Source of the DNA: a virus
Length of the DNA: 51,840 nucleotides
Virus record (IMG/VR): IMGVR_UViG_3300041809_000571
Location: 1-51,840 of that record
Direction: 5' to 3' (one strand)
Positions 1-51,840 of this stretch are shown here, piece by piece. How positions within the stretch are numbered: position 1 is the first letter of the stretch; every line of letters starts with the position of its first letter. The position numbers and the translations under genes are program-made. Below the pieces are notes generated by a model, which was not told the origin of the DNA, searched no databases, and saw nothing but the letters and a program-made list of their open reading frames with translations.

Positions 1-30
1 GTCAAGGTTCCTGCCGGTAAGGTGGAAGGC

Positions 31-222
31 ATGGCGATTATCTCCGCCGCAGCGGCAGAGCAGGTCGCCAAGGATGTCATGGAGAATCTCCCCCACATTC
101 CCTTGCCGCAAGAAGACGTTCCCACTGAAAAGACGTTCAAGCGCCGTAAGCGGGTGGAGGCGACCCCCGCCGATGAGGCCCCGCCGCAGGAAGCTGCGGA
201 AAGCCAGCTTTCCCCCTCTTAA
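31..222 (+). CDS. hypothetical protein (frame open from window start; may be C-terminal part of a longer upstream gene)
   Basis: ATG at 31 preceded by AAGGTGGAAGG SD; same frame is open back to nt 1 so the true start may lie outside the window. Confidence 0.4.
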   Translation: MAIISAAAAEQVAKDVMENLPHIPLPQEDVPTEKTFKRRKRVEATPADEAPPQEAAESQLSPS

Positions 223-234
223 TTGAGGGAGTCT

Positions 235-1434
235 ATGGCTTTAGCGCAAGTGCAAAAACTCGCACCAGACTGGACCCCAGACTTCCAGCAGATGCTCAGC
301 CGGATGATTTTGGGGGGATATAATCCATGGCAAGTCAAACAAGGCACATGGATTAGCATCCCCATATCCCTCACCTCTCCACCTTTCACCAAGGTAGCTA
401 TTTCCCTCCCGGAACTCATCCGGCAAACCAATGCTTTTTCCGTCAAGCGCCGGGCCGGGTGCGAGGCCAAGCTCATCAGTTCCAAACCCAAGGAGCTTTA
501 CCTTGCCTACAAGGTCACCTGCCACGAGAATTACTCCGACCCCAAGGGACACGATGTGCAAGTCCAGTTCGATTTGAGTCAGGTGGAGAAGACGCAGGAT
601 GCAAGGCAGATTGATGTGCGGGTCTCCTGCTCCTGCCCAGCGTTCCTGTATTGGGGCGCACAATGGAATCTCCACCAGCGGGACGGCCTGCACGGTGAGG
701 CTAGGCCCCTCCTGCAAGCCCCCACGGAGCGATTAGACCTCCGGGGCAACTTCGTTATCTGCAAGCATGTCAAGACGGTCTTCGAGCGCATCCTGCCCGC
801 TATTCAGCACAACATCCAGAACATTGTGCGCAAGCGGCAGGTGGAGCTTAACAAGAAACGGTTGGAGGAGGAAATCCCAACTGAGAAGGGCAAGCGGCTG
901 GAAGAGCGTCAGGAGGAAATGCGCAAGCGCAAAGAGATTGACCAGATTGTGGAGACCACAGACCCCGACAAGCAGAAGGAGATGATTGACGACCTTCTGG
1001 AGGAAGAGACAGAGAAGCTGGAGAGGGGTAAGGGGAAGCAACCGCCCGCCTTGCCGCCATTGAACAAACCCACGGCTCCCAAGCCCATGGAGCCGAAGCC
1101 GAAGGGACCGGCCCCCAAGCCTCCGCAACCACCCAAGCAGCAGGTAGTTAAACGGGATGAAAAGGCCACAAACGTTGCACCACCGCCTGCCCCCGCTCCT
1201 AAGAAACAGCCGGACCTTAACGACCTCATCAAGCAAGAGGAGAAGAAGCTCCAGCAAAGGAAGAAGCCCAGCCTACCGAGACGGTGGTTAGAGCGGTTGC
1301 AGGAGAAGATACCCGGTGAGTGGTGGAAGAAACTACTCCGCAAGCGCACGAGCTTGGAGATGAGCATGATTGAGAAGTATGCTTCCGAGGAAGGATACGG
1401 GGAGTTTTTGAAGTTCCTTAAGAGTGGGGAATAA
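235..1434 (+). CDS. SWIM-type zinc-finger domain protein with Lys/Glu-rich and Pro-rich (PKPxxP) low-complexity regions
   Basis: CxC...CxH motif (VRVSCSCPAF...ICKHVKTV); SD TGAGGGAG 3 nt before ATG 235; the ORF-track start at 223 is a TTG lying inside the SD. Confidence 0.6.
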   Translation: MALAQVQKLAPDWTPDFQQMLSRMILGGYNPWQVKQGTWISIPISLTSPPFTKVAISLPELIRQTNAFSVKRRAGCEAKLISSKPKELYLAYKVTCHENYSDPKGHDVQVQFDLSQVEKTQDARQIDVRVSCSCPAFLYWGAQWNLHQRDGLHGEARPLLQAPTERLDLRGNFVICKHVKTVFERILPAIQHNIQNIVRKRQVELNKKRLEEEIPTEKGKRLEERQEEMRKRKEIDQIVETTDPDKQKEMIDDLLEEETEKLERGKGKQPPALPPLNKPTAPKPMEPKPKGPAPKPPQPPKQQVVKRDEKATNVAPPPAPAPKKQPDLNDLIKQEEKKLQQRKKPSLPRRWLERLQEKIPGEWWKKLLRKRTSLEMSMIEKYASEEGYGEFLKFLKSGE

Positions 1435-2804
1435 TGCTGACCGCCGTTACCAATGCGCCCTATCCGAACCGCATCCAACTCCTGTTGGGCAACTACATTG
1501 GTCCGCTTATTCGGCCCACCAGTCCTCCCGTAGAGTTTGACCCCACGGTGGATGTGGAGGTTTACGTGGATGGCATACCACTGGTGATTCAAAATGCCTC
1601 TTACGATGCTGTAAACAATCGGTACCTGCTGTTCGCTAACCGGCCATTCAACCTGCAAGGGGTGATACAGGTTGTCCACCACATGCCTAGCCCACCGTTC
1701 CAATTTGGGTTGGGCGTGTTCACCGCACAGAGATTCCGGTACACCTCATCCTACTACAATATGGGTACCGTTCCTCCCACCGCCCTCATTCAAGACTCCG
1801 GGGCGGCATCGCCTGTTTACAGCGTTCGCACACCGTTCCCCGGTTACCCTTGGGTTGGAAACTACACGCTTAACTATTTGTCTCCGAACGGTAGATACTT
1901 GGGACAGATTTTCTACGACTGGCAGGGAGCGGTTGCGGGCAGCCCTAGTCCAGTGGTTTTCTACCTGTGGGATGTCAACACACTTTCTCCCGTGGGGGCT
2001 GACCCCCTTCTCACCGGAGCTACACTGGCGACGATGACACAAGTGACATCGTACACCACCTCTCTCAACGCCATCGCTGACCCCGGTGGTCAAGTTGGCG
2101 TGGCATGGATTCCCGTGAGTGAGCCTTTCGTAGATAACAACGGTACCATATGGTACGTGACGCAGGCGGGAACCACCATATCGTTTTACAGCCTTGCAGT
2201 GGGAGCGGGCGCTCCTACGCTCGTGAACTCTTTCATCTCCGCTGGCTCACCTTGGGATAGCATTTACTCGGGTTGCGTGATAGACCCCACGAATCAGGTT
2301 GTGGCTACCCCGACCAGCATTGCCAACGTGGGTGGGAACTACGAGTACACCAGCGTCAGTCTGCTTCCATTTGGCTCCAATACACCGCTGCAAAACCTGT
2401 CAAGCAGTGATTTATATCATGACACATTCGTAAGTGCCGATTACGTTCAGCCCACCTCTTATGGGGGCAACAATGTAGTCTACTTGGAAAACAACGCTGG
2501 CAACGGGTTAATCGTCGTGGAGTCTGGTGGGGCGATTACAGAGACTCGTTCTTTCCCCTATCCCAGCCCTATTACTGGTGAAGTTGATGGCAACAACAGT
2601 TGTCCTTTCCTCATCGGTAACAAGTGGTACATCGCCGCCGATGGGTTGCTGGGTGGGACGGATGCCGGGGCCATTGAACTGGATGATGACGGCACAACGT
2701 TGACGGTCAACGCCAGTCCCCAGTATGTCGATAGATTGCCAGCCGTCAACATCATGGCTATTCCGGGAGTCGTTTACATGGAGTGGATTGCACCATTGAG
2801 TTAA
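1434..2804 (+). CDS. putative structural / fibre-like protein (Ser/Thr/Gly/Asn-rich, beta-rich)
   Basis: TAATG overlap with the upstream gene; composition typical of phage fibre or receptor-binding proteins. Confidence 0.5.
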   Translation: MLTAVTNAPYPNRIQLLLGNYIGPLIRPTSPPVEFDPTVDVEVYVDGIPLVIQNASYDAVNNRYLLFANRPFNLQGVIQVVHHMPSPPFQFGLGVFTAQRFRYTSSYYNMGTVPPTALIQDSGAASPVYSVRTPFPGYPWVGNYTLNYLSPNGRYLGQIFYDWQGAVAGSPSPVVFYLWDVNTLSPVGADPLLTGATLATMTQVTSYTTSLNAIADPGGQVGVAWIPVSEPFVDNNGTIWYVTQAGTTISFYSLAVGAGAPTLVNSFISAGSPWDSIYSGCVIDPTNQVVATPTSIANVGGNYEYTSVSLLPFGSNTPLQNLSSSDLYHDTFVSADYVQPTSYGGNNVVYLENNAGNGLIVVESGGAITETRSFPYPSPITGEVDGNNSCPFLIGNKWYIAADGLLGGTDAGAIELDDDGTTLTVNASPQYVDRLPAVNIMAIPGVVYMEWIAPLS

Positions 2805-2814
2805 AGAGGATTTA

Positions 2815-4611
2815 ATGCCTTTACAAGCGCCACAAATCGTGCAGGTGGGTTACTCTCGCAATGATGGACCCATAGCGAGTTGGAATACCAGTTTCCCCAA
2901 CACCCCCACTCCCGGTAACACCATGCTGTTCTTTACGGTGGGCAGCGGCAATGGTATTTTCAACGCCATCGGTCCCGGCAATTGGAACTATTTCAACGGA
3001 TTCGGTGAGTCTACCTATGCCGGGGCGGCTTTCACAAGGGTTGCTCAAGCTGGAGATGGCAAGACTTATAACTTTTACATCGGTGGTGATAGTGAAGTTT
3101 ACACCGCTGTACAAGATGGAATTCTGGTGGAGATTACCGGGCAGCCCACTTTGACTTATCACAGTGGACAAGCCAACCCCACTCCCAGCACCACGGGTAC
3201 GATGACGGCGAGTTTCCCCGTCCTCAGTCCCAGCTTGGCTTTAGTGGCGTTCGTGTGGGACCAGCAAGTGACAGGAAGTGGGTTCCTCCCCGCTGGCTAC
3301 ACGCTGCAACATCAGTTTGGGGATTCCACTCACACCGGCAGCCCCGCTAACTATGCCTATGCCGCATTCCTCTCCGCCGCTGGCAGTCCTCCACCTAACA
3401 CGGTCACGGGAACAGCGACATGGGTTTCCACCCCGGCGTGGGTTGCCATCGTAGCAGGACCCGTCGCTTTGCCGTCAGTCATCATATCCTCCAACCCTAA
3501 CCCCTCGGTTGCTTCTACCCCGTTGCTTATCTCCATCAATGCCATAGGAAGCCCCACTCCCATCCCCACAGGGACAGTGACGGTAACGGATACGACCACC
3601 AGCACCGTGCTTGGAAGCGGCCTTCCTCTCGTGAATGGTATAGCCTCCTGTGTAGCAAGTTCACTCACCACAGGCGCTCACAGCATAACGGCTGCTTACA
3701 GTGGAGATGGCACCTACGCTCCCATGTCTTCGACCCTTGAACAACAGGTTGAAAGCGGCTTGGATTTCAACTCTACAACTGCCGTCAGCAGCACTCTCAA
3801 TCCGTCATTTTTTGGGGACAACGTTGAATTCGACATGACAGTTGCTCCCGTTGCCCCCGCAGTCGTGCAATCCTCCAGTAGCAACGGCGGGGGTACAACC
3901 GTCACGGTAACCTTGCCGAATTTCCCCACGATAGGCAACATCATGCTGGCTATCGGAGGAGTGAACCACGGAAACTCCCCCTCCGTCTTACCTGTGGAGT
4001 TTGATTGTCTCGGCAGTTTTTGGAATGGGAATGGCAATGCTACGGTGGGGACGCACATCGTAGAATCGGATGATGGTAAGGTGTGGACTTTCACGAAGCC
4101 GGATAGCAGCGATAACGGCGCAGCCAACGACTACTACATGATTGAACTTGCCGGAACACCCGTCATATGGGCGGCGGCAGGCACCGTGGTCAGCACCTAT
4201 GTCAGCCCCGGAAACAGCCTGCTCACCACTCCGGTTTTGCCCGGAGGTCCGGGACTGGCAATTGTCTGTTTCTTCCGTACCGCAGGCTGGGGTAATTTAA
4301 CCAATTGGTTACCCAGTGGATATGCTAAACCTCTATGGTTGAACGCCGACTCCGCTGCTTACCTTGGCATGGTCCCCAACTCTGCGGTTACGGCGAATAT
4401 CAGTGTGGGTTCAGGCACGGAAGTTCCTTATGTGGTGGTGCAAGTTTTCGGGGGAGCCGGATACCCCTTGGGCAATGTGGTCTTGACTGATGACGTGGGA
4501 AGTTTCTCTCCTCAGACCCTTCCCCTATCAAGTGGAACGGCATCCTATAGCACCACTGCTCTTGCCGTTGACTATCACACCATCACAGCGACGTATGGGG
4601 GAGGTGCCTAA
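2815..4611 (+). CDS. bacterial Ig-like (Big) repeat-containing structural protein, putative tail fibre / decoration
   Basis: repeated HSITAAYSGDGTY / HTITATYGGGA modules; SD AAGAGGA; conserved N-terminal modules (PNTPTPGNTMLFFTVGSGNG, FPTIGNIMLAIGGVNHG). Confidence 0.6.
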   Translation: MPLQAPQIVQVGYSRNDGPIASWNTSFPNTPTPGNTMLFFTVGSGNGIFNAIGPGNWNYFNGFGESTYAGAAFTRVAQAGDGKTYNFYIGGDSEVYTAVQDGILVEITGQPTLTYHSGQANPTPSTTGTMTASFPVLSPSLALVAFVWDQQVTGSGFLPAGYTLQHQFGDSTHTGSPANYAYAAFLSAAGSPPPNTVTGTATWVSTPAWVAIVAGPVALPSVIISSNPNPSVASTPLLISINAIGSPTPIPTGTVTVTDTTTSTVLGSGLPLVNGIASCVASSLTTGAHSITAAYSGDGTYAPMSSTLEQQVESGLDFNSTTAVSSTLNPSFFGDNVEFDMTVAPVAPAVVQSSSSNGGGTTVTVTLPNFPTIGNIMLAIGGVNHGNSPSVLPVEFDCLGSFWNGNGNATVGTHIVESDDGKVWTFTKPDSSDNGAANDYYMIELAGTPVIWAAAGTVVSTYVSPGNSLLTTPVLPGGPGLAIVCFFRTAGWGNLTNWLPSGYAKPLWLNADSAAYLGMVPNSAVTANISVGSGTEVPYVVVQVFGGAGYPLGNVVLTDDVGSFSPQTLPLSSGTASYSTTALAVDYHTITATYGGGA

Positions 4612-5579
4612 TGCCTGCTACCCCAACAATCATGGTCGTCAACACCCCGTCCACTTCCTACTCGGGGCAAACGGTGCAGTTTGTCGTCACGGTAAGCGGC
4701 GGTGCCGGAACGCCCACAGGCACGGTGACCTTCTCATCCAATCTGGATGGGACCATGGGGATAGTGACGCTCGCCAGTGGAGCGGCCCTGTTCACTGACA
4801 GCATTCTTACCATCAACTCCCACACCATCACCGCCACTTACAGCGGGGATGTAAACTACGATTCAGGGGTGCAGACGGTCGGGCAGACCGTGGACCAATA
4901 CTCCTTTGGGAGTTACAGTTTTGCTGGTAGCAGTAATTTTTTGACCCAAAACGTGGAGTCCAAGGCGGTCCCCACCCTCACCCTTCTTAGCACGGAAAAC
5001 CCCTCCCGGTATGGGGATGCGGTCACTTTTAACATCACAGTGACCGGGTCATCCGGGACACCCACGGGAACGATTACGTTGACCGACAGCCTGAGTGGCT
5101 TCCCCCCGCAGACGCTCTCTTTGGTTGCCGGGGCGACCTCTTACGGACCCATCTCCACCCTGTCCACTGCCAGTCACCTCATCACAGCAGCATATAGTGG
5201 GGATACCACCTACAACTCATCAAACACTAACCTCATCCAGCTTGTTTTGAGCCAGAGGGGCACGGAACTGTTTGATTTGCCGGGATTTGCTCTCTTTGCT
5301 TCTTACAGTACTGAGGGAGATACCTCTCTTCCGGCGTGGGCTACTTTTACGGCGGTGCCTTCCACCACCACAGCGGGTACTCCAGTTTACATCCTGTGGA
5401 GCAGTAACAACGTGGTAGCGGTCAGCATTGAGGGCGCTCCCAGCCTGATAAACACCAACGGTTCAGGAATTTACGAATTTACGAGTGGTTTTTCAGTCAG
5501 TACAGTAGTAACTTGCATAGCATATGACTCCTTGGGGAACATCGTAACCACGGAGAATGTGCTAATTACAATCACTTAG
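4611..5579 (+). CDS. bacterial Ig-like repeat-containing structural protein
   Basis: repeats HTITATYSGDVNYDSG / HLITAAYSGDTTYNSS; TAATG coupling with 2815..4611. Confidence 0.6.
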   Translation: MPATPTIMVVNTPSTSYSGQTVQFVVTVSGGAGTPTGTVTFSSNLDGTMGIVTLASGAALFTDSILTINSHTITATYSGDVNYDSGVQTVGQTVDQYSFGSYSFAGSSNFLTQNVESKAVPTLTLLSTENPSRYGDAVTFNITVTGSSGTPTGTITLTDSLSGFPPQTLSLVAGATSYGPISTLSTASHLITAAYSGDTTYNSSNTNLIQLVLSQRGTELFDLPGFALFASYSTEGDTSLPAWATFTAVPSTTTAGTPVYILWSSNNVVAVSIEGAPSLINTNGSGIYEFTSGFSVSTVVTCIAYDSLGNIVTTENVLITIT

Positions 5580-5639
5580 GGTGGTAAAATCCAGCTACGC
5601 CATCCTTTTATAGGGCGACCTCGCCCACAGGAGAAGAAT

Positions 5640-5876
5640 ATGGCAACAAAAATCGCAAAAGTCGATGCCGACGCAATGAACTCCTTGTACGCCGCCGAAC
5701 TCTCCAAGGTTGGTCTTAAGACCGCCGCCGAGGGCGTTGGTGACAATAAGGGTGCCCCCAAGGACCCGCAAGCGTTCGAGGACCATTCCGATTACCTCAA
5801 GACTCTCGAATCCGCAATGAAGGATGACAAGAGCGTTGAGGGCGGAACTGACCCCAACGACAAGGTGCTCGATTAA
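5640..5876 (+). CDS. small acidic hypothetical protein
   Basis: SD CAGGAGAAG 4 nt before ATG; 78 aa. Confidence 0.5.
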   Translation: MATKIAKVDADAMNSLYAAELSKVGLKTAAEGVGDNKGAPKDPQAFEDHSDYLKTLESAMKDDKSVEGGTDPNDKVLD

Positions 5877-5885
5877 GGGGGAAAC

Positions 5886-7463
5886 ATGCTTCCCTGCAAA
5901 GTGGCGGCATCCCGCCTCCTAGCGCCGGGGCGCATCGTCGGTTCTATTGACGGTCAGCCTTGGCTCGTTTTGTCTAGTATCAAGACCAAGGACGGCCTGA
6001 ATTTCAAACTCGCCGACCTCATGGGTAGCCCTGTCTCTACGCCGCCGCACTTCGACCCCATCCCTCTCAGGTTCTCCCGGTTTGCTTCCATGCTGCATCT
6101 TGCCTACAACAAGGACATTGATGCTATGATGAAGGCGCTCATCCGGGACGCACAGCTTCCCGTGGACCAGAGCATGAATTGGGTAAAGTTTCTTTATTCC
6201 ACTCTCGCCAAACAACTACCGACCACAGATGAAGACAAAATAGATGAGGTTCTCCACTTCCTCATCTTCAAGGTTTGGGAGCGGCATATCTTGACGGAGC
6301 AGTTCCCCGGTATCGTGGAAAACTTCACCCAGAAGAATCCCGATTTCGCCAAGCTACCATTGGATAAACAAGTCACTTGGGTTCTCAGGAATTATCTCGT
6401 GGGAGGCAAGGCGGGCTGGCCCGGCAGAAAGCAGGAGGCTATCCGGTACCTTAAGCGCATCATCGAAGGACAGGATATTTCCGCCGACGATGTTGAACAG
6501 GGGATTGGTGAAGACAATGTCGTGTCCATGGAACCTTACACCGCCGAGGGGGAAGAACCGGAAGCTTCTATTCTCGATACCCCTGAGTATGCCACAGGCA
6601 CGCAAGCACAGGAGCAGGTGGAAGAAGACACCGACATGGGTGACTACCGTGCTCCATGGGAACGGCGCACACCGGGCAAGTTCACTGAGCCATTTGGTGA
6701 GTGGCTTGCCAAGAAGTACAGCATCAGCATCGTGGAACAAATACTCCGTATTCTCTCCATCCTTTACAACGACATGAAGACCTACAAGAAGATGCCGAAA
6801 ATAAAGGACGTGGAGGAGGAGTGGCAGGCATTGGAAAAGGAGTATGCGGAGGCTTCCCCGGAAGCAGGTTTAGCTTCTCCGAAACAGCGAAAATTCAAGA
6901 CCCTGTTTGACAAGCTTCCGAGCCTGATATCCGCCTATGTGGGGATACACTATAGAGGGCAGGAAAGTACGCTACCTACGGTGGTAAGGATTCTCAACAA
7001 CATCGGAATTGAGGAGCGCCAGAGAGAGCGGGAAGGCCAAGAAGAAACTGCGAGCGGTGCAACCGCAGTTCCCACGGAAGAGGCGGCAATGCGGTCGCTT
7101 CCCGCCGAGGGTAAGTTCTCCGCCGCCAAGAAACAGTGGGAAACTCCCCGTTGTAAGGCTTGCGGGACCACCAAGGATATCAAGAAGTGCCCCGGTTGCG
7201 AGGACAAGTTTTGTCCCCTCTGTGTGCGGGACCATCATGCTAATCATCCGGGACACGACCTTCTGTTGACAAGTTCAAAGAAGGTGCAGGCAGCTAACCT
7301 ACAACAAGCTCAAATTGACCCGGAAGAACAGGTAGACCTTAAAACTGACCCTTGGGGAGCATTAAGTGAAAGTTTGAGTAATACCCCCGACCAAAAAAAT
7401 ACTCCCTTAAAACATACCGTGATGCCCGAATTGCCCTCGGGACCCTACCATATGGCTCGGTAA
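5886..7463 (+). CDS. hypothetical protein with C-terminal Cys/His zinc-finger (MYND/HIT/B-box-like)
   Basis: SD AAGGGGG; C-terminus CKACGTTKDIKKCPGCEDKFCPLCVRDHHANHPGHD. Confidence 0.55.
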   Translation: MLPCKVAASRLLAPGRIVGSIDGQPWLVLSSIKTKDGLNFKLADLMGSPVSTPPHFDPIPLRFSRFASMLHLAYNKDIDAMMKALIRDAQLPVDQSMNWVKFLYSTLAKQLPTTDEDKIDEVLHFLIFKVWERHILTEQFPGIVENFTQKNPDFAKLPLDKQVTWVLRNYLVGGKAGWPGRKQEAIRYLKRIIEGQDISADDVEQGIGEDNVVSMEPYTAEGEEPEASILDTPEYATGTQAQEQVEEDTDMGDYRAPWERRTPGKFTEPFGEWLAKKYSISIVEQILRILSILYNDMKTYKKMPKIKDVEEEWQALEKEYAEASPEAGLASPKQRKFKTLFDKLPSLISAYVGIHYRGQESTLPTVVRILNNIGIEERQREREGQEETASGATAVPTEEAAMRSLPAEGKFSAAKKQWETPRCKACGTTKDIKKCPGCEDKFCPLCVRDHHANHPGHDLLLTSSKKVQAANLQQAQIDPEEQVDLKTDPWGALSESLSNTPDQKNTPLKHTVMPELPSGPYHMAR

Positions 7464-7518
7464 AGTTTTGAACTATTTAAACCACTTAATGAGAAACCCT
7501 GCGTGGAGAGGGTAGTTT

Positions 7519-8321
7519 ATGTTTATCTATATTATCACAAACACTGAAAACGGGAAAATTTATATTGGCAAACGACCAACCCAACCTTGTATACTTATTT
7601 GAAGAGAAAGCTTGGGGAAGCTCAAAGGGGAAGGCAATCTCATCTTTTTAAAGCGATGAGAAAATATCCCAAAGAGGTATGGGATATTCATTCTCTTATT
7701 TCTTGTCTTACTACTAATTGGCAGCTTAATCTTTGGGAAAAAGCTCTGATATGGGCTTTCAATTCGTGTAATCCTGAAATTGGATATAATATTTGTGAAG
7801 GAGGAGAAGGAGTCACATCGGAAGACCGAAGACGGATGTGGACTAGTTCCGAGTATCGTAATAAGATGAGCAGGATTAGGAAACAATTGTGGGCCGACCC
7901 TGAGTACCGAAACAAAGTGAATAAACTTAGGGAAGAAGCAAAAAATAAACCGGAAGTAAAAGCCAAAATGCTTGAGGGCAGCAGGAAGGCAGCATCCAAC
8001 CCGGAAATTCGTGCTAAGATAAGCGAAGCCACTAAGAAACAATGGGAGGACCCGGAGTTTCGTGCTAAGATTAGTGCCGCTTCCAAGAAGGCCATGTCTA
8101 ATCCTGATAAGCAATTAAAGATGCAAGAGGCTGCTAGAAAAGCACAATCTAACCCAACAAATCGTATGAAACACTTGGAAGGCATAAGAAAAATGTGGGC
8201 TGACCCAGAAAAGCGTAAGAAAATGATTGAGGACAGACGACGGGCCTTGTCCGACCCCAATAGGCAGTTAAAGATGCAAGAAGCCGCCAAAATAGCACGG
8301 TCAAGAATGGTGGCGGCTTAA
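7519..8321 (+). pseudogene. GIY-YIG homing endonuclease with C-terminal NUMOD3 repeats, interrupted by a frameshift near 7570
   Basis: ATG 7519 gives MFIYIITNTENGKIYIGKR (GIY-YIG motif) and stops at 7602. The rest of the GIY-YIG domain (SHLFKAMRKYPKE...NLWEKALIWAFNSCNPEIGYNICEGGEG) plus six NUMOD3-like repeats (NPEIRAKISEA, DPEFRAKISAA, NPDKQLKMQEAA...) lies in the -1 frame, 7587..8321. Region is AT-rich relative to its flanks. Confidence 0.65.
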
Positions 8322-8371
8322 CTATTGGTCTCTTAAGAAGAGAGTAGGTGCGGATTAAGGGGGTTGGACGC

Positions 8372-9448
8372 ATGGAAGTAGTAGGACATGAAATTCCCAA
8401 GGAGAGTAAGCGGATGACCCCCGAGGAAGCCGGGTACATGGAGCTTGCCGGGGCGAAGAAAGAAGGCGACTGTAAAATAGTCGTTGTGCCGGGAGGCGTG
8501 AGCTTCCAGCTTGGGTGTTGCAATGAGTTTGAAGCGTTCGATGACAGCGTGCAGAAGTTCTCCTGTGGGACCTGCGAATATCGTAAAAGCAAGGCTACAG
8601 GAACCTTAGTAGGAGAGGAACCTATGGAAAAGACAAAGACATCAAGGGAAATTTTGCGTGAAAAAGTTGGTGCTCTCGCCGAGAGCAAGCGGGCGAACGT
8701 GTATGCCCGGATGCGGGAAGTTGCCGCCAAGGAGCCGAGGCAGGTTGCCGCCGCACTGGGCGAGCTTGCCGTTTCCTGTGGTGTCATGGCAAGTCAGTTC
8801 TCCGCCATGAAGGACCATCTGGACCTCAACGAGGCCCCCCGGACGGCATCCTTGCAGGCTCGGGTAGCCGCCCGCAAGAAGTTTGCCGCCGAGTTCCGCC
8901 GCCGTGCCACGGATAACCCGGAGCAGATTGCCGATGCGGTGATTCAGCTTTATCACAACATTGACGAAATTGCCGCCGCTATCGAGAGTTTTGCCGAGAA
9001 TATGGGCATTGAGTTGCCCGCACCCGGCGATGAAGCCGGAATCGAAGGACCGGAAGAATTCGGAAACGAAGCTCCTGAGTCTCCCGAAGTTCCCGCCGCC
9101 CCCGAGGGTCTGGAGGAACAGGGTGAGGAGCTTGAGAGTCCCAAGGAAGAAGCCGCCGAGGAAGCCGCAGGTACCGAGGGTACCGAAGCCGACGAAGAGC
9201 AGGACGAGGAGCTTGCCAAGGAAGCAAACGCAGCCGGGGGAGCCGGATTCGTCACCGACCGGGATGAGGAAGGCAAGCCCAAGCCGCCCGAGAAGGTGAA
9301 GAGCAAGGAAGCCACGGGTGGAGCCGGGTTCGTTACTGACCGGGATGACAAGGCGGAACCGAAGCCGGTTGAAAAGGCGGAGATTCCCCGCAGTCAGGGT
9401 GAAGCGGCCATTAAGCAGTCAGCCCGGCGCATCGCCGGTTGGGAATAA
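8372..9448 (+). CDS. acidic Glu-rich protein with tandem GGAGFVTDRD(E/D)..KP repeats
   Basis: ATG 8372 after GGGGG; alternative GTG start at 8348; low-complexity acidic C-terminal half. Confidence 0.5.
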   Translation: MEVVGHEIPKESKRMTPEEAGYMELAGAKKEGDCKIVVVPGGVSFQLGCCNEFEAFDDSVQKFSCGTCEYRKSKATGTLVGEEPMEKTKTSREILREKVGALAESKRANVYARMREVAAKEPRQVAAALGELAVSCGVMASQFSAMKDHLDLNEAPRTASLQARVAARKKFAAEFRRRATDNPEQIADAVIQLYHNIDEIAAAIESFAENMGIELPAPGDEAGIEGPEEFGNEAPESPEVPAAPEGLEEQGEELESPKEEAAEEAAGTEGTEADEEQDEELAKEANAAGGAGFVTDRDEEGKPKPPEKVKSKEATGGAGFVTDRDDKAEPKPVEKAEIPRSQGEAAIKQSARRIAGWE

Positions 9449-9516
9449 GCAACCTATTTCCCGTTAAATCCGTCAAACATACCGAAACCCCGTATTGGGG
9501 TATATGGAGGTGTGCC

Positions 9517-10260
9517 ATGAAGAAGCTTCTTTGCGGTATCGTGGTCCTGTTCCTCAGTCTTTGTGTCCCTGTTTATGCCCAGCACGGCGGAGGGGGTAGG
9601 TCAGCCTCACCCAGCGCCGGTCGAAGCGTAGGAAGCCATTCTAGCGCTCCTGCGGGGCATCCTAGCACAGTTCATAGCAATCAGGTCCGGGGAAACTACC
9701 ACGGCTCCTCTGAACGCCGGGCCGAGGCCAACGGGCAGCGGGCAGCCGGGATGGAACGCAGCCGCCCACCCCTACATATGGCTCCCGAGCATTACAACTC
9801 TTATTTTGGTCATGAACACCCCTTCCGTCCATGGCACTCCCACCCCTACCTTGGCTACTCCGGGTATGGCTGGCATCCCCATTTCTGGTACGGAGGATTT
9901 TATTGGGGTTTCTCTCTCTGGCCTTACGAGGTAGGACCCTACTGGTGGGGCTATGACGACCCCATCTATATCGTGGTGGAGACTGACGGTTGCTACTACG
10001 CCAAAGATGACGAACATCCGAATGACGAGATAAAGCTGACCGAGGCGTCCGTACAGGAGACGGGAACGGTCAAGATTGTGGATAAGGTCAAGGGTGATTC
10101 CATCTACATCGACAAGGCGCTGGCGGGCTACACGGGCGACCTTAAGAGCTTCCGGCTACCGGTCGGGGAACACAGCCTTGAAGTCAAAGGTCAGGGTCCG
10201 TACTTCGGTGAGGATATCATGGTGCTCGCCGACCATGAACTCACTGTACAGGTCCCTTAA
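9517..10260 (+). CDS. secreted protein with N-terminal signal peptide
   Basis: SD GGAGG 6 nt before ATG 9517; MKKLLCGIVVLFLSLCVPVYA signal-peptide-like N-terminus; His/Tyr/Trp-rich. Confidence 0.6.
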   Translation: MKKLLCGIVVLFLSLCVPVYAQHGGGGRSASPSAGRSVGSHSSAPAGHPSTVHSNQVRGNYHGSSERRAEANGQRAAGMERSRPPLHMAPEHYNSYFGHEHPFRPWHSHPYLGYSGYGWHPHFWYGGFYWGFSLWPYEVGPYWWGYDDPIYIVVETDGCYYAKDDEHPNDEIKLTEASVQETGTVKIVDKVKGDSIYIDKALAGYTGDLKSFRLPVGEHSLEVKGQGPYFGEDIMVLADHELTVQVP

Positions 10261-10588
10261 TGTCTAAGAAACCTCCGCAGTCGGCGCAGTACGTTACGGT
10301 GACCGGGTCACCAATGCGGAGGCTTTCCTCCACGCTCAGCATCCGGTTAAGGTCTTCCGGCTTGTAGTTCTTCAACTCCACAGGCCACATGGCGACATCC
10401 AGCTTCATGCACTCTTCGTAGGTGGTGCCAAGGTGAGGCCACAGGCCGAGTTCCAACACCTTAGTCACCGCTTCGTTGTTGCCCTCCACATCCACGATGA
10501 TGCAGCCGAACGCCTGTTGCCCCCGTGGCTTGCTCTTGTCGGCGAAGCTGAGCCATGTACCGATGGTCTGTACCTTCTTTTTTCTCAT
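10241..10588 (-). CDS. hypothetical protein
   Basis: ATG 10588 just after the upstream stop; GAGGTG SD; last gene of operon P1. Confidence 0.5.
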   Translation of the reverse strand: MRKKKVQTIGTWLSFADKSKPRGQQAFGCIIVDVEGNNEAVTKVLELGLWPHLGTTYEECMKLDVAMWPVELKNYKPEDLNRMLSVEESLRIGDPVTVTYCADCGGFLDIKGPVQ

Positions 10589-10590
10589 AG

Positions 10591-11031
10591 TCACCTCACA
10601 GGCCAGACATAGGGAAGATTATCTGGCTCCGTCCAGCCAAACTTACCATACCAATACCGGTTTTTTCGGAGCAGATTGCTGCGGTGCGAGGCATGAAACG
10701 CCTCATCCCTGAACCATGGTGGATACTGCCCATCGTAAATCTCGTCCGGGTAATCCTTGCCACTCTGCCATAGAGATGTTTTGAGCCGTTCCCCGACTTT
10801 GTACCCCCGGATAATCCACTCAAGCTGTATGTGGCTCCAGTATTCGCTGAGCGCCCATCCATACCCCCGCCACATTCGCACGGCGGGATGATTGCGCCAC
10901 GGGGAAACAGAAGCCGGGTCCCGAATGATTTCCCAAATCATCATGCATTCGAGTCGTTGTTTTCCAAGCCGCCTTACGTCAAGACATTGGGCGCTGCGCT
11001 CGAAGTCAGGATAGGGGAGGAACGTCTGCAT
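10591..11031 (-). CDS. hypothetical protein (start MQTFLPYPDFERS...)
   Basis: TGATG overlap with the stop of the radical-SAM gene; Trp-rich. Confidence 0.45.
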   Translation of the reverse strand: MQTFLPYPDFERSAQCLDVRRLGKQRLECMMIWEIIRDPASVSPWRNHPAVRMWRGYGWALSEYWSHIQLEWIIRGYKVGERLKTSLWQSGKDYPDEIYDGQYPPWFRDEAFHASHRSNLLRKNRYWYGKFGWTEPDNLPYVWPVR

Positions 11032-11864
11032 CAATGCTCTTTCTGCCATGCGGCTTCGTTTTCCACCAGCCGTTTCATGGCTTCCTTCTCGCCGCCGCAA
11101 GTCCAGTTGAGCCAGCAGGAACGGCAATTGGGGAGGAACACCTTGCTCATCCGCAGCCGGATTTCTTCCAGTTCCTCGAAGCCCCACCAGAGGTAGCCCA
11201 TGGGCCACGCTCCGAACTCACAGAAGGTGACCCTGCCATCTTCTAATACTGTCATGGATTGGTTTGCCCGGTGAGCGGCACAGAAGGCGGAGAACATGGT
11301 GAGTATGGGGTCACCGAGGTAATTGTCGTAGGCCCGGCCCACGGGAGCGATTGCTCGCTCTTCTTCCTTGGGGTCCTTGGTGGTGGTGAATCCCCAATCT
11401 TCGTTGACCTTGATTTGAGACTGGAGCCACTTCATGGCTTTGTCGCCCACCCCTGCCGGGTGGAAGCGGTCCCGGCTGATGCCGAAGTAGACCGGGAACC
11501 CCTCGCTGGTCAGCTTGCGCACGACACTGAGGAGTTTGGTCCGGGCCTTGGCGTTATTGACCCACCAGCCATTGGTGACGATACGCAGGGTGGTGAAGTG
11601 GAGAGCATCCAGAAGTTCCTCGTAGTTGGGGAGAAGGGTGATTTCACCGCCCATGACATTGAGCCAAGTGACGTGCCCCTCGAAGCAAGACCGGACCTGC
11701 CGGGCGATATCAAGGGACATCGCCTCAGTGCGTTTGGGTCCACACTCGAAACAGCAGTGCTCGCACGTGTAGCAGCACTTGGTGGTCAGGCGGATAGTAA
11801 TGACCCGGCCCTGCGGCGGTTTATCGGGCGAATTTGGCATCGTATGCTGCTTGGACTTTTGCAT
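11031..11864 (-). CDS. radical SAM domain protein
   Basis: CxxxCxxC cluster (TTKCCYTCEHCC), GGE motif (VMGGEITLLP), TNG motif (RIVTNGWW); start could instead be ATG 11840. Confidence 0.7.
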   Translation of the reverse strand: MQKSKQHTMPNSPDKPPQGRVITIRLTTKCCYTCEHCCFECGPKRTEAMSLDIARQVRSCFEGHVTWLNVMGGEITLLPNYEELLDALHFTTLRIVTNGWWVNNAKARTKLLSVVRKLTSEGFPVYFGISRDRFHPAGVGDKAMKWLQSQIKVNEDWGFTTTKDPKEEERAIAPVGRAYDNYLGDPILTMFSAFCAAHRANQSMTVLEDGRVTFCEFGAWPMGYLWWGFEELEEIRLRMSKVFLPNCRSCWLNWTCGGEKEAMKRLVENEAAWQKEH

Positions 11865-12105
11865 ATCTTTTTTCGTTTTCTGCTTTCGTCCACTTCCCCC
11901 GGCGAGGTCCTTCGGAGCAGCGGTGACACATGGGCTTGATTACATCCCAACCTTGGCTGACGAAGTAATCGAGCATCTGCTTCCGGGTGACGGCGGCGAT
12001 GTCATCGTAGTGTCGTTTCCCAATATGCCCCCTTTGGCATTGGATGACGGCGTGCCCGCCCGGTGAATCCCTGTCTGGTACCACCATGAGGTTATCGTTT
12101 TGCAT
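11821..12105 (-). CDS. hypothetical protein (Cys/His-containing)
   Basis: ATG 12105 with AAAGG SD directly after the upstream stop; the ORF-track TTG start at 12123 was rejected. Confidence 0.45.
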   Translation of the reverse strand: MQNDNLMVVPDRDSPGGHAVIQCQRGHIGKRHYDDIAAVTRKQMLDYFVSQGWDVIKPMCHRCSEGPRRGKWTKAENEKRYAKVQAAYDAKFAR

Positions 12106-12106
12106 A

Positions 12107-12325
12107 TCAACCTTTCGGTACAAAGGTAGTGCAGTTTTCCAGTATCTTGATGTGGTTCTTCCCGCCGTGAGCCAGCCAAGCCTCTTTCGCCTCTTCCTCG
12201 GCTTCCTCCATGGTCTGTTTGGACGTTACCAACATCCAGAAGTTTCCGTCAATATGAGCAAAGACCTTGAAGGGACGCTCATACTCACTTTCCTTCCGAG
12301 ATTTCTCCGCATCAGTGATGTCCAT
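12107..12325 (-). CDS. hypothetical small acidic protein
   Basis: SD GGGGGA; TAA-ATG adjacency with the upstream gene. Confidence 0.5.
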   Translation of the reverse strand: MDITDAEKSRKESEYERPFKVFAHIDGNFWMLVTSKQTMEEAEEEAKEAWLAHGGKNHIKILENCTTFVPKG

Positions 12326-12892
12326 TTATCCCCCGTTCCGGGAATCCTCATTCTTCGTGCCGGTGAAGCCGTTCTTCATCCACTCTTCCATGGAGAGCGG
12401 CTTGGGGCCGACCAGCGTGCTGATGGAGGGCATCCCCTCATCGTCTGCCCCGGCTGCGGCTTTGATGTTGTCCAGTTTCGTCTTAAGGCCCTTCAAGCGG
12501 TTCAGGGCGTCCACAACCTGTTCGGCGGGGATGCACACCTGCCGACCCTTGACGGTTTCCACGAGGATGGGATACCGGCGACGATTGGGCATCAGGCCGA
12601 TGATTTTGTACATCTTGCCGTAGACGTTGACCGTCTTGCCAAGGTCGGAGGGGTCCAGACCGTAGAAGTGAGCGGAGCGCTGAAAGTCCACGACTTCTTG
12701 CCGGGTCGCTGCCGTTGCACCATCCTGCACCACGTTGAACTCCACCTTTAAGCGGTAATTGGTCGGAGAGAAGGTGCCGTTGCCTCGCACGAGGCTGAGT
12801 CCGTATTTCTTGGCGACTGGCTCCAGAGCAGCAGAAACTTCCGCTGCAAGAACTCGCAAATTGGTGCGGTCGAAGGTTTTAATCGTTGGCAT
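12326..12892 (-). CDS. hypothetical protein
   Basis: SD AAAAAGGAG; 188 aa. Confidence 0.55.
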   Translation of the reverse strand: MPTIKTFDRTNLRVLAAEVSAALEPVAKKYGLSLVRGNGTFSPTNYRLKVEFNVVQDGATAATRQEVVDFQRSAHFYGLDPSDLGKTVNVYGKMYKIIGLMPNRRRYPILVETVKGRQVCIPAEQVVDALNRLKGLKTKLDNIKAAAGADDEGMPSISTLVGPKPLSMEEWMKNGFTGTKNEDSRNGG

Positions 12893-13031
12893 TGGGTCGC
12901 TCCTTTTTGGGCTTCTCCTGCACCGGGTGAACCTCTTTGGGTTTCCCGCAATGGCAGCACCCCGGACCGGTGTAGGTCGGATGCTCCGTGTAGGGATGAT
13001 TCTCGGGTTTGTAGAAACTTGGGTCGGTCAC
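12879..13031 (-). CDS. small Cys-containing protein (GPGCCHCGKP), GTG start
   Basis: GGAGAG SD then GTG overlapping the upstream TGA (GTGA); 50 aa; not in the ORF track because it is shorter than 60 aa. Confidence 0.3.
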   Translation of the reverse strand: MTDPSFYKPENHPYTEHPTYTGPGCCHCGKPKEVHPVQEKPKKERPNAND

Positions 13032-13462
13032 TGATTCTCTCCGGGATAAGGCGTCATGTGGGACACCTTGTAAGTGTCGGTCAGGGGAACGGTAATGAGC
13101 TTGTTCGCCTCCCGAGCTTCTTTCTCGGCGGCGATACGAGCGATGTTAGCGGCTCTCTCGGCCCGGATGACTTTGGCTTCCTCACGGGTCGCCAGCCGTC
13201 TGCGGTATCCGTCAAAACCGGTGTTCACTGTCTCGGGCTTAGTTTTCTTCCAGCTTCGGATAGTCCGGCTGTAGAACCTCTCCGGGCGGTTGCCGTTCCA
13301 GCTTGCCAGAACGTACTCGGAGTGCATACTGCCCTCTTCCCGAGGGTGGACTTCCACGATGCGCACGGGAAAGATAGCCACGGTGGAGATTGTGGTGTTT
13401 CCCATCTTCTGTCGCTGCACGTTCCAGACAGTCTGTCCGGGCTGGAGATTTTTGATGTTCAT
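13028..13462 (-). CDS. hypothetical protein (first gene of operon P1)
   Basis: ATG 13462 lies 9 nt after the GGGAGG of the promoter cassette; the ORF-track N-terminal extension runs through the promoter. Confidence 0.55.
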   Translation of the reverse strand: MNIKNLQPGQTVWNVQRQKMGNTTISTVAIFPVRIVEVHPREEGSMHSEYVLASWNGNRPERFYSRTIRSWKKTKPETVNTGFDGYRRRLATREEAKVIRAERAANIARIAAEKEAREANKLITVPLTDTYKVSHMTPYPGENQ

Positions 13463-13471
13463 TCGGCAATT

Positions 13472-13495
13472 CCTCCCACTCTCAGTATACCACGG
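13472..13495 (-). promoter_or_regulatory. conserved promoter+SD cassette P1 (ccgTGGTATACTgagagtGGGAGG)
   Basis: extended -10 TGGTATACT, then GGGAGG SD, ATG 9 nt later. Confidence 0.6.
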
Positions 13496-13518
13496 GGGAA
13501 CAGGTTTTGAAATAAAAT

Positions 13519-14247
13519 TTAGGACTTGGCACGAAGAGCCGCCACTTTTTCCAAGGCCAGCCGGGCAATCCGTTCGTTCTCTGCGATGCACTTCTCAGTC
13601 GCTCCGGGGTGTTCCTTGTAGGCGGACGTGGTGCCACGGTTCGTCAGGACGAGGTTCGCCGTTTCCTCAATGGCGTCCAACCAATCGGGCTGGATGTCGT
13701 CCGGGAAGTTAATTAGGTTCGAGTACGGCGCATATGCCGGGTACCAGTTGGTGTAATTTGTGTCTTTCAGCCGCTCGTCAATGTTATCCGGGACGCAGTA
13801 TTCCCACTTTTCATCCTCTGCCATCCGGTCCAACAGGGCCTTATGCTCGGCGGCTCGCTCCGCCTGAATCCGCTCGTACTTTTCCGGGTCCTGCTCCCGG
13901 CGCTTGCGTTCCTCCAAGATGATTTCGTCAATCATGGCGTCCAGCTTGGCATCTTCCTCAATCTCTTTGGGGGTTTGGGGGCGAAATTGAAGTTCCCGTT
14001 CTCGCTCCGCTTCCCATAGGACCTTCCGCTCTTTGTCTTGGCGTCGGCGGTCGAAGATGGCAGCGATGACCTGTGAGGCGGTCAGTCCGGGGGTATCCTC
14101 CCTCCCGCACACGTCCACCAATTGTCCGTCAATCCACTCATACCCGTTTCCGATGGTCATGAACAGGTGGTCTAAGGCGGCGGCACGATTGGGGAAGATG
14201 CAGGAAAAGGCACCACACGATACGAGCAGGGTATCCGCAACATTCAT
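13519..14247 (-). CDS. hypothetical protein
   Basis: ATG 14247 follows cassette P2 (GGAGGaattaccgacATG). Confidence 0.55.
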   Translation of the reverse strand: MNVADTLLVSCGAFSCIFPNRAAALDHLFMTIGNGYEWIDGQLVDVCGREDTPGLTASQVIAAIFDRRRQDKERKVLWEAERERELQFRPQTPKEIEEDAKLDAMIDEIILEERKRREQDPEKYERIQAERAAEHKALLDRMAEDEKWEYCVPDNIDERLKDTNYTNWYPAYAPYSNLINFPDDIQPDWLDAIEETANLVLTNRGTTSAYKEHPGATEKCIAENERIARLALEKVAALRAKS

Positions 14248-14257
14248 GTCGGTAATT

Positions 14258-14280
14258 CCTCCACTATCAGTATACCACGG
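14258..14280 (-). promoter_or_regulatory. conserved promoter+SD cassette P2
   Basis: ccgTGGTATACTgatagtGGAGG. Confidence 0.6.
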
Positions 14281-14297
14281 GATGGGAGTTCTTGAGA

Positions 14298-14783
14298 CTA
14301 TTTTCCATAGGGGGCTTCAACGGCATACCCCGCTGCATTTCGGAGGCCATAAATGCTGCCCCCGAGGGCGAATTCCGCCGCCTCCCGGAGCATCATTGCC
14401 AGCGCCAAGGCTTGCTTGGGGGTAAGGCAGTGGGGAGAGTCCATTTTCACGCACCCACTCAAAGTGTAGGTGTCCCCGATTACCTTGGTGCCGGGGCAGG
14501 CGTGAATGTGGGTGATGACCTCGTGGTCCTTGTAGACCGTACTGGTCAGCCCACCGTTCTCCATGAGCAGCCAGAATATCTCGGCGTCACCCTTGGCGAG
14601 TTCCAGCATCCGAATGCCTTCACGGGCTTCATCCACCGTCTGGAACCAGCAGGCTCCCGGCATGGGATTGATGCCACCCTTGCTGACCCAAAAGCCGTAG
14701 CGGTCTTTCTCAGGCCACGTGGGTTGTTCCCGAGGCCAAATCTTGTATCCGAGGTACTCAACCGTCTGTGTTTCCTTTGGCAT
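14298..14783 (-). CDS. hypothetical protein
   Basis: ATG 14783 preceded by TAGGAGAcgac (upstream stop, then SD). Confidence 0.5.
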   Translation of the reverse strand: MPKETQTVEYLGYKIWPREQPTWPEKDRYGFWVSKGGINPMPGACWFQTVDEAREGIRMLELAKGDAEIFWLLMENGGLTSTVYKDHEVITHIHACPGTKVIGDTYTLSGCVKMDSPHCLTPKQALALAMMLREAAEFALGGSIYGLRNAAGYAVEAPYGK

Positions 14784-14791
14784 GTCGTCTC

Positions 14792-15436
14792 CTACCAGCG
14801 GCGTCTGCGCCGGGGTTTTCGATTGGGGTCCGGGGGTTGCGGGGGCGGTACCGGCTTGAGTTCTTTCAGCACCCACGTGTCCACCCGCTCTTGCTGCCAA
14901 GCGATGTAGCGTTCAAGCTCTTTCTTTTGAAGGGCAAGGTGCCGCTCCACGTACACGGTGTTCTGTTTGGTCATGGTATCGAGGATTTCCTGCTCGCTGT
15001 GGGCGGACCAAGAGCCGAACCGTTCCTTTTTGCCCTCGTAGTTGATGTAGAACAGGTTCCACCAACCCTCTTGACCCTCTTCGAGCCATTCGGGTTTGAC
15101 GAATTCGGCGACGACTTCAACCTCACGCCACACGTAGCCGCTGCGAATCTGGATGCTGCCTTTGCGGTACTCGTGGTACCAGCACTTGTGCTCGGTCGCC
15201 GGGACGAGGGCCTTTTCAATCGCAACCTCAACCATGGCGAGGGTTTCTTTGGCGCTGTCGATGAACTTTTGAATGAGGGAGCAGTCCTGCTCGTAGGGTT
15301 TGTACCCGGCTCCACGGCAGATACCGTTGAAGAAGCCCCAACGGACATCATAACCGTGCAATGATAATACGTCTTTTGGAAGTTTCTGTTCGTTACCGCA
15401 GCACTGGCAGGAACCGACGTGGGTTGCTTTTTTCAA
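14792..15436 (-). CDS. hypothetical protein with basic Pro-rich C-terminus (TTG start)
   Basis: TTG at 15436 is spaced after cassette P3 exactly as the ATG is after P9 (GGGAGGaaacaccTTG). Confidence 0.45.
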   Translation of the reverse strand: MKKATHVGSCQCCGNEQKLPKDVLSLHGYDVRWGFFNGICRGAGYKPYEQDCSLIQKFIDSAKETLAMVEVAIEKALVPATEHKCWYHEYRKGSIQIRSGYVWREVEVVAEFVKPEWLEEGQEGWWNLFYINYEGKKERFGSWSAHSEQEILDTMTKQNTVYVERHLALQKKELERYIAWQQERVDTWVLKELKPVPPPQPPDPNRKPRRRRRW

Positions 15437-15443
15437 GGTGTTT

Positions 15444-15466
15444 CCTCCCACTCTCAGTATACCACG
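15444..15466 (-). promoter_or_regulatory. conserved promoter+SD cassette P3
   Basis: tcgTGGTATACTgagagtGGGAGG. Confidence 0.6.
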
Positions 15467-15487
15467 AGCGGGAGGATTACCAGAGAA

Positions 15488-15727
15488 TTATTTTATCAAT
15501 CTTCGGCCTTCAATCTTCACAACAAAGGGTCCGCACACCGCTACTCCCTTTTTGTTCACCGCCGCCTTCCGAGCCATCCCCCGCAGGTATTCGATGTCGG
15601 CGGAAATGGAGTAGTTGAGTTCTTCCCAATGTTCTCCCGTGTTGGTGGAGCGGGGAACGTCCCTCGGATGGGTCATCCGCCGCATGGCTTGCAGGTTTTC
15701 ATACAGCCGCCACATTTCCCTTGCCAT
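15488..15727 (-). CDS. hypothetical small protein
   Basis: ATG 15727 after GAGGAGGG SD; overlaps the upstream gene by 29 nt. Confidence 0.4.
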   Translation of the reverse strand: MAREMWRLYENLQAMRRMTHPRDVPRSTNTGEHWEELNYSISADIEYLRGMARKAAVNKKGVAVCGPFVVKIEGRRLIK

Positions 15728-15911
15728 CGGTTCCCTCCTCGAAGTTTTTGTCGAAGTAGTTGGCGTTGAGTTCCCGGATGCCACTGTCAACGAATGCGTG
15801 CCATGTGAAACACCCGAATTCCGGGGACTCCAACAGTTGGTGAAGTTTACGGACGCTCTCCCGGACCGCTTGATACCGGGGACCACCTTGGTCAGCCATT
15901 GATTCTGCCAT
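15699..15911 (-). CDS. hypothetical small protein
   Basis: SD GGAGGGAAGG; TGATG coupling with the upstream gene. Confidence 0.45.
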   Translation of the reverse strand: MAESMADQGGPRYQAVRESVRKLHQLLESPEFGCFTWHAFVDSGIRELNANYFDKNFEEGTDGKGNVAAV

Positions 15912-16207
15912 CAGCCTTCCCTCCGTTCCAACCGGGCGAGGCCCTTAGCCACATGCTCGTGGACGAACCGGGCCTTGTCGTCGCTGATTAACATTCCGCC
16001 GTCTGTTCCTCCTACCCGTTCGACCAGCCCGTTGGAGCACACGCTGTACCGGTCGCCCTTCCACGTAAACCGAAGGGAGGCTACCCGGATGTCAAGGTCG
16101 GAGATATGTTTGGCGTGCGGCAAGTTGCTGATGACCGCCTCCAGCAGTTGGACCGGCGAATAACACTTGAACATCCTCATGCCATCAACAACGACTTTGG
16201 TTCCCAT
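15911..16207 (-). CDS. hypothetical protein
   Basis: second ATG of GGAGGaATGATG chosen; TGATG coupling. Confidence 0.45.
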   Translation of the reverse strand: MGTKVVVDGMRMFKCYSPVQLLEAVISNLPHAKHISDLDIRVASLRFTWKGDRYSVCSNGLVERVGGTDGGMLISDDKARFVHEHVAKGLARLERREG

Positions 16208-16494
16208 CATTCCTCCACTGTTGCCGCTACAGGCGGGTCGCCCGCCTCTTCCAGAGTCTCGGGTTTGCCGGTCCATTCCGTCTCGGGCCGGGTACGTCCG
16301 AGGTTCTTGTCAAGCTGAGCCGCCTTGCGGACCCCGCTCTCCATCCGCTTCTTCCAGCCGGGGTGCCGGGCGTAATCCTGTTCCGTCAGGCATTCCTTAC
16401 ATGCCAGAAATCCTTCCCATGCTCCTGGCTTCCCTCGGGCCGTCAAATACTTCCCTTCGCCGGAATGTGGGCATTCCTTCGCAGCAGTCGCCAT
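16207..16494 (-). CDS. hypothetical protein (first gene of operon P4, long leader)
   Basis: GGAGGcagactATG; about 50-nt leader after cassette P4. Confidence 0.5.
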   Translation of the reverse strand: MATAAKECPHSGEGKYLTARGKPGAWEGFLACKECLTEQDYARHPGWKKRMESGVRKAAQLDKNLGRTRPETEWTGKPETLEEAGDPPVAATVEE

Positions 16495-16534
16495 AGTCTG
16501 CCTCCGTTGGATTTAGTAGGGGAGATTTCACCTT

Positions 16535-16557
16535 CTCCCATTATCAGTATACCACGG
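16535..16557 (-). promoter_or_regulatory. conserved promoter cassette P4 (variant)
   Basis: ccgTGGTATACTgataatGGGAGA. Confidence 0.55.
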
Positions 16558-16581
16558 AGAGAGCCAATTACGACGGAATTT

Positions 16582-16872
16582 TTAGAAGCTAAGTTCTTGC
16601 AGCTTCTTGATTTGCTTCCTGAGACTGATAATCTTCTTCACCCGCATGGTGTCCGCCCGGACCTGTGCTTCCGCTAAGGTGCGGTGCCACTCCTTGCCCT
16701 CGCCATGGAAGTTCTGGCTTCCCCAATCCAGCTTGACGCTGACCATCCGCTGACCGGCAGGAACATCCTCAAAGGTCTTGCCCGCAGAGGATAATTCCCA
16801 AGGAACGTATGGCTCCGCCTCCATCTCCTGAATGCCCTCACTGAGGGCATACTTGCTGACAAAGATTTTCAT
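16582..16872 (-). CDS. hypothetical protein
   Basis: ATGA overlap with 16869..17282; GAGAGG SD 9 nt upstream. Confidence 0.45.
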   Translation of the reverse strand: MKIFVSKYALSEGIQEMEAEPYVPWELSSAGKTFEDVPAGQRMVSVKLDWGSQNFHGEGKEWHRTLAEAQVRADTMRVKKIISLRKQIKKLQELSF

Positions 16873-17282
16873 TTCACCCATCCTCTCGCTCGGGCACGTG
16901 CCAGAGCCTCTCGTTGCCGTTTTCTCTCCCGCCACTCCGCCGCTCTCTTGTCGGCCTCCAGATAGGCCGTTCTTTCGTCTGTAACGGCCTTTATGAAGCC
17001 TCGGGGGAAGATAACCCGTACTCGGACGCCGTAAAGCTCCCGGAGCGTCCTGACGGCTCCCTGTAGCTGGTAAACCTGATTCAGCTTCTTGGAGTTCAGG
17101 ACCCGCTTGGGGAGCCGGGGGACGGGCGTGGCTTTGCCCACCACGTCGTCATACTCCCGGAAGGCGTACTCCCACTCCTCCCGTAGCTCCTCTTTGCCCG
17201 GCGTCTTGTCAAACCAGTGATAGCACTCGCTGTGACCCATACGACCGGGGCCATGCTGGCTCGTGAATTTGTACCAAGGCAT
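16869..17282 (-). CDS. hypothetical protein (basic C-terminus)
   Basis: SD GAGGAGG 4 nt before ATG. Confidence 0.5.
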   Translation of the reverse strand: MPWYKFTSQHGPGRMGHSECYHWFDKTPGKEELREEWEYAFREYDDVVGKATPVPRLPKRVLNSKKLNQVYQLQGAVRTLRELYGVRVRVIFPRGFIKAVTDERTAYLEADKRAAEWRERKRQREALARARARGWVK

Positions 17283-17291
17283 AAAGCCTCC

Positions 17292-17585
17292 TCACCATCC
17301 GTTGTAGAAGCGCAGGACGGTTACGTCCTTGGGCAGCTTCTTCAAGTCAACTTCGTAGCCTTGAGCGTCCCCGGTGGAGTTCCGCCACGGCTTGAGGCAA
17401 CCATCCTTGCCTTCGGGCAGGTCCACTTCGACACCCTGTGGGTCCGGCTCTTCTCCCTCGAAGAATTTCTCCACTTCCTTGGGTGGAGCTATCCCGGCCT
17501 CAGCGCACTGACGCCATATGGCGGCGTATTTCTTGAACTTTTCGTCCGGGGGTCGAAAGCCCTGCACTACGGTTGACATGCTCAT
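17292..17585 (-). CDS. hypothetical small acidic protein
   Basis: ORF-track ORF; its start overlaps 17500..17847 by 86 nt. Confidence 0.4.
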   Translation of the reverse strand: MSMSTVVQGFRPPDEKFKKYAAIWRQCAEAGIAPPKEVEKFFEGEEPDPQGVEVDLPEGKDGCLKPWRNSTGDAQGYEVDLKKLPKDVTVLRFYNGW

Positions 17586-17847
17586 GACTTTTCTCCTTGA
17601 GTCGTTTTTCTTCCATTTGCTTGCGCCTGATTCCTTCCCATCCGATGGTCAGGACATCATGCAGAAGGGGACTGACGCCCCCGAACCATTCCTCCTGCGT
17701 AACCTCGGGATGTTCCGCCCGGCTGACCTTGCACACGGGGCAGGTCATCGTCATGTGGCGGACGGCGCATCCCTTGCGCCCCTCGGGGCAAGGCAGGCTC
17801 ACTCTGCACCAGTCATCCGCTCCCCGGCATGGATATTGGCTGCTCAT
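17500..17847 (-). CDS. Cys-rich zinc-binding hypothetical protein
   Basis: ATGA overlap with the ligase stop; CRGADDWCRVSLPCPEGRKGCAVRHMTMTCPVC. Confidence 0.45.
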   Translation of the reverse strand: MSSQYPCRGADDWCRVSLPCPEGRKGCAVRHMTMTCPVCKVSRAEHPEVTQEEWFGGVSPLLHDVLTIGWEGIRRKQMEEKRLKEKSHEHVNRSAGLSTPGRKVQEIRRHMASVR

Positions 17848-18956
17848 TCGTAATCCCTGATGGCAATACCGACCGGGAACCGAGGCCGCTTATCCTGCGT
17901 CCAGTTCTGGTACTGTACGGTCAGTATCTTGCCCTTCCACAGTTCGTGATGCTCGTAGAGTTTCTTGAGATTTTTAAGACTGCCTTTGAGCTTCGCCTTA
18001 AAGGGCAAGCCATCTTTGGTCACACACAGGAACTTGCCGACGTGCCCCATCAAGCGGCCCCGGCCTTCTTCGATGCCGGTAATCGGGAATTCATTCGTCT
18101 CGAAATGCTTGTACTTGAGCAGGTCATATGACCGCTTGTTGACGTACTCGCCGTCCATGTTGCGGAGCATAAGACCTTCGTAGCCTAGCTCCACCATCTT
18201 GTCGTGCCACATGTCCACGTCGGCAGCGCTTTCGATGACGAACGTCATGACCTTAATGAGGGTCGTGCCGTTATCGGGGATGTGGTTCTTAAGCCAGAGG
18301 TCCCGCTCCAAGTTGTTGCCCTTGCCCGGCTTGTCGTAAATATGGTACTGGACAACCTCGTGCCCGGCGACCGGTTCATCCGGGCGGACCAGTTCCACGA
18401 TGTTCTCGAAGTCATCCTTGTAGTCGTGGTTGTAAAGCTCGCCGTCCAGATTGACATCGCCGGAAAACTGCTTGCGCACGGCGGCGATAATGTGAGGCAT
18501 GGACCGGATGGGTTTCCTCGTCCGGGTCCACATGGTAACGCTGTCGCCTTCTTTCAGAATGGTGCAGCGGATACCGTCCAGCTTGGGCTGACCCAAGCAG
18601 GGGAACTTGATTTTGTGTCCGTGCTCGGTGTACTTGTGGGCGAGCATGGGATTGATGCCGCCTTCGATGACTTCATCCAGCACGTCGTTTTGGGCGTCAG
18701 CTTCGCTCTTCACGTAGCCCTTCTTAAGCTGCTTCCGCCACTTGGCCTCTGCCTCAAGCTCCGCCTGCTGGCTGGAGGTTGTGGCGTTCGCTCGCCCGGC
18801 GTTCTTGCCCTTGGTGATGGTGTCGGTGGTGGTCTGTGGGTTGTTGGTGCCTACCTGCCCATAGCGGGTGATGATGGAGCTTCCCTCCACCCATATCTCC
18901 CAATACTGGATGGCTCCAGTGCTGGTTTTCTTGAAAAGCATTGGTAGGTCAATCAT
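17844..18956 (-). CDS. ATP-dependent DNA ligase
   Basis: motif I KLDGIR, motif III LDGELY, motif IV EGLMLR, motif V DLLKYK; SD GAGGAA; ATGA coupling with the upstream gene. Confidence 0.85.
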   Translation of the reverse strand: MIDLPMLFKKTSTGAIQYWEIWVEGSSIITRYGQVGTNNPQTTTDTITKGKNAGRANATTSSQQAELEAEAKWRKQLKKGYVKSEADAQNDVLDEVIEGGINPMLAHKYTEHGHKIKFPCLGQPKLDGIRCTILKEGDSVTMWTRTRKPIRSMPHIIAAVRKQFSGDVNLDGELYNHDYKDDFENIVELVRPDEPVAGHEVVQYHIYDKPGKGNNLERDLWLKNHIPDNGTTLIKVMTFVIESAADVDMWHDKMVELGYEGLMLRNMDGEYVNKRSYDLLKYKHFETNEFPITGIEEGRGRLMGHVGKFLCVTKDGLPFKAKLKGSLKNLKKLYEHHELWKGKILTVQYQNWTQDKRPRFPVGIAIRDYE

Positions 18957-19213
18957 TCAATTTCCTCACCCTCTTCATCGAATTCCGGTTCTTCCGGTTC
19001 CTCTTCGGACTGAGGCCACCCCATGTTAAGCTCTCGCTTCACATAATCTTCCGTGCTGATATTCCACCGTTTACAGACCTCAGCAAGTACGTGGTGGACA
19101 ATCTCACCCCGGTTCCAGCCCAAGGCGGTGCCTCGGAGCACTTCGCTCTTTGCCCAAGCCAAAGCTGCTTTGTTGGCTCGCCTTCGTTTTTCCCGGATGG
19201 TCTTACCTCGCAT
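18953..19213 (-). CDS. hypothetical small basic/acidic protein
   Basis: ATG 19213 after GAGG; the ORF-track N-terminal extension overlaps the upstream gene. Confidence 0.4.
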   Translation of the reverse strand: MRGKTIREKRRRANKAALAWAKSEVLRGTALGWNRGEIVHHVLAEVCKRWNISTEDYVKRELNMGWPQSEEEPEEPEFDEEGEEIE

Positions 19214-19577
19214 GGCGGGCCTCAATTTTCTTGCGAACCTCAGACAAGGGCACCGGAGTCCACCACATGTCCCGTTCGACTTTGAGTCCGGCAGGTCCCC
19301 GGATGCCTTCCAGTTCGCCGAGGGTGACGTAGCCCATTTCCGTCTCTTGCCCTTCCACCAGACCGAAGAACATCCAATCCCTCGGGGTGGGGGTGTGGGC
19401 CGGGTCGGTGCAATCGTACATGCCACACTCGCCGCAAACCTGACTCCCCTCGGTCACATACCAAGTCCAGTTGGACCATGGAGTGAAAAATTTCAAGACC
19501 ACTTTCGGGTCATCGACTTTTTCTTGGGAATACAGGGCGGGCAGGCTCTTTACGATGGCTTTGGTGAGCAGTTTCAT
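19203..19577 (-). CDS. hypothetical protein with FTPWSNWTWYVTEGS motif (DUF2958-like)
   Basis: ATG 19577 directly after cassette P5 (GGAGGGaagaATG). Confidence 0.45.
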   Translation of the reverse strand: MKLLTKAIVKSLPALYSQEKVDDPKVVLKFFTPWSNWTWYVTEGSQVCGECGMYDCTDPAHTPTPRDWMFFGLVEGQETEMGYVTLGELEGIRGPAGLKVERDMWWTPVPLSEVRKKIEARHAR

Positions 19578-19582
19578 TCTTC

Positions 19583-19605
19583 CCTCCACTTACAGTATAC
19601 CACGG
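19583..19605 (-). promoter_or_regulatory. conserved promoter+SD cassette P5
   Basis: ccgTGGTATACTgtaagtGGAGGG. Confidence 0.6.
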
Positions 19606-19617
19606 CAAGGGGAAATT

Positions 19618-19956
19618 TTACGAGATTTCTTTGGGGTCTACCTCAGCCCATCTCATGAGCTTGCGCATGACCGTGGGACTGAACCGCATACAGCCGATGC
19701 GGAGGAACCTTGCTTTCTTACTGTTCCACTCCCACCGGACATACGCCTTCCTGCCAGCCGTCTCCCCCTCCCAATAGGGAAGGTCAACGGTTGTCCCTCC
19801 CCTCAAGAAGTCAAGGAGCGCCCCGCACACGTCGCTTTTGAGTGCCTTATAAGGCGAGACACCTTTGGGTTGTCCCATTTCTTTCATCCACTCTCTGCCC
19901 AAAGTGTAGGCGGTGTAAGTCCCGTCAATGGTGTCGTAAGCTTTTATGGTCTGCAT
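19618..19956 (-). CDS. hypothetical protein
   Basis: SD GAGGGAAA 1 nt before ATG. Confidence 0.5.
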   Translation of the reverse strand: MQTIKAYDTIDGTYTAYTLGREWMKEMGQPKGVSPYKALKSDVCGALLDFLRGGTTVDLPYWEGETAGRKAYVRWEWNSKKARFLRIGCMRFSPTVMRKLMRWAEVDPKEIS

Positions 19957-20219
19957 TTTCCCTCACTCCCGTGCCAAGGGCACTTGGGGTCTACTATCTT
20001 GGGGACCGGTGCTCCGAAGCCGTTGAATATGTCCCCCAACCAGATTGCCCCCATGGAGATGTAATTGCAGAGACATCCCTCGGCAGCAGCATGTTCGTGG
20101 TCAACGACAAACTCCGTACCTGTGAGGTCACCCTTCCACAGGTGGAATTCCAGACGATGATTCACCGTTTTCCTCCCGGCAGGGGCCGGAATACCCGCAG
20201 GTCCGCCCGCCGCACCCAT
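19944..20219 (-). CDS. hypothetical protein; overlaps 20162..20338 in another frame (possible frameshift or fusion)
   Basis: ORF-track ORF; the only in-frame ATG lies inside the upstream small ORF. Confidence 0.35.
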   Translation of the reverse strand: MGAAGGPAGIPAPAGRKTVNHRLEFHLWKGDLTGTEFVVDHEHAAAEGCLCNYISMGAIWLGDIFNGFGAPVPKIVDPKCPWHGSEGKCRP

Positions 20220-20338
20220 CCGCCGCCGAAGGTTTCCCCGGCGACCAGTACGAGCGGGCGTCCCTGCTTGGCATAGATGACCCTCACCCTATACCTCTCA
20301 ATACCGATGCAATGAAGCCTTCCGGTGCGGGTTTTCAT
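20162..20338 (-). CDS. hypothetical small protein (MKTRTGRLHCIGIERYRVRVIYAKQGRPLVLVAGETFGGGW...)
   Basis: ATGA coupling with the zinc-ribbon gene; GGAGG 11 nt upstream; 58 aa. Confidence 0.3.
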   Translation of the reverse strand: MKTRTGRLHCIGIERYRVRVIYAKQGRPLVLVAGETFGGGWVRRADLRVFRPLPGGKR

Positions 20339-20454
20339 TTTTTCTTTGCCTCCACCAGTTTGAGTTTGTAGCTGCCGCAGGAGTCACAGACCCGGAGCAG
20401 CCCTACGTGCTTCATCGCTCCCACGTTGCCGCAGGATTTGCATCGGAAAATCAT
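20335..20454 (-). CDS. zinc-ribbon mini-protein (CxxC...CxxC, 39 aa)
   Basis: MIFRCKSCGNVGAMKHVGLLRVCDSCGSYK; ATGA overlaps at both ends. Confidence 0.35.
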   Translation of the reverse strand: MIFRCKSCGNVGAMKHVGLLRVCDSCGSYKLKLVEAKKK

Positions 20455-20912
20455 TCATCCTCCCCGGTGGGGAATATCTCGGAGAATCCGCAGAGGGAGT
20501 AACCGATGTCCCGGTAGAACTCCTTGTACTCTTCCAGCGAGAATGCGGGGTTGTTTGAAAAGATGCCCCGCTGGAAAGCCACTGTCATGGTGTTGAAGAT
20601 GCCGCCCTCGGGAAGCCGCTTGCACTCATCGGCAACCCAACGAAGCAGCTTGTTCGGGACCCACCGAATGGTGCCATGTTCGTCCCTGTAGATGGGGTGT
20701 TTGGATTCCAACAGCAGGTCGCCGTAATACTCTAGGACTTCGGCGTTGTTGCGCAGCCCGGCGTCGGATTTTTCGTACTCTTCCTTGGCAACGGCTGCAA
20801 GTTTTTCGTAGAGTTTGGTGGGAAGGACAAGCGTGGCTGGCTCTCCGTCAACCATGACCTTGACCGCTGTCCGGCTGGCAGGGGCCTGCTTATGACACAA
20901 TGGGCAACTCAT
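20451..20912 (-). CDS. hypothetical protein
   Basis: ATG 20912 in ATGA overlap with the upstream stop; begins MSCPLCHKQ. Confidence 0.5.
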   Translation of the reverse strand: MSCPLCHKQAPASRTAVKVMVDGEPATLVLPTKLYEKLAAVAKEEYEKSDAGLRNNAEVLEYYGDLLLESKHPIYRDEHGTIRWVPNKLLRWVADECKRLPEGGIFNTMTVAFQRGIFSNNPAFSLEEYKEFYRDIGYSLCGFSEIFPTGEDE

Positions 20913-21103
20913 AGTTCTCTTCCTCCTTGGTCTAAGACTCCCCAACTGGCACCTTGGGGCGTTGTGGGGAATCCGCATTGCTTAAGCTGTTCGGCGACCC
21001 AAGCGGCGATTGCCGGGGTCGATTTCTTGTGCATCTTATCTGCCGCCGTGAAGGCGACTTGAAACATGATGTCGATGAGTTCTTGCTCCCTTGTCTTAGC
21101 CAC
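20909..21103 (-). CDS. hypothetical small protein (GTG start)
   Basis: GGGAGGcgaagaGTG; overlaps the stop of the zinc-ribbon gene. Confidence 0.35.
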   Translation of the reverse strand: MAKTREQELIDIMFQVAFTAADKMHKKSTPAIAAWVAEQLKQCGFPTTPQGASWGVLDQGGREL

Positions 21104-21269
21104 TCTTCGCCTCCCGGAGACGTTTGACTGTCTCCCGGTCATAACACTTGTCCGCTTTGCAGGACGGATTAGGGCACTCCGTGCGTATGTTCAGGCTATG
21201 CCAGTCGTACAATTCTCCGCAAGTTGGACACTCCACGATGCGATATTCCGGCACGGCGTAATCCAGCAC
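21096..21269 (-). CDS. zinc-ribbon mini-protein (CPTCGE...CPNPSCKADKC, 57 aa, GTG start)
   Basis: GGAGGcgttctaGTG; TAGTG overlap with the upstream stop. Confidence 0.35.
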   Translation of the reverse strand: MLDYAVPEYRIVECPTCGELYDWHSLNIRTECPNPSCKADKCYDRETVKRLREAKSG

Positions 21270-21625
21270 TAGAACGCCTCCGAGTCAAGAAAGGTTGGTT
21301 GCGAGGGGCTGGCGGTATTCCCGGACCAGCCAAGAGCGTTGGCAGCAGCGACAATCTTCGGAAAGGACTTGGCGGACCGGCATTTCTTAACCGGGTCCCA
21401 ACGGTGCATCTTGGTCAGGAAGAGGGCACGGTGGTCGGTAAAAACTACCTTGTTGCTGGCAGCATTGTAACCCACCCACCCAATCAGGTTCCAGAAGCAT
21501 CCGTGAGCGCATACGCCGCTTCCCGGCGTCATTTCACGAGTGCAGCCGCACAAGGCGCAGTGGGGACGACCTACCGACCGCTTGCCGACTGCCTTAACCG
21601 TGTAGCGTTGCGATTGGCTCTCCAA
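21269..21625 (-). CDS. Cys-rich hypothetical protein (HCALCGCTREMTPGSGVCAHGC), TTG start after cassette P6
   Basis: cassette P6 lies inside the ORF-track ORF 21269..21844, so the true start must be downstream of it: GGAGGGagccTTG. Confidence 0.4.
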   Translation of the reverse strand: MESQSQRYTVKAVGKRSVGRPHCALCGCTREMTPGSGVCAHGCFWNLIGWVGYNAASNKVVFTDHRALFLTKMHRWDPVKKCRSAKSFPKIVAAANALGWSGNTASPSQPTFLDSEAF

Positions 21626-21630
21626 GGCTC

Positions 21631-21653
21631 CCTCCACTATCAGTATACCACGG
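21631..21653 (-). promoter_or_regulatory. conserved promoter+SD cassette P6
   Basis: ccgTGGTATACTgatagtGGAGGG. Confidence 0.6.
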
Positions 21654-21677
21654 AGCCAAGAAAAATTTCGAGAATTT

Positions 21678-21953
21678 TTAGGGGTACACGGGTTTTCCCG
21701 CCTGTTCGTAGGCTTCCTTGGGGACCACCCTGCCGCCGAAAATCTTACGGTAATCGCAGGCGACCTGCCAAGTGAAGGGTTGCGAGAAGTTTCCGTCCGT
21801 GTACAACACCCGGAACTGTCCGTTTCGCCTGTGCCAGTCAACACAATGCTCGGCGTTAGGGTCGTCCCGCCATGGGTTACCTCCGCCTCGGAGAATACCG
21901 ACCGTTGCCGGAAAGAGAAACAGAACAGCGATAATTGCTAAACCCCACCACAT
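21678..21953 (-). CDS. small membrane/secreted protein (N-terminal hydrophobic helix)
   Basis: AAGGAGGccaaaATG; MWWGLAIIAVLFLFPATVGIL. Confidence 0.5.
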   Translation of the reverse strand: MWWGLAIIAVLFLFPATVGILRGGGNPWRDDPNAEHCVDWHRRNGQFRVLYTDGNFSQPFTWQVACDYRKIFGGRVVPKEAYEQAGKPVYP

Positions 21954-21963
21954 TTTGGCCTCC

Positions 21964-22329
21964 TTATTGCTTGGAAGTCTTGGCGTCGTGTTTCGTCCAA
22001 ACTTCATCCCATGCTTTCGCCCGGCGAACCTCTTCCCGGATGCCTTGGGCGCTGAAATGCTCGATACCCCGGTACTGCCAAGCGTCCCCGAGGGGCAAGT
22101 GAATCAGAACGACCGGACTCATGGAAAAGACCACGTAGAGCGCCTTGCCGTCCGCTACTCCGAAGCTGATGAGTGCGCCCCGCTCTGCGCCGTTGCCATA
22201 CGCCACGCAGTACGCCTTGACCTTCTCAATGTACTCGTTCTCGGTCTTTTGCCACTCGTCCCATTTGAAGTCCTTGTAGTCGAACTGCGGAACGGGAAGC
22301 TCTTTCGGGGGTGCATAAATCTTAGCCAT
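21964..22329 (-). CDS. hypothetical protein
   Basis: GTGGAGGGctttATG. Confidence 0.5.
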   Translation of the reverse strand: MAKIYAPPKELPVPQFDYKDFKWDEWQKTENEYIEKVKAYCVAYGNGAERGALISFGVADGKALYVVFSMSPVVLIHLPLGDAWQYRGIEHFSAQGIREEVRRAKAWDEVWTKHDAKTSKQ

Positions 22330-22362
22330 AAAGCCCTCCACTCAAAATTTTTCGTTCAAAAC

Positions 22363-22611
22363 TTAAGCAGTGACAGGCCGGGCGTAACGGACCGGCTTGA
22401 AGTAGCCCATCTTGTAGCGGCTCCGACTGCGGACATAGACTACTTTCCCGGCCTTTTCCAACCGGTCAAGGGCATTGCGCCATTGGGTTCCAAACCCCCA
22501 ATCGTGGTTCACGGGGTGACCCCCTTTGATGGCGGTGCGCAGGTAACGGAGAACATCCGCTTCGTTCTGACGCATACCCTGTCGAATCTTTGTGTAAGCA
22601 TTAGTGCGCAT
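22363..22611 (-). CDS. hypothetical small basic protein
   Basis: second ATG of the pair ATGATG; GGGGG 4 nt upstream. Confidence 0.45.
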   Translation of the reverse strand: MRTNAYTKIRQGMRQNEADVLRYLRTAIKGGHPVNHDWGFGTQWRNALDRLEKAGKVVYVRSRSRYKMGYFKPVRYARPVTA

Positions 22612-22795
22612 CATTCCCCCTGAAAATGTAGTGAGCTTCGTTGTAGTTCACGATGGAGGCATAGCCATCATCCCACATAATCTGAAAACAGGCCCAATTG
22701 ACGGCAGTTACAACACCCGGCATAACCGGTAGGCCCTCAAGGATATAAGCAACTTTGTCTCCGACCTTTAAGCTGCGTGCCTCGGGTTCCAGCAT
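22601..22795 (-). CDS. hypothetical small protein
   Basis: GTGGAGGtcgcctaATG; 1-nt stop/start overlap with the upstream gene. Confidence 0.45.
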   Translation of the reverse strand: MLEPEARSLKVGDKVAYILEGLPVMPGVVTAVNWACFQIMWDDGYASIVNYNEAHYIFRGNDAH

Positions 22796-23346
22796 TAGGC
22801 GACCTCCACCGCATCCACCGCCAGCGGGTGAACGAAGAACACGAGCTTACGCCGACCGTTGGAGTGGTCGGTGGTCCAGTTCAGTTCTACGCCGGGCAGG
22901 GATTCATGCTTGTAACGATTGGAGAGCTTGCGGTTTTCGGTAATCCACAGGACGAGAAGTTGGTTGACGATTGCCACGATGGCTTTCTTCTCTGCCAGCC
23001 AAATCTGCTGACCGACCATGACCACGTAGAGTTCTGCCTTGCTGACGAGGTCACGTCCGAGTTTGGTTTCGGGGTCGGGAGTGCGGGTGCCGGGCAGGTT
23101 GAAATGACCGCTGAACGGCTCGGCGTAGTCAAACAGGATGTCGGTCCCAGTTTCCCGGAACTTGTACTGCGCCTTGCGCCCGTCCACGACGGCGTCAATC
23201 TTGTCGTGCATATCTTCCTTGGCGGTAACATCGCTGACCGTATGACCAGCCGCTCGCAGCCGGGCGGTGATAACCAACTCACGTTTCTTTCCCTCACGTA
23301 CCCGGTGCTCGTAGTTTTTGTCAGCCAGCATGTATCTTTGAGTCAT
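22795..23346 (-). CDS. hypothetical protein (first gene of operon P7)
   Basis: ATG 23346 follows cassette P7 (GGGAGaacacATG). Confidence 0.55.
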   Translation of the reverse strand: MTQRYMLADKNYEHRVREGKKRELVITARLRAAGHTVSDVTAKEDMHDKIDAVVDGRKAQYKFRETGTDILFDYAEPFSGHFNLPGTRTPDPETKLGRDLVSKAELYVVMVGQQIWLAEKKAIVAIVNQLLVLWITENRKLSNRYKHESLPGVELNWTTDHSNGRRKLVFFVHPLAVDAVEVA

Positions 23347-23350
23347 GTGT

Positions 23351-23374
23351 TCTCCCACTCTCAGTATACCACGG
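23351..23374 (-). promoter_or_regulatory. conserved promoter+SD cassette P7
   Basis: ccgTGGTATACTgagagtGGGAGA. Confidence 0.6.
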
Positions 23375-23551
23375 ACCGAGGGGAAATATAGGAATTTTTA
23401 TGAGTCTGACGAAAACAGCCTTGTTGCATTCCGCTATAGTGGGGGTGTTGTGATATGCATCAAAATCACCCCTGACCAAACGTCAAGTAATTGAAAACAA
23501 AGGTCAAAATGTTTGGCTATTGGATTGCAATATACACTCCCGGAGGAATAT

Positions 23552-23632
23552 ATGGTTGCCATCTTCGTAGCACTCATGTTTATCGGCTGCGTCCTCGTGG
23601 ACTGTTGCCAGCACAAACTGATGAAGCACTAA
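23552..23632 (+). CDS. 26-aa hydrophobic peptide (MVAIFVALMFIGCVLVDCCQHKLMKH)
   Basis: caaTATACActcccGGAGGaatatATG, a cassette-like TATACA+GGAGG context on the + strand inside a 250-nt gap of the minus-strand block; its stop overlaps the stop of 23629..23880. Confidence 0.3.
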   Translation: MVAIFVALMFIGCVLVDCCQHKLMKH

Positions 23633-23880
23633 GCGTTCACCAGTTCACAGTACTTTTTGTCCATCTTCATGTCTTTGGTCTTGGTGACCAGTGACTTGTC
23701 AATCATCTGGATTGACTCCACCACGGTGCCTTCTCCATCCATGTAGGTATCGTCGTCGCCAAAGCGGTTGACCTTGCGACCGATGTACAGGAGCGGGGTT
23801 TCCTTAAGCACTTCCAAGAGCATGGTCTTGGCACGCTTACCCGGCTCCGGGGTGAACCAGAGTTTGAGGTAGTGGGTCAT
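23629..23880 (-). CDS. hypothetical small protein
   Basis: ATGA coupling; GGGGAGAAAGG SD. Confidence 0.45.
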   Translation of the reverse strand: MTHYLKLWFTPEPGKRAKTMLLEVLKETPLLYIGRKVNRFGDDDTYMDGEGTVVESIQMIDKSLVTKTKDMKMDKKYCELVNA

Positions 23881-24134
23881 ACCGAAAACCTTTCTCCCCC
23901 ACGGGGCAGGTCGTTGACCATGAACAGCCGCTCCCGGAGACCTTGGCGCAAGGCGTCCATGACGAAATCGTCCGGCGTGGCGGAGAACCACTTGCAAAGT
24001 TGGTCGTAGCTCATGCCGTTCTTGCGTTTCTTGAGGCGGCGGGCAATCTGCTTCATCAGCCCCTTCAACCCGTCGAAGGTAACCACGGCGGAGTAATCAA
24101 TGTGACGGCTATCGTCAATCATACATGCTCTCAT
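23877..24134 (-). CDS. hypothetical small basic protein
   Basis: AAAGGAcaccATG. Confidence 0.45.
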   Translation of the reverse strand: MRACMIDDSRHIDYSAVVTFDGLKGLMKQIARRLKKRKNGMSYDQLCKWFSATPDDFVMDALRQGLRERLFMVNDLPRGGERFSV

Positions 24135-24143
24135 GGTGTCCTT

Positions 24144-24380
24144 TCAGCCGAGGCGTTTCGCCAGTTCCGTTGCCAGTGTGACGTGGGTGCGACCACGGGC
24201 TAAATCCCCCGTATAGGGTACTGCCGACAGCACCCAATGCAGACCGCCGCCCGAGCCGCCCTCAATGCGGACGCTAAACCCGCCGCCCGGCGAAGAGACG
24301 TAGACGTGGTTATGGGGACATTCCCGAACGAAGTCGAAGCGTTTCAACATGCTCACAAACTGTTCAAGGGTCGTTTTCAT
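24144..24380 (-). CDS. hypothetical small protein (first gene of operon P8)
   Basis: ATG 24380 follows cassette P8 (GAGGAtacctATG). Confidence 0.45.
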   Translation of the reverse strand: MKTTLEQFVSMLKRFDFVRECPHNHVYVSSPGGGFSVRIEGGSGGGLHWVLSAVPYTGDLARGRTHVTLATELAKRLG

Positions 24381-24386
24381 AGGTAT

Positions 24387-24407
24387 CCTCACTTTCAGTA
24401 TACCTCG
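24387..24407 (-). promoter_or_regulatory. conserved promoter cassette P8 (variant cgaGGTATACTgaaagtGAGGA)
   Basis: same architecture; the TG of the extended -10 is replaced by AG. Confidence 0.5.
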
Positions 24408-24428
24408 AAATGGGATGAAATTGCAGGA

Positions 24429-24659
24429 TTATTTGGTCAGGCCCCGGCGATTTTCCGAGTAGCTCGTCAGGTCAAGCTCGCCATGGACCGCAAAGAATTT
24501 CTTCTTTTCCTCCGCCCACCGGTCGGAGTCCATCCACGGTTGCGCCACGAGCGTGGCTCCCTCGCAGGTGTAGCAGGTGTAGCGGGGCCGGGGGTTGAAT
24601 CCCGCCGTGTCGAACTCAATCTCGTGGTCGGTACTGGTCTTGTAAAAGCCCTCTCTCAT
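24429..24659 (-). CDS. hypothetical small protein
   Basis: GGAGGAAATATG; ATGA coupling. Confidence 0.45.
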   Translation of the reverse strand: MREGFYKTSTDHEIEFDTAGFNPRPRYTCYTCEGATLVAQPWMDSDRWAEEKKKFFAVHGELDLTSYSENRRGLTK

Positions 24660-24982
24660 ATTTCCTCCGTGTGACCACAGGTGCGGCATGACCAGCCGTC
24701 ACCCGTGACATCAGAATAGGATTCCATCTTGCCGCCGCAGCCGGGGCAAGGTTTGCTTATGTCCACGCTTTTGTAACGGGGTTCCTTGAAACTTTTGGGG
24801 GGTTTGAGCCGGGCGGTGACCTCAATGTAGAAGTCGCCGGAATCCAGCCCCAAGGCAGCGCCAATCTCTTCGTCCAAGGCCACGTAGGGTTCTTGTGCGG
24901 GTGTGCCCCGAACGTTGATGCCACGCCCACAGGGACGCATGTAGGCATGTCCTACGAACTTGTACCGTCGTCGTTTTGCCAT
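24656..24982 (-). CDS. basic protein with C-terminal zinc ribbon (CPGCGG...CRTCGH)
   Basis: TAATG coupling with the upstream gene. Confidence 0.5.
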   Translation of the reverse strand: MAKRRRYKFVGHAYMRPCGRGINVRGTPAQEPYVALDEEIGAALGLDSGDFYIEVTARLKPPKSFKEPRYKSVDISKPCPGCGGKMESYSDVTGDGWSCRTCGHTEEI

Positions 24983-25209
24983 TATTTGTTTTCTGCCTCG
25001 AACTCAGCAGCCTCCCGACCTTTGTCTTCCGCCTTTTGCAGGCACTCCTTGCACGGGGTGACTAGCAGGGTGCGGCTCAGTATCCCGTAACGGGAGGTTT
25101 CCTCGTACTCAACCTCCAGCTTATCCCCGCACGCATCGCAGGTCATGGTGATGTCAAGCTCCACCTTTTCGACTTCCACTCTTGTGGCTTTGATTGTAAA
25201 CTCCATCAT
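24982..25209 (-). CDS. zinc-ribbon-like small acidic protein (CDAC...CKEC)
   Basis: AGGAGGactgATG. Confidence 0.45.
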   Translation of the reverse strand: MMEFTIKATRVEVEKVELDITMTCDACGDKLEVEYEETSRYGILSRTLLVTPCKECLQKAEDKGREAAEFEAENK

Positions 25210-25505
25210 CAGTCCTCCTGTGCTTTCACAAGCTCCGGGTTTGCCATCTTGGCGAGGGCAATCAGGTCGGCGATATTGACGTTCAATCGGTCTTTGCCCC
25301 GGACGATGTGGATGCCCAAATTCAGATTATTGAGATTGTCCGCCATCTTGGACATGTGGGCAGTGGGGTGGGCGACGGTGGTGTTATCCAGACCCAATCC
25401 ATAGGGAGTGGCATAGACGCCCTGTTCGTCCGGCTCCGCCATGTCAGGGCGGCAACCCTCGGTAATTTTCCGCAGAGCGGTCTGTAAGTCCAGAAGTCGT
25501 CCCAT
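25209..25505 (-). CDS. hypothetical protein
   Basis: GGAGActtATG. Confidence 0.5.
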   Translation of the reverse strand: MGRLLDLQTALRKITEGCRPDMAEPDEQGVYATPYGLGLDNTTVAHPTAHMSKMADNLNNLNLGIHIVRGKDRLNVNIADLIALAKMANPELVKAQED

Positions 25506-25512
25506 AAGTCTC

Positions 25513-25806
25513 CTATCGGTTCAGGTCCGCACCGTTGATGGTCAGGATGTTCCCCATCGGGCGTTTGAAGTTGGGGACGCCGTACTTGTACTTAATACGG
25601 TAAATCGTGCCGTCCGTCAGGTCCACAACGTAGACCCCGCCGCTGCCCTTGTCAAGGCAGATGTATCGTTGCTTGCGCACGAACTTTGTCCGGTAGCAGG
25701 GGCCGTCGTAACCGAGGCATTTGTAAGATGCCTCGAAGGCGGCTCGTCCAGCCTCATGCCACTCGTCAATCACCTGTTGCACACGGGCGTCAGAAACGTC
25801 AATCAT
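25513..25806 (-). CDS. hypothetical protein
   Basis: ATGA coupling with the upstream gene; GGAG 6 nt upstream. Confidence 0.5.
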   Translation of the reverse strand: MIDVSDARVQQVIDEWHEAGRAAFEASYKCLGYDGPCYRTKFVRKQRYICLDKGSGGVYVVDLTDGTIYRIKYKYGVPNFKRPMGNILTINGADLNR

Positions 25807-26024
25807 GCAAGCTCCATTTCATAATCTTCGGGATGGGGAACGGGAGGGCCGCTGTAATAGGGATTGCGGTACCACACGTCCCGGTCAGAAAGAATCCACG
25901 CACGGTCGGGGTGCATGGCACCCACGTTCGTAGCATACTCCCTATCAGCTTCCGCTTGAGTTGCCATGTGGTCGGGCGGGTCAGGCTCAAAATCAAACAT
26001 AGAAGCTTCGGAATCGAATGCCAT
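25803..26024 (-). CDS. hypothetical acidic protein (first gene of operon P9)
   Basis: ATG 26024 follows cassette P9 (GGGAGGaaacaccATG). Confidence 0.5.
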   Translation of the reverse strand: MAFDSEASMFDFEPDPPDHMATQAEADREYATNVGAMHPDRAWILSDRDVWYRNPYYSGPPVPHPEDYEMELA

Positions 26025-26031
26025 GGTGTTT

Positions 26032-26054
26032 CCTCCCACTCTCAGTATACCACG
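26032..26054 (-). promoter_or_regulatory. conserved promoter+SD cassette P9
   Basis: tcgTGGTATACTgagagtGGGAGG. Confidence 0.6.
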
Positions 26055-26109
26055 AGATACACCAAAGTTACATGAATTTTTTTCTATGGAACCCTTATGT
26101 AGGAGAATT

Positions 26110-28149
26110 ATGGCTGGAAGCAGTCGTTTCAAAAAAGGCGGAATGATTGGTAAGCTGGTGTCGGAGCAGATAGCGAATGCTCCCCAACTGCTTAACGCCA
26201 TAGACTTTATTGAGTCCATACAGGGATTCAATGTGGAGTTGTTCCCCATCCAGAGGATGATTGTCAAGGCGATATTCGCCGTTCCCTTCGACTACAAGCC
26301 CAAGCCCGTGCCCATGTTTGACGTGTTCCGGGAGAAGCTCAACCGCATCGTGTCCGAAGAGGAATGCCTCCACATTCTCCACGAAGAGGGCAGATGCAAC
26401 ATCGGCGACTGGCGGGACATCCCCGAGCGGGGATACAATGAAGCCTGCATTATCGCCGGTCGTCGTGGTGGTAAGTCGGAGGTCGTAGCGGCCATTGGGG
26501 GATACAAGCTGTATCTCCTCCTTAACCAGAAATCTCCGCAGGAGTATTTTGGTCTCGTGCCCGGCAGTCCGATAGACTTCACCTTTTTGGCGCAGGACGA
26601 CTCCGGGTCCAACCGCCTCTACAACAAGCTCCGGGAAGGTGTCAACCGGGCACCCTTCTTCGGACCTTACCTCAAAAGCAGCAGCGGGAGCGTTTTGAAG
26701 TTCGTGACGGAGTCGGACCGGGGCAAGCCCGAGGTCACTCCCACGGTCATCTGCGAGTCCCGGCCTTGCACCACCAATGCTACCCGGTCGCCTTCCAACG
26801 TGTTTCTGGCCTTGGACGAGTTCGCCCACTTCCGGTCGGAGGTGGGGAGTACCTCGGATGAGGTCTACGGAGCGGCGAAGCCCTCCACGGCAAACTTCCA
26901 CCACGCCGAGCTTCCCAGTGGCGAATGGATAAGCAAAAAGACCATGCAGTTGCTTCCCCCCGAGGAGTACCGGGAGTTTCAGGACTCGCTTGTTCTCAGC
27001 ATTTCTTCGCCCATGACTCGTGTTGGTAAGATGTACGAGCTTCACAAGTTGGCGTTAGAGAAGGGCAAGGACTCCAACATCTTCACCATGCGGGTTTCCA
27101 CCGCTGAGATGAACCCCGAGATTCTGTCCAAGTTCCTGCACGACGAGTACGAGACCAACTCCCTGACCTTCAAGGCGGAGTATGGCGGGCAGTTCTTGGA
27201 CTCCTCCGAAACCTACGTCACTGAGGCCCAGATTAGGGCTTGTACGGATGTACAATACACGGATGAGCAATTCCCCAAGCCCATCCCCAGCACCGCCCGG
27301 CTGAACCTCGTTCGGTTCCACCCCTCCTGTGTGGGCAGACAATATTTCTGGGGTGTTGACCTTGGTATGATGAAAAACGCAACAGCCGTTGCTATCGGAC
27401 ATTTGGAGCACACGGGCGGTAAGAACCCCATCACCCTCGTTTATGACTACATCGACCGCATGATGGTGGGGGAGAAGTTCGAGGGTCCCGGCGTGGAGAT
27501 GCTCCCCGGAATTGAGAAATACGTCAAGTATCAAGCCCTGCCCTTGGAGGACATCCTCCTGTGGCTCCGGGCGCTCAACCGGGTGATGCCCTGCTACCGG
27601 GGGGTCACTGACCAGCACGGTGGTCAGCAACTCGTCCAATTGCTGGAGATAAACCAAATCTACAACGTGGAGCTTATCAACCTCACCACGGTTATCAATA
27701 GCCAGATGGCGTTCAGCTTAAAAGGCTACATGGATAACAAGCGGTGCCGGTTCCCCTATGTGCCCAAGTTCATGGATGAAATCCGGCTGGTAGAAGCGGA
27801 ATACGTCGGCAAATACCAGATTCGAGTGCAGGCCCCCGAGGAGAAGGGAGCCACGGATGACATGTGCGATGCCGTGGAAGAGGTCGCTTGGGTAGCCCAG
27901 AAGTGGTTGATGGAAGAAGGTGGGCTACGACAGGACCCCGGAGGCACCAGTCTGGCAATGCAGGAACAGTTGATGAAAACCCCTGTTCCTATTATGAACC
28001 TCGATAGTGTGTCTATGACGGAAATCAAGGTCATAGAAAGAATGCGTAAGTTACAGAGTTCATTGATGATGTCCCCCGGAACCTCGGTGGTAAGAAACCC
28101 CTTCCATGTGCGTGGAACTGCCCGTATGGGAGGCCGGGGAAGGAGATAA
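26110..28149 (+). CDS. terL: terminase large subunit
   Basis: Walker A IIAGRRGGKSE, Walker B LALDEF, C-terminal nuclease-sized domain; SD AGGAG; about 680 aa. Confidence 0.8.
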   Translation: MAGSSRFKKGGMIGKLVSEQIANAPQLLNAIDFIESIQGFNVELFPIQRMIVKAIFAVPFDYKPKPVPMFDVFREKLNRIVSEEECLHILHEEGRCNIGDWRDIPERGYNEACIIAGRRGGKSEVVAAIGGYKLYLLLNQKSPQEYFGLVPGSPIDFTFLAQDDSGSNRLYNKLREGVNRAPFFGPYLKSSSGSVLKFVTESDRGKPEVTPTVICESRPCTTNATRSPSNVFLALDEFAHFRSEVGSTSDEVYGAAKPSTANFHHAELPSGEWISKKTMQLLPPEEYREFQDSLVLSISSPMTRVGKMYELHKLALEKGKDSNIFTMRVSTAEMNPEILSKFLHDEYETNSLTFKAEYGGQFLDSSETYVTEAQIRACTDVQYTDEQFPKPIPSTARLNLVRFHPSCVGRQYFWGVDLGMMKNATAVAIGHLEHTGGKNPITLVYDYIDRMMVGEKFEGPGVEMLPGIEKYVKYQALPLEDILLWLRALNRVMPCYRGVTDQHGGQQLVQLLEINQIYNVELINLTTVINSQMAFSLKGYMDNKRCRFPYVPKFMDEIRLVEAEYVGKYQIRVQAPEEKGATDDMCDAVEEVAWVAQKWLMEEGGLRQDPGGTSLAMQEQLMKTPVPIMNLDSVSMTEIKVIERMRKLQSSLMMSPGTSVVRNPFHVRGTARMGGRGRR

Positions 28150-28207
28150 GGAGAAACACGCCACTACCCAACCCATATATGAACTCACTTTGCTTCGAGG
28201 GACTATT

Positions 28208-28663
28208 ATGTTTTTCATCGACCCCACCGCCGCTCAGCTAGGTCCGCTGGATTGGCTTCTGACCTTAGTCAAGAACCTCCATTGGCCGGTTATCGTCGTC
28301 CTCATATGGAAGGGGCGGGGATGGCTTAATAAGCTGGAGAAACAAGGGCAAGACTTGATTGATACCATCAAATCCAGTCACGCCGACCTGCAAATTCATG
28401 CCAAAGAAGTCAAGGAGTTCAAAGATACCTTCGCCACGGTCTCCAAGACGTTGACGGACCAAACAAAAGACATCAAAGACCTTAATGCTAGCGTCCAGCA
28501 GTTCATGGAGCAGGCTAAGCATCAGACCGAAGTTCACACCGAGCAGTTCCGGTTGATACGAGGGATATCCGACCAACAGACCGCCCTCGGCACGAATCAG
28601 ACCAACATCACTAATGGTATGCAGAGGGTGGTTGAACAACTCATATCCCTCGTAAAGGAGTAG
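28208..28663 (+). CDS. membrane-anchored coiled-coil protein
   Basis: GAGGGActattATG; N-terminal hydrophobic helix followed by a heptad-like region. Confidence 0.5.
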   Translation: MFFIDPTAAQLGPLDWLLTLVKNLHWPVIVVLIWKGRGWLNKLEKQGQDLIDTIKSSHADLQIHAKEVKEFKDTFATVSKTLTDQTKDIKDLNASVQQFMEQAKHQTEVHTEQFRLIRGISDQQTALGTNQTNITNGMQRVVEQLISLVKE

Positions 28664-28665
28664 TC

Positions 28666-28917
28666 ATGGAATCGCTGAATACGGACTTTGCCCCGGAGGG
28701 CGTAAAAGAAGAATCCTTTGCCATGGGGGCAGCGGCTACTCCTATCGAGCCGATGACCGCAGTCCCAGTGGTTAATGCCGCACCTTTCGAGACCCTCAAC
28801 CATACCATCGGTGTTTTTGAGAAGCTCTGCGTGACGACCGGAGCGGCAAAGCTAAGGACCAAGTTGCGGATACGAGTGCCCAAACTCCACACCTTGGTTG
28901 GTAAACTCACACTCTAA
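28666..28917 (+). CDS. hypothetical protein
   Basis: AAGGAGtagtcATG. Confidence 0.45.
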   Translation: MESLNTDFAPEGVKEESFAMGAAATPIEPMTAVPVVNAAPFETLNHTIGVFEKLCVTTGAAKLRTKLRIRVPKLHTLVGKLTL

Positions 28918-28952
28918 ATTTGGGCTTTCCCGCCCTTATTAGGGAGAAGACT

Positions 28953-29357
28953 ATGACACCAAAAGACCTACTGATTTTTGATTCCACCGCCGCTGCGGAC
29001 GGAATCTGGTACAAGATTGACAATGTCTCAGCGCTATCCATCCACATTCTCAATCTGGAGGCTAGCTGCGACACGTGGATTGAAGTGTCCAATAACCCCC
29101 TTTGCGATTATCTGCTTTATGGTGCGGCAAGCACCGCCGTGGTGGGTGTGGCAATGACCGGCAACCTCGGCACGGGAGGCAGTCCTTCGCCGCCCTCCAG
29201 TATGGATGAGCAGGATATCAGCTACAGCCTTGATGGCACGCAGTGCATGTGGTCTCCCTCTTGTCTTGTTTGGAAGTATGTCCGGGTGCGCAAGTCGTCC
29301 ACCGGCACTCCCATTGACGAGACCAAGGCTTACCTGTTCGGACAGGTCAACACCTAA
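28953..29357 (+). CDS. hypothetical beta-rich protein
   Basis: AGGGAGAAGactATG; the ORF-track TTG start was rejected. Confidence 0.45.
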   Translation: MTPKDLLIFDSTAAADGIWYKIDNVSALSIHILNLEASCDTWIEVSNNPLCDYLLYGAASTAVVGVAMTGNLGTGGSPSPPSSMDEQDISYSLDGTQCMWSPSCLVWKYVRVRKSSTGTPIDETKAYLFGQVNT

Positions 29358-29519
29358 CCGCAAAATCAGGTGAATATCAGTATCATTGAATAGAGGCTTC
29401 CCGGTCGGGTTTCCGAATGTAGTCAGTATTCGGATTTCGACGCACATAGGGGGACTTTAGCCCTCCTCTGAAACGGGCAAAGAGATGACCCTTGAATGGG
29501 TTCTCGCTCCGTGAGCATG

Positions 29520-29556
29520 GGACGGTGACTGACGACCGGGATTATTGTCACCGTCC
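29520..29556. terminator. 10-bp perfect-stem hairpin (GGACGGTGAC-N17-GTCACCGTCC) in the convergent gap, abutting the stop of the glycosyltransferase fusion gene
   Basis: the two stem arms are exact reverse complements; no U-tract follows on either strand. Confidence 0.35.
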
Positions 29557-31901
29557 TACTTTACCAAGAACAGCACCCGTTTTCCTTCCGGTGTTTCCAC
29601 GATTTCTTCGATGTGTTTCGGTATAATTTTGCTCAACTGCTTGTGGTAGGAAGACCCCAAGGGACACACCGCTGCAACCTTGAATCCCCTTGCCACGGCA
29701 CGGGCGACTTTCGCCCCAAGCAAGGTTCCTCGCCAGTCTTGACTCACTCCGCCCAGTGCTGCCGGTATTGCAATGGGTGTCATGGTTGGCGCTGCCATTA
29801 TTGAACCCGGAGGAGGAAGCCCCTTATTAGATTGAACCGGAGGAGTCAGGGGATGCGTTTGAGGTGAGGGTTTTGTTTGATTGAACCAAGGACGAACCCC
29901 CGTTGCCATTTCGTGGATTTTCCACATATCCTCTGTACTGGTAATTTGGGTCATAGCCTCCATGCTTTTCAGGTCCGAGTGATTCCTCCACTCAAAGATT
30001 ACATATTTGGAAAGCCGTCTGGGGTGTATTCCGGCTTTTCCAAGTACCTGTCCCACCCACCGGTCCTCAGCCCACTCCCCATCAAATTGGGCATTTACTA
30101 GCAATTTCAGGGAACGTTCAGAAAGCCAGTAGGCTCCCCCACTAACATATGGAAACTTCACGGTACCCTTGGGAAAATCAGGAATTCCCATGTTTGGGCA
30201 ACCCGCATCATGGGGAGGCGCATAAATACCCGCAAAGTCATCTGTCACTAATTCAAACTTATTCATGTTCAGATAACTGTCATCATCAGCCTTAACTAAT
30301 CGTTTATATCCATGGTTAAGTGTCCATTGGAAAAGGGCCTTGGATTTTAGAGTAAGAGATAGGTAGTCATCTGGTACTCCTAACCGTTTACCAGTGAATA
30401 CTTCAACGGTGTACCCGGCCTTCCGTGCTAAGGGAATCCAAGTCTTCTCTTGCATAGCTAAACGTGCTCGGTATTTCGGCTCGTCACAGGTGAGTATTCC
30501 AATAAGGGTTTCTTTGATGGGGGTAGGAATTGGGCGGTTATCAACCTCCTTGGGTACTACCCCGTCTATCACCACCAGCCTGTCGTCATCTATGCTTTCA
30601 ACCCGGAACTCTCTCGTCTCGCACTTCCATGGAATCCTAGCGGCTATCTGCTCGGGAGAGAAGACATCTTCGATTATGTAGACCCCGTTGGGTTTCAGGA
30701 TACGGGGAATTAGGACTGAGGCAGTCAGGATTTGATGCTCGGTCTGGTGTGAGCCGTCGTCTATGATGAGGTCGAAACCGGTGCCTAACATCTCGGCAGC
30801 CCGGAGTAACGACCCTTCGTCGCTCTGGTCGCACTGGAAGGACTTAATCCGGCCTTTGTTGATTAGGATGTCCGGCTTGATGTCTAAAGCGTATATTTCT
30901 GCCTGTGGGAAGTACTCTTCCCACATGAACAGGCTGGCTCCTACGATGTAGTCTTTTGGAGCCATGATAGCAGGGTAGCCTATGCCGATTTCCAAGACCT
31001 TCTTGATGTCCCTACCTTCGAGAAGCTCGTGGTAGTAAGGTGTATAGTCATGACGCACCGACACGGTCTTATCGGTCCTCCACTTTTTGGCGAGCTTGCA
31101 AAGACTCGTTTCTACGGGCATTTCCACCTCGTGTCTCCTTTTCAATTGCTCAAATAAACAGGTCGGGTCATACCGCCTGTTAGGGTCAAGCTTACTTCCT
31201 TCGTGCCAGTGAGAGGAGCTTATGTGAGCGGCATACGACTTAGGAGAGATATTCCAAGTCACTCCTCCTTTGACAAAGTGAAACCGAAGTGACGGCGGCA
31301 CGGCATCAAGCACAATGGGGGGTTTTATGTAGCGGGTAAGAGAGAACTCCGGGATAGCCTTCCGAAACATCCATGGGCCTATCACCATCCAATCCTGCGG
31401 GAGCTTCAACTTCGCCGTGTTCATCAGTTCAATGTGGGCGGCGATGTGCTGTAAGATGGGAGCTTGCTTTGGAGCTTTGAAGATACACCCGGTGATGCAC
31501 TTCATGTTGATATCTTCGGGGGCTGACGGCGGTGGGTCGTAAATCGACACGAGGCTGTTGGAATTGGGATTGTACGCCGTGAAAACATATGGGTCGGGAA
31601 AATCAAACGGGCGTAAGCAGACGGTATCCATATCCACGTACCATCCTCCCACGTGACGGATAAGCTGCACACGGAAGTAATCGGAGAAGTGCGACAGGTG
31701 GATGAAGTCTTTCCGGTCTTTGACGAGCGGTATTTCGTGGATGTCGTGAATGATGGTCCCAGCCGGAATCCCCTTTGTAGGCTCCGACGTATAAAGATGG
31801 AACTCGTGCCCATGGTCTTGGAAGGAGCGGATGCATAGCTTTTGAAGGTTATCCAACTTGGGGCCGCACCACACACCATTGATGATTTTATTGTCTGTCA
31901 T
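29556..31901 (-). CDS. tri-domain fusion: GT32-type DxD glycosyltransferase, SAM-dependent methyltransferase and GT31/Fringe-like galactosyltransferase
   Basis: N-terminus KIINGVWCGPK...GGWYVDMDTV (Gly_transf_sug-like); middle VLEIGIGYPA...DLIIDDGSH (class I MTase motifs I and post-I); C-terminus LVKADDDSYLNMN (GT31 DDD). ATG 31901 in ATGA overlap with the GT11 stop. Confidence 0.7.
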   Translation of the reverse strand: MTDNKIINGVWCGPKLDNLQKLCIRSFQDHGHEFHLYTSEPTKGIPAGTIIHDIHEIPLVKDRKDFIHLSHFSDYFRVQLIRHVGGWYVDMDTVCLRPFDFPDPYVFTAYNPNSNSLVSIYDPPPSAPEDINMKCITGCIFKAPKQAPILQHIAAHIELMNTAKLKLPQDWMVIGPWMFRKAIPEFSLTRYIKPPIVLDAVPPSLRFHFVKGGVTWNISPKSYAAHISSSHWHEGSKLDPNRRYDPTCLFEQLKRRHEVEMPVETSLCKLAKKWRTDKTVSVRHDYTPYYHELLEGRDIKKVLEIGIGYPAIMAPKDYIVGASLFMWEEYFPQAEIYALDIKPDILINKGRIKSFQCDQSDEGSLLRAAEMLGTGFDLIIDDGSHQTEHQILTASVLIPRILKPNGVYIIEDVFSPEQIAARIPWKCETREFRVESIDDDRLVVIDGVVPKEVDNRPIPTPIKETLIGILTCDEPKYRARLAMQEKTWIPLARKAGYTVEVFTGKRLGVPDDYLSLTLKSKALFQWTLNHGYKRLVKADDDSYLNMNKFELVTDDFAGIYAPPHDAGCPNMGIPDFPKGTVKFPYVSGGAYWLSERSLKLLVNAQFDGEWAEDRWVGQVLGKAGIHPRRLSKYVIFEWRNHSDLKSMEAMTQITSTEDMWKIHEMATGVRPWFNQTKPSPQTHPLTPPVQSNKGLPPPGSIMAAPTMTPIAIPAALGGVSQDWRGTLLGAKVARAVARGFKVAAVCPLGSSYHKQLSKIIPKHIEEIVETPEGKRVLFLVK

Positions 31902-32701
31902 AACTTTATCCACCTCTGGGGAACAATGTCCGAAGGGTCTTTGGTACACCCGGCAAACCATTTTTTGGGTGCAATCACAATCCTTCCCTCTGGTGAACAC
32001 TCCCCGAACCAAGCTCCCCACCACCCGAAAGAACTATTGGGAAGGATAGCGTGCTTGCAAAGTCCCATGAGGAAAAGGTCTTCGTGTTCTGTGCCTTGAC
32101 CTGTATCCCCACTTCCCATCCGATTGTGCTTTATGACCCGAAGACCTTGGAAGTTTTGCTCACACCACTCCGGGTCGTCGGAGAATATGAAAAACTTAAC
32201 GTTCTCCTTGCGTTCTTGGATGTATGCCAGTGCCACTTTATAATACTCCATCGTCATGTTGCCGTGGTAGGCGGCGACGGTCGGTATTAGGTAGTCCGTC
32301 CTGCGGACATGCATAAAGGCACTATTAGGGCTAGCCAGAATCTCGTGAGCTATCTCTTGCGATTGCTCACTCACCGGGTTTCGCAGGGAAAGCTCCGACC
32401 GGACCAACCTCTCGTCAAAGTACTTTTCTGTCTGCCAGCATCCGATGAAATGCGTGCCATTCGGAAGAGTGTACACATTCTTATCGTAAGTGAAGATTGG
32501 CTCTGCATACACTGGGCCACGAATATCTTTGGTGAAAGTTACCTTGGTGTTGAATACCCCTAGCCCATAGGCACGATGGCATCCAACCCCCAGCCCACTT
32601 GTGTAAAAGAACAACTCCTCTTTACGTGCCTTTGAGACTGACCGACCGAAGGCGTATTGAAACATCTGATTTCCTAAACCGCCCTCTAAACGAACAAGCA
32701 T
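31898..32701 (-). CDS. alpha-1,2-fucosyltransferase (GT11 family)
   Basis: hallmark motif I GGLGNQMFQYA right after the start (MLVRLEGGLGNQMFQYAFG). Confidence 0.8.
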   Translation of the reverse strand: MLVRLEGGLGNQMFQYAFGRSVSKARKEELFFYTSGLGVGCHRAYGLGVFNTKVTFTKDIRGPVYAEPIFTYDKNVYTLPNGTHFIGCWQTEKYFDERLVRSELSLRNPVSEQSQEIAHEILASPNSAFMHVRRTDYLIPTVAAYHGNMTMEYYKVALAYIQERKENVKFFIFSDDPEWCEQNFQGLRVIKHNRMGSGDTGQGTEHEDLFLMGLCKHAILPNSSFGWWGAWFGECSPEGRIVIAPKKWFAGCTKDPSDIVPQRWIKL

Positions 32702-32703
32702 AG

Positions 32704-33405
32704 CTAATTCCCACCCTTCCACTCACCCTGATTGAGTTTTTCTAGGTGTCGTATCTTTGGGACGAAACTCTTCAAATCCCCCGTCATCCAACGCTCTGGT
32801 GACACCAAGTACTTTAGGGCGGGAAAACAATACGCCGGGGATAGGATTCTAGCGGGAGGATTGCTGGCAAGATAGCAGTTTAGGTGGGATTCGTCATGCC
32901 AGATGGCGATAATCCCATTGCTGCTGTCGATATCCACATTTTTTGCCAAGGTTTTACACATCCCCAAGAAAGCTTTGGAGTCACCACCTTGTAAACACCC
33001 TTGGTAGTAATTGGGGGGGTTTCCCTTTACGCACGCCGTAGACTCCGGGTTACGCTCGAAGGTCGTAACATAGCCGGGGTGAAGGACAGCGGTTATGCCG
33101 TCCGAAAAAACTTCTTCCCCCTCAATCTTGCTGCACGCAAGCATGTCGATATCCATGTAGAAAAGTTGGTCGTAACGAGAAAGAGATGTCTCTTGCTCAA
33201 GGATTGCGTGGTAACGCATGAGCGTAGCGTGAGGCCATCCTAAGTGGGCGTGAGGCACCTTTATGGCGTCAAACGAATCTTCGCTGTCCGTAAACAGCAT
33301 CACATCGTGCGGAGGAAAGAACTCATCCAAAGAGTTAATCAGGGGGGAGACATACCGCATATACTGTTCTCCTCCCGTGGCAATCAGCAAAATCGCTGTT
33401 TTCAT
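32704..33405 (-). CDS. GT6-family glycosyltransferase (histo-blood-group A/B transferase-like, bacterial BoGT6a type)
   Basis: N-terminus MKTAILLIATGGEQY and the block IWHDESHLNCYLASNPPARILSPAY, characteristic of the GT6 family; ATGA coupling with the upstream gene. Confidence 0.85.
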   Translation of the reverse strand: MKTAILLIATGGEQYMRYVSPLINSLDEFFPPHDVMLFTDSEDSFDAIKVPHAHLGWPHATLMRYHAILEQETSLSRYDQLFYMDIDMLACSKIEGEEVFSDGITAVLHPGYVTTFERNPESTACVKGNPPNYYQGCLQGGDSKAFLGMCKTLAKNVDIDSSNGIIAIWHDESHLNCYLASNPPARILSPAYCFPALKYLVSPERWMTGDLKSFVPKIRHLEKLNQGEWKGGN

Positions 33406-34622
33406 AGGGTTTTTATCTCCAATCTGCGGTGTGCCCTAGCGATGTCATCCCTAACCTCGAATACCCAGTCAGGATGTGCAGCAAGTATCTGGCTTTTCAT
33501 GCTCTCAATGGTCGGATACCCGTTGTTTCCGTCAAATGCCCGGATATCATCCACAAGGAGGACAATGTCCGACTTACCCCAGCCAAGAATAGCGTCAAGT
33601 TCGCCTTGTGCCGCACTATCAACGCTTCCCCGCACCGTATTGTCTCCAGACCAGTGAGCATCCAGCCAGAAAATGGTGGGTTTGTTCAGGAGTGGAAAAA
33701 TCTTATACAGCACCAAAGCACTATCACCCTGATAAAGATGAATATTTTCTTTGCCGATAAACCGTCCTTGGCAATGCCTGTAAAAGTCCGAGCTTAACTC
33801 AATAGAGTAAGCGTGCTCGAAGAACCCATGGACCTCCGCTAAAGTATCTCCTCCGCAGGTTCCGGTTTCCACAAGAAGCGGGGTTTTGAATTTGAGAGCA
33901 TACTCTACAATAGTCCACTGCTTATAGGCAGGGGGTGGTGATGGGTTATGCCATGCCATGGTTATCTCCTCGATTACAGGGGTTTTCATTACTCTCTCAA
34001 TCTCCGCCCACGGGACCGATGGGAACGAGGGGGATGGTACTCGCTTAACAGCGGCATTAGTCTTGTGAATGGTGGAAACCAATAAGGTCAAGTCAGCAAG
34101 GTCACACCAACGGTCCATGGGAATTTTCCGCATAAAGGCGGTGTCGGCTCCCTGCACAAGATTCTCGAACTTGTTCTTCTCCCAGATGGACCGACGCCAC
34201 GCCGGGGCGGCAAGCCATTTCTGTGGAGTGAGGTTTTTGTAAATAAACCCCTGCTCGGTGCCATGCAGGTAGTAGTAAAGTGTGGTGGTGCCACAGATGT
34301 CATACTGAGGGTCGGTGAGAGGTTGAACCTGCTTGGCTACCCTATTGGAGGCGTAAAAGTCGTCGTCATCCCATACGATGGCGATTTCTCCCGTGGAGTT
34401 CTCCATGCAGATGTTCATGAGTTGCCCGTGACGGAGCTTCTCGCCGGGCAGCCGGACGTATTTGATGCGGGGGTCATTGGGGAGTAGGTCCTTGATGGGG
34501 TCCGTCCCGTTATCAACGATAACCCACTCCAACTCTGGGTGAGTTTGAGACTGGAAACACGAGATACACCGGGGCCAGAACTCCCTGCGGTTGTGCGTCG
34601 GCGTGAGACAAGAAACTAGCAC
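33402..34622 (-). CDS. GT2 glycosyltransferase fused to a C-terminal SAM-dependent methyltransferase-like domain (GTG start)
   Basis: LVSCLTPTHNRREF (GT2 N-terminal motif), VWDDDDFY (DxD); C-terminal LVETGTCGGDT (MTase-like); GGAGAGagaaataGTG with TAGTG overlap. Confidence 0.7.
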   Translation of the reverse strand: MLVSCLTPTHNRREFWPRCISCFQSQTHPELEWVIVDNGTDPIKDLLPNDPRIKYVRLPGEKLRHGQLMNICMENSTGEIAIVWDDDDFYASNRVAKQVQPLTDPQYDICGTTTLYYYLHGTEQGFIYKNLTPQKWLAAPAWRRSIWEKNKFENLVQGADTAFMRKIPMDRWCDLADLTLLVSTIHKTNAAVKRVPSPSFPSVPWAEIERVMKTPVIEEITMAWHNPSPPPAYKQWTIVEYALKFKTPLLVETGTCGGDTLAEVHGFFEHAYSIELSSDFYRHCQGRFIGKENIHLYQGDSALVLYKIFPLLNKPTIFWLDAHWSGDNTVRGSVDSAAQGELDAILGWGKSDIVLLVDDIRAFDGNNGYPTIESMKSQILAAHPDWVFEVRDDIARAHRRLEIKTL

Positions 34623-35053
34623 TATTTCTCTCTCCGTTCCCGGCGCTTAAGTTCAAACCTCCGCAGGTAGTCCACCGCCGCTTGTAGGATGATTTGGTTG
34701 TCCCGAAAAGAAGCTAGCCCCCAGTCGCAACGGGTGCAAAGCAGTCCTCGGACTTCCCTCGTCGCCGGGTCTCGGTCGATATGGGAAGATGACCGGTCCA
34801 TACTGGGGATGGGGTCATGGCAGACCGCACAGGCCCGGTGGAGTTTCTCCCAGAGAACGACTATCTCCGCATCCGACATGCCGTTCTGGTACTTGCGCAC
34901 ATGCGGGGTGTTCTGTTCCTTAAAACAGAGCTTACACCGGCTACGTTTGCCACTGGGCTGGGACTTGCAGTTGCCAAAGTTATCCAGCGGCAGCCACGCT
35001 TTGCAGCCGGGGCACCACTTCTCTTTGTCATTGAACATCCTGTGTCTGCCCAT
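34622..35053 (-). CDS. Endonuclease VII-like (HNH) nuclease with N-terminal Cys cluster
   Basis: CAVCHDP...SHIDRDPATREVRGLLCTRCDWGL matches the Endo VII H-N-H core. Start is uncertain (ATG 35053, 35038 or 35110); the region upstream of 35053 is AT-rich and looks intergenic. Confidence 0.6.
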   Translation of the reverse strand: MGRHRMFNDKEKWCPGCKAWLPLDNFGNCKSQPSGKRSRCKLCFKEQNTPHVRKYQNGMSDAEIVVLWEKLHRACAVCHDPIPSMDRSSSHIDRDPATREVRGLLCTRCDWGLASFRDNQIILQAAVDYLRRFELKRRERREK

Positions 35054-35184
35054 AAGTGCCCTGTATTTAACCCCTTTGAATTTATCTCCAATTAGGGGTC
35101 CATAGTTCATTTCTTTGATTTTAAGAGTTTTTCGACTATCAACCTCACTATTGAGGCGTCCAAATCGGACACAGGAGAGATAAC

Positions 35185-35973
35185 ATGTCAAGACTATCGA
35201 CTACTCAGATTCTTCAAAACACCAAGAACTACACCGTGTACCCCACGGTTCCCCTTGCGTTGACCCTACCCGCTGTCACTACGGCAAATGACTTGCTCGT
35301 TTGTCTCGTGTTTGCACAAAGGTCTTCGTATGGATTCAACACCGACAACCTGACGGCGGAAACCGTCGCCCCGGTTGTTTCCGACGACAAGAACAACACT
35401 TGGACTCTACGACAGAGCCTAATCAACCTGTATCAGGAACTTTCCGCATCTCCGCCACAATCACCGCCTGTTATCTCCCCTGACGCCTCTTGGAATTTCC
35501 CGAGCGTGTATCTTTTCACCGCTCCGGTCAGTGTCGCCAACGGGCAGAATGTGTACGTCACTGACGCCGGATTGGGCGACTATGTGGCTTCCCCGCCCAT
35601 CGTTTCCCCGCCCATCGCTTTGGGTCGTCCCGTGTTTGACGGCGGTATCAAGGCCCTGTTGTTTGAAGTCCAAGGCCCCAGCACCGATACCGTGGACACT
35701 TCCGGCAAGACCACAGGCGGTCAGACGGCTCTCGGCTATCACCTGATTACCCCCGGTGGAACCAACCGGCTGGTTATCGAGGCTGGTGTGCTCATCGACA
35801 GTTCCGCTCTCGGCTTGGGCACAGGAGCGACGTATCAGCACTCCGCCGCTTACCCGGCTGGAAGCTCCTACTACTTGGTGCAGTCCACCACCCAGACGAC
35901 CGCCGTTGCGTCGGCTGGATTCTCCAACCCCGTGAACTATGCGGGCGGCGTCATCGCCATTGCAATTGTGTAA
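35185..35973 (+). CDS. putative structural/fibre-like protein (Thr/Ser/Gly-rich)
   Basis: GGAGAGataacATG; N-terminal module resembles those of the 2815..4611 protein. Confidence 0.5.
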   Translation: MSRLSTTQILQNTKNYTVYPTVPLALTLPAVTTANDLLVCLVFAQRSSYGFNTDNLTAETVAPVVSDDKNNTWTLRQSLINLYQELSASPPQSPPVISPDASWNFPSVYLFTAPVSVANGQNVYVTDAGLGDYVASPPIVSPPIALGRPVFDGGIKALLFEVQGPSTDTVDTSGKTTGGQTALGYHLITPGGTNRLVIEAGVLIDSSALGLGTGATYQHSAAYPAGSSYYLVQSTTQTTAVASAGFSNPVNYAGGVIAIAIV

Positions 35974-36007
35974 GTTGCTCATCCACCATGTGTGGAAGGA
36001 GTACCGG

Positions 36008-36047
36008 ACCCGAGGGGCACTACGCATCCCCTCGGGTTCAGCCTTTT
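36008..36047 (+). terminator. rho-independent terminator candidate
   Basis: ACCCGAGGGG-N10-CCCCTCGGGT stem, then tcagcCTTTT, 35 nt after the stop of 35185..35973. Confidence 0.5.
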
Positions 36048-36220
36048 AAGCGGCCATTCTTTTTCCCAGAAACTCAGTATTTATATGCATGATACTTTTA
36101 GACACACTTCCCCTACTCCCCCAATACTCCATTTTTTCCATATTTTATGTGAATTTCTTCAATTCCTCTGGTAAGACCGGTGCGGCAGCCGGGAAAGCGG
36201 TCATATGACCGGGAGAAAAA

Positions 36221-36952
36221 ATGGAATCCACGCCTTACATGAACTCGGTGACCTCCGCCCGAGCCATGCTTCTAACTGAGGAAGAATCACTGGAGGGCGG
36301 CACGACTATCAGCTTGGAGACCCAATCGGACCTCCAAGAGGATGACGTTTTTACCTACATTCAGGAGAACTTCCCCAACTTCCTGAAAATGCTAAAGTAC
36401 CTTAGCCAAGAGGACCAAGATATGTTGTTGAGTTATTACCTACTTGGTAAGACTCAGACCACCTTGGCTACCATCTTCAAATCCACCCAGACGGTGTGTT
36501 CCTTCCGCATCCGCATGGCAATCAAAGTCATCGGGGCGTTCCTTCTCTTCGGCGAGCCAACTGCCGAGATACTGGCGGAGATACTTTCTAGCGCCGGGCT
36601 GGAGGACAGCCTCAAGGGCGGGTTGAGCAAGGCAGTCATTGAGTATGCCAAGTGCCGGTCGTTCCAGCAGGTCGCCGAGACTTTGGGCCTACACCGCCCT
36701 GACGTGCGTCGGGCGATGAGCCGGGCGGCTAGGACCCTCCTGAACTCCAAAGACAGCCGGGAGGCGGCAATGGCGGCTTGGATACATAGTCTGGTGGACA
36801 AATCCAACCCCGTGGGACCGGGATACAGCAAAAGGAAGCTTTTGAAGGAGGGTCACATCTTCAAGCAGGATGGGGAACTCCTCGGCAACTTCCGAGTCAA
36901 TATCGAGGACCCGGAGTTTGACCAACTGTTCGTATCGAGAGCAAATCGCTAG
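36221..36952 (+). CDS. protein with two sigma-70 region-4-like HTH domains (putative transcription factor)
   Basis: DMLLSYYLLGKTQTTLATIFKSTQTVCSFRIRMAIKVI and AVIEYAKCRSFQQVAETLGLHRPDVRRAMSRAARTL resemble sigma region 4.2; SD GGGAGaaaaaATG. Confidence 0.5.
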   Translation: MESTPYMNSVTSARAMLLTEEESLEGGTTISLETQSDLQEDDVFTYIQENFPNFLKMLKYLSQEDQDMLLSYYLLGKTQTTLATIFKSTQTVCSFRIRMAIKVIGAFLLFGEPTAEILAEILSSAGLEDSLKGGLSKAVIEYAKCRSFQQVAETLGLHRPDVRRAMSRAARTLLNSKDSREAAMAAWIHSLVDKSNPVGPGYSKRKLLKEGHIFKQDGELLGNFRVNIEDPEFDQLFVSRANR

Positions 36953-36960
36953 GAGGAATC

Positions 36961-37149
36961 ATGAAGAATTGGAAGACGAAGAAGGCCGATGGGAAGACAT
37001 TCAGTACGTTCCGGGTGAATATCGGGGGGCACCATGTCCTCGTGGACTGCGTGCGGATGAAGCAGGCGAAGGACTATGTCCGCAAGCAGTTCCCCGAGTT
37101 TATTCGTAATCACGGCAATAACTCCTTCACCATCAAGAGGGTGAAGTGA
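36961..37149 (+). CDS. hypothetical small basic protein
   Basis: AGGAGGAATCATG. Confidence 0.45.
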   Translation: MKNWKTKKADGKTFSTFRVNIGGHHVLVDCVRMKQAKDYVRKQFPEFIRNHGNNSFTIKRVK

Positions 37150-37973
37150 ATCTAACCCATGGTAGCCTGTTTTCCGGCATCGGAATGATGGACTACGGGT
37201 TGGAGTTGGCGGGATGGAAAACAGTTTGGCAGGTGGAGAATAACGAGTACTGCCAAGCTCTGCTCCGAGAGCATTGGCCGGTTACGCAAAAGTTCAGCGA
37301 TGTGAGGTCTTGTGGACGACACAATCTCGAACCTGTCACCCTTATCAGCGGAGGATTTCCTTGCCAGAATATCTCCGAAGCTGGAAAACTGGAAGGACTC
37401 GGAACTCCCGATAGCCCCACCGACCGCAGCGGCCTTTGGTTCCATTTCCGTCGCATCATCCATGAACTCAGACCTGCTTGGGTTCTGGTTGAGAACGTGG
37501 TTAGGCTCATGCTTAGAGACGATGGGGATACCGTCCTCGCCGATTTGGAAGCGGAGGGTTACGAAAGGGTGCCGCTCGTGGTGGGAGCTTCGGATTGCGG
37601 AGCACCACATAAGAGGCAACGGGTCTTTGTGCTTGCCCACCGCCACGACCCCGACAGCGATTATGTTCCCGCTCCCGGAGTGGAGGCCGCAAGACTTTTT
37701 CCAACTCAAATCCGGGAGATTGCGGAAGCGCAGCGAAGATGGGCACGAGCGAAGCATGAATTGGGCACAAGAACTTGCGGTGAGGGCGGTGATTCAGAAT
37801 CCTGCGCTCGAACCTACCATGGAATTGTGCGAAGATTTTTTGGGAATTCCACGTGGCTGGAGCAGACTCACGCCCTCGGGAACACAATCGTACCTGTCAT
37901 CCCGTGCCTTATCGGAGGCTACGTTGCGGCGGCGGAGAAGGAAATGGAAAGTCGAAACCTCAGTCCCCGATGA
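37146..37973 (+). CDS. DNA (cytosine-5)-methyltransferase
   Basis: motif I LFSGIGMMDYG, motif IV GGFPCQ, motif VI VLVENV, motif VIII KRQRVFV; GTG start in GTGA overlap with the upstream gene. Confidence 0.85.
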   Translation: MNLTHGSLFSGIGMMDYGLELAGWKTVWQVENNEYCQALLREHWPVTQKFSDVRSCGRHNLEPVTLISGGFPCQNISEAGKLEGLGTPDSPTDRSGLWFHFRRIIHELRPAWVLVENVVRLMLRDDGDTVLADLEAEGYERVPLVVGASDCGAPHKRQRVFVLAHRHDPDSDYVPAPGVEAARLFPTQIREIAEAQRRWARAKHELGTRTCGEGGDSESCARTYHGIVRRFFGNSTWLEQTHALGNTIVPVIPCLIGGYVAAAEKEMESRNLSPR

Positions 37974-38433
37974 CGACGGGGAATAAGGCCCGGACTCGCA
38001 TCTCCACGTACCCCATGAAATGGCTTGACACCGACTGCCCCGGCATCCGGGGAGGGGCGGTGATGTACATTTCGATAATGTCTTCAAACTTCTCTTCCCT
38101 GAACATCAAGAAGTTGGCGATGATTTCCTGCGTCCAATCGTCAAGGGAGTCATTCAACGGCTCATAACCAAACTCCTTGGCGACCATGGCGGTAGCTTCC
38201 CGGATTTTGTTGGGGTACATGTTCAAAAACTCGGTGAGATTGTAAGGCAGGATGAATCCCGGAACCGCTTCCGGCTCCCATGCGACCTTGAGCGCAGCGA
38301 GAAACTTGTCGTCCGCTGCCGTCAACTGAATCTCTGGAGGAGCAATCGGTAACCCCCGGCGCTCCATTATCTGGTATTCCTTCGCTAGAATTTTGGCTTT
38401 GAGCCGGACTACGGGGTCCTGTTCGTTGGTCAT
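37960..38433 (-). CDS. hypothetical protein (driven by cassette P10)
   Basis: GGAGGGatatATG; converges on the methyltransferase gene. Confidence 0.5.
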   Translation of the reverse strand: MTNEQDPVVRLKAKILAKEYQIMERRGLPIAPPEIQLTAADDKFLAALKVAWEPEAVPGFILPYNLTEFLNMYPNKIREATAMVAKEFGYEPLNDSLDDWTQEIIANFLMFREEKFEDIIEMYITAPPRMPGQSVSSHFMGYVEMRVRALFPVVIGD

Positions 38434-38437
38434 ATAT

Positions 38438-38460
38438 CCCTCCACTCTCAGTATACCTCA
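38438..38460 (-). promoter_or_regulatory. conserved promoter cassette P10 (tgaGGTATACTgagagtGGAGGG)
   Basis: paired divergently with P11. Confidence 0.55.
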
Positions 38461-38493
38461 CTCCCCACAATTTTATGAGGATTTTTTTACCGG

Positions 38494-38515
38494 CGTGGTA
38501 TACTGTAAGTGGAGG
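38494..38515 (+). promoter_or_regulatory. conserved promoter+SD cassette P11 (plus strand)
   Basis: gcgTGGTATACTgtaagtGGAGGcaccATG. Confidence 0.6.
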
Positions 38516-38519
38516 CACC

Positions 38520-38873
38520 ATGCCTGCTCAAGTCCGCACGTGTATCAAGTGCTATCGTGATTTTGTCTTGCTCCCCGGCAAGCCGGGGTTATCAACCCAT
38601 TGTCCCAACTGCTCGGAAGAGACTACCGAGATGAAGATGGCAAAGGTCGCTTGGGACGGAAAACACACGCAAATCATTGAAATCACGGACAATCGAAAAG
38701 AGGCTGAGCGTTTTAATAAAGCGCAGAACCGTGGCTCCTTCGGTCCACTGGCGACCTTCGGCGGTAAAGGCGAGGGGGCGGTGGGGAAGGAATCGGGTAA
38801 AATCGGCACAGGAGCGGAGCTTGGGGCGGTGTATCACTCTCCCCTGCGGGAGAAGCATTCACTTAAACGTTGA
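38520..38873 (+). CDS. zinc-ribbon protein (CIKCYRDF...HCPNCSEE)
   Basis: ATG 4 nt after the cassette SD. Confidence 0.55.
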   Translation: MPAQVRTCIKCYRDFVLLPGKPGLSTHCPNCSEETTEMKMAKVAWDGKHTQIIEITDNRKEAERFNKAQNRGSFGPLATFGGKGEGAVGKESGKIGTGAELGAVYHSPLREKHSLKR

Positions 38874-38880
38874 GGTGTGT

Positions 38881-39669
38881 ATGAAAGTAGAAACTCGGTT
38901 GAAAAAGGCGGACTTATCCCTCTATGACAGGCTGCTCGTGGAGGATGCCTTAGACCCCAATCAAAGCCACTCCCTGCCGCCAAACCGGCGTTGGGTGCCC
39001 ACCTTGGAATGGTATGACCGGGCACCGGGCGGGGCGGTCAATCCCCCTGAACCGGTGGAGAAGCCTGAGAGGGTCCGGCTAAGAGACAAGGACGTTCCCC
39101 AAGATAAAGTGGACCTCACTGTTTTTCTCTTGAAAAGCAGTACTTTATCTTATGGCGAGATTGCCAAGCTTGCCGAACTCAAATGGAATAGCACGGTGCA
39201 GCAAATCGCCAAGAAGTACAAATTACGGAGCTACGCAGTGGTCACCCCCGTCAATCGCCAACAGTACAAGGAGTCCTGTAGTTTTACTCCCCTCCAGAAA
39301 GAACAATTTGAATACAGACGGATTCTGGCGGAGGTTCTCAGGCGGAACCCCGAAGCCTCTTACCAAGAGGTTGCTGACTCTTTGAACATAAGTGTTTCGA
39401 TGGTTTTCAAAGCAGCGGAGGAGTTTGGGGTGGAGACCCGCAGGCACCGGGGCCGTCCCAATATGGGTAAAGGTGACCGCAGGGGGTTGCATTACCGGGC
39501 ACGCCGCTGTTGGGTCCAGAATTGTCTGGTGCGTCGGAAGAAGGGGCTTGCTCCCCTACCCAAGGAAGTCTTCATGGCTGACTTTTATGAGAGGCATGGA
39601 GGAACCTCCGCAGCGGTTGAAGGTCCGGTAGCGCCCATCCCTTGTCCACAGGATTGGGGAGAGGTCTAG
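38881..39669 (+). CDS. DNA-binding protein with two predicted HTH segments and an RGRP AT-hook-like motif
   Basis: GAGGtgtgtATG; LSYGEIAKLAELKWNSTVQQIAKKY and SYQEVADSLNISVSMVFKAAEEFG. Confidence 0.5.
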   Translation: MKVETRLKKADLSLYDRLLVEDALDPNQSHSLPPNRRWVPTLEWYDRAPGGAVNPPEPVEKPERVRLRDKDVPQDKVDLTVFLLKSSTLSYGEIAKLAELKWNSTVQQIAKKYKLRSYAVVTPVNRQQYKESCSFTPLQKEQFEYRRILAEVLRRNPEASYQEVADSLNISVSMVFKAAEEFGVETRRHRGRPNMGKGDRRGLHYRARRCWVQNCLVRRKKGLAPLPKEVFMADFYERHGGTSAAVEGPVAPIPCPQDWGEV

Positions 39670-39670
39670 C

Positions 39671-40180
39671 ATGAAAAAGATGGTCTGGCGGATTGGGACT
39701 CTCGATTTTCACCCTCGGGTATTAAACCAAGACTACCCGCCTATTCGTCTTTACCTTAGTGTTACGAACCACCCTCTTCCCAAGCGTAAGCACAACATGA
39801 GGCGCTTTGTAAGAGTGAAGGTTACTCTCCCGGAGTATTGTCTCCCTACCTCACTCCGCAAGCCCGATTTGATAACCTTGCGTAATGCGGTAGCGGCGGG
39901 TAAGCTGCCCCTGTCTGCTGCTATTGGGGTAATCAAGTCTTGGGGGGTGAGCAAGGACACAGCAGAGTTCATGGAGGAACAGGTCATCCCCGAGAGAAGC
40001 ACATCCTTTACTCCTCCTAACCATCGACCACATGACTTGGATTATTACGACAAAAAAGATTACACAGTCGAATCCCAAAAGGGTCCGTTCAACTTTGAGT
40101 ATTATGATGCCATGAATGACTTCTCAACTACCCCCGACGAAACGCAGGGTAGCCCGCCGCAGATGCCCGGCGTAGCATAG
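39671..40180 (+). CDS. hypothetical protein
   Basis: GGGAGAGGtctagcATG. Confidence 0.5.
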   Translation: MKKMVWRIGTLDFHPRVLNQDYPPIRLYLSVTNHPLPKRKHNMRRFVRVKVTLPEYCLPTSLRKPDLITLRNAVAAGKLPLSAAIGVIKSWGVSKDTAEFMEEQVIPERSTSFTPPNHRPHDLDYYDKKDYTVESQKGPFNFEYYDAMNDFSTTPDETQGSPPQMPGVA

Positions 40181-40433
40181 GGCTGAGACTGTAGGGAAGC
40201 ATGGACCGGCGCACACCGGAGTCTTTCTGTGGTTCTACCTCGGGTTTGTAGTCGAAGTCCGCAGGCTCGTGGGGATGCATATCCAACCACTCCGCCACGA
40301 CACTCCAAACTTCATCGTCAGAATCGAGGACATCCAAGGTAAGTAGGGGATTCTCTCCGAAGTCTTCCGATTGAAACTCCCGCCACGGAAGTTCTCCCGC
40401 AATCTTCATTCCCCCTCGGGTCAAGAAAACCAT
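40128..40433 (-). CDS. hypothetical acidic protein
   Basis: 1-nt stop/start overlap with the Endo VII gene; its 3' end overlaps 39671..40180 by 53 nt. Confidence 0.4.
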   Translation of the reverse strand: MVFLTRGGMKIAGELPWREFQSEDFGENPLLTLDVLDSDDEVWSVVAEWLDMHPHEPADFDYKPEVEPQKDSGVRRSMLPYSLSPMLRRASAAGYPAFRRG

Positions 40434-41008
40434 TACGCCTCCTTAACATTTATAGCAAGAGTGGTTTTGTTATGATATTTATCAAGATAGGTTTTGGCGG
40501 CTTCATAACGCATATGATTTGCTTCTAAGAGACCCACTAAAAAATTGCAAGCAGCGCACAGAAGTCCACGATTTTCTCCAGTAAGATGGTCGTGGTCTAC
40601 CATAAAGGGCAGGTTATTTTTTCCATCCCTAGTTTTTCCATTATCAGAAACCCCACAAATGGCACATTTTCCGTTTTGCTTGACTAATAAAGCAGCATAT
40701 TCCTCTAATGTCATTTTGTATTTTCTGAGCAAGTGTCGTGCTCTTGCGATAGATTGATATGCCTTAAGCTTTTCAGGATTGACAGCTATCTCTGTCTTGA
40801 AATAACAATTCCCACAGATTCCTCCCCCTTCTAGTTTCTTTCGCTTTTTGCAAAGAGAACAAATACCATGGCGTTTATCAGCCCTACAAGCCTTACATTT
40901 CCTACTCCAATAAATCCGCACTTCACCGGAAACGAGAGCACAAGGACGACGAGAAAAGTTATTTTCTAGGTCTAATTCTTTTTGACATTTCAAACAAGTC
41001 TTAAGCAT
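40433..41008 (-). CDS. Endonuclease VII-like (HNH) nuclease, AT-rich free-standing gene (putative homing endonuclease)
   Basis: CAICGVSDNG...MVDHDHLTGENRGLLCAACNFLVGLL; N-terminal CxxC pairs; clearly lower GC than the flanking genes. Confidence 0.65.
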   Translation of the reverse strand: MLKTCLKCQKELDLENNFSRRPCALVSGEVRIYWSRKCKACRADKRHGICSLCKKRKKLEGGGICGNCYFKTEIAVNPEKLKAYQSIARARHLLRKYKMTLEEYAALLVKQNGKCAICGVSDNGKTRDGKNNLPFMVDHDHLTGENRGLLCAACNFLVGLLEANHMRYEAAKTYLDKYHNKTTLAINVKEA

Positions 41009-42857
41009 TAGAATCCCTAGTACCAGTTACGAAACGATACTTAAGAAGTAATGACTCGGAATCGAGGGTCTCCGCCCGGACAAAGACTTCATACACAAAT
41101 CCCCCGCCCGGCGAACTGCACCAGACGGCGGCTTGCGCCCAAGCGTCATTGATGGCCTCTTGGATTTCCGAATCGGTCAGCTTCTCCACGAGTGCCTTGA
41201 CCCGGCTGCCGGTGATGTTCAGGGTGGTGCTGCCTCCCTGCAACTGCTGTTGCTCCATCTGGTCCAACTGGACTTCACCGATGCCCGGAATCTTGTCCAG
41301 AGGCGGTCGGCTAGTCAGCTTGTAGGCGGAGATGAAAGCTGCTGCGAGTTCCGCCACTACATGCTTGAGGAAGGTGCTGAACTTCTCCTTATCCTGCATC
41401 GTGCCTGCGGTCTTCATCAGACCGGCAAGGACGGTAAGAGCATCAGGTCCGCCGCCGTACTGGCTGCCGAACTCTTGAGAGAATCCCTCACCCTTGATAT
41501 CGTTCTCACTGAGTAAGGGGTTGATTCCCTCGTCTCCTGCCTTGGGGAAATCCTCCATCTCGTTATGCCGCCTGATTTCATCCGGGGTGGTCTGTTGTTG
41601 TCCCTCGGGAATTTGCGGTTTGTAGTCCAGCCCCAGTCCCGCCGCTCCAGCCGGGGAAGTGCTGACATAAGAAACCTTGGTCAGGTTATCAAAAGTGTTG
41701 TCCAAAGCAGCGGTGAGGAAGCCGGGTCCCTCGGGTTCATTGCCGTGGAAGGACGGGGCATCCAAGGTGTTCCCCGCAATGTCGGCGTCCATGGGGGCGT
41801 TTGTGGCGTTCGGGTAATCCACTATCTCATGCTGGATTTCAGGGTAGAATTCCCGGAGCGCTTGACCGGGGAAGAAGAAATTGAAGCCCGCTTTCTTATC
41901 CGGGGCCTTCCAGTTTTCGGTCTCTCCGCATCCGCAGCTTTCTCCCTTTCGTACCACCTCATGGCACTTGGGGCAGGTAACGGAGGCCGCTTCCTTGACG
42001 GGAGCGCCGAGGGCCTTGGCGGTTACGATGTTCTCAGGTTTGGCTCCATCCACATAGCTGATGCCGGACGTAATTGGCTCCGCCTTGAAGTCGTTACCCC
42101 ACTTCGTTGCCGCCTTGACGACGAAGCTTCCCGCCTGCTTGGCATTGGCAAAGTCTGAGGTATATTTCTTACCCTTCAACGTGTACTTGACTTCCATTCT
42201 AGCCTCCTTGGACTTCTTTGGCGTATAGCCGTTACAACCGCAAAGGTCACAGTACCCTTTTTCATCATGGTCATCCCGGTTGTGGCTGCATACGCAGACA
42301 TCACCTTTGTGGTCGTCGTATGCTCCTCGGATACCCATGGCTTTCAGCCCCTCGGTGATATCCGGGGGAAGTTCCTGCTCTCGTGTTCTGCCCATAAGAC
42401 TGTCCTGATAACCCTGCTCAAGCTCAGCTTCATCCATGTAAAAGGAAGCTATTTCCTTCCAGTTTGGTTCTACCCACTCCCTCGGACCCCCACCACTCAT
42501 GCCGGGGTCGGCCTTCATCAGGTCGATTATCTCAGCGAAAATATCCGCTGCCCGGTTGCCGGTCGGTTCCGGCGTCTTACCCTCTATCTGGCGAGCCTCG
42601 AACTCTCCCCGCTCCTGTAAAGCTTCAGCGTCTTCTTCATCCCATTGCTGCTTGACTTGATTCCGATATTTCCTGAAAGTCTGGGCGAATTGGTTAGCCA
42701 AGGTATCGAGGTTGAAATTTCCCTTACCACGCTGCTGGAGTGCCTGCAACGCCATGGTCTGGGCTTTCTTATGGTCCCGCTGGTCGTTGGAGATGTAACT
42801 GTAGACAACCATCGTCTGCCAGTCGGTCCAACCCTCCACCTCGGCTCGCTTACGCAT
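41001..42857 (-). CDS. large hypothetical protein (618 aa) with two Cys clusters
   Basis: CVCSHNRDDHDEKGYCDLCGC and CPKCHEVVRKGESCGCGE; coupled to the stop of the 1604-aa gene. Confidence 0.55.
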   Translation of the reverse strand: MRKRAEVEGWTDWQTMVVYSYISNDQRDHKKAQTMALQALQQRGKGNFNLDTLANQFAQTFRKYRNQVKQQWDEEDAEALQERGEFEARQIEGKTPEPTGNRAADIFAEIIDLMKADPGMSGGGPREWVEPNWKEIASFYMDEAELEQGYQDSLMGRTREQELPPDITEGLKAMGIRGAYDDHKGDVCVCSHNRDDHDEKGYCDLCGCNGYTPKKSKEARMEVKYTLKGKKYTSDFANAKQAGSFVVKAATKWGNDFKAEPITSGISYVDGAKPENIVTAKALGAPVKEAASVTCPKCHEVVRKGESCGCGETENWKAPDKKAGFNFFFPGQALREFYPEIQHEIVDYPNATNAPMDADIAGNTLDAPSFHGNEPEGPGFLTAALDNTFDNLTKVSYVSTSPAGAAGLGLDYKPQIPEGQQQTTPDEIRRHNEMEDFPKAGDEGINPLLSENDIKGEGFSQEFGSQYGGGPDALTVLAGLMKTAGTMQDKEKFSTFLKHVVAELAAAFISAYKLTSRPPLDKIPGIGEVQLDQMEQQQLQGGSTTLNITGSRVKALVEKLTDSEIQEAINDAWAQAAVWCSSPGGGFVYEVFVRAETLDSESLLLKYRFVTGTRDSNA

Positions 42858-45800
42858 TACATTCCCCTTGTTTTTCTCTCGGGCTGCACCGGAATGTCAG
42901 CCGGGGTAGTCCTGCTCTTCATCTCCCGCTTGCCGGGAAGTTCCCCCTCCACCGCCATGTTGACGTTCTCACCCTCTTCGATTTCATCCGCCACGGCGTT
43001 TAGAAACCAACGCATGTGCTTCACGTTGTCTACAATTTGACCAACATTGGCGGCGACATCGTAGATGATTTCATCATCGTTGTCGATGAGCCACTGGGCC
43101 TTTTCCAAAGCTTCGGGGGAAGCGGCGGTCTTACCCGCCTGTTTAGGTTCATTGTTCAGCCCGCCCTCACCCGCCTGATAGCTCTCATGCGGCTCTTCCT
43201 TGCTGTTGGCTACTTCGGGAAGATTGGCTCCAAGGTCGGCAAGGTCACCGATGTAGCCGACTTCCACCGCCTCGTCAAGGTCATCGCCGAGGGGTGCGCA
43301 CGCCTGCTTCTCAAGCTCCCGAGCATCAGTGGTCTTGGTAGCGTCCGGGTTGTCAGCCAACTGGTCCTTGGACTGACCCTTGACTGCCGCCCGAGCCTTT
43401 TCGATATCCGGGGCAACCGATTGATCCGCCTGCTTGGCTAGTTCAATGGGCTGCTTGGTCTCCTTGTAGGTGGGGTCATTGGATACCCCAATGGTCTCCT
43501 TTGCCCCGTGGGTAAGCTCGGACTTGGCTTTACTGATGTCGGGGGTCACCGATTGGTCAGCATTCTTGGTTTTGGCGCTGGTCAGTTTTCCCCACGACTC
43601 GGAAGGAGCCGAATTCAGGCTTCGGTCATTCACCCCTTCGGATTCAATGGCTCGATTGAGTTTCTCCACTTCCCGCATGAGGGTAGTCTTCCTCGCCGGG
43701 GTAGCGGTGGATAGAGCGGAGTAGAGCTTATCCCGCTGGTCCATCAAGTTACCGGCGCTGCCAAGGTCGGCTTTCTTCTTGTCTTTCGCCAACCGGGGAA
43801 CCCCACCATGGTCCGGTGAGGTCTTCTGGTCAGCAAGCTCGCAGACTTCGGTGGTCTTGGTAGCAACCTCGGGTCCACCTTCGCTCTTCTCCTGTGAGAG
43901 GTCAGCTTTGCTCTCGCCCTCAATGGCCGCTTTGGCCTCGGAGATGTCCGGTTCAACGGATTGGTCGGCGACCTTGGTTACTTCCAAAGAAGCCCACCGG
44001 CTCCGCATACTATCCTTGAGGCCGTTCCATGCGGCGTCGATAACACCGTAGAAGTCGTCCCCATCCTCACCATCCAGCTTGTGCTGGCGGCGGTTGTGAC
44101 GGAGAGCCGATTCCCGTTGAGCCGACGCTTGCTTGAACTTGGTGGAAGCAACAATGACATCTTCCTCCTCATCCGGCGCACGCATAAGCTCTTCGGCAAT
44201 CAGTTCGGCTGCGTCAACAGAGGCCGTCTTTTTCGTGGCGTTCTTTTGGTCCTTGGGACGCCGCATTTCGGAGACCTCCTGCGCTGTACCGGACCTCCAT
44301 CCGCACGGGCAGAAGTACTGCTCGTCTTCGGGCTTTGCCTTGCGGGCAGTTCCCTTGCACATGGGGCAGTGCATCTGGGCTTCGGCGGTCTTCGCAACCT
44401 TAACGGGACGCTTGACTCCGCCCACGATGCTGATGCTGGCGATACCCTCCGCCGCACCTACTGCTTTTTCCTTAGTGGCGTGAACTCCCCGGATTTGGCT
44501 GCCATCAAGGATTAACCACCCTTCCGTGATTTTTCCCAGTGAGTCCTTGACCTTCCCGTACTTTACTACCAGTGGGTCTAAGGAGGCTGTAACCTTCTTC
44601 TCCTTGTCGGTCTTGGGGTCCATGGCTCCTTCCCCGCCCCGTTCGTTGGCGGGGTTGTCTGCCGTGTCCGCCTGCACCCGCTTCTTGATGGGTGTGGCTC
44701 CGGGCTTGACCGGTGTGGCGGCGGTCTTGGGGTTCTTCCATACCGCTACCGGGTTGGTGTAGATGCCGTCGTTCAGATAGATGGCGGCATCAGTGGGGAC
44801 CATGGGTCCAAGATGTTCATTGGCTCCGCCCGGCTGGGTACTCTTAATGAAGGAGTCAATGTAACGAGCAAGACTTTCGGGTGAAGGCCGACCCATTCCC
44901 GGCACCTGTCCATGTCCACCGACATTCCATGCCGAGTCGGTAATGTGGTATCCCGGCACGTGCATCCGCAGAACAAACTTGGGGGTGGAAGAACGCCCGG
45001 CTGCCTTGGGCTGATTCTTGATGAAGTAGCGCTCCAATCCACCGGATGCCAGCCAGTTCCGCTCATCGCTTCGGGCGGGACGCCAGTTGTTCTTGACTTC
45101 CTCGTACATCTGGTCGGAAGTAAGCGGCTTTCCTTGGAAGATGAAAATCACGTCCGCACCGGGACCATCTCCCCGGATGTAGGTGGGGATTTTAAGGTCG
45201 GTGAGGAAGGGGTGGTTCTCCTTGGTGTAGCGGAAACCCTTCTCCATCAACTTCTTTTCAATGGGAGAGAGCGGCTTCTCGGCGGCGGTCTTCTTTTCGT
45301 CCTTCTCTTCCTTCTTACCGCCGATGTCGCCCTTCTTCTTGCAGAAACCACACTCGCATCCTTCCGGGTGAACTCCGTAGGCTTTCTTGGCTCCACTGTG
45401 GGCGTGCATGTCCTGCAAGTGCTGCTTGGCGGCTTCCTCGGAGCCGTGGCTGGAAATGATGTGGTCATCCTCGTGGGACTTCACGCACCACTCCGCCAAC
45501 TCTCCCTTGGAGTTCTTGTGACCGGGGCAGTGGGAAACGTAGGCAACCTTTTTCAAAGCGGCGGACTTTGCCATAACCTCGGGGTGGTACTGCTGCACGT
45601 GAGAAAGTAGGTTTCTGTCGAATTCCTGAATTTTGAAAGAAGCCATAGGGTCATCATCCGCAGGTCCCACGATTTCCTGTCCACAGTGTTTGCAAGTCAT
45701 GGAGTGACGCTCGGGATTGTGTTCAAACTCCCAAAGCCAATCCATCTGTCCCGCTGTCTTTCCTTCGGGTGCCATCTCGGGAGTCTTACCCCGAGTGTTG

Positions 45801-47671
45801 GCTTTCTCGGCATCCGTCTTAGGATGAATGGGATTCTTTCCCCCCGCTTCATTAGACGGGTTGTCGGCGGTGTCAGCCTTCTTCTTGCTGCCGATGTGCC
45901 CGGCAATCTCTCCGGGGTACCCCGCTTCATTGGAGTCGGGGCGTCCTTCCCCGTGAGCAGCCTCATACTGGTAAATCATGCCATCATCACCGATGTAAAG
46001 AGTGGCTTCACCGAAAACCTTGGAGGCTTTGGTGAGTTCATCCCCCGTTATGGGATAGTCACCATCCCAAAATCCGGCTCCGTGCCCATTGCGGGTTAGC
46101 CAGAAGTCATGAGCAACCTGTGGGAAAGATGCCCCATCCTCGGTCACCGCCCGGTTGATGAGTTGCTGATTGTTGTTCTGAAACGCCCCACAGTCCTTCC
46201 GCATTGCCTCAACGGTCTCGGGAGCAAGGTCTTGCGGCCCGTAGTTCTTGTCCATAGGCTCGCCGCCCTGCGGGGTGCTCTCATCGTTGCTGGACCATAG
46301 TGCGGTTTCGATGTAGGAATCCAAGAAGGAGTCCCCCGTGCGTGCCCGCTTGCGGGCGTAGCCCAACTTGGAGGCTATCGCCATTTCAGGCGGGTGCATC
46401 ATGGGAGCCGCTTCCTCCGCCCCGGCTTCCTCAATCTCGTATCCTCCCCGGCTGAGACCGATGCCATTGGCTTGGTCATCCATAATCCAATCCAGAGCCT
46501 CATTCATGCTGAATGGACCGGCCTTGATTTGACCGTCCTGCTTGACTACCACACTTCCGTCTTGTGGCTCAGGATGCCCCGGAAAATCCGCCTTCTTGGA
46601 ACCGTCCTTCTCCTTGAACATCCGGCTGCGGTATTCCGGCGTCCACTCCAGTTCATCCTCGGGGACGGTTTCAACGCCGTCCAACATGGTACCGACGTAA
46701 TCCATTTGTCCCTGCATCTCTTCGTTGCTCATCGGCGTGCTGGGCATGGGTTTGACGGTATAAGGACCCTCTTTGTAGTCGGCCTTCTTGGTCCCGGTGC
46801 CATCATCCGACTTGGGAACTTCTGCTCCCACGGCGGGCTTCTTATAGTCCTTGTCAGCGACATCTTCCGGTGCTTTGGTCTTGGTCAAAGCTCCGCCGAG
46901 GGCATCCTCCAGTGCTTGGAAGGCGTCCATCTCCGCAGGCTCAAGCTGTTCCTTGGCGATGGCGTCCGCCGTCTTGGCGGTGAGGAAAATGCGCTTCTTG
47001 CTGCTTGCCGCCTTGAGCAGTTCCGGGTAGGCCCGGAAGGGACTTTCTGTAATGGCCGGGTAGGTCAGCTTCGGTGTGATGTCGGTGACATCCAGCTTCC
47101 ACGTGTCCGCCGTGGTCATCAAAGCATCGAACCCACTGGAGACCGCAGGGTTGTAATAGACGCAGAATACCAAGTGACGGAGGAGGTTGCGGAGCTTCTC
47201 TTCGTCATCGGTAAACTGGAAGGCCACATACTCCCGGATTCCCACCCAGTTGGGGGCAAAGAGGATAAGGGATACTTCCTTGCCATCCTCGGTGGTGAAT
47301 GCCTTCTCTTTGAGGGAGGTGAGATGAGCTTTGACATCTTCCTCTTCATCGAATTCACTGCCGGTCTGCATGGCGATAAGGTCCGCCGCTTCGCTGCCGA
47401 GATTGAGCAACTTCACCACTGTCCCGTAAAGAAGGGCAATGGGGAAATCCTTGGGCTTGTTGCAGATGGAGGCAGGGACGATGAAGATTCTTCCGATGCT
47501 GATGTTCTGCCGGAAACCAAGGTAGAAGACTTCGAGGCTCTTCACCTCACCGGAAGATTTGGCTTCACCTTCACCCTTGATGACCGCTTCGGTGACCTTC
47601 TGGAGCAGCGGCTCACTGATGGTGAATGACTGGTAAGACTTTCCCGCAATTGAATTTCCGCTAACAGGCAT
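42857..47671 (-). CDS. giant hypothetical protein (1604 aa) with internal repeats and Cys clusters; candidate virion-internal/ejection protein
   Basis: single uninterrupted ORF; repeats ADQSV(E/T/A)PDI(S/E)xAK x3 and ADTADNP(S/A)NExGG..PKTD(A/K)EK x2. Confidence 0.6.
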   Translation of the reverse strand: MPVSGNSIAGKSYQSFTISEPLLQKVTEAVIKGEGEAKSSGEVKSLEVFYLGFRQNISIGRIFIVPASICNKPKDFPIALLYGTVVKLLNLGSEAADLIAMQTGSEFDEEEDVKAHLTSLKEKAFTTEDGKEVSLILFAPNWVGIREYVAFQFTDDEEKLRNLLRHLVFCVYYNPAVSSGFDALMTTADTWKLDVTDITPKLTYPAITESPFRAYPELLKAASSKKRIFLTAKTADAIAKEQLEPAEMDAFQALEDALGGALTKTKAPEDVADKDYKKPAVGAEVPKSDDGTGTKKADYKEGPYTVKPMPSTPMSNEEMQGQMDYVGTMLDGVETVPEDELEWTPEYRSRMFKEKDGSKKADFPGHPEPQDGSVVVKQDGQIKAGPFSMNEALDWIMDDQANGIGLSRGGYEIEEAGAEEAAPMMHPPEMAIASKLGYARKRARTGDSFLDSYIETALWSSNDESTPQGGEPMDKNYGPQDLAPETVEAMRKDCGAFQNNNQQLINRAVTEDGASFPQVAHDFWLTRNGHGAGFWDGDYPITGDELTKASKVFGEATLYIGDDGMIYQYEAAHGEGRPDSNEAGYPGEIAGHIGSKKKADTADNPSNEAGGKNPIHPKTDAEKANTRGKTPEMAPEGKTAGQMDWLWEFEHNPERHSMTCKHCGQEIVGPADDDPMASFKIQEFDRNLLSHVQQYHPEVMAKSAALKKVAYVSHCPGHKNSKGELAEWCVKSHEDDHIISSHGSEEAAKQHLQDMHAHSGAKKAYGVHPEGCECGFCKKKGDIGGKKEEKDEKKTAAEKPLSPIEKKLMEKGFRYTKENHPFLTDLKIPTYIRGDGPGADVIFIFQGKPLTSDQMYEEVKNNWRPARSDERNWLASGGLERYFIKNQPKAAGRSSTPKFVLRMHVPGYHITDSAWNVGGHGQVPGMGRPSPESLARYIDSFIKSTQPGGANEHLGPMVPTDAAIYLNDGIYTNPVAVWKNPKTAATPVKPGATPIKKRVQADTADNPANERGGEGAMDPKTDKEKKVTASLDPLVVKYGKVKDSLGKITEGWLILDGSQIRGVHATKEKAVGAAEGIASISIVGGVKRPVKVAKTAEAQMHCPMCKGTARKAKPEDEQYFCPCGWRSGTAQEVSEMRRPKDQKNATKKTASVDAAELIAEELMRAPDEEEDVIVASTKFKQASAQRESALRHNRRQHKLDGEDGDDFYGVIDAAWNGLKDSMRSRWASLEVTKVADQSVEPDISEAKAAIEGESKADLSQEKSEGGPEVATKTTEVCELADQKTSPDHGGVPRLAKDKKKADLGSAGNLMDQRDKLYSALSTATPARKTTLMREVEKLNRAIESEGVNDRSLNSAPSESWGKLTSAKTKNADQSVTPDISKAKSELTHGAKETIGVSNDPTYKETKQPIELAKQADQSVAPDIEKARAAVKGQSKDQLADNPDATKTTDARELEKQACAPLGDDLDEAVEVGYIGDLADLGANLPEVANSKEEPHESYQAGEGGLNNEPKQAGKTAASPEALEKAQWLIDNDDEIIYDVAANVGQIVDNVKHMRWFLNAVADEIEEGENVNMAVEGELPGKREMKSRTTPADIPVQPERKTRGM

Positions 47672-47672
47672 G

Positions 47673-48293
47673 TTACTTCCTCCTCAGATTACCTAGCTGC
47701 TGAATATCCCTGCGAAGGGCAGGCTCTTTCAGTTCCGAGATATCCCGGAAGTTCTTCATGACGCCGTTCCGGGCTTCCTCATGTACACCGGCTGCCTTCA
47801 TGGCATCGGTAAACCAAGCCAGCAAGGTTGCAGTATAAAACTTCACCTTATCCCCGTCGAAGTTGAAGATGTCCCGCTTGCTGAGAGCCTCGGTGTCCAT
47901 GATAGACGCCCGCTCTTCCTTGAGACCCTTGACCGCTTCCGTGTAAGTCCGTAGCTTCCACGACTCACTCATAGTGGCATCGTTACGAAGCTTGACCAGC
48001 CCGGCGCTGACATCGTGAATGACCTGTGTGATTAACCGGCAGGTCTCGGAAGGGTCAGCTTCGGGGTCCCGGAGCATGTCCCGGACCTTATCCATCAAGG
48101 TCATATCTTCTGGTGTCTTGGCGCTTTCCACAATTTGACCATTAGACAAGACCTTGACATCCAAGGATACGGGGGCTTTGAAGTTTCCGGCCTCATCGAA
48201 ATCAATGGGCTTTACTTCCGCCGTGGCTTCCACCTTGGCTTCCACTGGTTCCTGTGGTTTTTCCATCTCCGGTACTGTTCCCAACTCTTCCAT
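47673..48293 (-). CDS. hypothetical acidic protein
   Basis: ORF adjacent to and coupled with its flanking genes. Confidence 0.5.
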   Translation of the reverse strand: MEELGTVPEMEKPQEPVEAKVEATAEVKPIDFDEAGNFKAPVSLDVKVLSNGQIVESAKTPEDMTLMDKVRDMLRDPEADPSETCRLITQVIHDVSAGLVKLRNDATMSESWKLRTYTEAVKGLKEERASIMDTEALSKRDIFNFDGDKVKFYTATLLAWFTDAMKAAGVHEEARNGVMKNFRDISELKEPALRRDIQQLGNLRRK

Positions 48294-49936
48294 TAGATAT
48301 CTCCTGCTGTGGGCACATTGCCCATCTCTACATCAAGTCGCTCAGGGGTGTTGTATTCGATGTCCCCCACCTCGCTACGGGAAGTCAGGTCGTACTCTTC
48401 CATAAGCTTTTTGGCATCGGTGGGAGCCTTACCCGAGGCTACCTTTCCCGTTTTTTCCATACCGGGGAAGGATACCAAGGTTCCGCCCGTCAACCCGCAG
48501 TGCATATCTTGCCGGTAGACGCAATCGGCGCACTTGATTGCCCCGATGATGGCGTTGTTGACTGCAAGCTTCTGTTTAAGGAGTTTGCAGTCGATTTGAG
48601 AAAGGGCAATCTTGAGGCCCTTGGCCTTAAGAGAGGCGACGAATTCCTTGATTGCTCTCCCGGCGTGTACCGACCCTATCTTATTGATACCATGCTGGTA
48701 GATGGACTCAAGGGACTTTCCTCCCTTGTGCATCTTTTCAATGGTAGCGACAGTGAATGGAGCGGAGGCTGTCTTGTGCTGTTCTTCCCTCTCCACCCGT
48801 AAGCTCTCTATGGTCTTTGCCGAGGTCTTCTGAACCTGACGGTTGGCAAAGTGCTTGGGTTCTACCCGCATACCATCCCGGTTGGCAAGAGCGACCAAAG
48901 CCGCTTTCTTGGACCCGGCTGGCACGCCTGCGGTCAGCCGGTTGACAACCGTGACAAGCTCCTTGGCATTTGCTACCACGGGTAGATGGTAGAGGTTGCA
49001 AGTCTTGGCCTTAAAGAAAGCGCAGCCCTCGCACCCGGCTACCTTCTTCACGGAGGCGGCACGGGGCTTGATTCCTGCGGCTTTCCAAGCGTTGAACTGC
49101 CGGACGCAGTCGGCGGAGGTTACCGGTCGGGACCCCTGCTTGGGGATGGTGAACACCGGCTTGGAGCATTCCGGGCAGAGCGCTACGGCGTCCCGGAACT
49201 TCGGCTTGACTTCCTTGTTGCAGTGACGGCAGAAGTTCTTCTTTTCCGAGGCGATGACTTGGTTGCTCTTCTCGTAGGCCGGGCTTTCCATGTCCATCTG
49301 GGAGTTGGGGAGGAAACCCTCGGAGGAGCCGGGTTCCATGTAAGCAAGACCCAGTACCCCGGCGTTATTGTTCAGATAGGACATCCCCATGTTGTCCTTT
49401 TTGTCCAGAAGTTCGATTTCAGCGACCTTCTGAACGAGGGCGGCAACCCGTGCGGGCGGCGTTCCTTGATTGAGGAGCTTCTTCACATAGGCAAGGATTT
49501 CGGCGTCAGACCGGTTACGGTTGGCGACCCCCTCCCGTCCATGCTCATCCTTGGAGGTCGCTTCACTGTGGGCCTTCTCGAAGTCCATGGTGATTTCATC
49601 GAATAGGGATTCATCGCTGCCCCGTTCATTCTTGTAGTCCTCGGCATGAGTGGCGAGCCGGGTCCTTCCCGTTTGTCCGGCACCCAGCCGGGGGAGGGCC
49701 GCTTCCTTCTCTGCCATACGGTTGAGGAGCGTGGCGGACTTAGAGTCGGACGGAAGTTCGGTATGCTTGGACTCCCCGGCGAGGTCGTCAAGGAAACTCT
49801 CATCAACGTACTGCTGGGTACGGTCCTCTTGCTCCTCGCCAGACTTTACGGCGTCCTTGAGACCGACCAAATCCCAGTCGGGTTTCCGGTCTTCCAAGAA
49901 TTCATCAATGATTGACGAGTAGATTTTCTCTGCCAT
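48293..49936 (-). CDS. large hypothetical protein (547 aa) with three Cys clusters
   Basis: AAAGGGGctgaaaATG; CRHCNKEVKPKFRDAVALCPECSKP, CEGCAFFKAKTC, CADCVYRQDMHC. Confidence 0.55.
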   Translation of the reverse strand: MAEKIYSSIIDEFLEDRKPDWDLVGLKDAVKSGEEQEDRTQQYVDESFLDDLAGESKHTELPSDSKSATLLNRMAEKEAALPRLGAGQTGRTRLATHAEDYKNERGSDESLFDEITMDFEKAHSEATSKDEHGREGVANRNRSDAEILAYVKKLLNQGTPPARVAALVQKVAEIELLDKKDNMGMSYLNNNAGVLGLAYMEPGSSEGFLPNSQMDMESPAYEKSNQVIASEKKNFCRHCNKEVKPKFRDAVALCPECSKPVFTIPKQGSRPVTSADCVRQFNAWKAAGIKPRAASVKKVAGCEGCAFFKAKTCNLYHLPVVANAKELVTVVNRLTAGVPAGSKKAALVALANRDGMRVEPKHFANRQVQKTSAKTIESLRVEREEQHKTASAPFTVATIEKMHKGGKSLESIYQHGINKIGSVHAGRAIKEFVASLKAKGLKIALSQIDCKLLKQKLAVNNAIIGAIKCADCVYRQDMHCGLTGGTLVSFPGMEKTGKVASGKAPTDAKKLMEEYDLTSRSEVGDIEYNTPERLDVEMGNVPTAGDI

Positions 49937-49952
49937 TTTCAGCCCCTTTTCC

Positions 49953-50249
49953 TTAGAACGTGAGGTCCCCGAGGATGTCTTCAAGGAAACCAGCCGGATT
50001 GTCTTCCGGTGCAGCCGGGAGATGGTCACCGTTATCAACCTCATCTCCTACCAGCCGAACAATTTTGTTGCCCCGTATCTGCCAGAAGTCCTTGCTGCTT
50101 TCGCAGATGAACGTGTTCCCAGCACAGCGGGAAAGCCCGAGAGAGGCAGCTTTACGCAACAACTCCCTCGGGATTCCCGAGGAGGGTAGAAAGTTGAAAA
50201 GCCTTGATGTTTCTAGCCCAAAGGGCACTTGCATCCGCAGCTTACCCAT
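49953..50249 (-). CDS. hypothetical small protein
   Basis: GGAGAGtgtcATG. Confidence 0.45.
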   Translation of the reverse strand: MGKLRMQVPFGLETSRLFNFLPSSGIPRELLRKAASLGLSRCAGNTFICESSKDFWQIRGNKIVRLVGDEVDNGDHLPAAPEDNPAGFLEDILGDLTF

Positions 50250-50306
50250 GACACTCTCCTATTAGATGGGGTAGGTAGTTAAAATTTCGGTTTTTTACCC
50301 CAATTT

Positions 50307-50329
50307 CGAGGTATACTGTAAGTGGGAAG
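50307..50329 (+). promoter_or_regulatory. conserved promoter cassette P12 (plus strand, cgaGGTATACTgtaagtGGGAAG)
   Basis: same variant as P8. Confidence 0.5.
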
Positions 50330-50494
50330 ATGTTTTTCCGGGCTGCTCGGCAGTCCGTGGAAAGGAGGGTGAAACTTTATGCGCCTCTGATGCGTCTAAG
50401 GAATTGCCGATTTTTCCATGATTTCTCTGGTATTATTATTAGCCGGGAGTGTCTTTATTCCCCGGTATCCACTATTAGCTCGGGAGGATTGAGT

Positions 50495-51235
50495 ATGGAA
50501 ATTACTCGCAAGGGTCCACCTATCATTAGGCTTGTTCCCGAGGAGTACCCGCCTGAAATCAATGAGTTGCTCTCGCTTCTAGCTCCCTTTTTGATGAAGC
50601 TTAAGCAGCAGCTTAAAGATGAAGTCAAGGCCGAGGTTCTCAACGAATTGACCGGTTTGGTTAAAACCTCCACACCGGCCATTATATCCGATTGGCATTT
50701 TGGACCCATTGTGGAGGAAGTTGTACCCACCCAACCTGTTGTTCTTCCGGGCATTGTGCCTATACAGATTCCCGAGGCAGCACCAGCCGTTCCGCCTGCC
50801 CCAACCCCGGAGCCGGTAATCGAAGTTACTCCTGAACCGGTGATAGAGGTTCCCCCTGAACCAGTGGTGGTCCCGGAGCCGGTGGAAGAAACCGTCCCCG
50901 AGCCGCCGCCTGCTCCATGGACTCAGCCGGGTGACCCACCGCCGCCACAACCACCGCCTGAGAAACCCAAGCGGGGTAGGAAACCCACGAAAGTCAAAGT
51001 GCCTAAGCTGCCCCGGAAGGGTGGTCGTCCAGCGACCTACAAGAGCGATACGGAGAGCGCTCATTACAAGTGCCGTAAGTCGTGGGCGCAGGCAAATCTT
51101 CTGCGCAAGAACAAGGGGCTTCCTCCTATTCCCAAAGCGGAGTTTGAAGCCGCCTATTACCTCAAGCATCCTCCAGAGACGGGACAGGTTCCCAAGACGG
51201 AACCGGTCGCACCCGCTCCTCTGGAGGATGGCTAA
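50495..51235 (+). CDS. Pro-rich protein with PEPV(I/V)EV tandem repeats and AT-hook-like motifs (KRGRKPTK, RKGGRPA)
   Basis: GGGAGGattgagtATG; in frame with an upstream open stretch from 50330, so the start is uncertain. Confidence 0.5.
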   Translation: MEITRKGPPIIRLVPEEYPPEINELLSLLAPFLMKLKQQLKDEVKAEVLNELTGLVKTSTPAIISDWHFGPIVEEVVPTQPVVLPGIVPIQIPEAAPAVPPAPTPEPVIEVTPEPVIEVPPEPVVVPEPVEETVPEPPPAPWTQPGDPPPPQPPPEKPKRGRKPTKVKVPKLPRKGGRPATYKSDTESAHYKCRKSWAQANLLRKNKGLPPIPKAEFEAAYYLKHPPETGQVPKTEPVAPAPLEDG

Positions 51236-51279
51236 TTACCTTAAAACAAGAGACTTAGGGTAAAATCAAACAAGCTCCA

Positions 51280-51840
51280 ATGAAGGTTGTTTTTGCTCCC
51301 ACCGTACCTCCCCCCGAGGGAGCGGTGGTAGCCACTCAAGACGGGTATACGGGGGACATCATTTACATCGCCAAAGACGGGCATTACATCGGGGATGACG
51401 GTTTCGTAGTTCCCAAGAACTTTGTGGAGTTCTACGAGCGGTTCCCGACCATGGTTCGCAATTGGGTCAAGAAGCGCCTGTCCACTCAGCCGGACAATGA
51501 GGTAGAGGATTGGACACAGGACCTTCTTATCCACCTACAATCTCTTCCTGACGAATCCAAGCACCGGGATGCGGGCAAGACAGACCTTGTGCAGGTGTTC
51601 GACCCCTTCCGTCAGTACGGGGCGAGCGAGCGCCGGTTCCGTCACTTCCTAAACGTGTGTCTCATGCGGAAGTTTCTCACAGTGGGAAGCAAACTCTCCC
51701 GCAATCCCTTGAGCCGCATGGATAACGTGTCTTTGTCGGCGGCGGAACAGGACGAATTCATCATGCAGTCGGGTGGTGTGGACGAGTATGTCTACAAGAA
51801 TTCCACCGAGCTTTCCTTGGGCACCGATAAGGAAGCCAAA
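51280..51840 (+). CDS. hypothetical protein, partial (runs off the window end)
   Basis: ATG 51280, open to the end of the window; segment FRHFLNVCLMRKFLTVGSKLSRNPL weakly resembles sigma region 2. Confidence 0.45.
   Translation, partial: MKVVFAPTVPPPEGAVVATQDGYTGDIIYIAKDGHYIGDDGFVVPKNFVEFYERFPTMVRNWVKKRLSTQPDNEVEDWTQDLLIHLQSLPDESKHRDAGKTDLVQVFDPFRQYGASERRFRHFLNVCLMRKFLTVGSKLSRNPLSRMDNVSLSAAEQDEFIMQSGGVDEYVYKNSTELSLGTDKEAK

What the first reader, a model, noticed from the sequence alone, without database searches (positions are those of the whole stretch)
31898..33405. Adjacent GT11 fucosyltransferase and GT6 transferase form a histo-blood-group antigen cassette
In characterised GT6 systems this enzyme adds alpha-1,3-Gal/GalNAc to a Fuc-alpha-1,2-Gal acceptor made by a GT11 enzyme. 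Here the two genes are back to back and their stop and start are separated by only two nucleotides. The GT6 gene begins with a typical short bacterial N-terminus (MKTAILLIATGGEQY) and lacks the eukaryotic stem/TM region. This is the bacterial/phage-type soluble form.
Basis: partly seen in the sequence, partly recalled or inferred. Interest (0 to 1): 0.75.

Follow-up and report, generated by a model that had tools for sequence, protein, structure and literature searches.

The report
Phage blood-group-like sugar-building gene cluster
A large soil or peat phage carries, side by side, relatives of the two enzymes that make human A/B blood-group sugars, inside a five-gene sugar-building operon; the pairing is real but is already visible in annotated cyanophage genomes and is common in bacteria.

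Summary
On the minus strand, 32704-33405 encodes a 233-aa GT6 enzyme (Pfam E 7.6e-21; BoGT6a E 2e-30; model TM 0.85). 31898-32701 encodes a 267-aa GT11 fucosyltransferase-family enzyme (E 1.5e-22) with all its motifs. The junction reads TAG-CT-ATG, a 2-nt gap.

The pair is the middle of a translationally coupled five-gene operon: endonuclease VII, GT2 fused to an O-methyltransferase, GT6, GT11, and a GT32-like/sugar-O-methyltransferase/GT31 fusion. The operon sits in a low-GC accessory island of a jumbo-phage-like genome. The terminase is 44% identical to that of Tunturiibacter phage Tunturi_5.

GT6-GT11 linkage is general: 19 of 26 viral loci and 64 of 80 cellular loci have both. Annotated cyanophages (P-SSM2, B23) already show it.

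The GT6 is the metal-dependent DXD type. It keeps the catalytic residues and two of the three positions that discriminate fucose-accepting enzymes. Its donor motif QGCL and a linked His at the third position match no characterised enzyme. I infer a Gal(NAc)-alpha1,3-(Fuc-alpha1,2)-Gal-like cap on an O-methylated glycan, more likely Gal than GalNAc. The target (host envelope or virion) is unresolved.

This is a new member of a known kind, of moderate-to-low interest.

The parts
32704..33405 (-). GT6 glycosyltransferase, 233 aa, DXD (metal-dependent) type
   Evidence: PF03414 E 7.6e-21. BoGT6a 4ayj E 2e-30. AF2 pLDDT 95.2 and Foldseek TM 0.85 to BoGT6a.
33145..33153 (-). GT6 DXD metal-binding motif D85-I86-D87 (human GTA D211-V-D213; BoGT6a N95-A-N97)
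   Evidence: Alignment. All 120 closest homologues have D at the first position and 119 at the third.
32992..33009 (-). GT6 donor-specificity segment Y133-Y-Q135-G136-C137-L138 (GTA LGGF, GTB MGAF, BoGT6a AGGL, alpha3GT HAAI)
   Evidence: The role of this segment is described in PMC3516806.
32887..32901 (-). GT6 W169-H-D-E172-S173, containing the catalytic Glu (GTA E303, BoGT6a E192)
32737..32754 (-). GT6 C-terminal I218-R-H220-L-E-K223. H220 is the fucose-accommodating 'A7' position (GTA A343, BoGT6a I228, alpha3GT W356). K223 is the conserved Lys (GTA K346, BoGT6a K231).
   Evidence: Residue roles are from PMC3516806.
31898..32701 (-). GT11 (alpha-1,2-fucosyltransferase family) enzyme, 267 aa from ATG 32701
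   Evidence: PF01531 E 1.5e-22. phrog_2644 E 1.5e-46. The 2-nt gap after the GT6 stop is shown.
32291..32311 (-). GT11 motif I HVRRTDY (residues 131-137; inferred GDP-fucose binding HxRRxD). Other motifs: GGLGNQMFQYA at 32651-32683, FIFSDD at 32174-32191, NSSFGWW at 32018-32038.
   Evidence: Conservation across 22 viral GT11 sequences.
33402..34622 (-). GT2 domain (residues 4-128) fused to a class I O-methyltransferase-like domain (about residues 200-406). Its stop overlaps the GT6 start (ATGA).
   Evidence: PF00535 E 1e-18. C-terminal domain: AF2 pLDDT 88.7, Foldseek hits to cation-dependent O-methyltransferases 4pca, 5zw3, 6g80 (MeT1) and 3ssm, and a profile match to O-methyltransferases.
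29556..31901 (-). 781-aa three-domain fusion: GT32-like DXD domain (about 1-260), MycE/TylE-type sugar O-methyltransferase (about 267-415), GT31 Galactosyl_T domain (about 510-630). Its start overlaps the GT11 stop (ATGA).
   Evidence: PF04488 and PF01762. PDB 3ssm MycE E 2.5e-18 and 8ia9 E 2.3e-15.
34622..35056 (-). Endonuclease VII/HNH gene, first gene of the operon (143-aa public call). Its stop shares one base with the GT2 GTG start.
   Evidence: PF02945 E 6.5e-11. phrog_2633 E 2.2e-25. Junction shown.
29521..29555 (-). Perfect 9-bp inverted repeat (GACGGTGAC, 17 nt, GTCACCGTC) directly after the stop of the last gene. It may mark the end of the transcript. There is no T-run.
   Evidence: Sequence read. 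The terminator scan did not pick it up because the loop exceeds 8 nt.
28953..29357 (+). 134-aa ORF flanking the island. It is present only in relatives that carry the island. Function unknown.
   Evidence: No Pfam, PHROG or PDB match.
35185..35973 (+). 262-aa Ser/Thr/Pro-rich ORF, divergent from the operon. It flanks the island in relatives. Function unknown.
   Evidence: No Pfam, PHROG or PDB match.
26110..28149 (+). Terminase large subunit (context: shows the DNA is phage)
   Evidence: PHROG terminase hits. 44% identity over 92% of its length to Tunturiibacter phage Tunturi_5 gp1.

Best explanation
This is an accessory glycan-synthesis operon of a large (probably jumbo) virulent-type phage from soil or peat. 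By terminase similarity, the host is probably an Acidobacteriota member.

Five translationally coupled minus-strand genes encode soluble cytoplasmic enzymes:
- a homing-type endonuclease VII;
- a GT2 fused to an O-methyltransferase;
- a DXD-type GT6;
- a GT11;
- a GT32-like / sugar-O-methyltransferase / GT31 fusion.

Inferred mechanism:
1. The GT2, GT32-like and GT31 domains build a short oligosaccharide that ends in a beta-linked galactose.
2. The GT11 enzyme transfers L-fucose from GDP-fucose to O2 of that galactose, giving an H-like Fuc-alpha1,2-Gal.
3. The metal-dependent GT6 then adds an alpha-1,3-linked hexose from a UDP-sugar to the same galactose. This gives an A/B-blood-group-like branched cap. 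Both specificity positions carry larger residues than GalNAc-specific enzymes (Gln135 and Cys137, against Leu/Ala and Gly), so Gal is more likely than GalNAc.
4. The two methyltransferase domains O-methylate sugars of the glycan.

The acceptor is most likely a host envelope glycolipid or glycan intermediate assembled at the cytoplasmic face, so that infection changes the cell surface. Direct glycosylation of virion proteins is the main alternative.

Shown here: gene structure, family membership, fold, conserved catalytic residues, conserved GT6-GT11 linkage, phage context, island variability.

Inferred: donor, acceptor, linkages, order of steps, target.
For: Family membership and fold.

Residues, from the alignments:
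- Catalytic and donor-binding residues are conserved: I8, T10, R64, D85/D87, H170, D171, E172, K223.
- Acceptor residues shared with the fucose-accepting enzymes GTA/GTB and BoGT6a are present: H109 (= H233/H122), G111 (= G235/G124, not the Trp of alpha3GT), T115, Y133, W169. Their roles are described in PMC3516806.

Coupling of the genes:
- The gap is 2 nt, and ATGA overlaps link the neighbouring genes.
- GT11 lies near GT6 in 19 of 26 viral loci and 64 of 80 cellular loci; it is adjacent in 45 of the 80.
- The two other loci with the same QGC/His GT6 subtype where spacing could be measured also have GT11 abutting: L011 at 15 nt and Synechococcus phage B23 at 12 nt.
- In L002, GT2, methyltransferase and GT6 lie in one stop-free frame.

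A GT31 Galactosyl_T domain, able to supply a beta-Gal, is in the same operon. The methyltransferase domains resemble the sugar O-methyltransferases MycE/TylE and MeT1.

Phage and accessory status:
- Terminase, ligase and endonuclease VII are present.
- The island GC is 0.510 against 0.548 for the rest of the window.
- The island is present with shuffled content in relatives whose terminase is at least 73% identical, and absent in relatives at 51-67%. It is also present in the contigs of the closest GT6 homologues.
- Tunturi_5 is not among the GT6 or GT11 tblastn hits.
Against: - No activity has been measured.
- The donor motif QGCL and the His at the fucose-accommodating position (GTA A343, BoGT6a I228) match no characterised GT6. 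The two features are perfectly linked (38 of 38 homologues). This suggests a distinct specificity that may not be A- or B-like.
- GT11 also contains at least one alpha-1,3-fucosyltransferase, H. hepaticus HhFT2 (PMC4202792), so the linkage is not certain.
- In the closest relatives, GT6 and GT11 are not always adjacent, and some islands have GT11 without GT6 (L128, L129).
- No GDP-fucose synthesis genes, initiating transferase, flippase or ligase were seen in the window, so the route to any surface is unknown.
- The host assignment rests only on terminase similarity.
Confidence: 0.6

Rival explanations
1. The enzymology is the same, but the acceptor is the phage's own virion proteins (capsid, tail or fibre). 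The proteins are glycosylated in the cytoplasm before assembly, as in mycobacteriophages and chloroviruses, giving a variable methylated glycan coat.
For: All enzymes are soluble, and the cassette has no lipid-carrier initiation or export genes. The island lies beside the terminase. It is hypervariable among close relatives and is always flanked by two small unknown beta-rich, Ser/Thr/Pro-rich ORFs that occur only with it. The methyltransferase domain of the fusion matches methyltransferases that sit next to glycosyltransferases in mycobacteriophages such as Omega gp16/17 and the prophiFSAT01-1 group. The GT-MT-GT architecture recalls chlorovirus A064R (my own knowledge). Virion glycosylation in mycobacteriophages is cited in PMC12619734.
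Against: No structural protein has been identified as a target. Characterised GT6 and GT11 enzymes of bacteria act on lipid-linked or free oligosaccharides, not on proteins. PHROGs files both families under moron/host takeover. The flanking ORFs have no recognisable fold or family.
Confidence: 0.3
2. GT6 and GT11 do act in one pathway, but the product is not an ABH-type epitope. The QGCL/His GT6 subfamily would have a different donor (for example Glc or another UDP-hexose) or a different acceptor. Alternatively, the GT11 makes a non-alpha-1,2 linkage or fucosylates a different residue.
For: QGC at the donor site and His at position A7 are strictly co-inherited and differ from every characterised GT6. 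GT11 includes an alpha-1,3-fucosyltransferase. Some related islands have GT11 without GT6.
Against: The remaining acceptor and donor residues are those of the fucose-accepting, Gal/GalNAc-transferring enzymes. GT11 abuts QGC/His-type GT6 in three independent phage lineages. All GT6 enzymes characterised so far transfer alpha-1,3-Gal or GalNAc (PMC3516806).
Confidence: 0.25
3. The glycosyltransferases hypermodify phage DNA, building a glycan on 5-hydroxymethylpyrimidines. This would use the C5 cytosine methyltransferase encoded 2 kb away.
For: A C5 DNA methylase lies at 37146-37973. Phage gene clusters combining a C5-methyltransferase, a dioxygenase and glycosyltransferases are known to put glycans on DNA (bioRxiv 10.1101/2023.12.21.572611).
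Against: No TET/JBP-type dioxygenase or thymidylate-synthase homologue was detected in the neighbouring ORFs or in the precomputed annotations. The DNA glycosyltransferases described are JGT-like or GT8-like GT-A enzymes and T4 beta-GT-like GT-B enzymes, not GT6 or GT11. The methylase is on the other strand, outside the operon. In relatives that lack the island, the methylase is still present (L132, L134, L138).
Confidence: 0.03
4. The adjacency has no functional meaning. The two genes sit together only because glycosyltransferase genes in general cluster, and they act on different glycans.
For: The island holds five GT domains, and its gene order is shuffled among relatives.
Against: GT11 specifically accompanies GT6 in 19 of 26 viral and 64 of 80 cellular loci spread over many phyla, and is usually directly adjacent. 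The two genes are translationally coupled here. Characterised pairs (E. coli O86; BoGT6a and PaGT6 need 2'-fucosylated acceptors) show the biochemical dependence.
Confidence: 0.05

Closest known systems
Prochlorococcus phage P-SSM2 glycan ('LPS') gene cluster, PSSM2_260-271 (GT11 = PSSM2_265, GT6 = PSSM2_268); also P-SSM5 and the Synechococcus phage ACG-2014f group
   Same: It is a phage-encoded, co-oriented cluster of soluble glycosyltransferases that includes both GT11 and a DXD-type GT6, together with GT2 genes. The function is untested there too.
   Different: P-SSM2 is a marine T4-like cyanophage. Its GT6 is only 38% identical and has the AGG/Ala (GalNAc-like) signature. GT11 and GT6 are 1.4 kb apart, separated by two ORFs. 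The cluster also has GT1, GT25 and an epimerase, and no fused GT-methyltransferase proteins.
Synechococcus phages B23 and B3, gp347 (GT11) and gp348 (unannotated GT6)
   Same: GT11 and GT6 abut (12 nt between stop-free frames). The GT6 has the same DXD + QGC + His-A7 signature as the window protein.
   Different: The gene order is GT11 then GT6. Identity is about 32%. These are cyanomyoviruses, and there are no GT2-methyltransferase or GT32-methyltransferase-GT31 fusion genes alongside. The GT6 is annotated only as a hypothetical protein.
E. coli O86 O-antigen enzymes WbnI (GT6 alpha-1,3-Gal transferase) and WbwK/WbnK (GT11 alpha-1,2-Fuc transferase)
   Same: A GT11 makes Fuc-alpha1,2-Gal and a GT6 then adds alpha-1,3-Gal to give a blood-group-B-like unit. 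A beta-1,3-Gal transferase in the same cluster supplies the Gal (PMC4202792). This is the model for the mechanism proposed here.
   Different: It is a chromosomal O-antigen locus, which in my own recollection also carries wzx and wzy. The literature read here says bacterial GT6 enzymes are almost all NXN and metal-independent; I did not check WbnI itself. I could not retrieve its sequence, so its donor motif was not compared.
Bacteroides ovatus BoGT6a (PDB 4AYJ, 4AYL, 4CJ8)
   Same: It is the best solved-structure match (E 2e-30; TM 0.85; 33% identity). It has the same short soluble form and the same acceptor residues His, Gly, Thr, Tyr, Trp and Glu.
   Different: BoGT6a has NAN in place of DID and is metal-independent. 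Its donor motif is AGGL (GalNAc) against QGCL here. Its A7 residue is Ile228 against His220 here.
Parachlamydia acanthamoebae PaGT6 (DXD-type bacterial GT6)
   Same: It is a DXD-type, metal-dependent, short GT6 that needs a 2'-fucosylated acceptor. It was described as resembling the P-SSM2 phage enzyme (PMC3516806).
   Different: PaGT6 transfers GalNAc. A Parachlamydiaceae MAG homologue, not PaGT6 itself, carries AGG/Ala (L048), not QGC/His.
Mycobacteriophage virion-glycosylation genes (GT + methyltransferase pairs) and chlorovirus PBCV-1 A064R (GT-GT-MT fusion)
   Same: These are virus-encoded, cytoplasmic, multi-enzyme glycan builders that include sugar methyltransferases. The methyltransferase domain of the window fusion hits mycobacteriophage methyltransferases that lie next to glycosyltransferases.
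   Different: No GT6 or GT11 was seen in the mycobacteriophage regions matched; I did not examine those systems further. Their target (capsid and tail proteins) is established for them (as cited) but not for this cluster. The resemblance to A064R is from my own knowledge and was not tested.

Membership tests
CAZy GT6 / Pfam PF03414 | Sequence match above the curated threshold | tested here: met
   74.6 bits against a cut-off of 25. NCBIfam NF041524 E 3.6e-40, but at 137.9 bits it is below that model's 250-bit cut-off.
CAZy GT6 / Pfam PF03414 | GT-A fold superimposable on solved GT6 structures | tested here: met
   AF2 pLDDT 95.2. Foldseek TM 0.85 and rmsd 2.2-3.0 to BoGT6a; TM about 0.8 to bovine alpha3GT and human GTA/GTB.
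CAZy GT6 / Pfam PF03414 | Invariant catalytic Glu in WHDES (GTA E303, BoGT6a E192), and the conserved C-terminal Lys (alpha3GT K359, BoGT6a K231) | tested here: met
   E172 and K223. E is invariant and K is present in 118 of the 120 homologues.
CAZy GT6 / Pfam PF03414 | DXD (metal-dependent) or NXN (metal-independent) motif at the subdomain junction | tested here: met
   D85-I-D87, the DXD type. Metal dependence itself is inferred from PaGT6 and the mammalian enzymes.
CAZy GT6 / Pfam PF03414 | Donor-specificity segment that assigns UDP-Gal or UDP-GalNAc | tested here: inconclusive
   QGCL, against LGGF and AGGL (GalNAc) and MGAF and HAAI (Gal). The larger residues at both positions suggest Gal, but no characterised enzyme has this motif.
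CAZy GT6 / Pfam PF03414 | Retaining alpha-1,3 transfer to a beta-Gal | not testable with these tools
   Needs an enzyme assay.
CAZy GT11 / Pfam PF01531 (alpha-1,2-fucosyltransferases) | Sequence match above the curated threshold | tested here: met
   80.6 bits against a cut-off of 23.9. phrog_2644 E 1.5e-46.
CAZy GT11 / Pfam PF01531 (alpha-1,2-fucosyltransferases) | Motif I HxRRxDY, motif II FSDD..WC, motif III NSxF.WWG.W, and the N-terminal G..NQ.FQ.A | tested here: met
   H131-VRRTDY137, F173-SDD176..WC180, N222-SSFGWWGAW231, and G8..N11-Q.FQ.A17. All are conserved in at least 80% of 22 viral GT11 sequences.
CAZy GT11 / Pfam PF01531 (alpha-1,2-fucosyltransferases) | GDP-fucose donor and alpha-1,2 linkage to Gal | not testable with these tools
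   The family also holds an alpha-1,3 enzyme. No solved GT11 structure was found by sequence.
ABH (histo-blood-group-like) antigen gene pair, as in E. coli O86 WbnI/WbwK | GT6 and GT11 co-oriented and adjacent, with linkage conserved across relatives | tested here: met
   2-nt gap. 19 of 26 viral and 64 of 80 cellular loci have both.
ABH (histo-blood-group-like) antigen gene pair, as in E. coli O86 WbnI/WbwK | GT6 acceptor site of the fucose-accepting type (His and Gly as in GTA 233/235, and a small residue at GTA 343), not the alpha3GT type (Gln, Trp, Trp) | tested here: inconclusive
   H109 and G111 are the fucose-accepting type. Position 343 is His220, which is neither Ala/Ile nor Trp.
ABH (histo-blood-group-like) antigen gene pair, as in E. 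coli O86 WbnI/WbwK | An enzyme in the cluster that provides the beta-Gal acceptor | tested here: inconclusive
   A GT31 Galactosyl_T domain is present in the last gene (32.2 bits against a cut-off of 23). Its specificity is unknown.
ABH (histo-blood-group-like) antigen gene pair, as in E. coli O86 WbnI/WbwK | Product carries the Gal(NAc)-alpha1,3-(Fuc-alpha1,2)-Gal epitope | not testable with these tools
   Needs glycan analysis or serology.
Phage DNA glycan hypermodification cluster (C5-MT / 5mYOX or ThyS / GT) | A 5-methylpyrimidine dioxygenase or thymidylate-synthase homologue next to the glycosyltransferases | tested here: not met
   Only a C5 methylase is present. No Tet_JBP or ThyS hit appears in the neighbours or in the precomputed tables.
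Tailed-phage genome (as opposed to a bacterial island) | Phage hallmark genes flanking the cluster, and relatives that are phages | tested here: met
   Terminase 44% identical to Tunturi_5. Ligase and endonuclease VII PHROGs. 24 IMG/VR relatives. No integrase was seen in the window; integration was not otherwise tested.

The most novel reading that the evidence does not exclude
The DXD + QGCL + His-A7 form defines an uncharacterised GT6 subfamily. It makes up about a third of the closest metagenomic homologues and is also found in Synechococcus phages B23 and B3. It may have a donor/acceptor specificity not yet described. In this lineage of Acidobacteriota-type jumbo phages, it would be part of a rapidly shuffling island that coats the virion itself, not the host, with an O-methylated, fucosylated, blood-group-like glycan. 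That would be a phage self-glycosylation system outside the actinobacteriophages.
Probability: 0.15. Interest if true: 0.65.

Novelty: new member of a known kind. Interest (0 to 1): 0.33.

Why it matters
If the prediction holds, blood-group-like Gal(NAc)-alpha1,3-(Fuc-alpha1,2)-Gal caps are made by soil and peat jumbo phages as well as by gut bacteria and marine cyanophages. They would sit inside islands that reshuffle quickly between close relatives, which suggests selection on a surface glycan (superinfection exclusion, receptor masking or virion shielding).

In practical terms, the locus offers compact, soluble, metal-dependent GT6 and GT11 enzymes and two sugar O-methyltransferase domains for glycan synthesis. 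The QGCL/His GT6 subtype is an untested specificity variant that could sharpen the rules for reading donor choice from sequence.

It does not change current understanding of GT6/GT11 biology. The pairing and its presence in phages were already visible in public annotations.

Tried and rejected
- Nucleotide search of the cluster against 50,697 phage records found no match.
- tRNA scan found none.
- The promoter/terminator consensus scan gave counts at or below the shuffled expectation, so it was uninformative.
- A PDB sequence search with GT11 gave only spurious cytomegalovirus assemblin hits at E about 0.002. There is no solved GT11 relative by sequence.
- Pfam on ten large window proteins gave almost nothing apart from Ig-like Big_3_5 domains.
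- Two exact-protein look-ups at the right end of the window failed, so the right flank of the 364-kb contig was not examined.
- The flanking ORFs of 134 and 262 aa have no Pfam, PHROG or PDB match.
- Four papers were not held: Brew et al. 2010, Tumbale & Brew 2009, Freeman et al. 2023. The E. coli O86 WbnI sequence could not be fetched, so the one characterised bacterial Gal-specific GT6 was not compared at the donor motif.
- Considered and rejected: a bacterial or prophage island. Phage hallmark genes extend for more than 60 kb, all relatives are viral contigs, and no integrase was seen.
- Considered and rejected: a DNA-glycosylation cluster. No dioxygenase or ThyS is present.
- Considered and rejected: the N-terminus as a signal peptide. 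It is the first beta strand of the GT-A fold.
- Considered and rejected: the 255-aa GT11 start. It removes a conserved motif.

Full report

Yes. Both genes lie on the minus strand at the stated coordinates.

- The ORF at 32704-33405 encodes 233 aa starting MKTAILLIATGGEQY. It matches Pfam Glyco_transf_6 at 74.6 bits against a cut-off of 25, E 7.6e-21. It also matches NCBIfam Gltr_6 at E 3.6e-40 and phrog_3317 at E 4e-40.
- The next gene, 31898-32701, encodes 267 aa. It matches Glyco_transf_11 at 80.6 bits against a cut-off of 23.9, E 1.5e-22, and phrog_2644 at E 1.5e-46.
- The junction reads AAT TAG CT ATG CTT. Two nucleotides separate the GT6 stop from the GT11 ATG, and a purine-rich stretch lies upstream.
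- The mechanical ORF list starts GT11 at an upstream GTG (32722). Two public gene calls start at a downstream ATG (255 aa). Only the ATG at 32701 keeps the N-terminal G..NQ.FQ.A motif, which is conserved in at least 80% of 22 viral GT11 sequences. The two JGI calls use this start.
- GT11 motif I (HVRRTDY, residues 131-137), motif II (FSDD..WC) and motif III (NSSFGWWGAW) are all present.

**2. The GT6 protein**

The best solved relative is Bacteroides ovatus BoGT6a, at E 2e-30. The IWHDES...SPAY block aligns residue for residue. An AlphaFold model built on 48 homologues has pLDDT 95.2. It superimposes on BoGT6a at TM 0.85, and on bovine alpha3GT and human GTA/GTB at TM about 0.8.

I aligned the protein to human GTA. 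I wrote the GTA sequence from memory and verified it against PDB 4y62, where it matched everywhere except the two engineered positions 266 and 268. The alignment gives these equivalences:

| Window residue | Human GTA | BoGT6a / other |
|---|---|---|
| I8, T10 | F121, I123 | I8, T10 (UDP contacts) |
| R64 | R188 | |
| D85-I-D87 | D211-V-D213 | N95-A-N97 |
| H109-P-G111 | H233-P-G235 | |
| T115 | T245 | |
| Y133 | Y264 | |
| Q135-G-C137-L | L266-G-G268-F | |
| W169-H-D-E172 | W300-H-D-E303 | |
| H220 | A343 | |
| K223 | K346 | |

The protein therefore has the catalytic Glu, the C-terminal Lys and a true DXD motif. BoGT6a and almost all bacterial GT6 known to the literature have NXN and are metal-independent. 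DXD was reported for vertebrates, cyanophage P-SSM2 and Parachlamydia (PMC3961637, PMC3516806). All 120 closest database homologues are DXD. There is no stem or membrane anchor, because residue 8 already lies in the first beta strand.

**3. Specificity residues**

PMC3516806 states three relevant points:
- The four-residue segment AGGL (BoGT6a), LGGF/MGAF (GTA/GTB) or HAAI (alpha3GT) sets GalNAc against Gal.
- The fucose-accepting enzymes have His and Gly where alpha3GT has Gln and Trp.
- A small residue (GTA Ala343, BoGT6a Ile228), where alpha3GT has Trp356, makes room for the 2'-fucose.

The window protein has the fucose-accepting His109 and Gly111. Its donor segment is QGCL, and it has His220 at the third acceptor position.

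In the 120 homologues these two features are strictly linked. QGC goes with His in 38 of 38 cases, while CGG and AGG go mostly with Ala. This is a distinct, uncharacterised subtype.

Both specificity positions carry larger side chains than in GalNAc-specific enzymes. By analogy I therefore favour UDP-Gal. This is an inference of modest strength.

**4. Is the pairing meaningful?**

- Among 26 IMG/VR loci that encode a GT6 relative, 19 have a GT11 on the same strand within the fetched flanks.
- Among the best 80 of 327 GT6 loci in GTDB species genomes, 64 have GT11 within 8 kb and 45 have it within 300 nt.
- The two other QGC/His-type loci where spacing could be measured also have GT11 abutting: L011 at 15 nt and Synechococcus phage B23 at 12 nt.
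- PaGT6 is inactive on non-fucosylated LacNAc, and BoGT6a uses 2'-fucosyl-lactose and similar acceptors. E. coli O86 uses a GT11 and then a GT6 to make a B-like unit.

The linkage is therefore a conserved functional pairing and not chance.

**5. The pair is part of a larger operon**

Five minus-strand genes are joined by overlaps or tiny gaps:
- Endonuclease VII (34622-35056).
- A 406-aa GT2 whose C-terminal 200 residues form a methyltransferase-like domain.
- GT6.
- GT11.
- A 781-aa fusion.

For the C-terminal domain of the GT2 protein, the AF2 model has pLDDT 88.7. Foldseek places it with cation-dependent O-methyltransferases, including the sugar methyltransferases MeT1 and MycE, at TM about 0.55-0.59.

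The fusion holds three domains:
- A GT32-like DXD domain (PF04488).
- A MycE/TylE-type sugar O-methyltransferase (PDB 3ssm, E 2.5e-18).
- A GT31 Galactosyl_T domain.

A perfect 9-bp inverted repeat follows the last stop codon.

The operon thus encodes five glycosyltransferase domains and two methyltransferase domains. None has a membrane segment or export function.

**6. Genomic context**

The window is phage DNA.
- It contains a terminase, an ATP-dependent ligase, two endonuclease VII genes, a pyrimidine-dimer glycosylase and a C5 DNA methylase. Most other ORFs are orphans.
- The terminase is 44% identical over 92% of its length to that of Tunturiibacter phage Tunturi_5. That phage is a 309-kb jumbo myovirus of an Acidobacteriota host from tundra soil (PMC11924767).
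- A homologue of the Tunturi_5 sigma factor gp3 lies at the right end of the window.
- The identical sequence occurs on a 364-kb ENA contig, on a 53-kb Logan contig and in two JGI metagenomes.

**7. The island is accessory and variable**

- Its GC content is 0.510 against 0.548 for the rest of the window.
- Tunturi_5 is absent from the tblastn hit lists for GT6 and GT11.
- Among 24 IMG/VR relatives found with the terminase, those at 73% identity or more carry a glycosyltransferase island at the same place, but with different content:
  - L124-L127 have EndoVII-GT2-GT11-GT31-MT-GT6-GT31.
  - L128 and L129 have two GT11, two GT32-like, GT31 and MT, and no GT6.
  - L122 has only GT32-like, GT31 and MT.
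- Relatives at 51-67% identity, on contigs up to 463 kb, have no island.
- The contigs carrying the closest GT6 homologues (71%, 59% and 56% identity) show further permutations, with unfused GT2 and methyltransferase, two GT11, and FkbM- and TylF-type methyltransferases. Two of the three place the island beside a terminase-like gene.
- Two small unknown ORFs (134 aa and 262 aa) flank the island and occur only where it does.

**8. How it most likely works**

Shown: the gene structure, families, fold, catalytic residues, conserved linkage, phage context and island variability.

Inferred:
1. The GT2, GT32-like and GT31 domains build a short oligosaccharide ending in beta-Gal.
2. GT11 adds alpha-1,2-fucose from GDP-fucose.
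3. The metal-dependent GT6 adds alpha-1,3-Gal (less likely GalNAc).
4. The methyltransferases O-methylate sugars.

The acceptor cannot be read from sequence. I slightly favour a host envelope glycolipid or glycan built at the cytoplasmic face. This is how bacterial GT6/GT11 pairs work, and PHROGs files both families under moron/host takeover.

Direct glycosylation of virion proteins is a serious rival (about 0.3), for four reasons:
- The cassette is self-contained and soluble.
- It lies beside the packaging genes.
- It co-varies with two unknown flanking ORFs.
- Its methyltransferase resembles those that sit next to mycobacteriophage glycosyltransferases.

DNA hypermodification is unlikely. 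No dioxygenase or ThyS accompanies the C5 methylase, and that methylase persists in relatives that lack the island.

**9. Comparison with what is known, and novelty**

GT6 together with GT11 in a phage glycosyltransferase cluster is already present in annotated genomes:
- P-SSM2 has PSSM2_265 and PSSM2_268.
- P-SSM5 and members of the ACG-2014f group have both genes.
- B23 and B3 have gp347 and gp348.
- Two huge uncultured phages of 635 and 642 kb have both genes.

The literature had also noted phage-like DXD GT6 genes in marine metagenomes.

What is new here:
- The lineage and habitat: an Acidobacteriota-type jumbo phage from soil or peat.
- The operon architecture with two GT-methyltransferase fusion proteins.
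- The shuffling island.
- The observation that QGCL/His is a coherent, uncharacterised GT6 subtype.

I file it as a new member of a known kind, with moderate-to-low interest.

Noticed in passing
window 25966-28149 and 51259-51840; whole window: The window is part of a jumbo-phage-like genome. The terminase is 44% identical to that of Tunturiibacter phage Tunturi_5 (309 kb, Acidobacteriota host). A homologue of its sigma factor gp3 lies at the right end of the window. The same DNA sits on a 364-kb ENA contig (ERZ27249816 k141_1180871, window = contig positions 12277-64116). About 23 kb separates the terminase from this sigma gene here, against about 1.3 kb in Tunturi_5.
   Followed up: partly
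L120-L143 (IMG/VR relatives found with the terminase); window 28953-35973: The glycosyltransferase island is present with reshuffled gene content in relatives whose terminase is at least 73% identical, and absent in relatives at 51-67%. The 134-aa and 262-aa ORFs flanking it occur only together with it. In L121 (terminase 98% identical) the block sigma-like/p262/EndoVII/GT2 is inverted relative to the window.
   Followed up: partly
L120, L121; contigs of P0002 and P0010: Terminase homologues in close relatives are split into three tblastn segments, or are called as 1065-1066 aa against 679 aa here. This suggests intein or homing-endonuclease insertions in the terminase gene of some strains.
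   Followed up: no
window 34622-35056 (-), 40433-41008 (-); L031, L033, L034: There are several homing-type nuclease genes. Two endonuclease VII/HNH genes lie in the window, and one of them heads the glycosyltransferase operon. GIY-YIG and NUMOD3 genes lie just left of the window in related contigs and vary between strains.
   Followed up: no
window 37146-37973 (+): A C5 cytosine DNA methyltransferase (PF00145, E 1.3e-38) lies 2 kb from the island. No TET/JBP or thymidylate-synthase partner was detected nearby. The methylase is retained in relatives that lack the island.
   Followed up: partly
window 42857-47671 (-) and 41001-42857 (-): A 1604-aa protein and a 618-aa protein have no Pfam match. 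The only hit is a 120-residue match of the larger protein to phrog_1915 (unknown function). Neither matches the Tunturi_5 DNA polymerase region by tblastn.
   Followed up: no
window 2815-4611 (+) and 4611-5579 (+); L031 4345-5238: Two adjacent proteins carry Big_3_5 Ig-like domains and are probably tail or fibre proteins. Just left of the window on the 364-kb contig is a protein with an Mtd_N domain (major tropism determinant N-terminal domain).
   Followed up: no
L002 5701-7713: In one IMG/VR contig, the GT2, methyltransferase-like and GT6 domains lie in a single stop-free frame of 671 codons. This may be a three-domain fusion linking the neighbours of the window GT6 to it.
   Followed up: partly
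L039-L118 (GTDB genome loci): DXD-type GT6 genes are now common in MAGs of Dependentiae/Babeliales, Chlamydiota, Planctomycetota and Pseudomonadota. They also appear in MAGs labelled Woesearchaeota or 'archaeon' (L070, L071, L093). The 2014 literature knew only two bacterial DXD GT6 and none in archaea. Mis-binned viral contigs were not excluded.
   Followed up: no
window 31898-32701 (-): A phmmer search of the GT11 protein against PDB returns only cytomegalovirus assemblin protease at E about 0.002-0.007 over residues 79-189. I judge this a chance match. No solved GT11 relative was found by sequence.
   Followed up: no
window 29521-29555: A perfect 9-bp inverted repeat with a 17-nt loop lies immediately after the stop of the last operon gene, with no T-run. 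It may mark a transcript end or a processing site.
   Followed up: no
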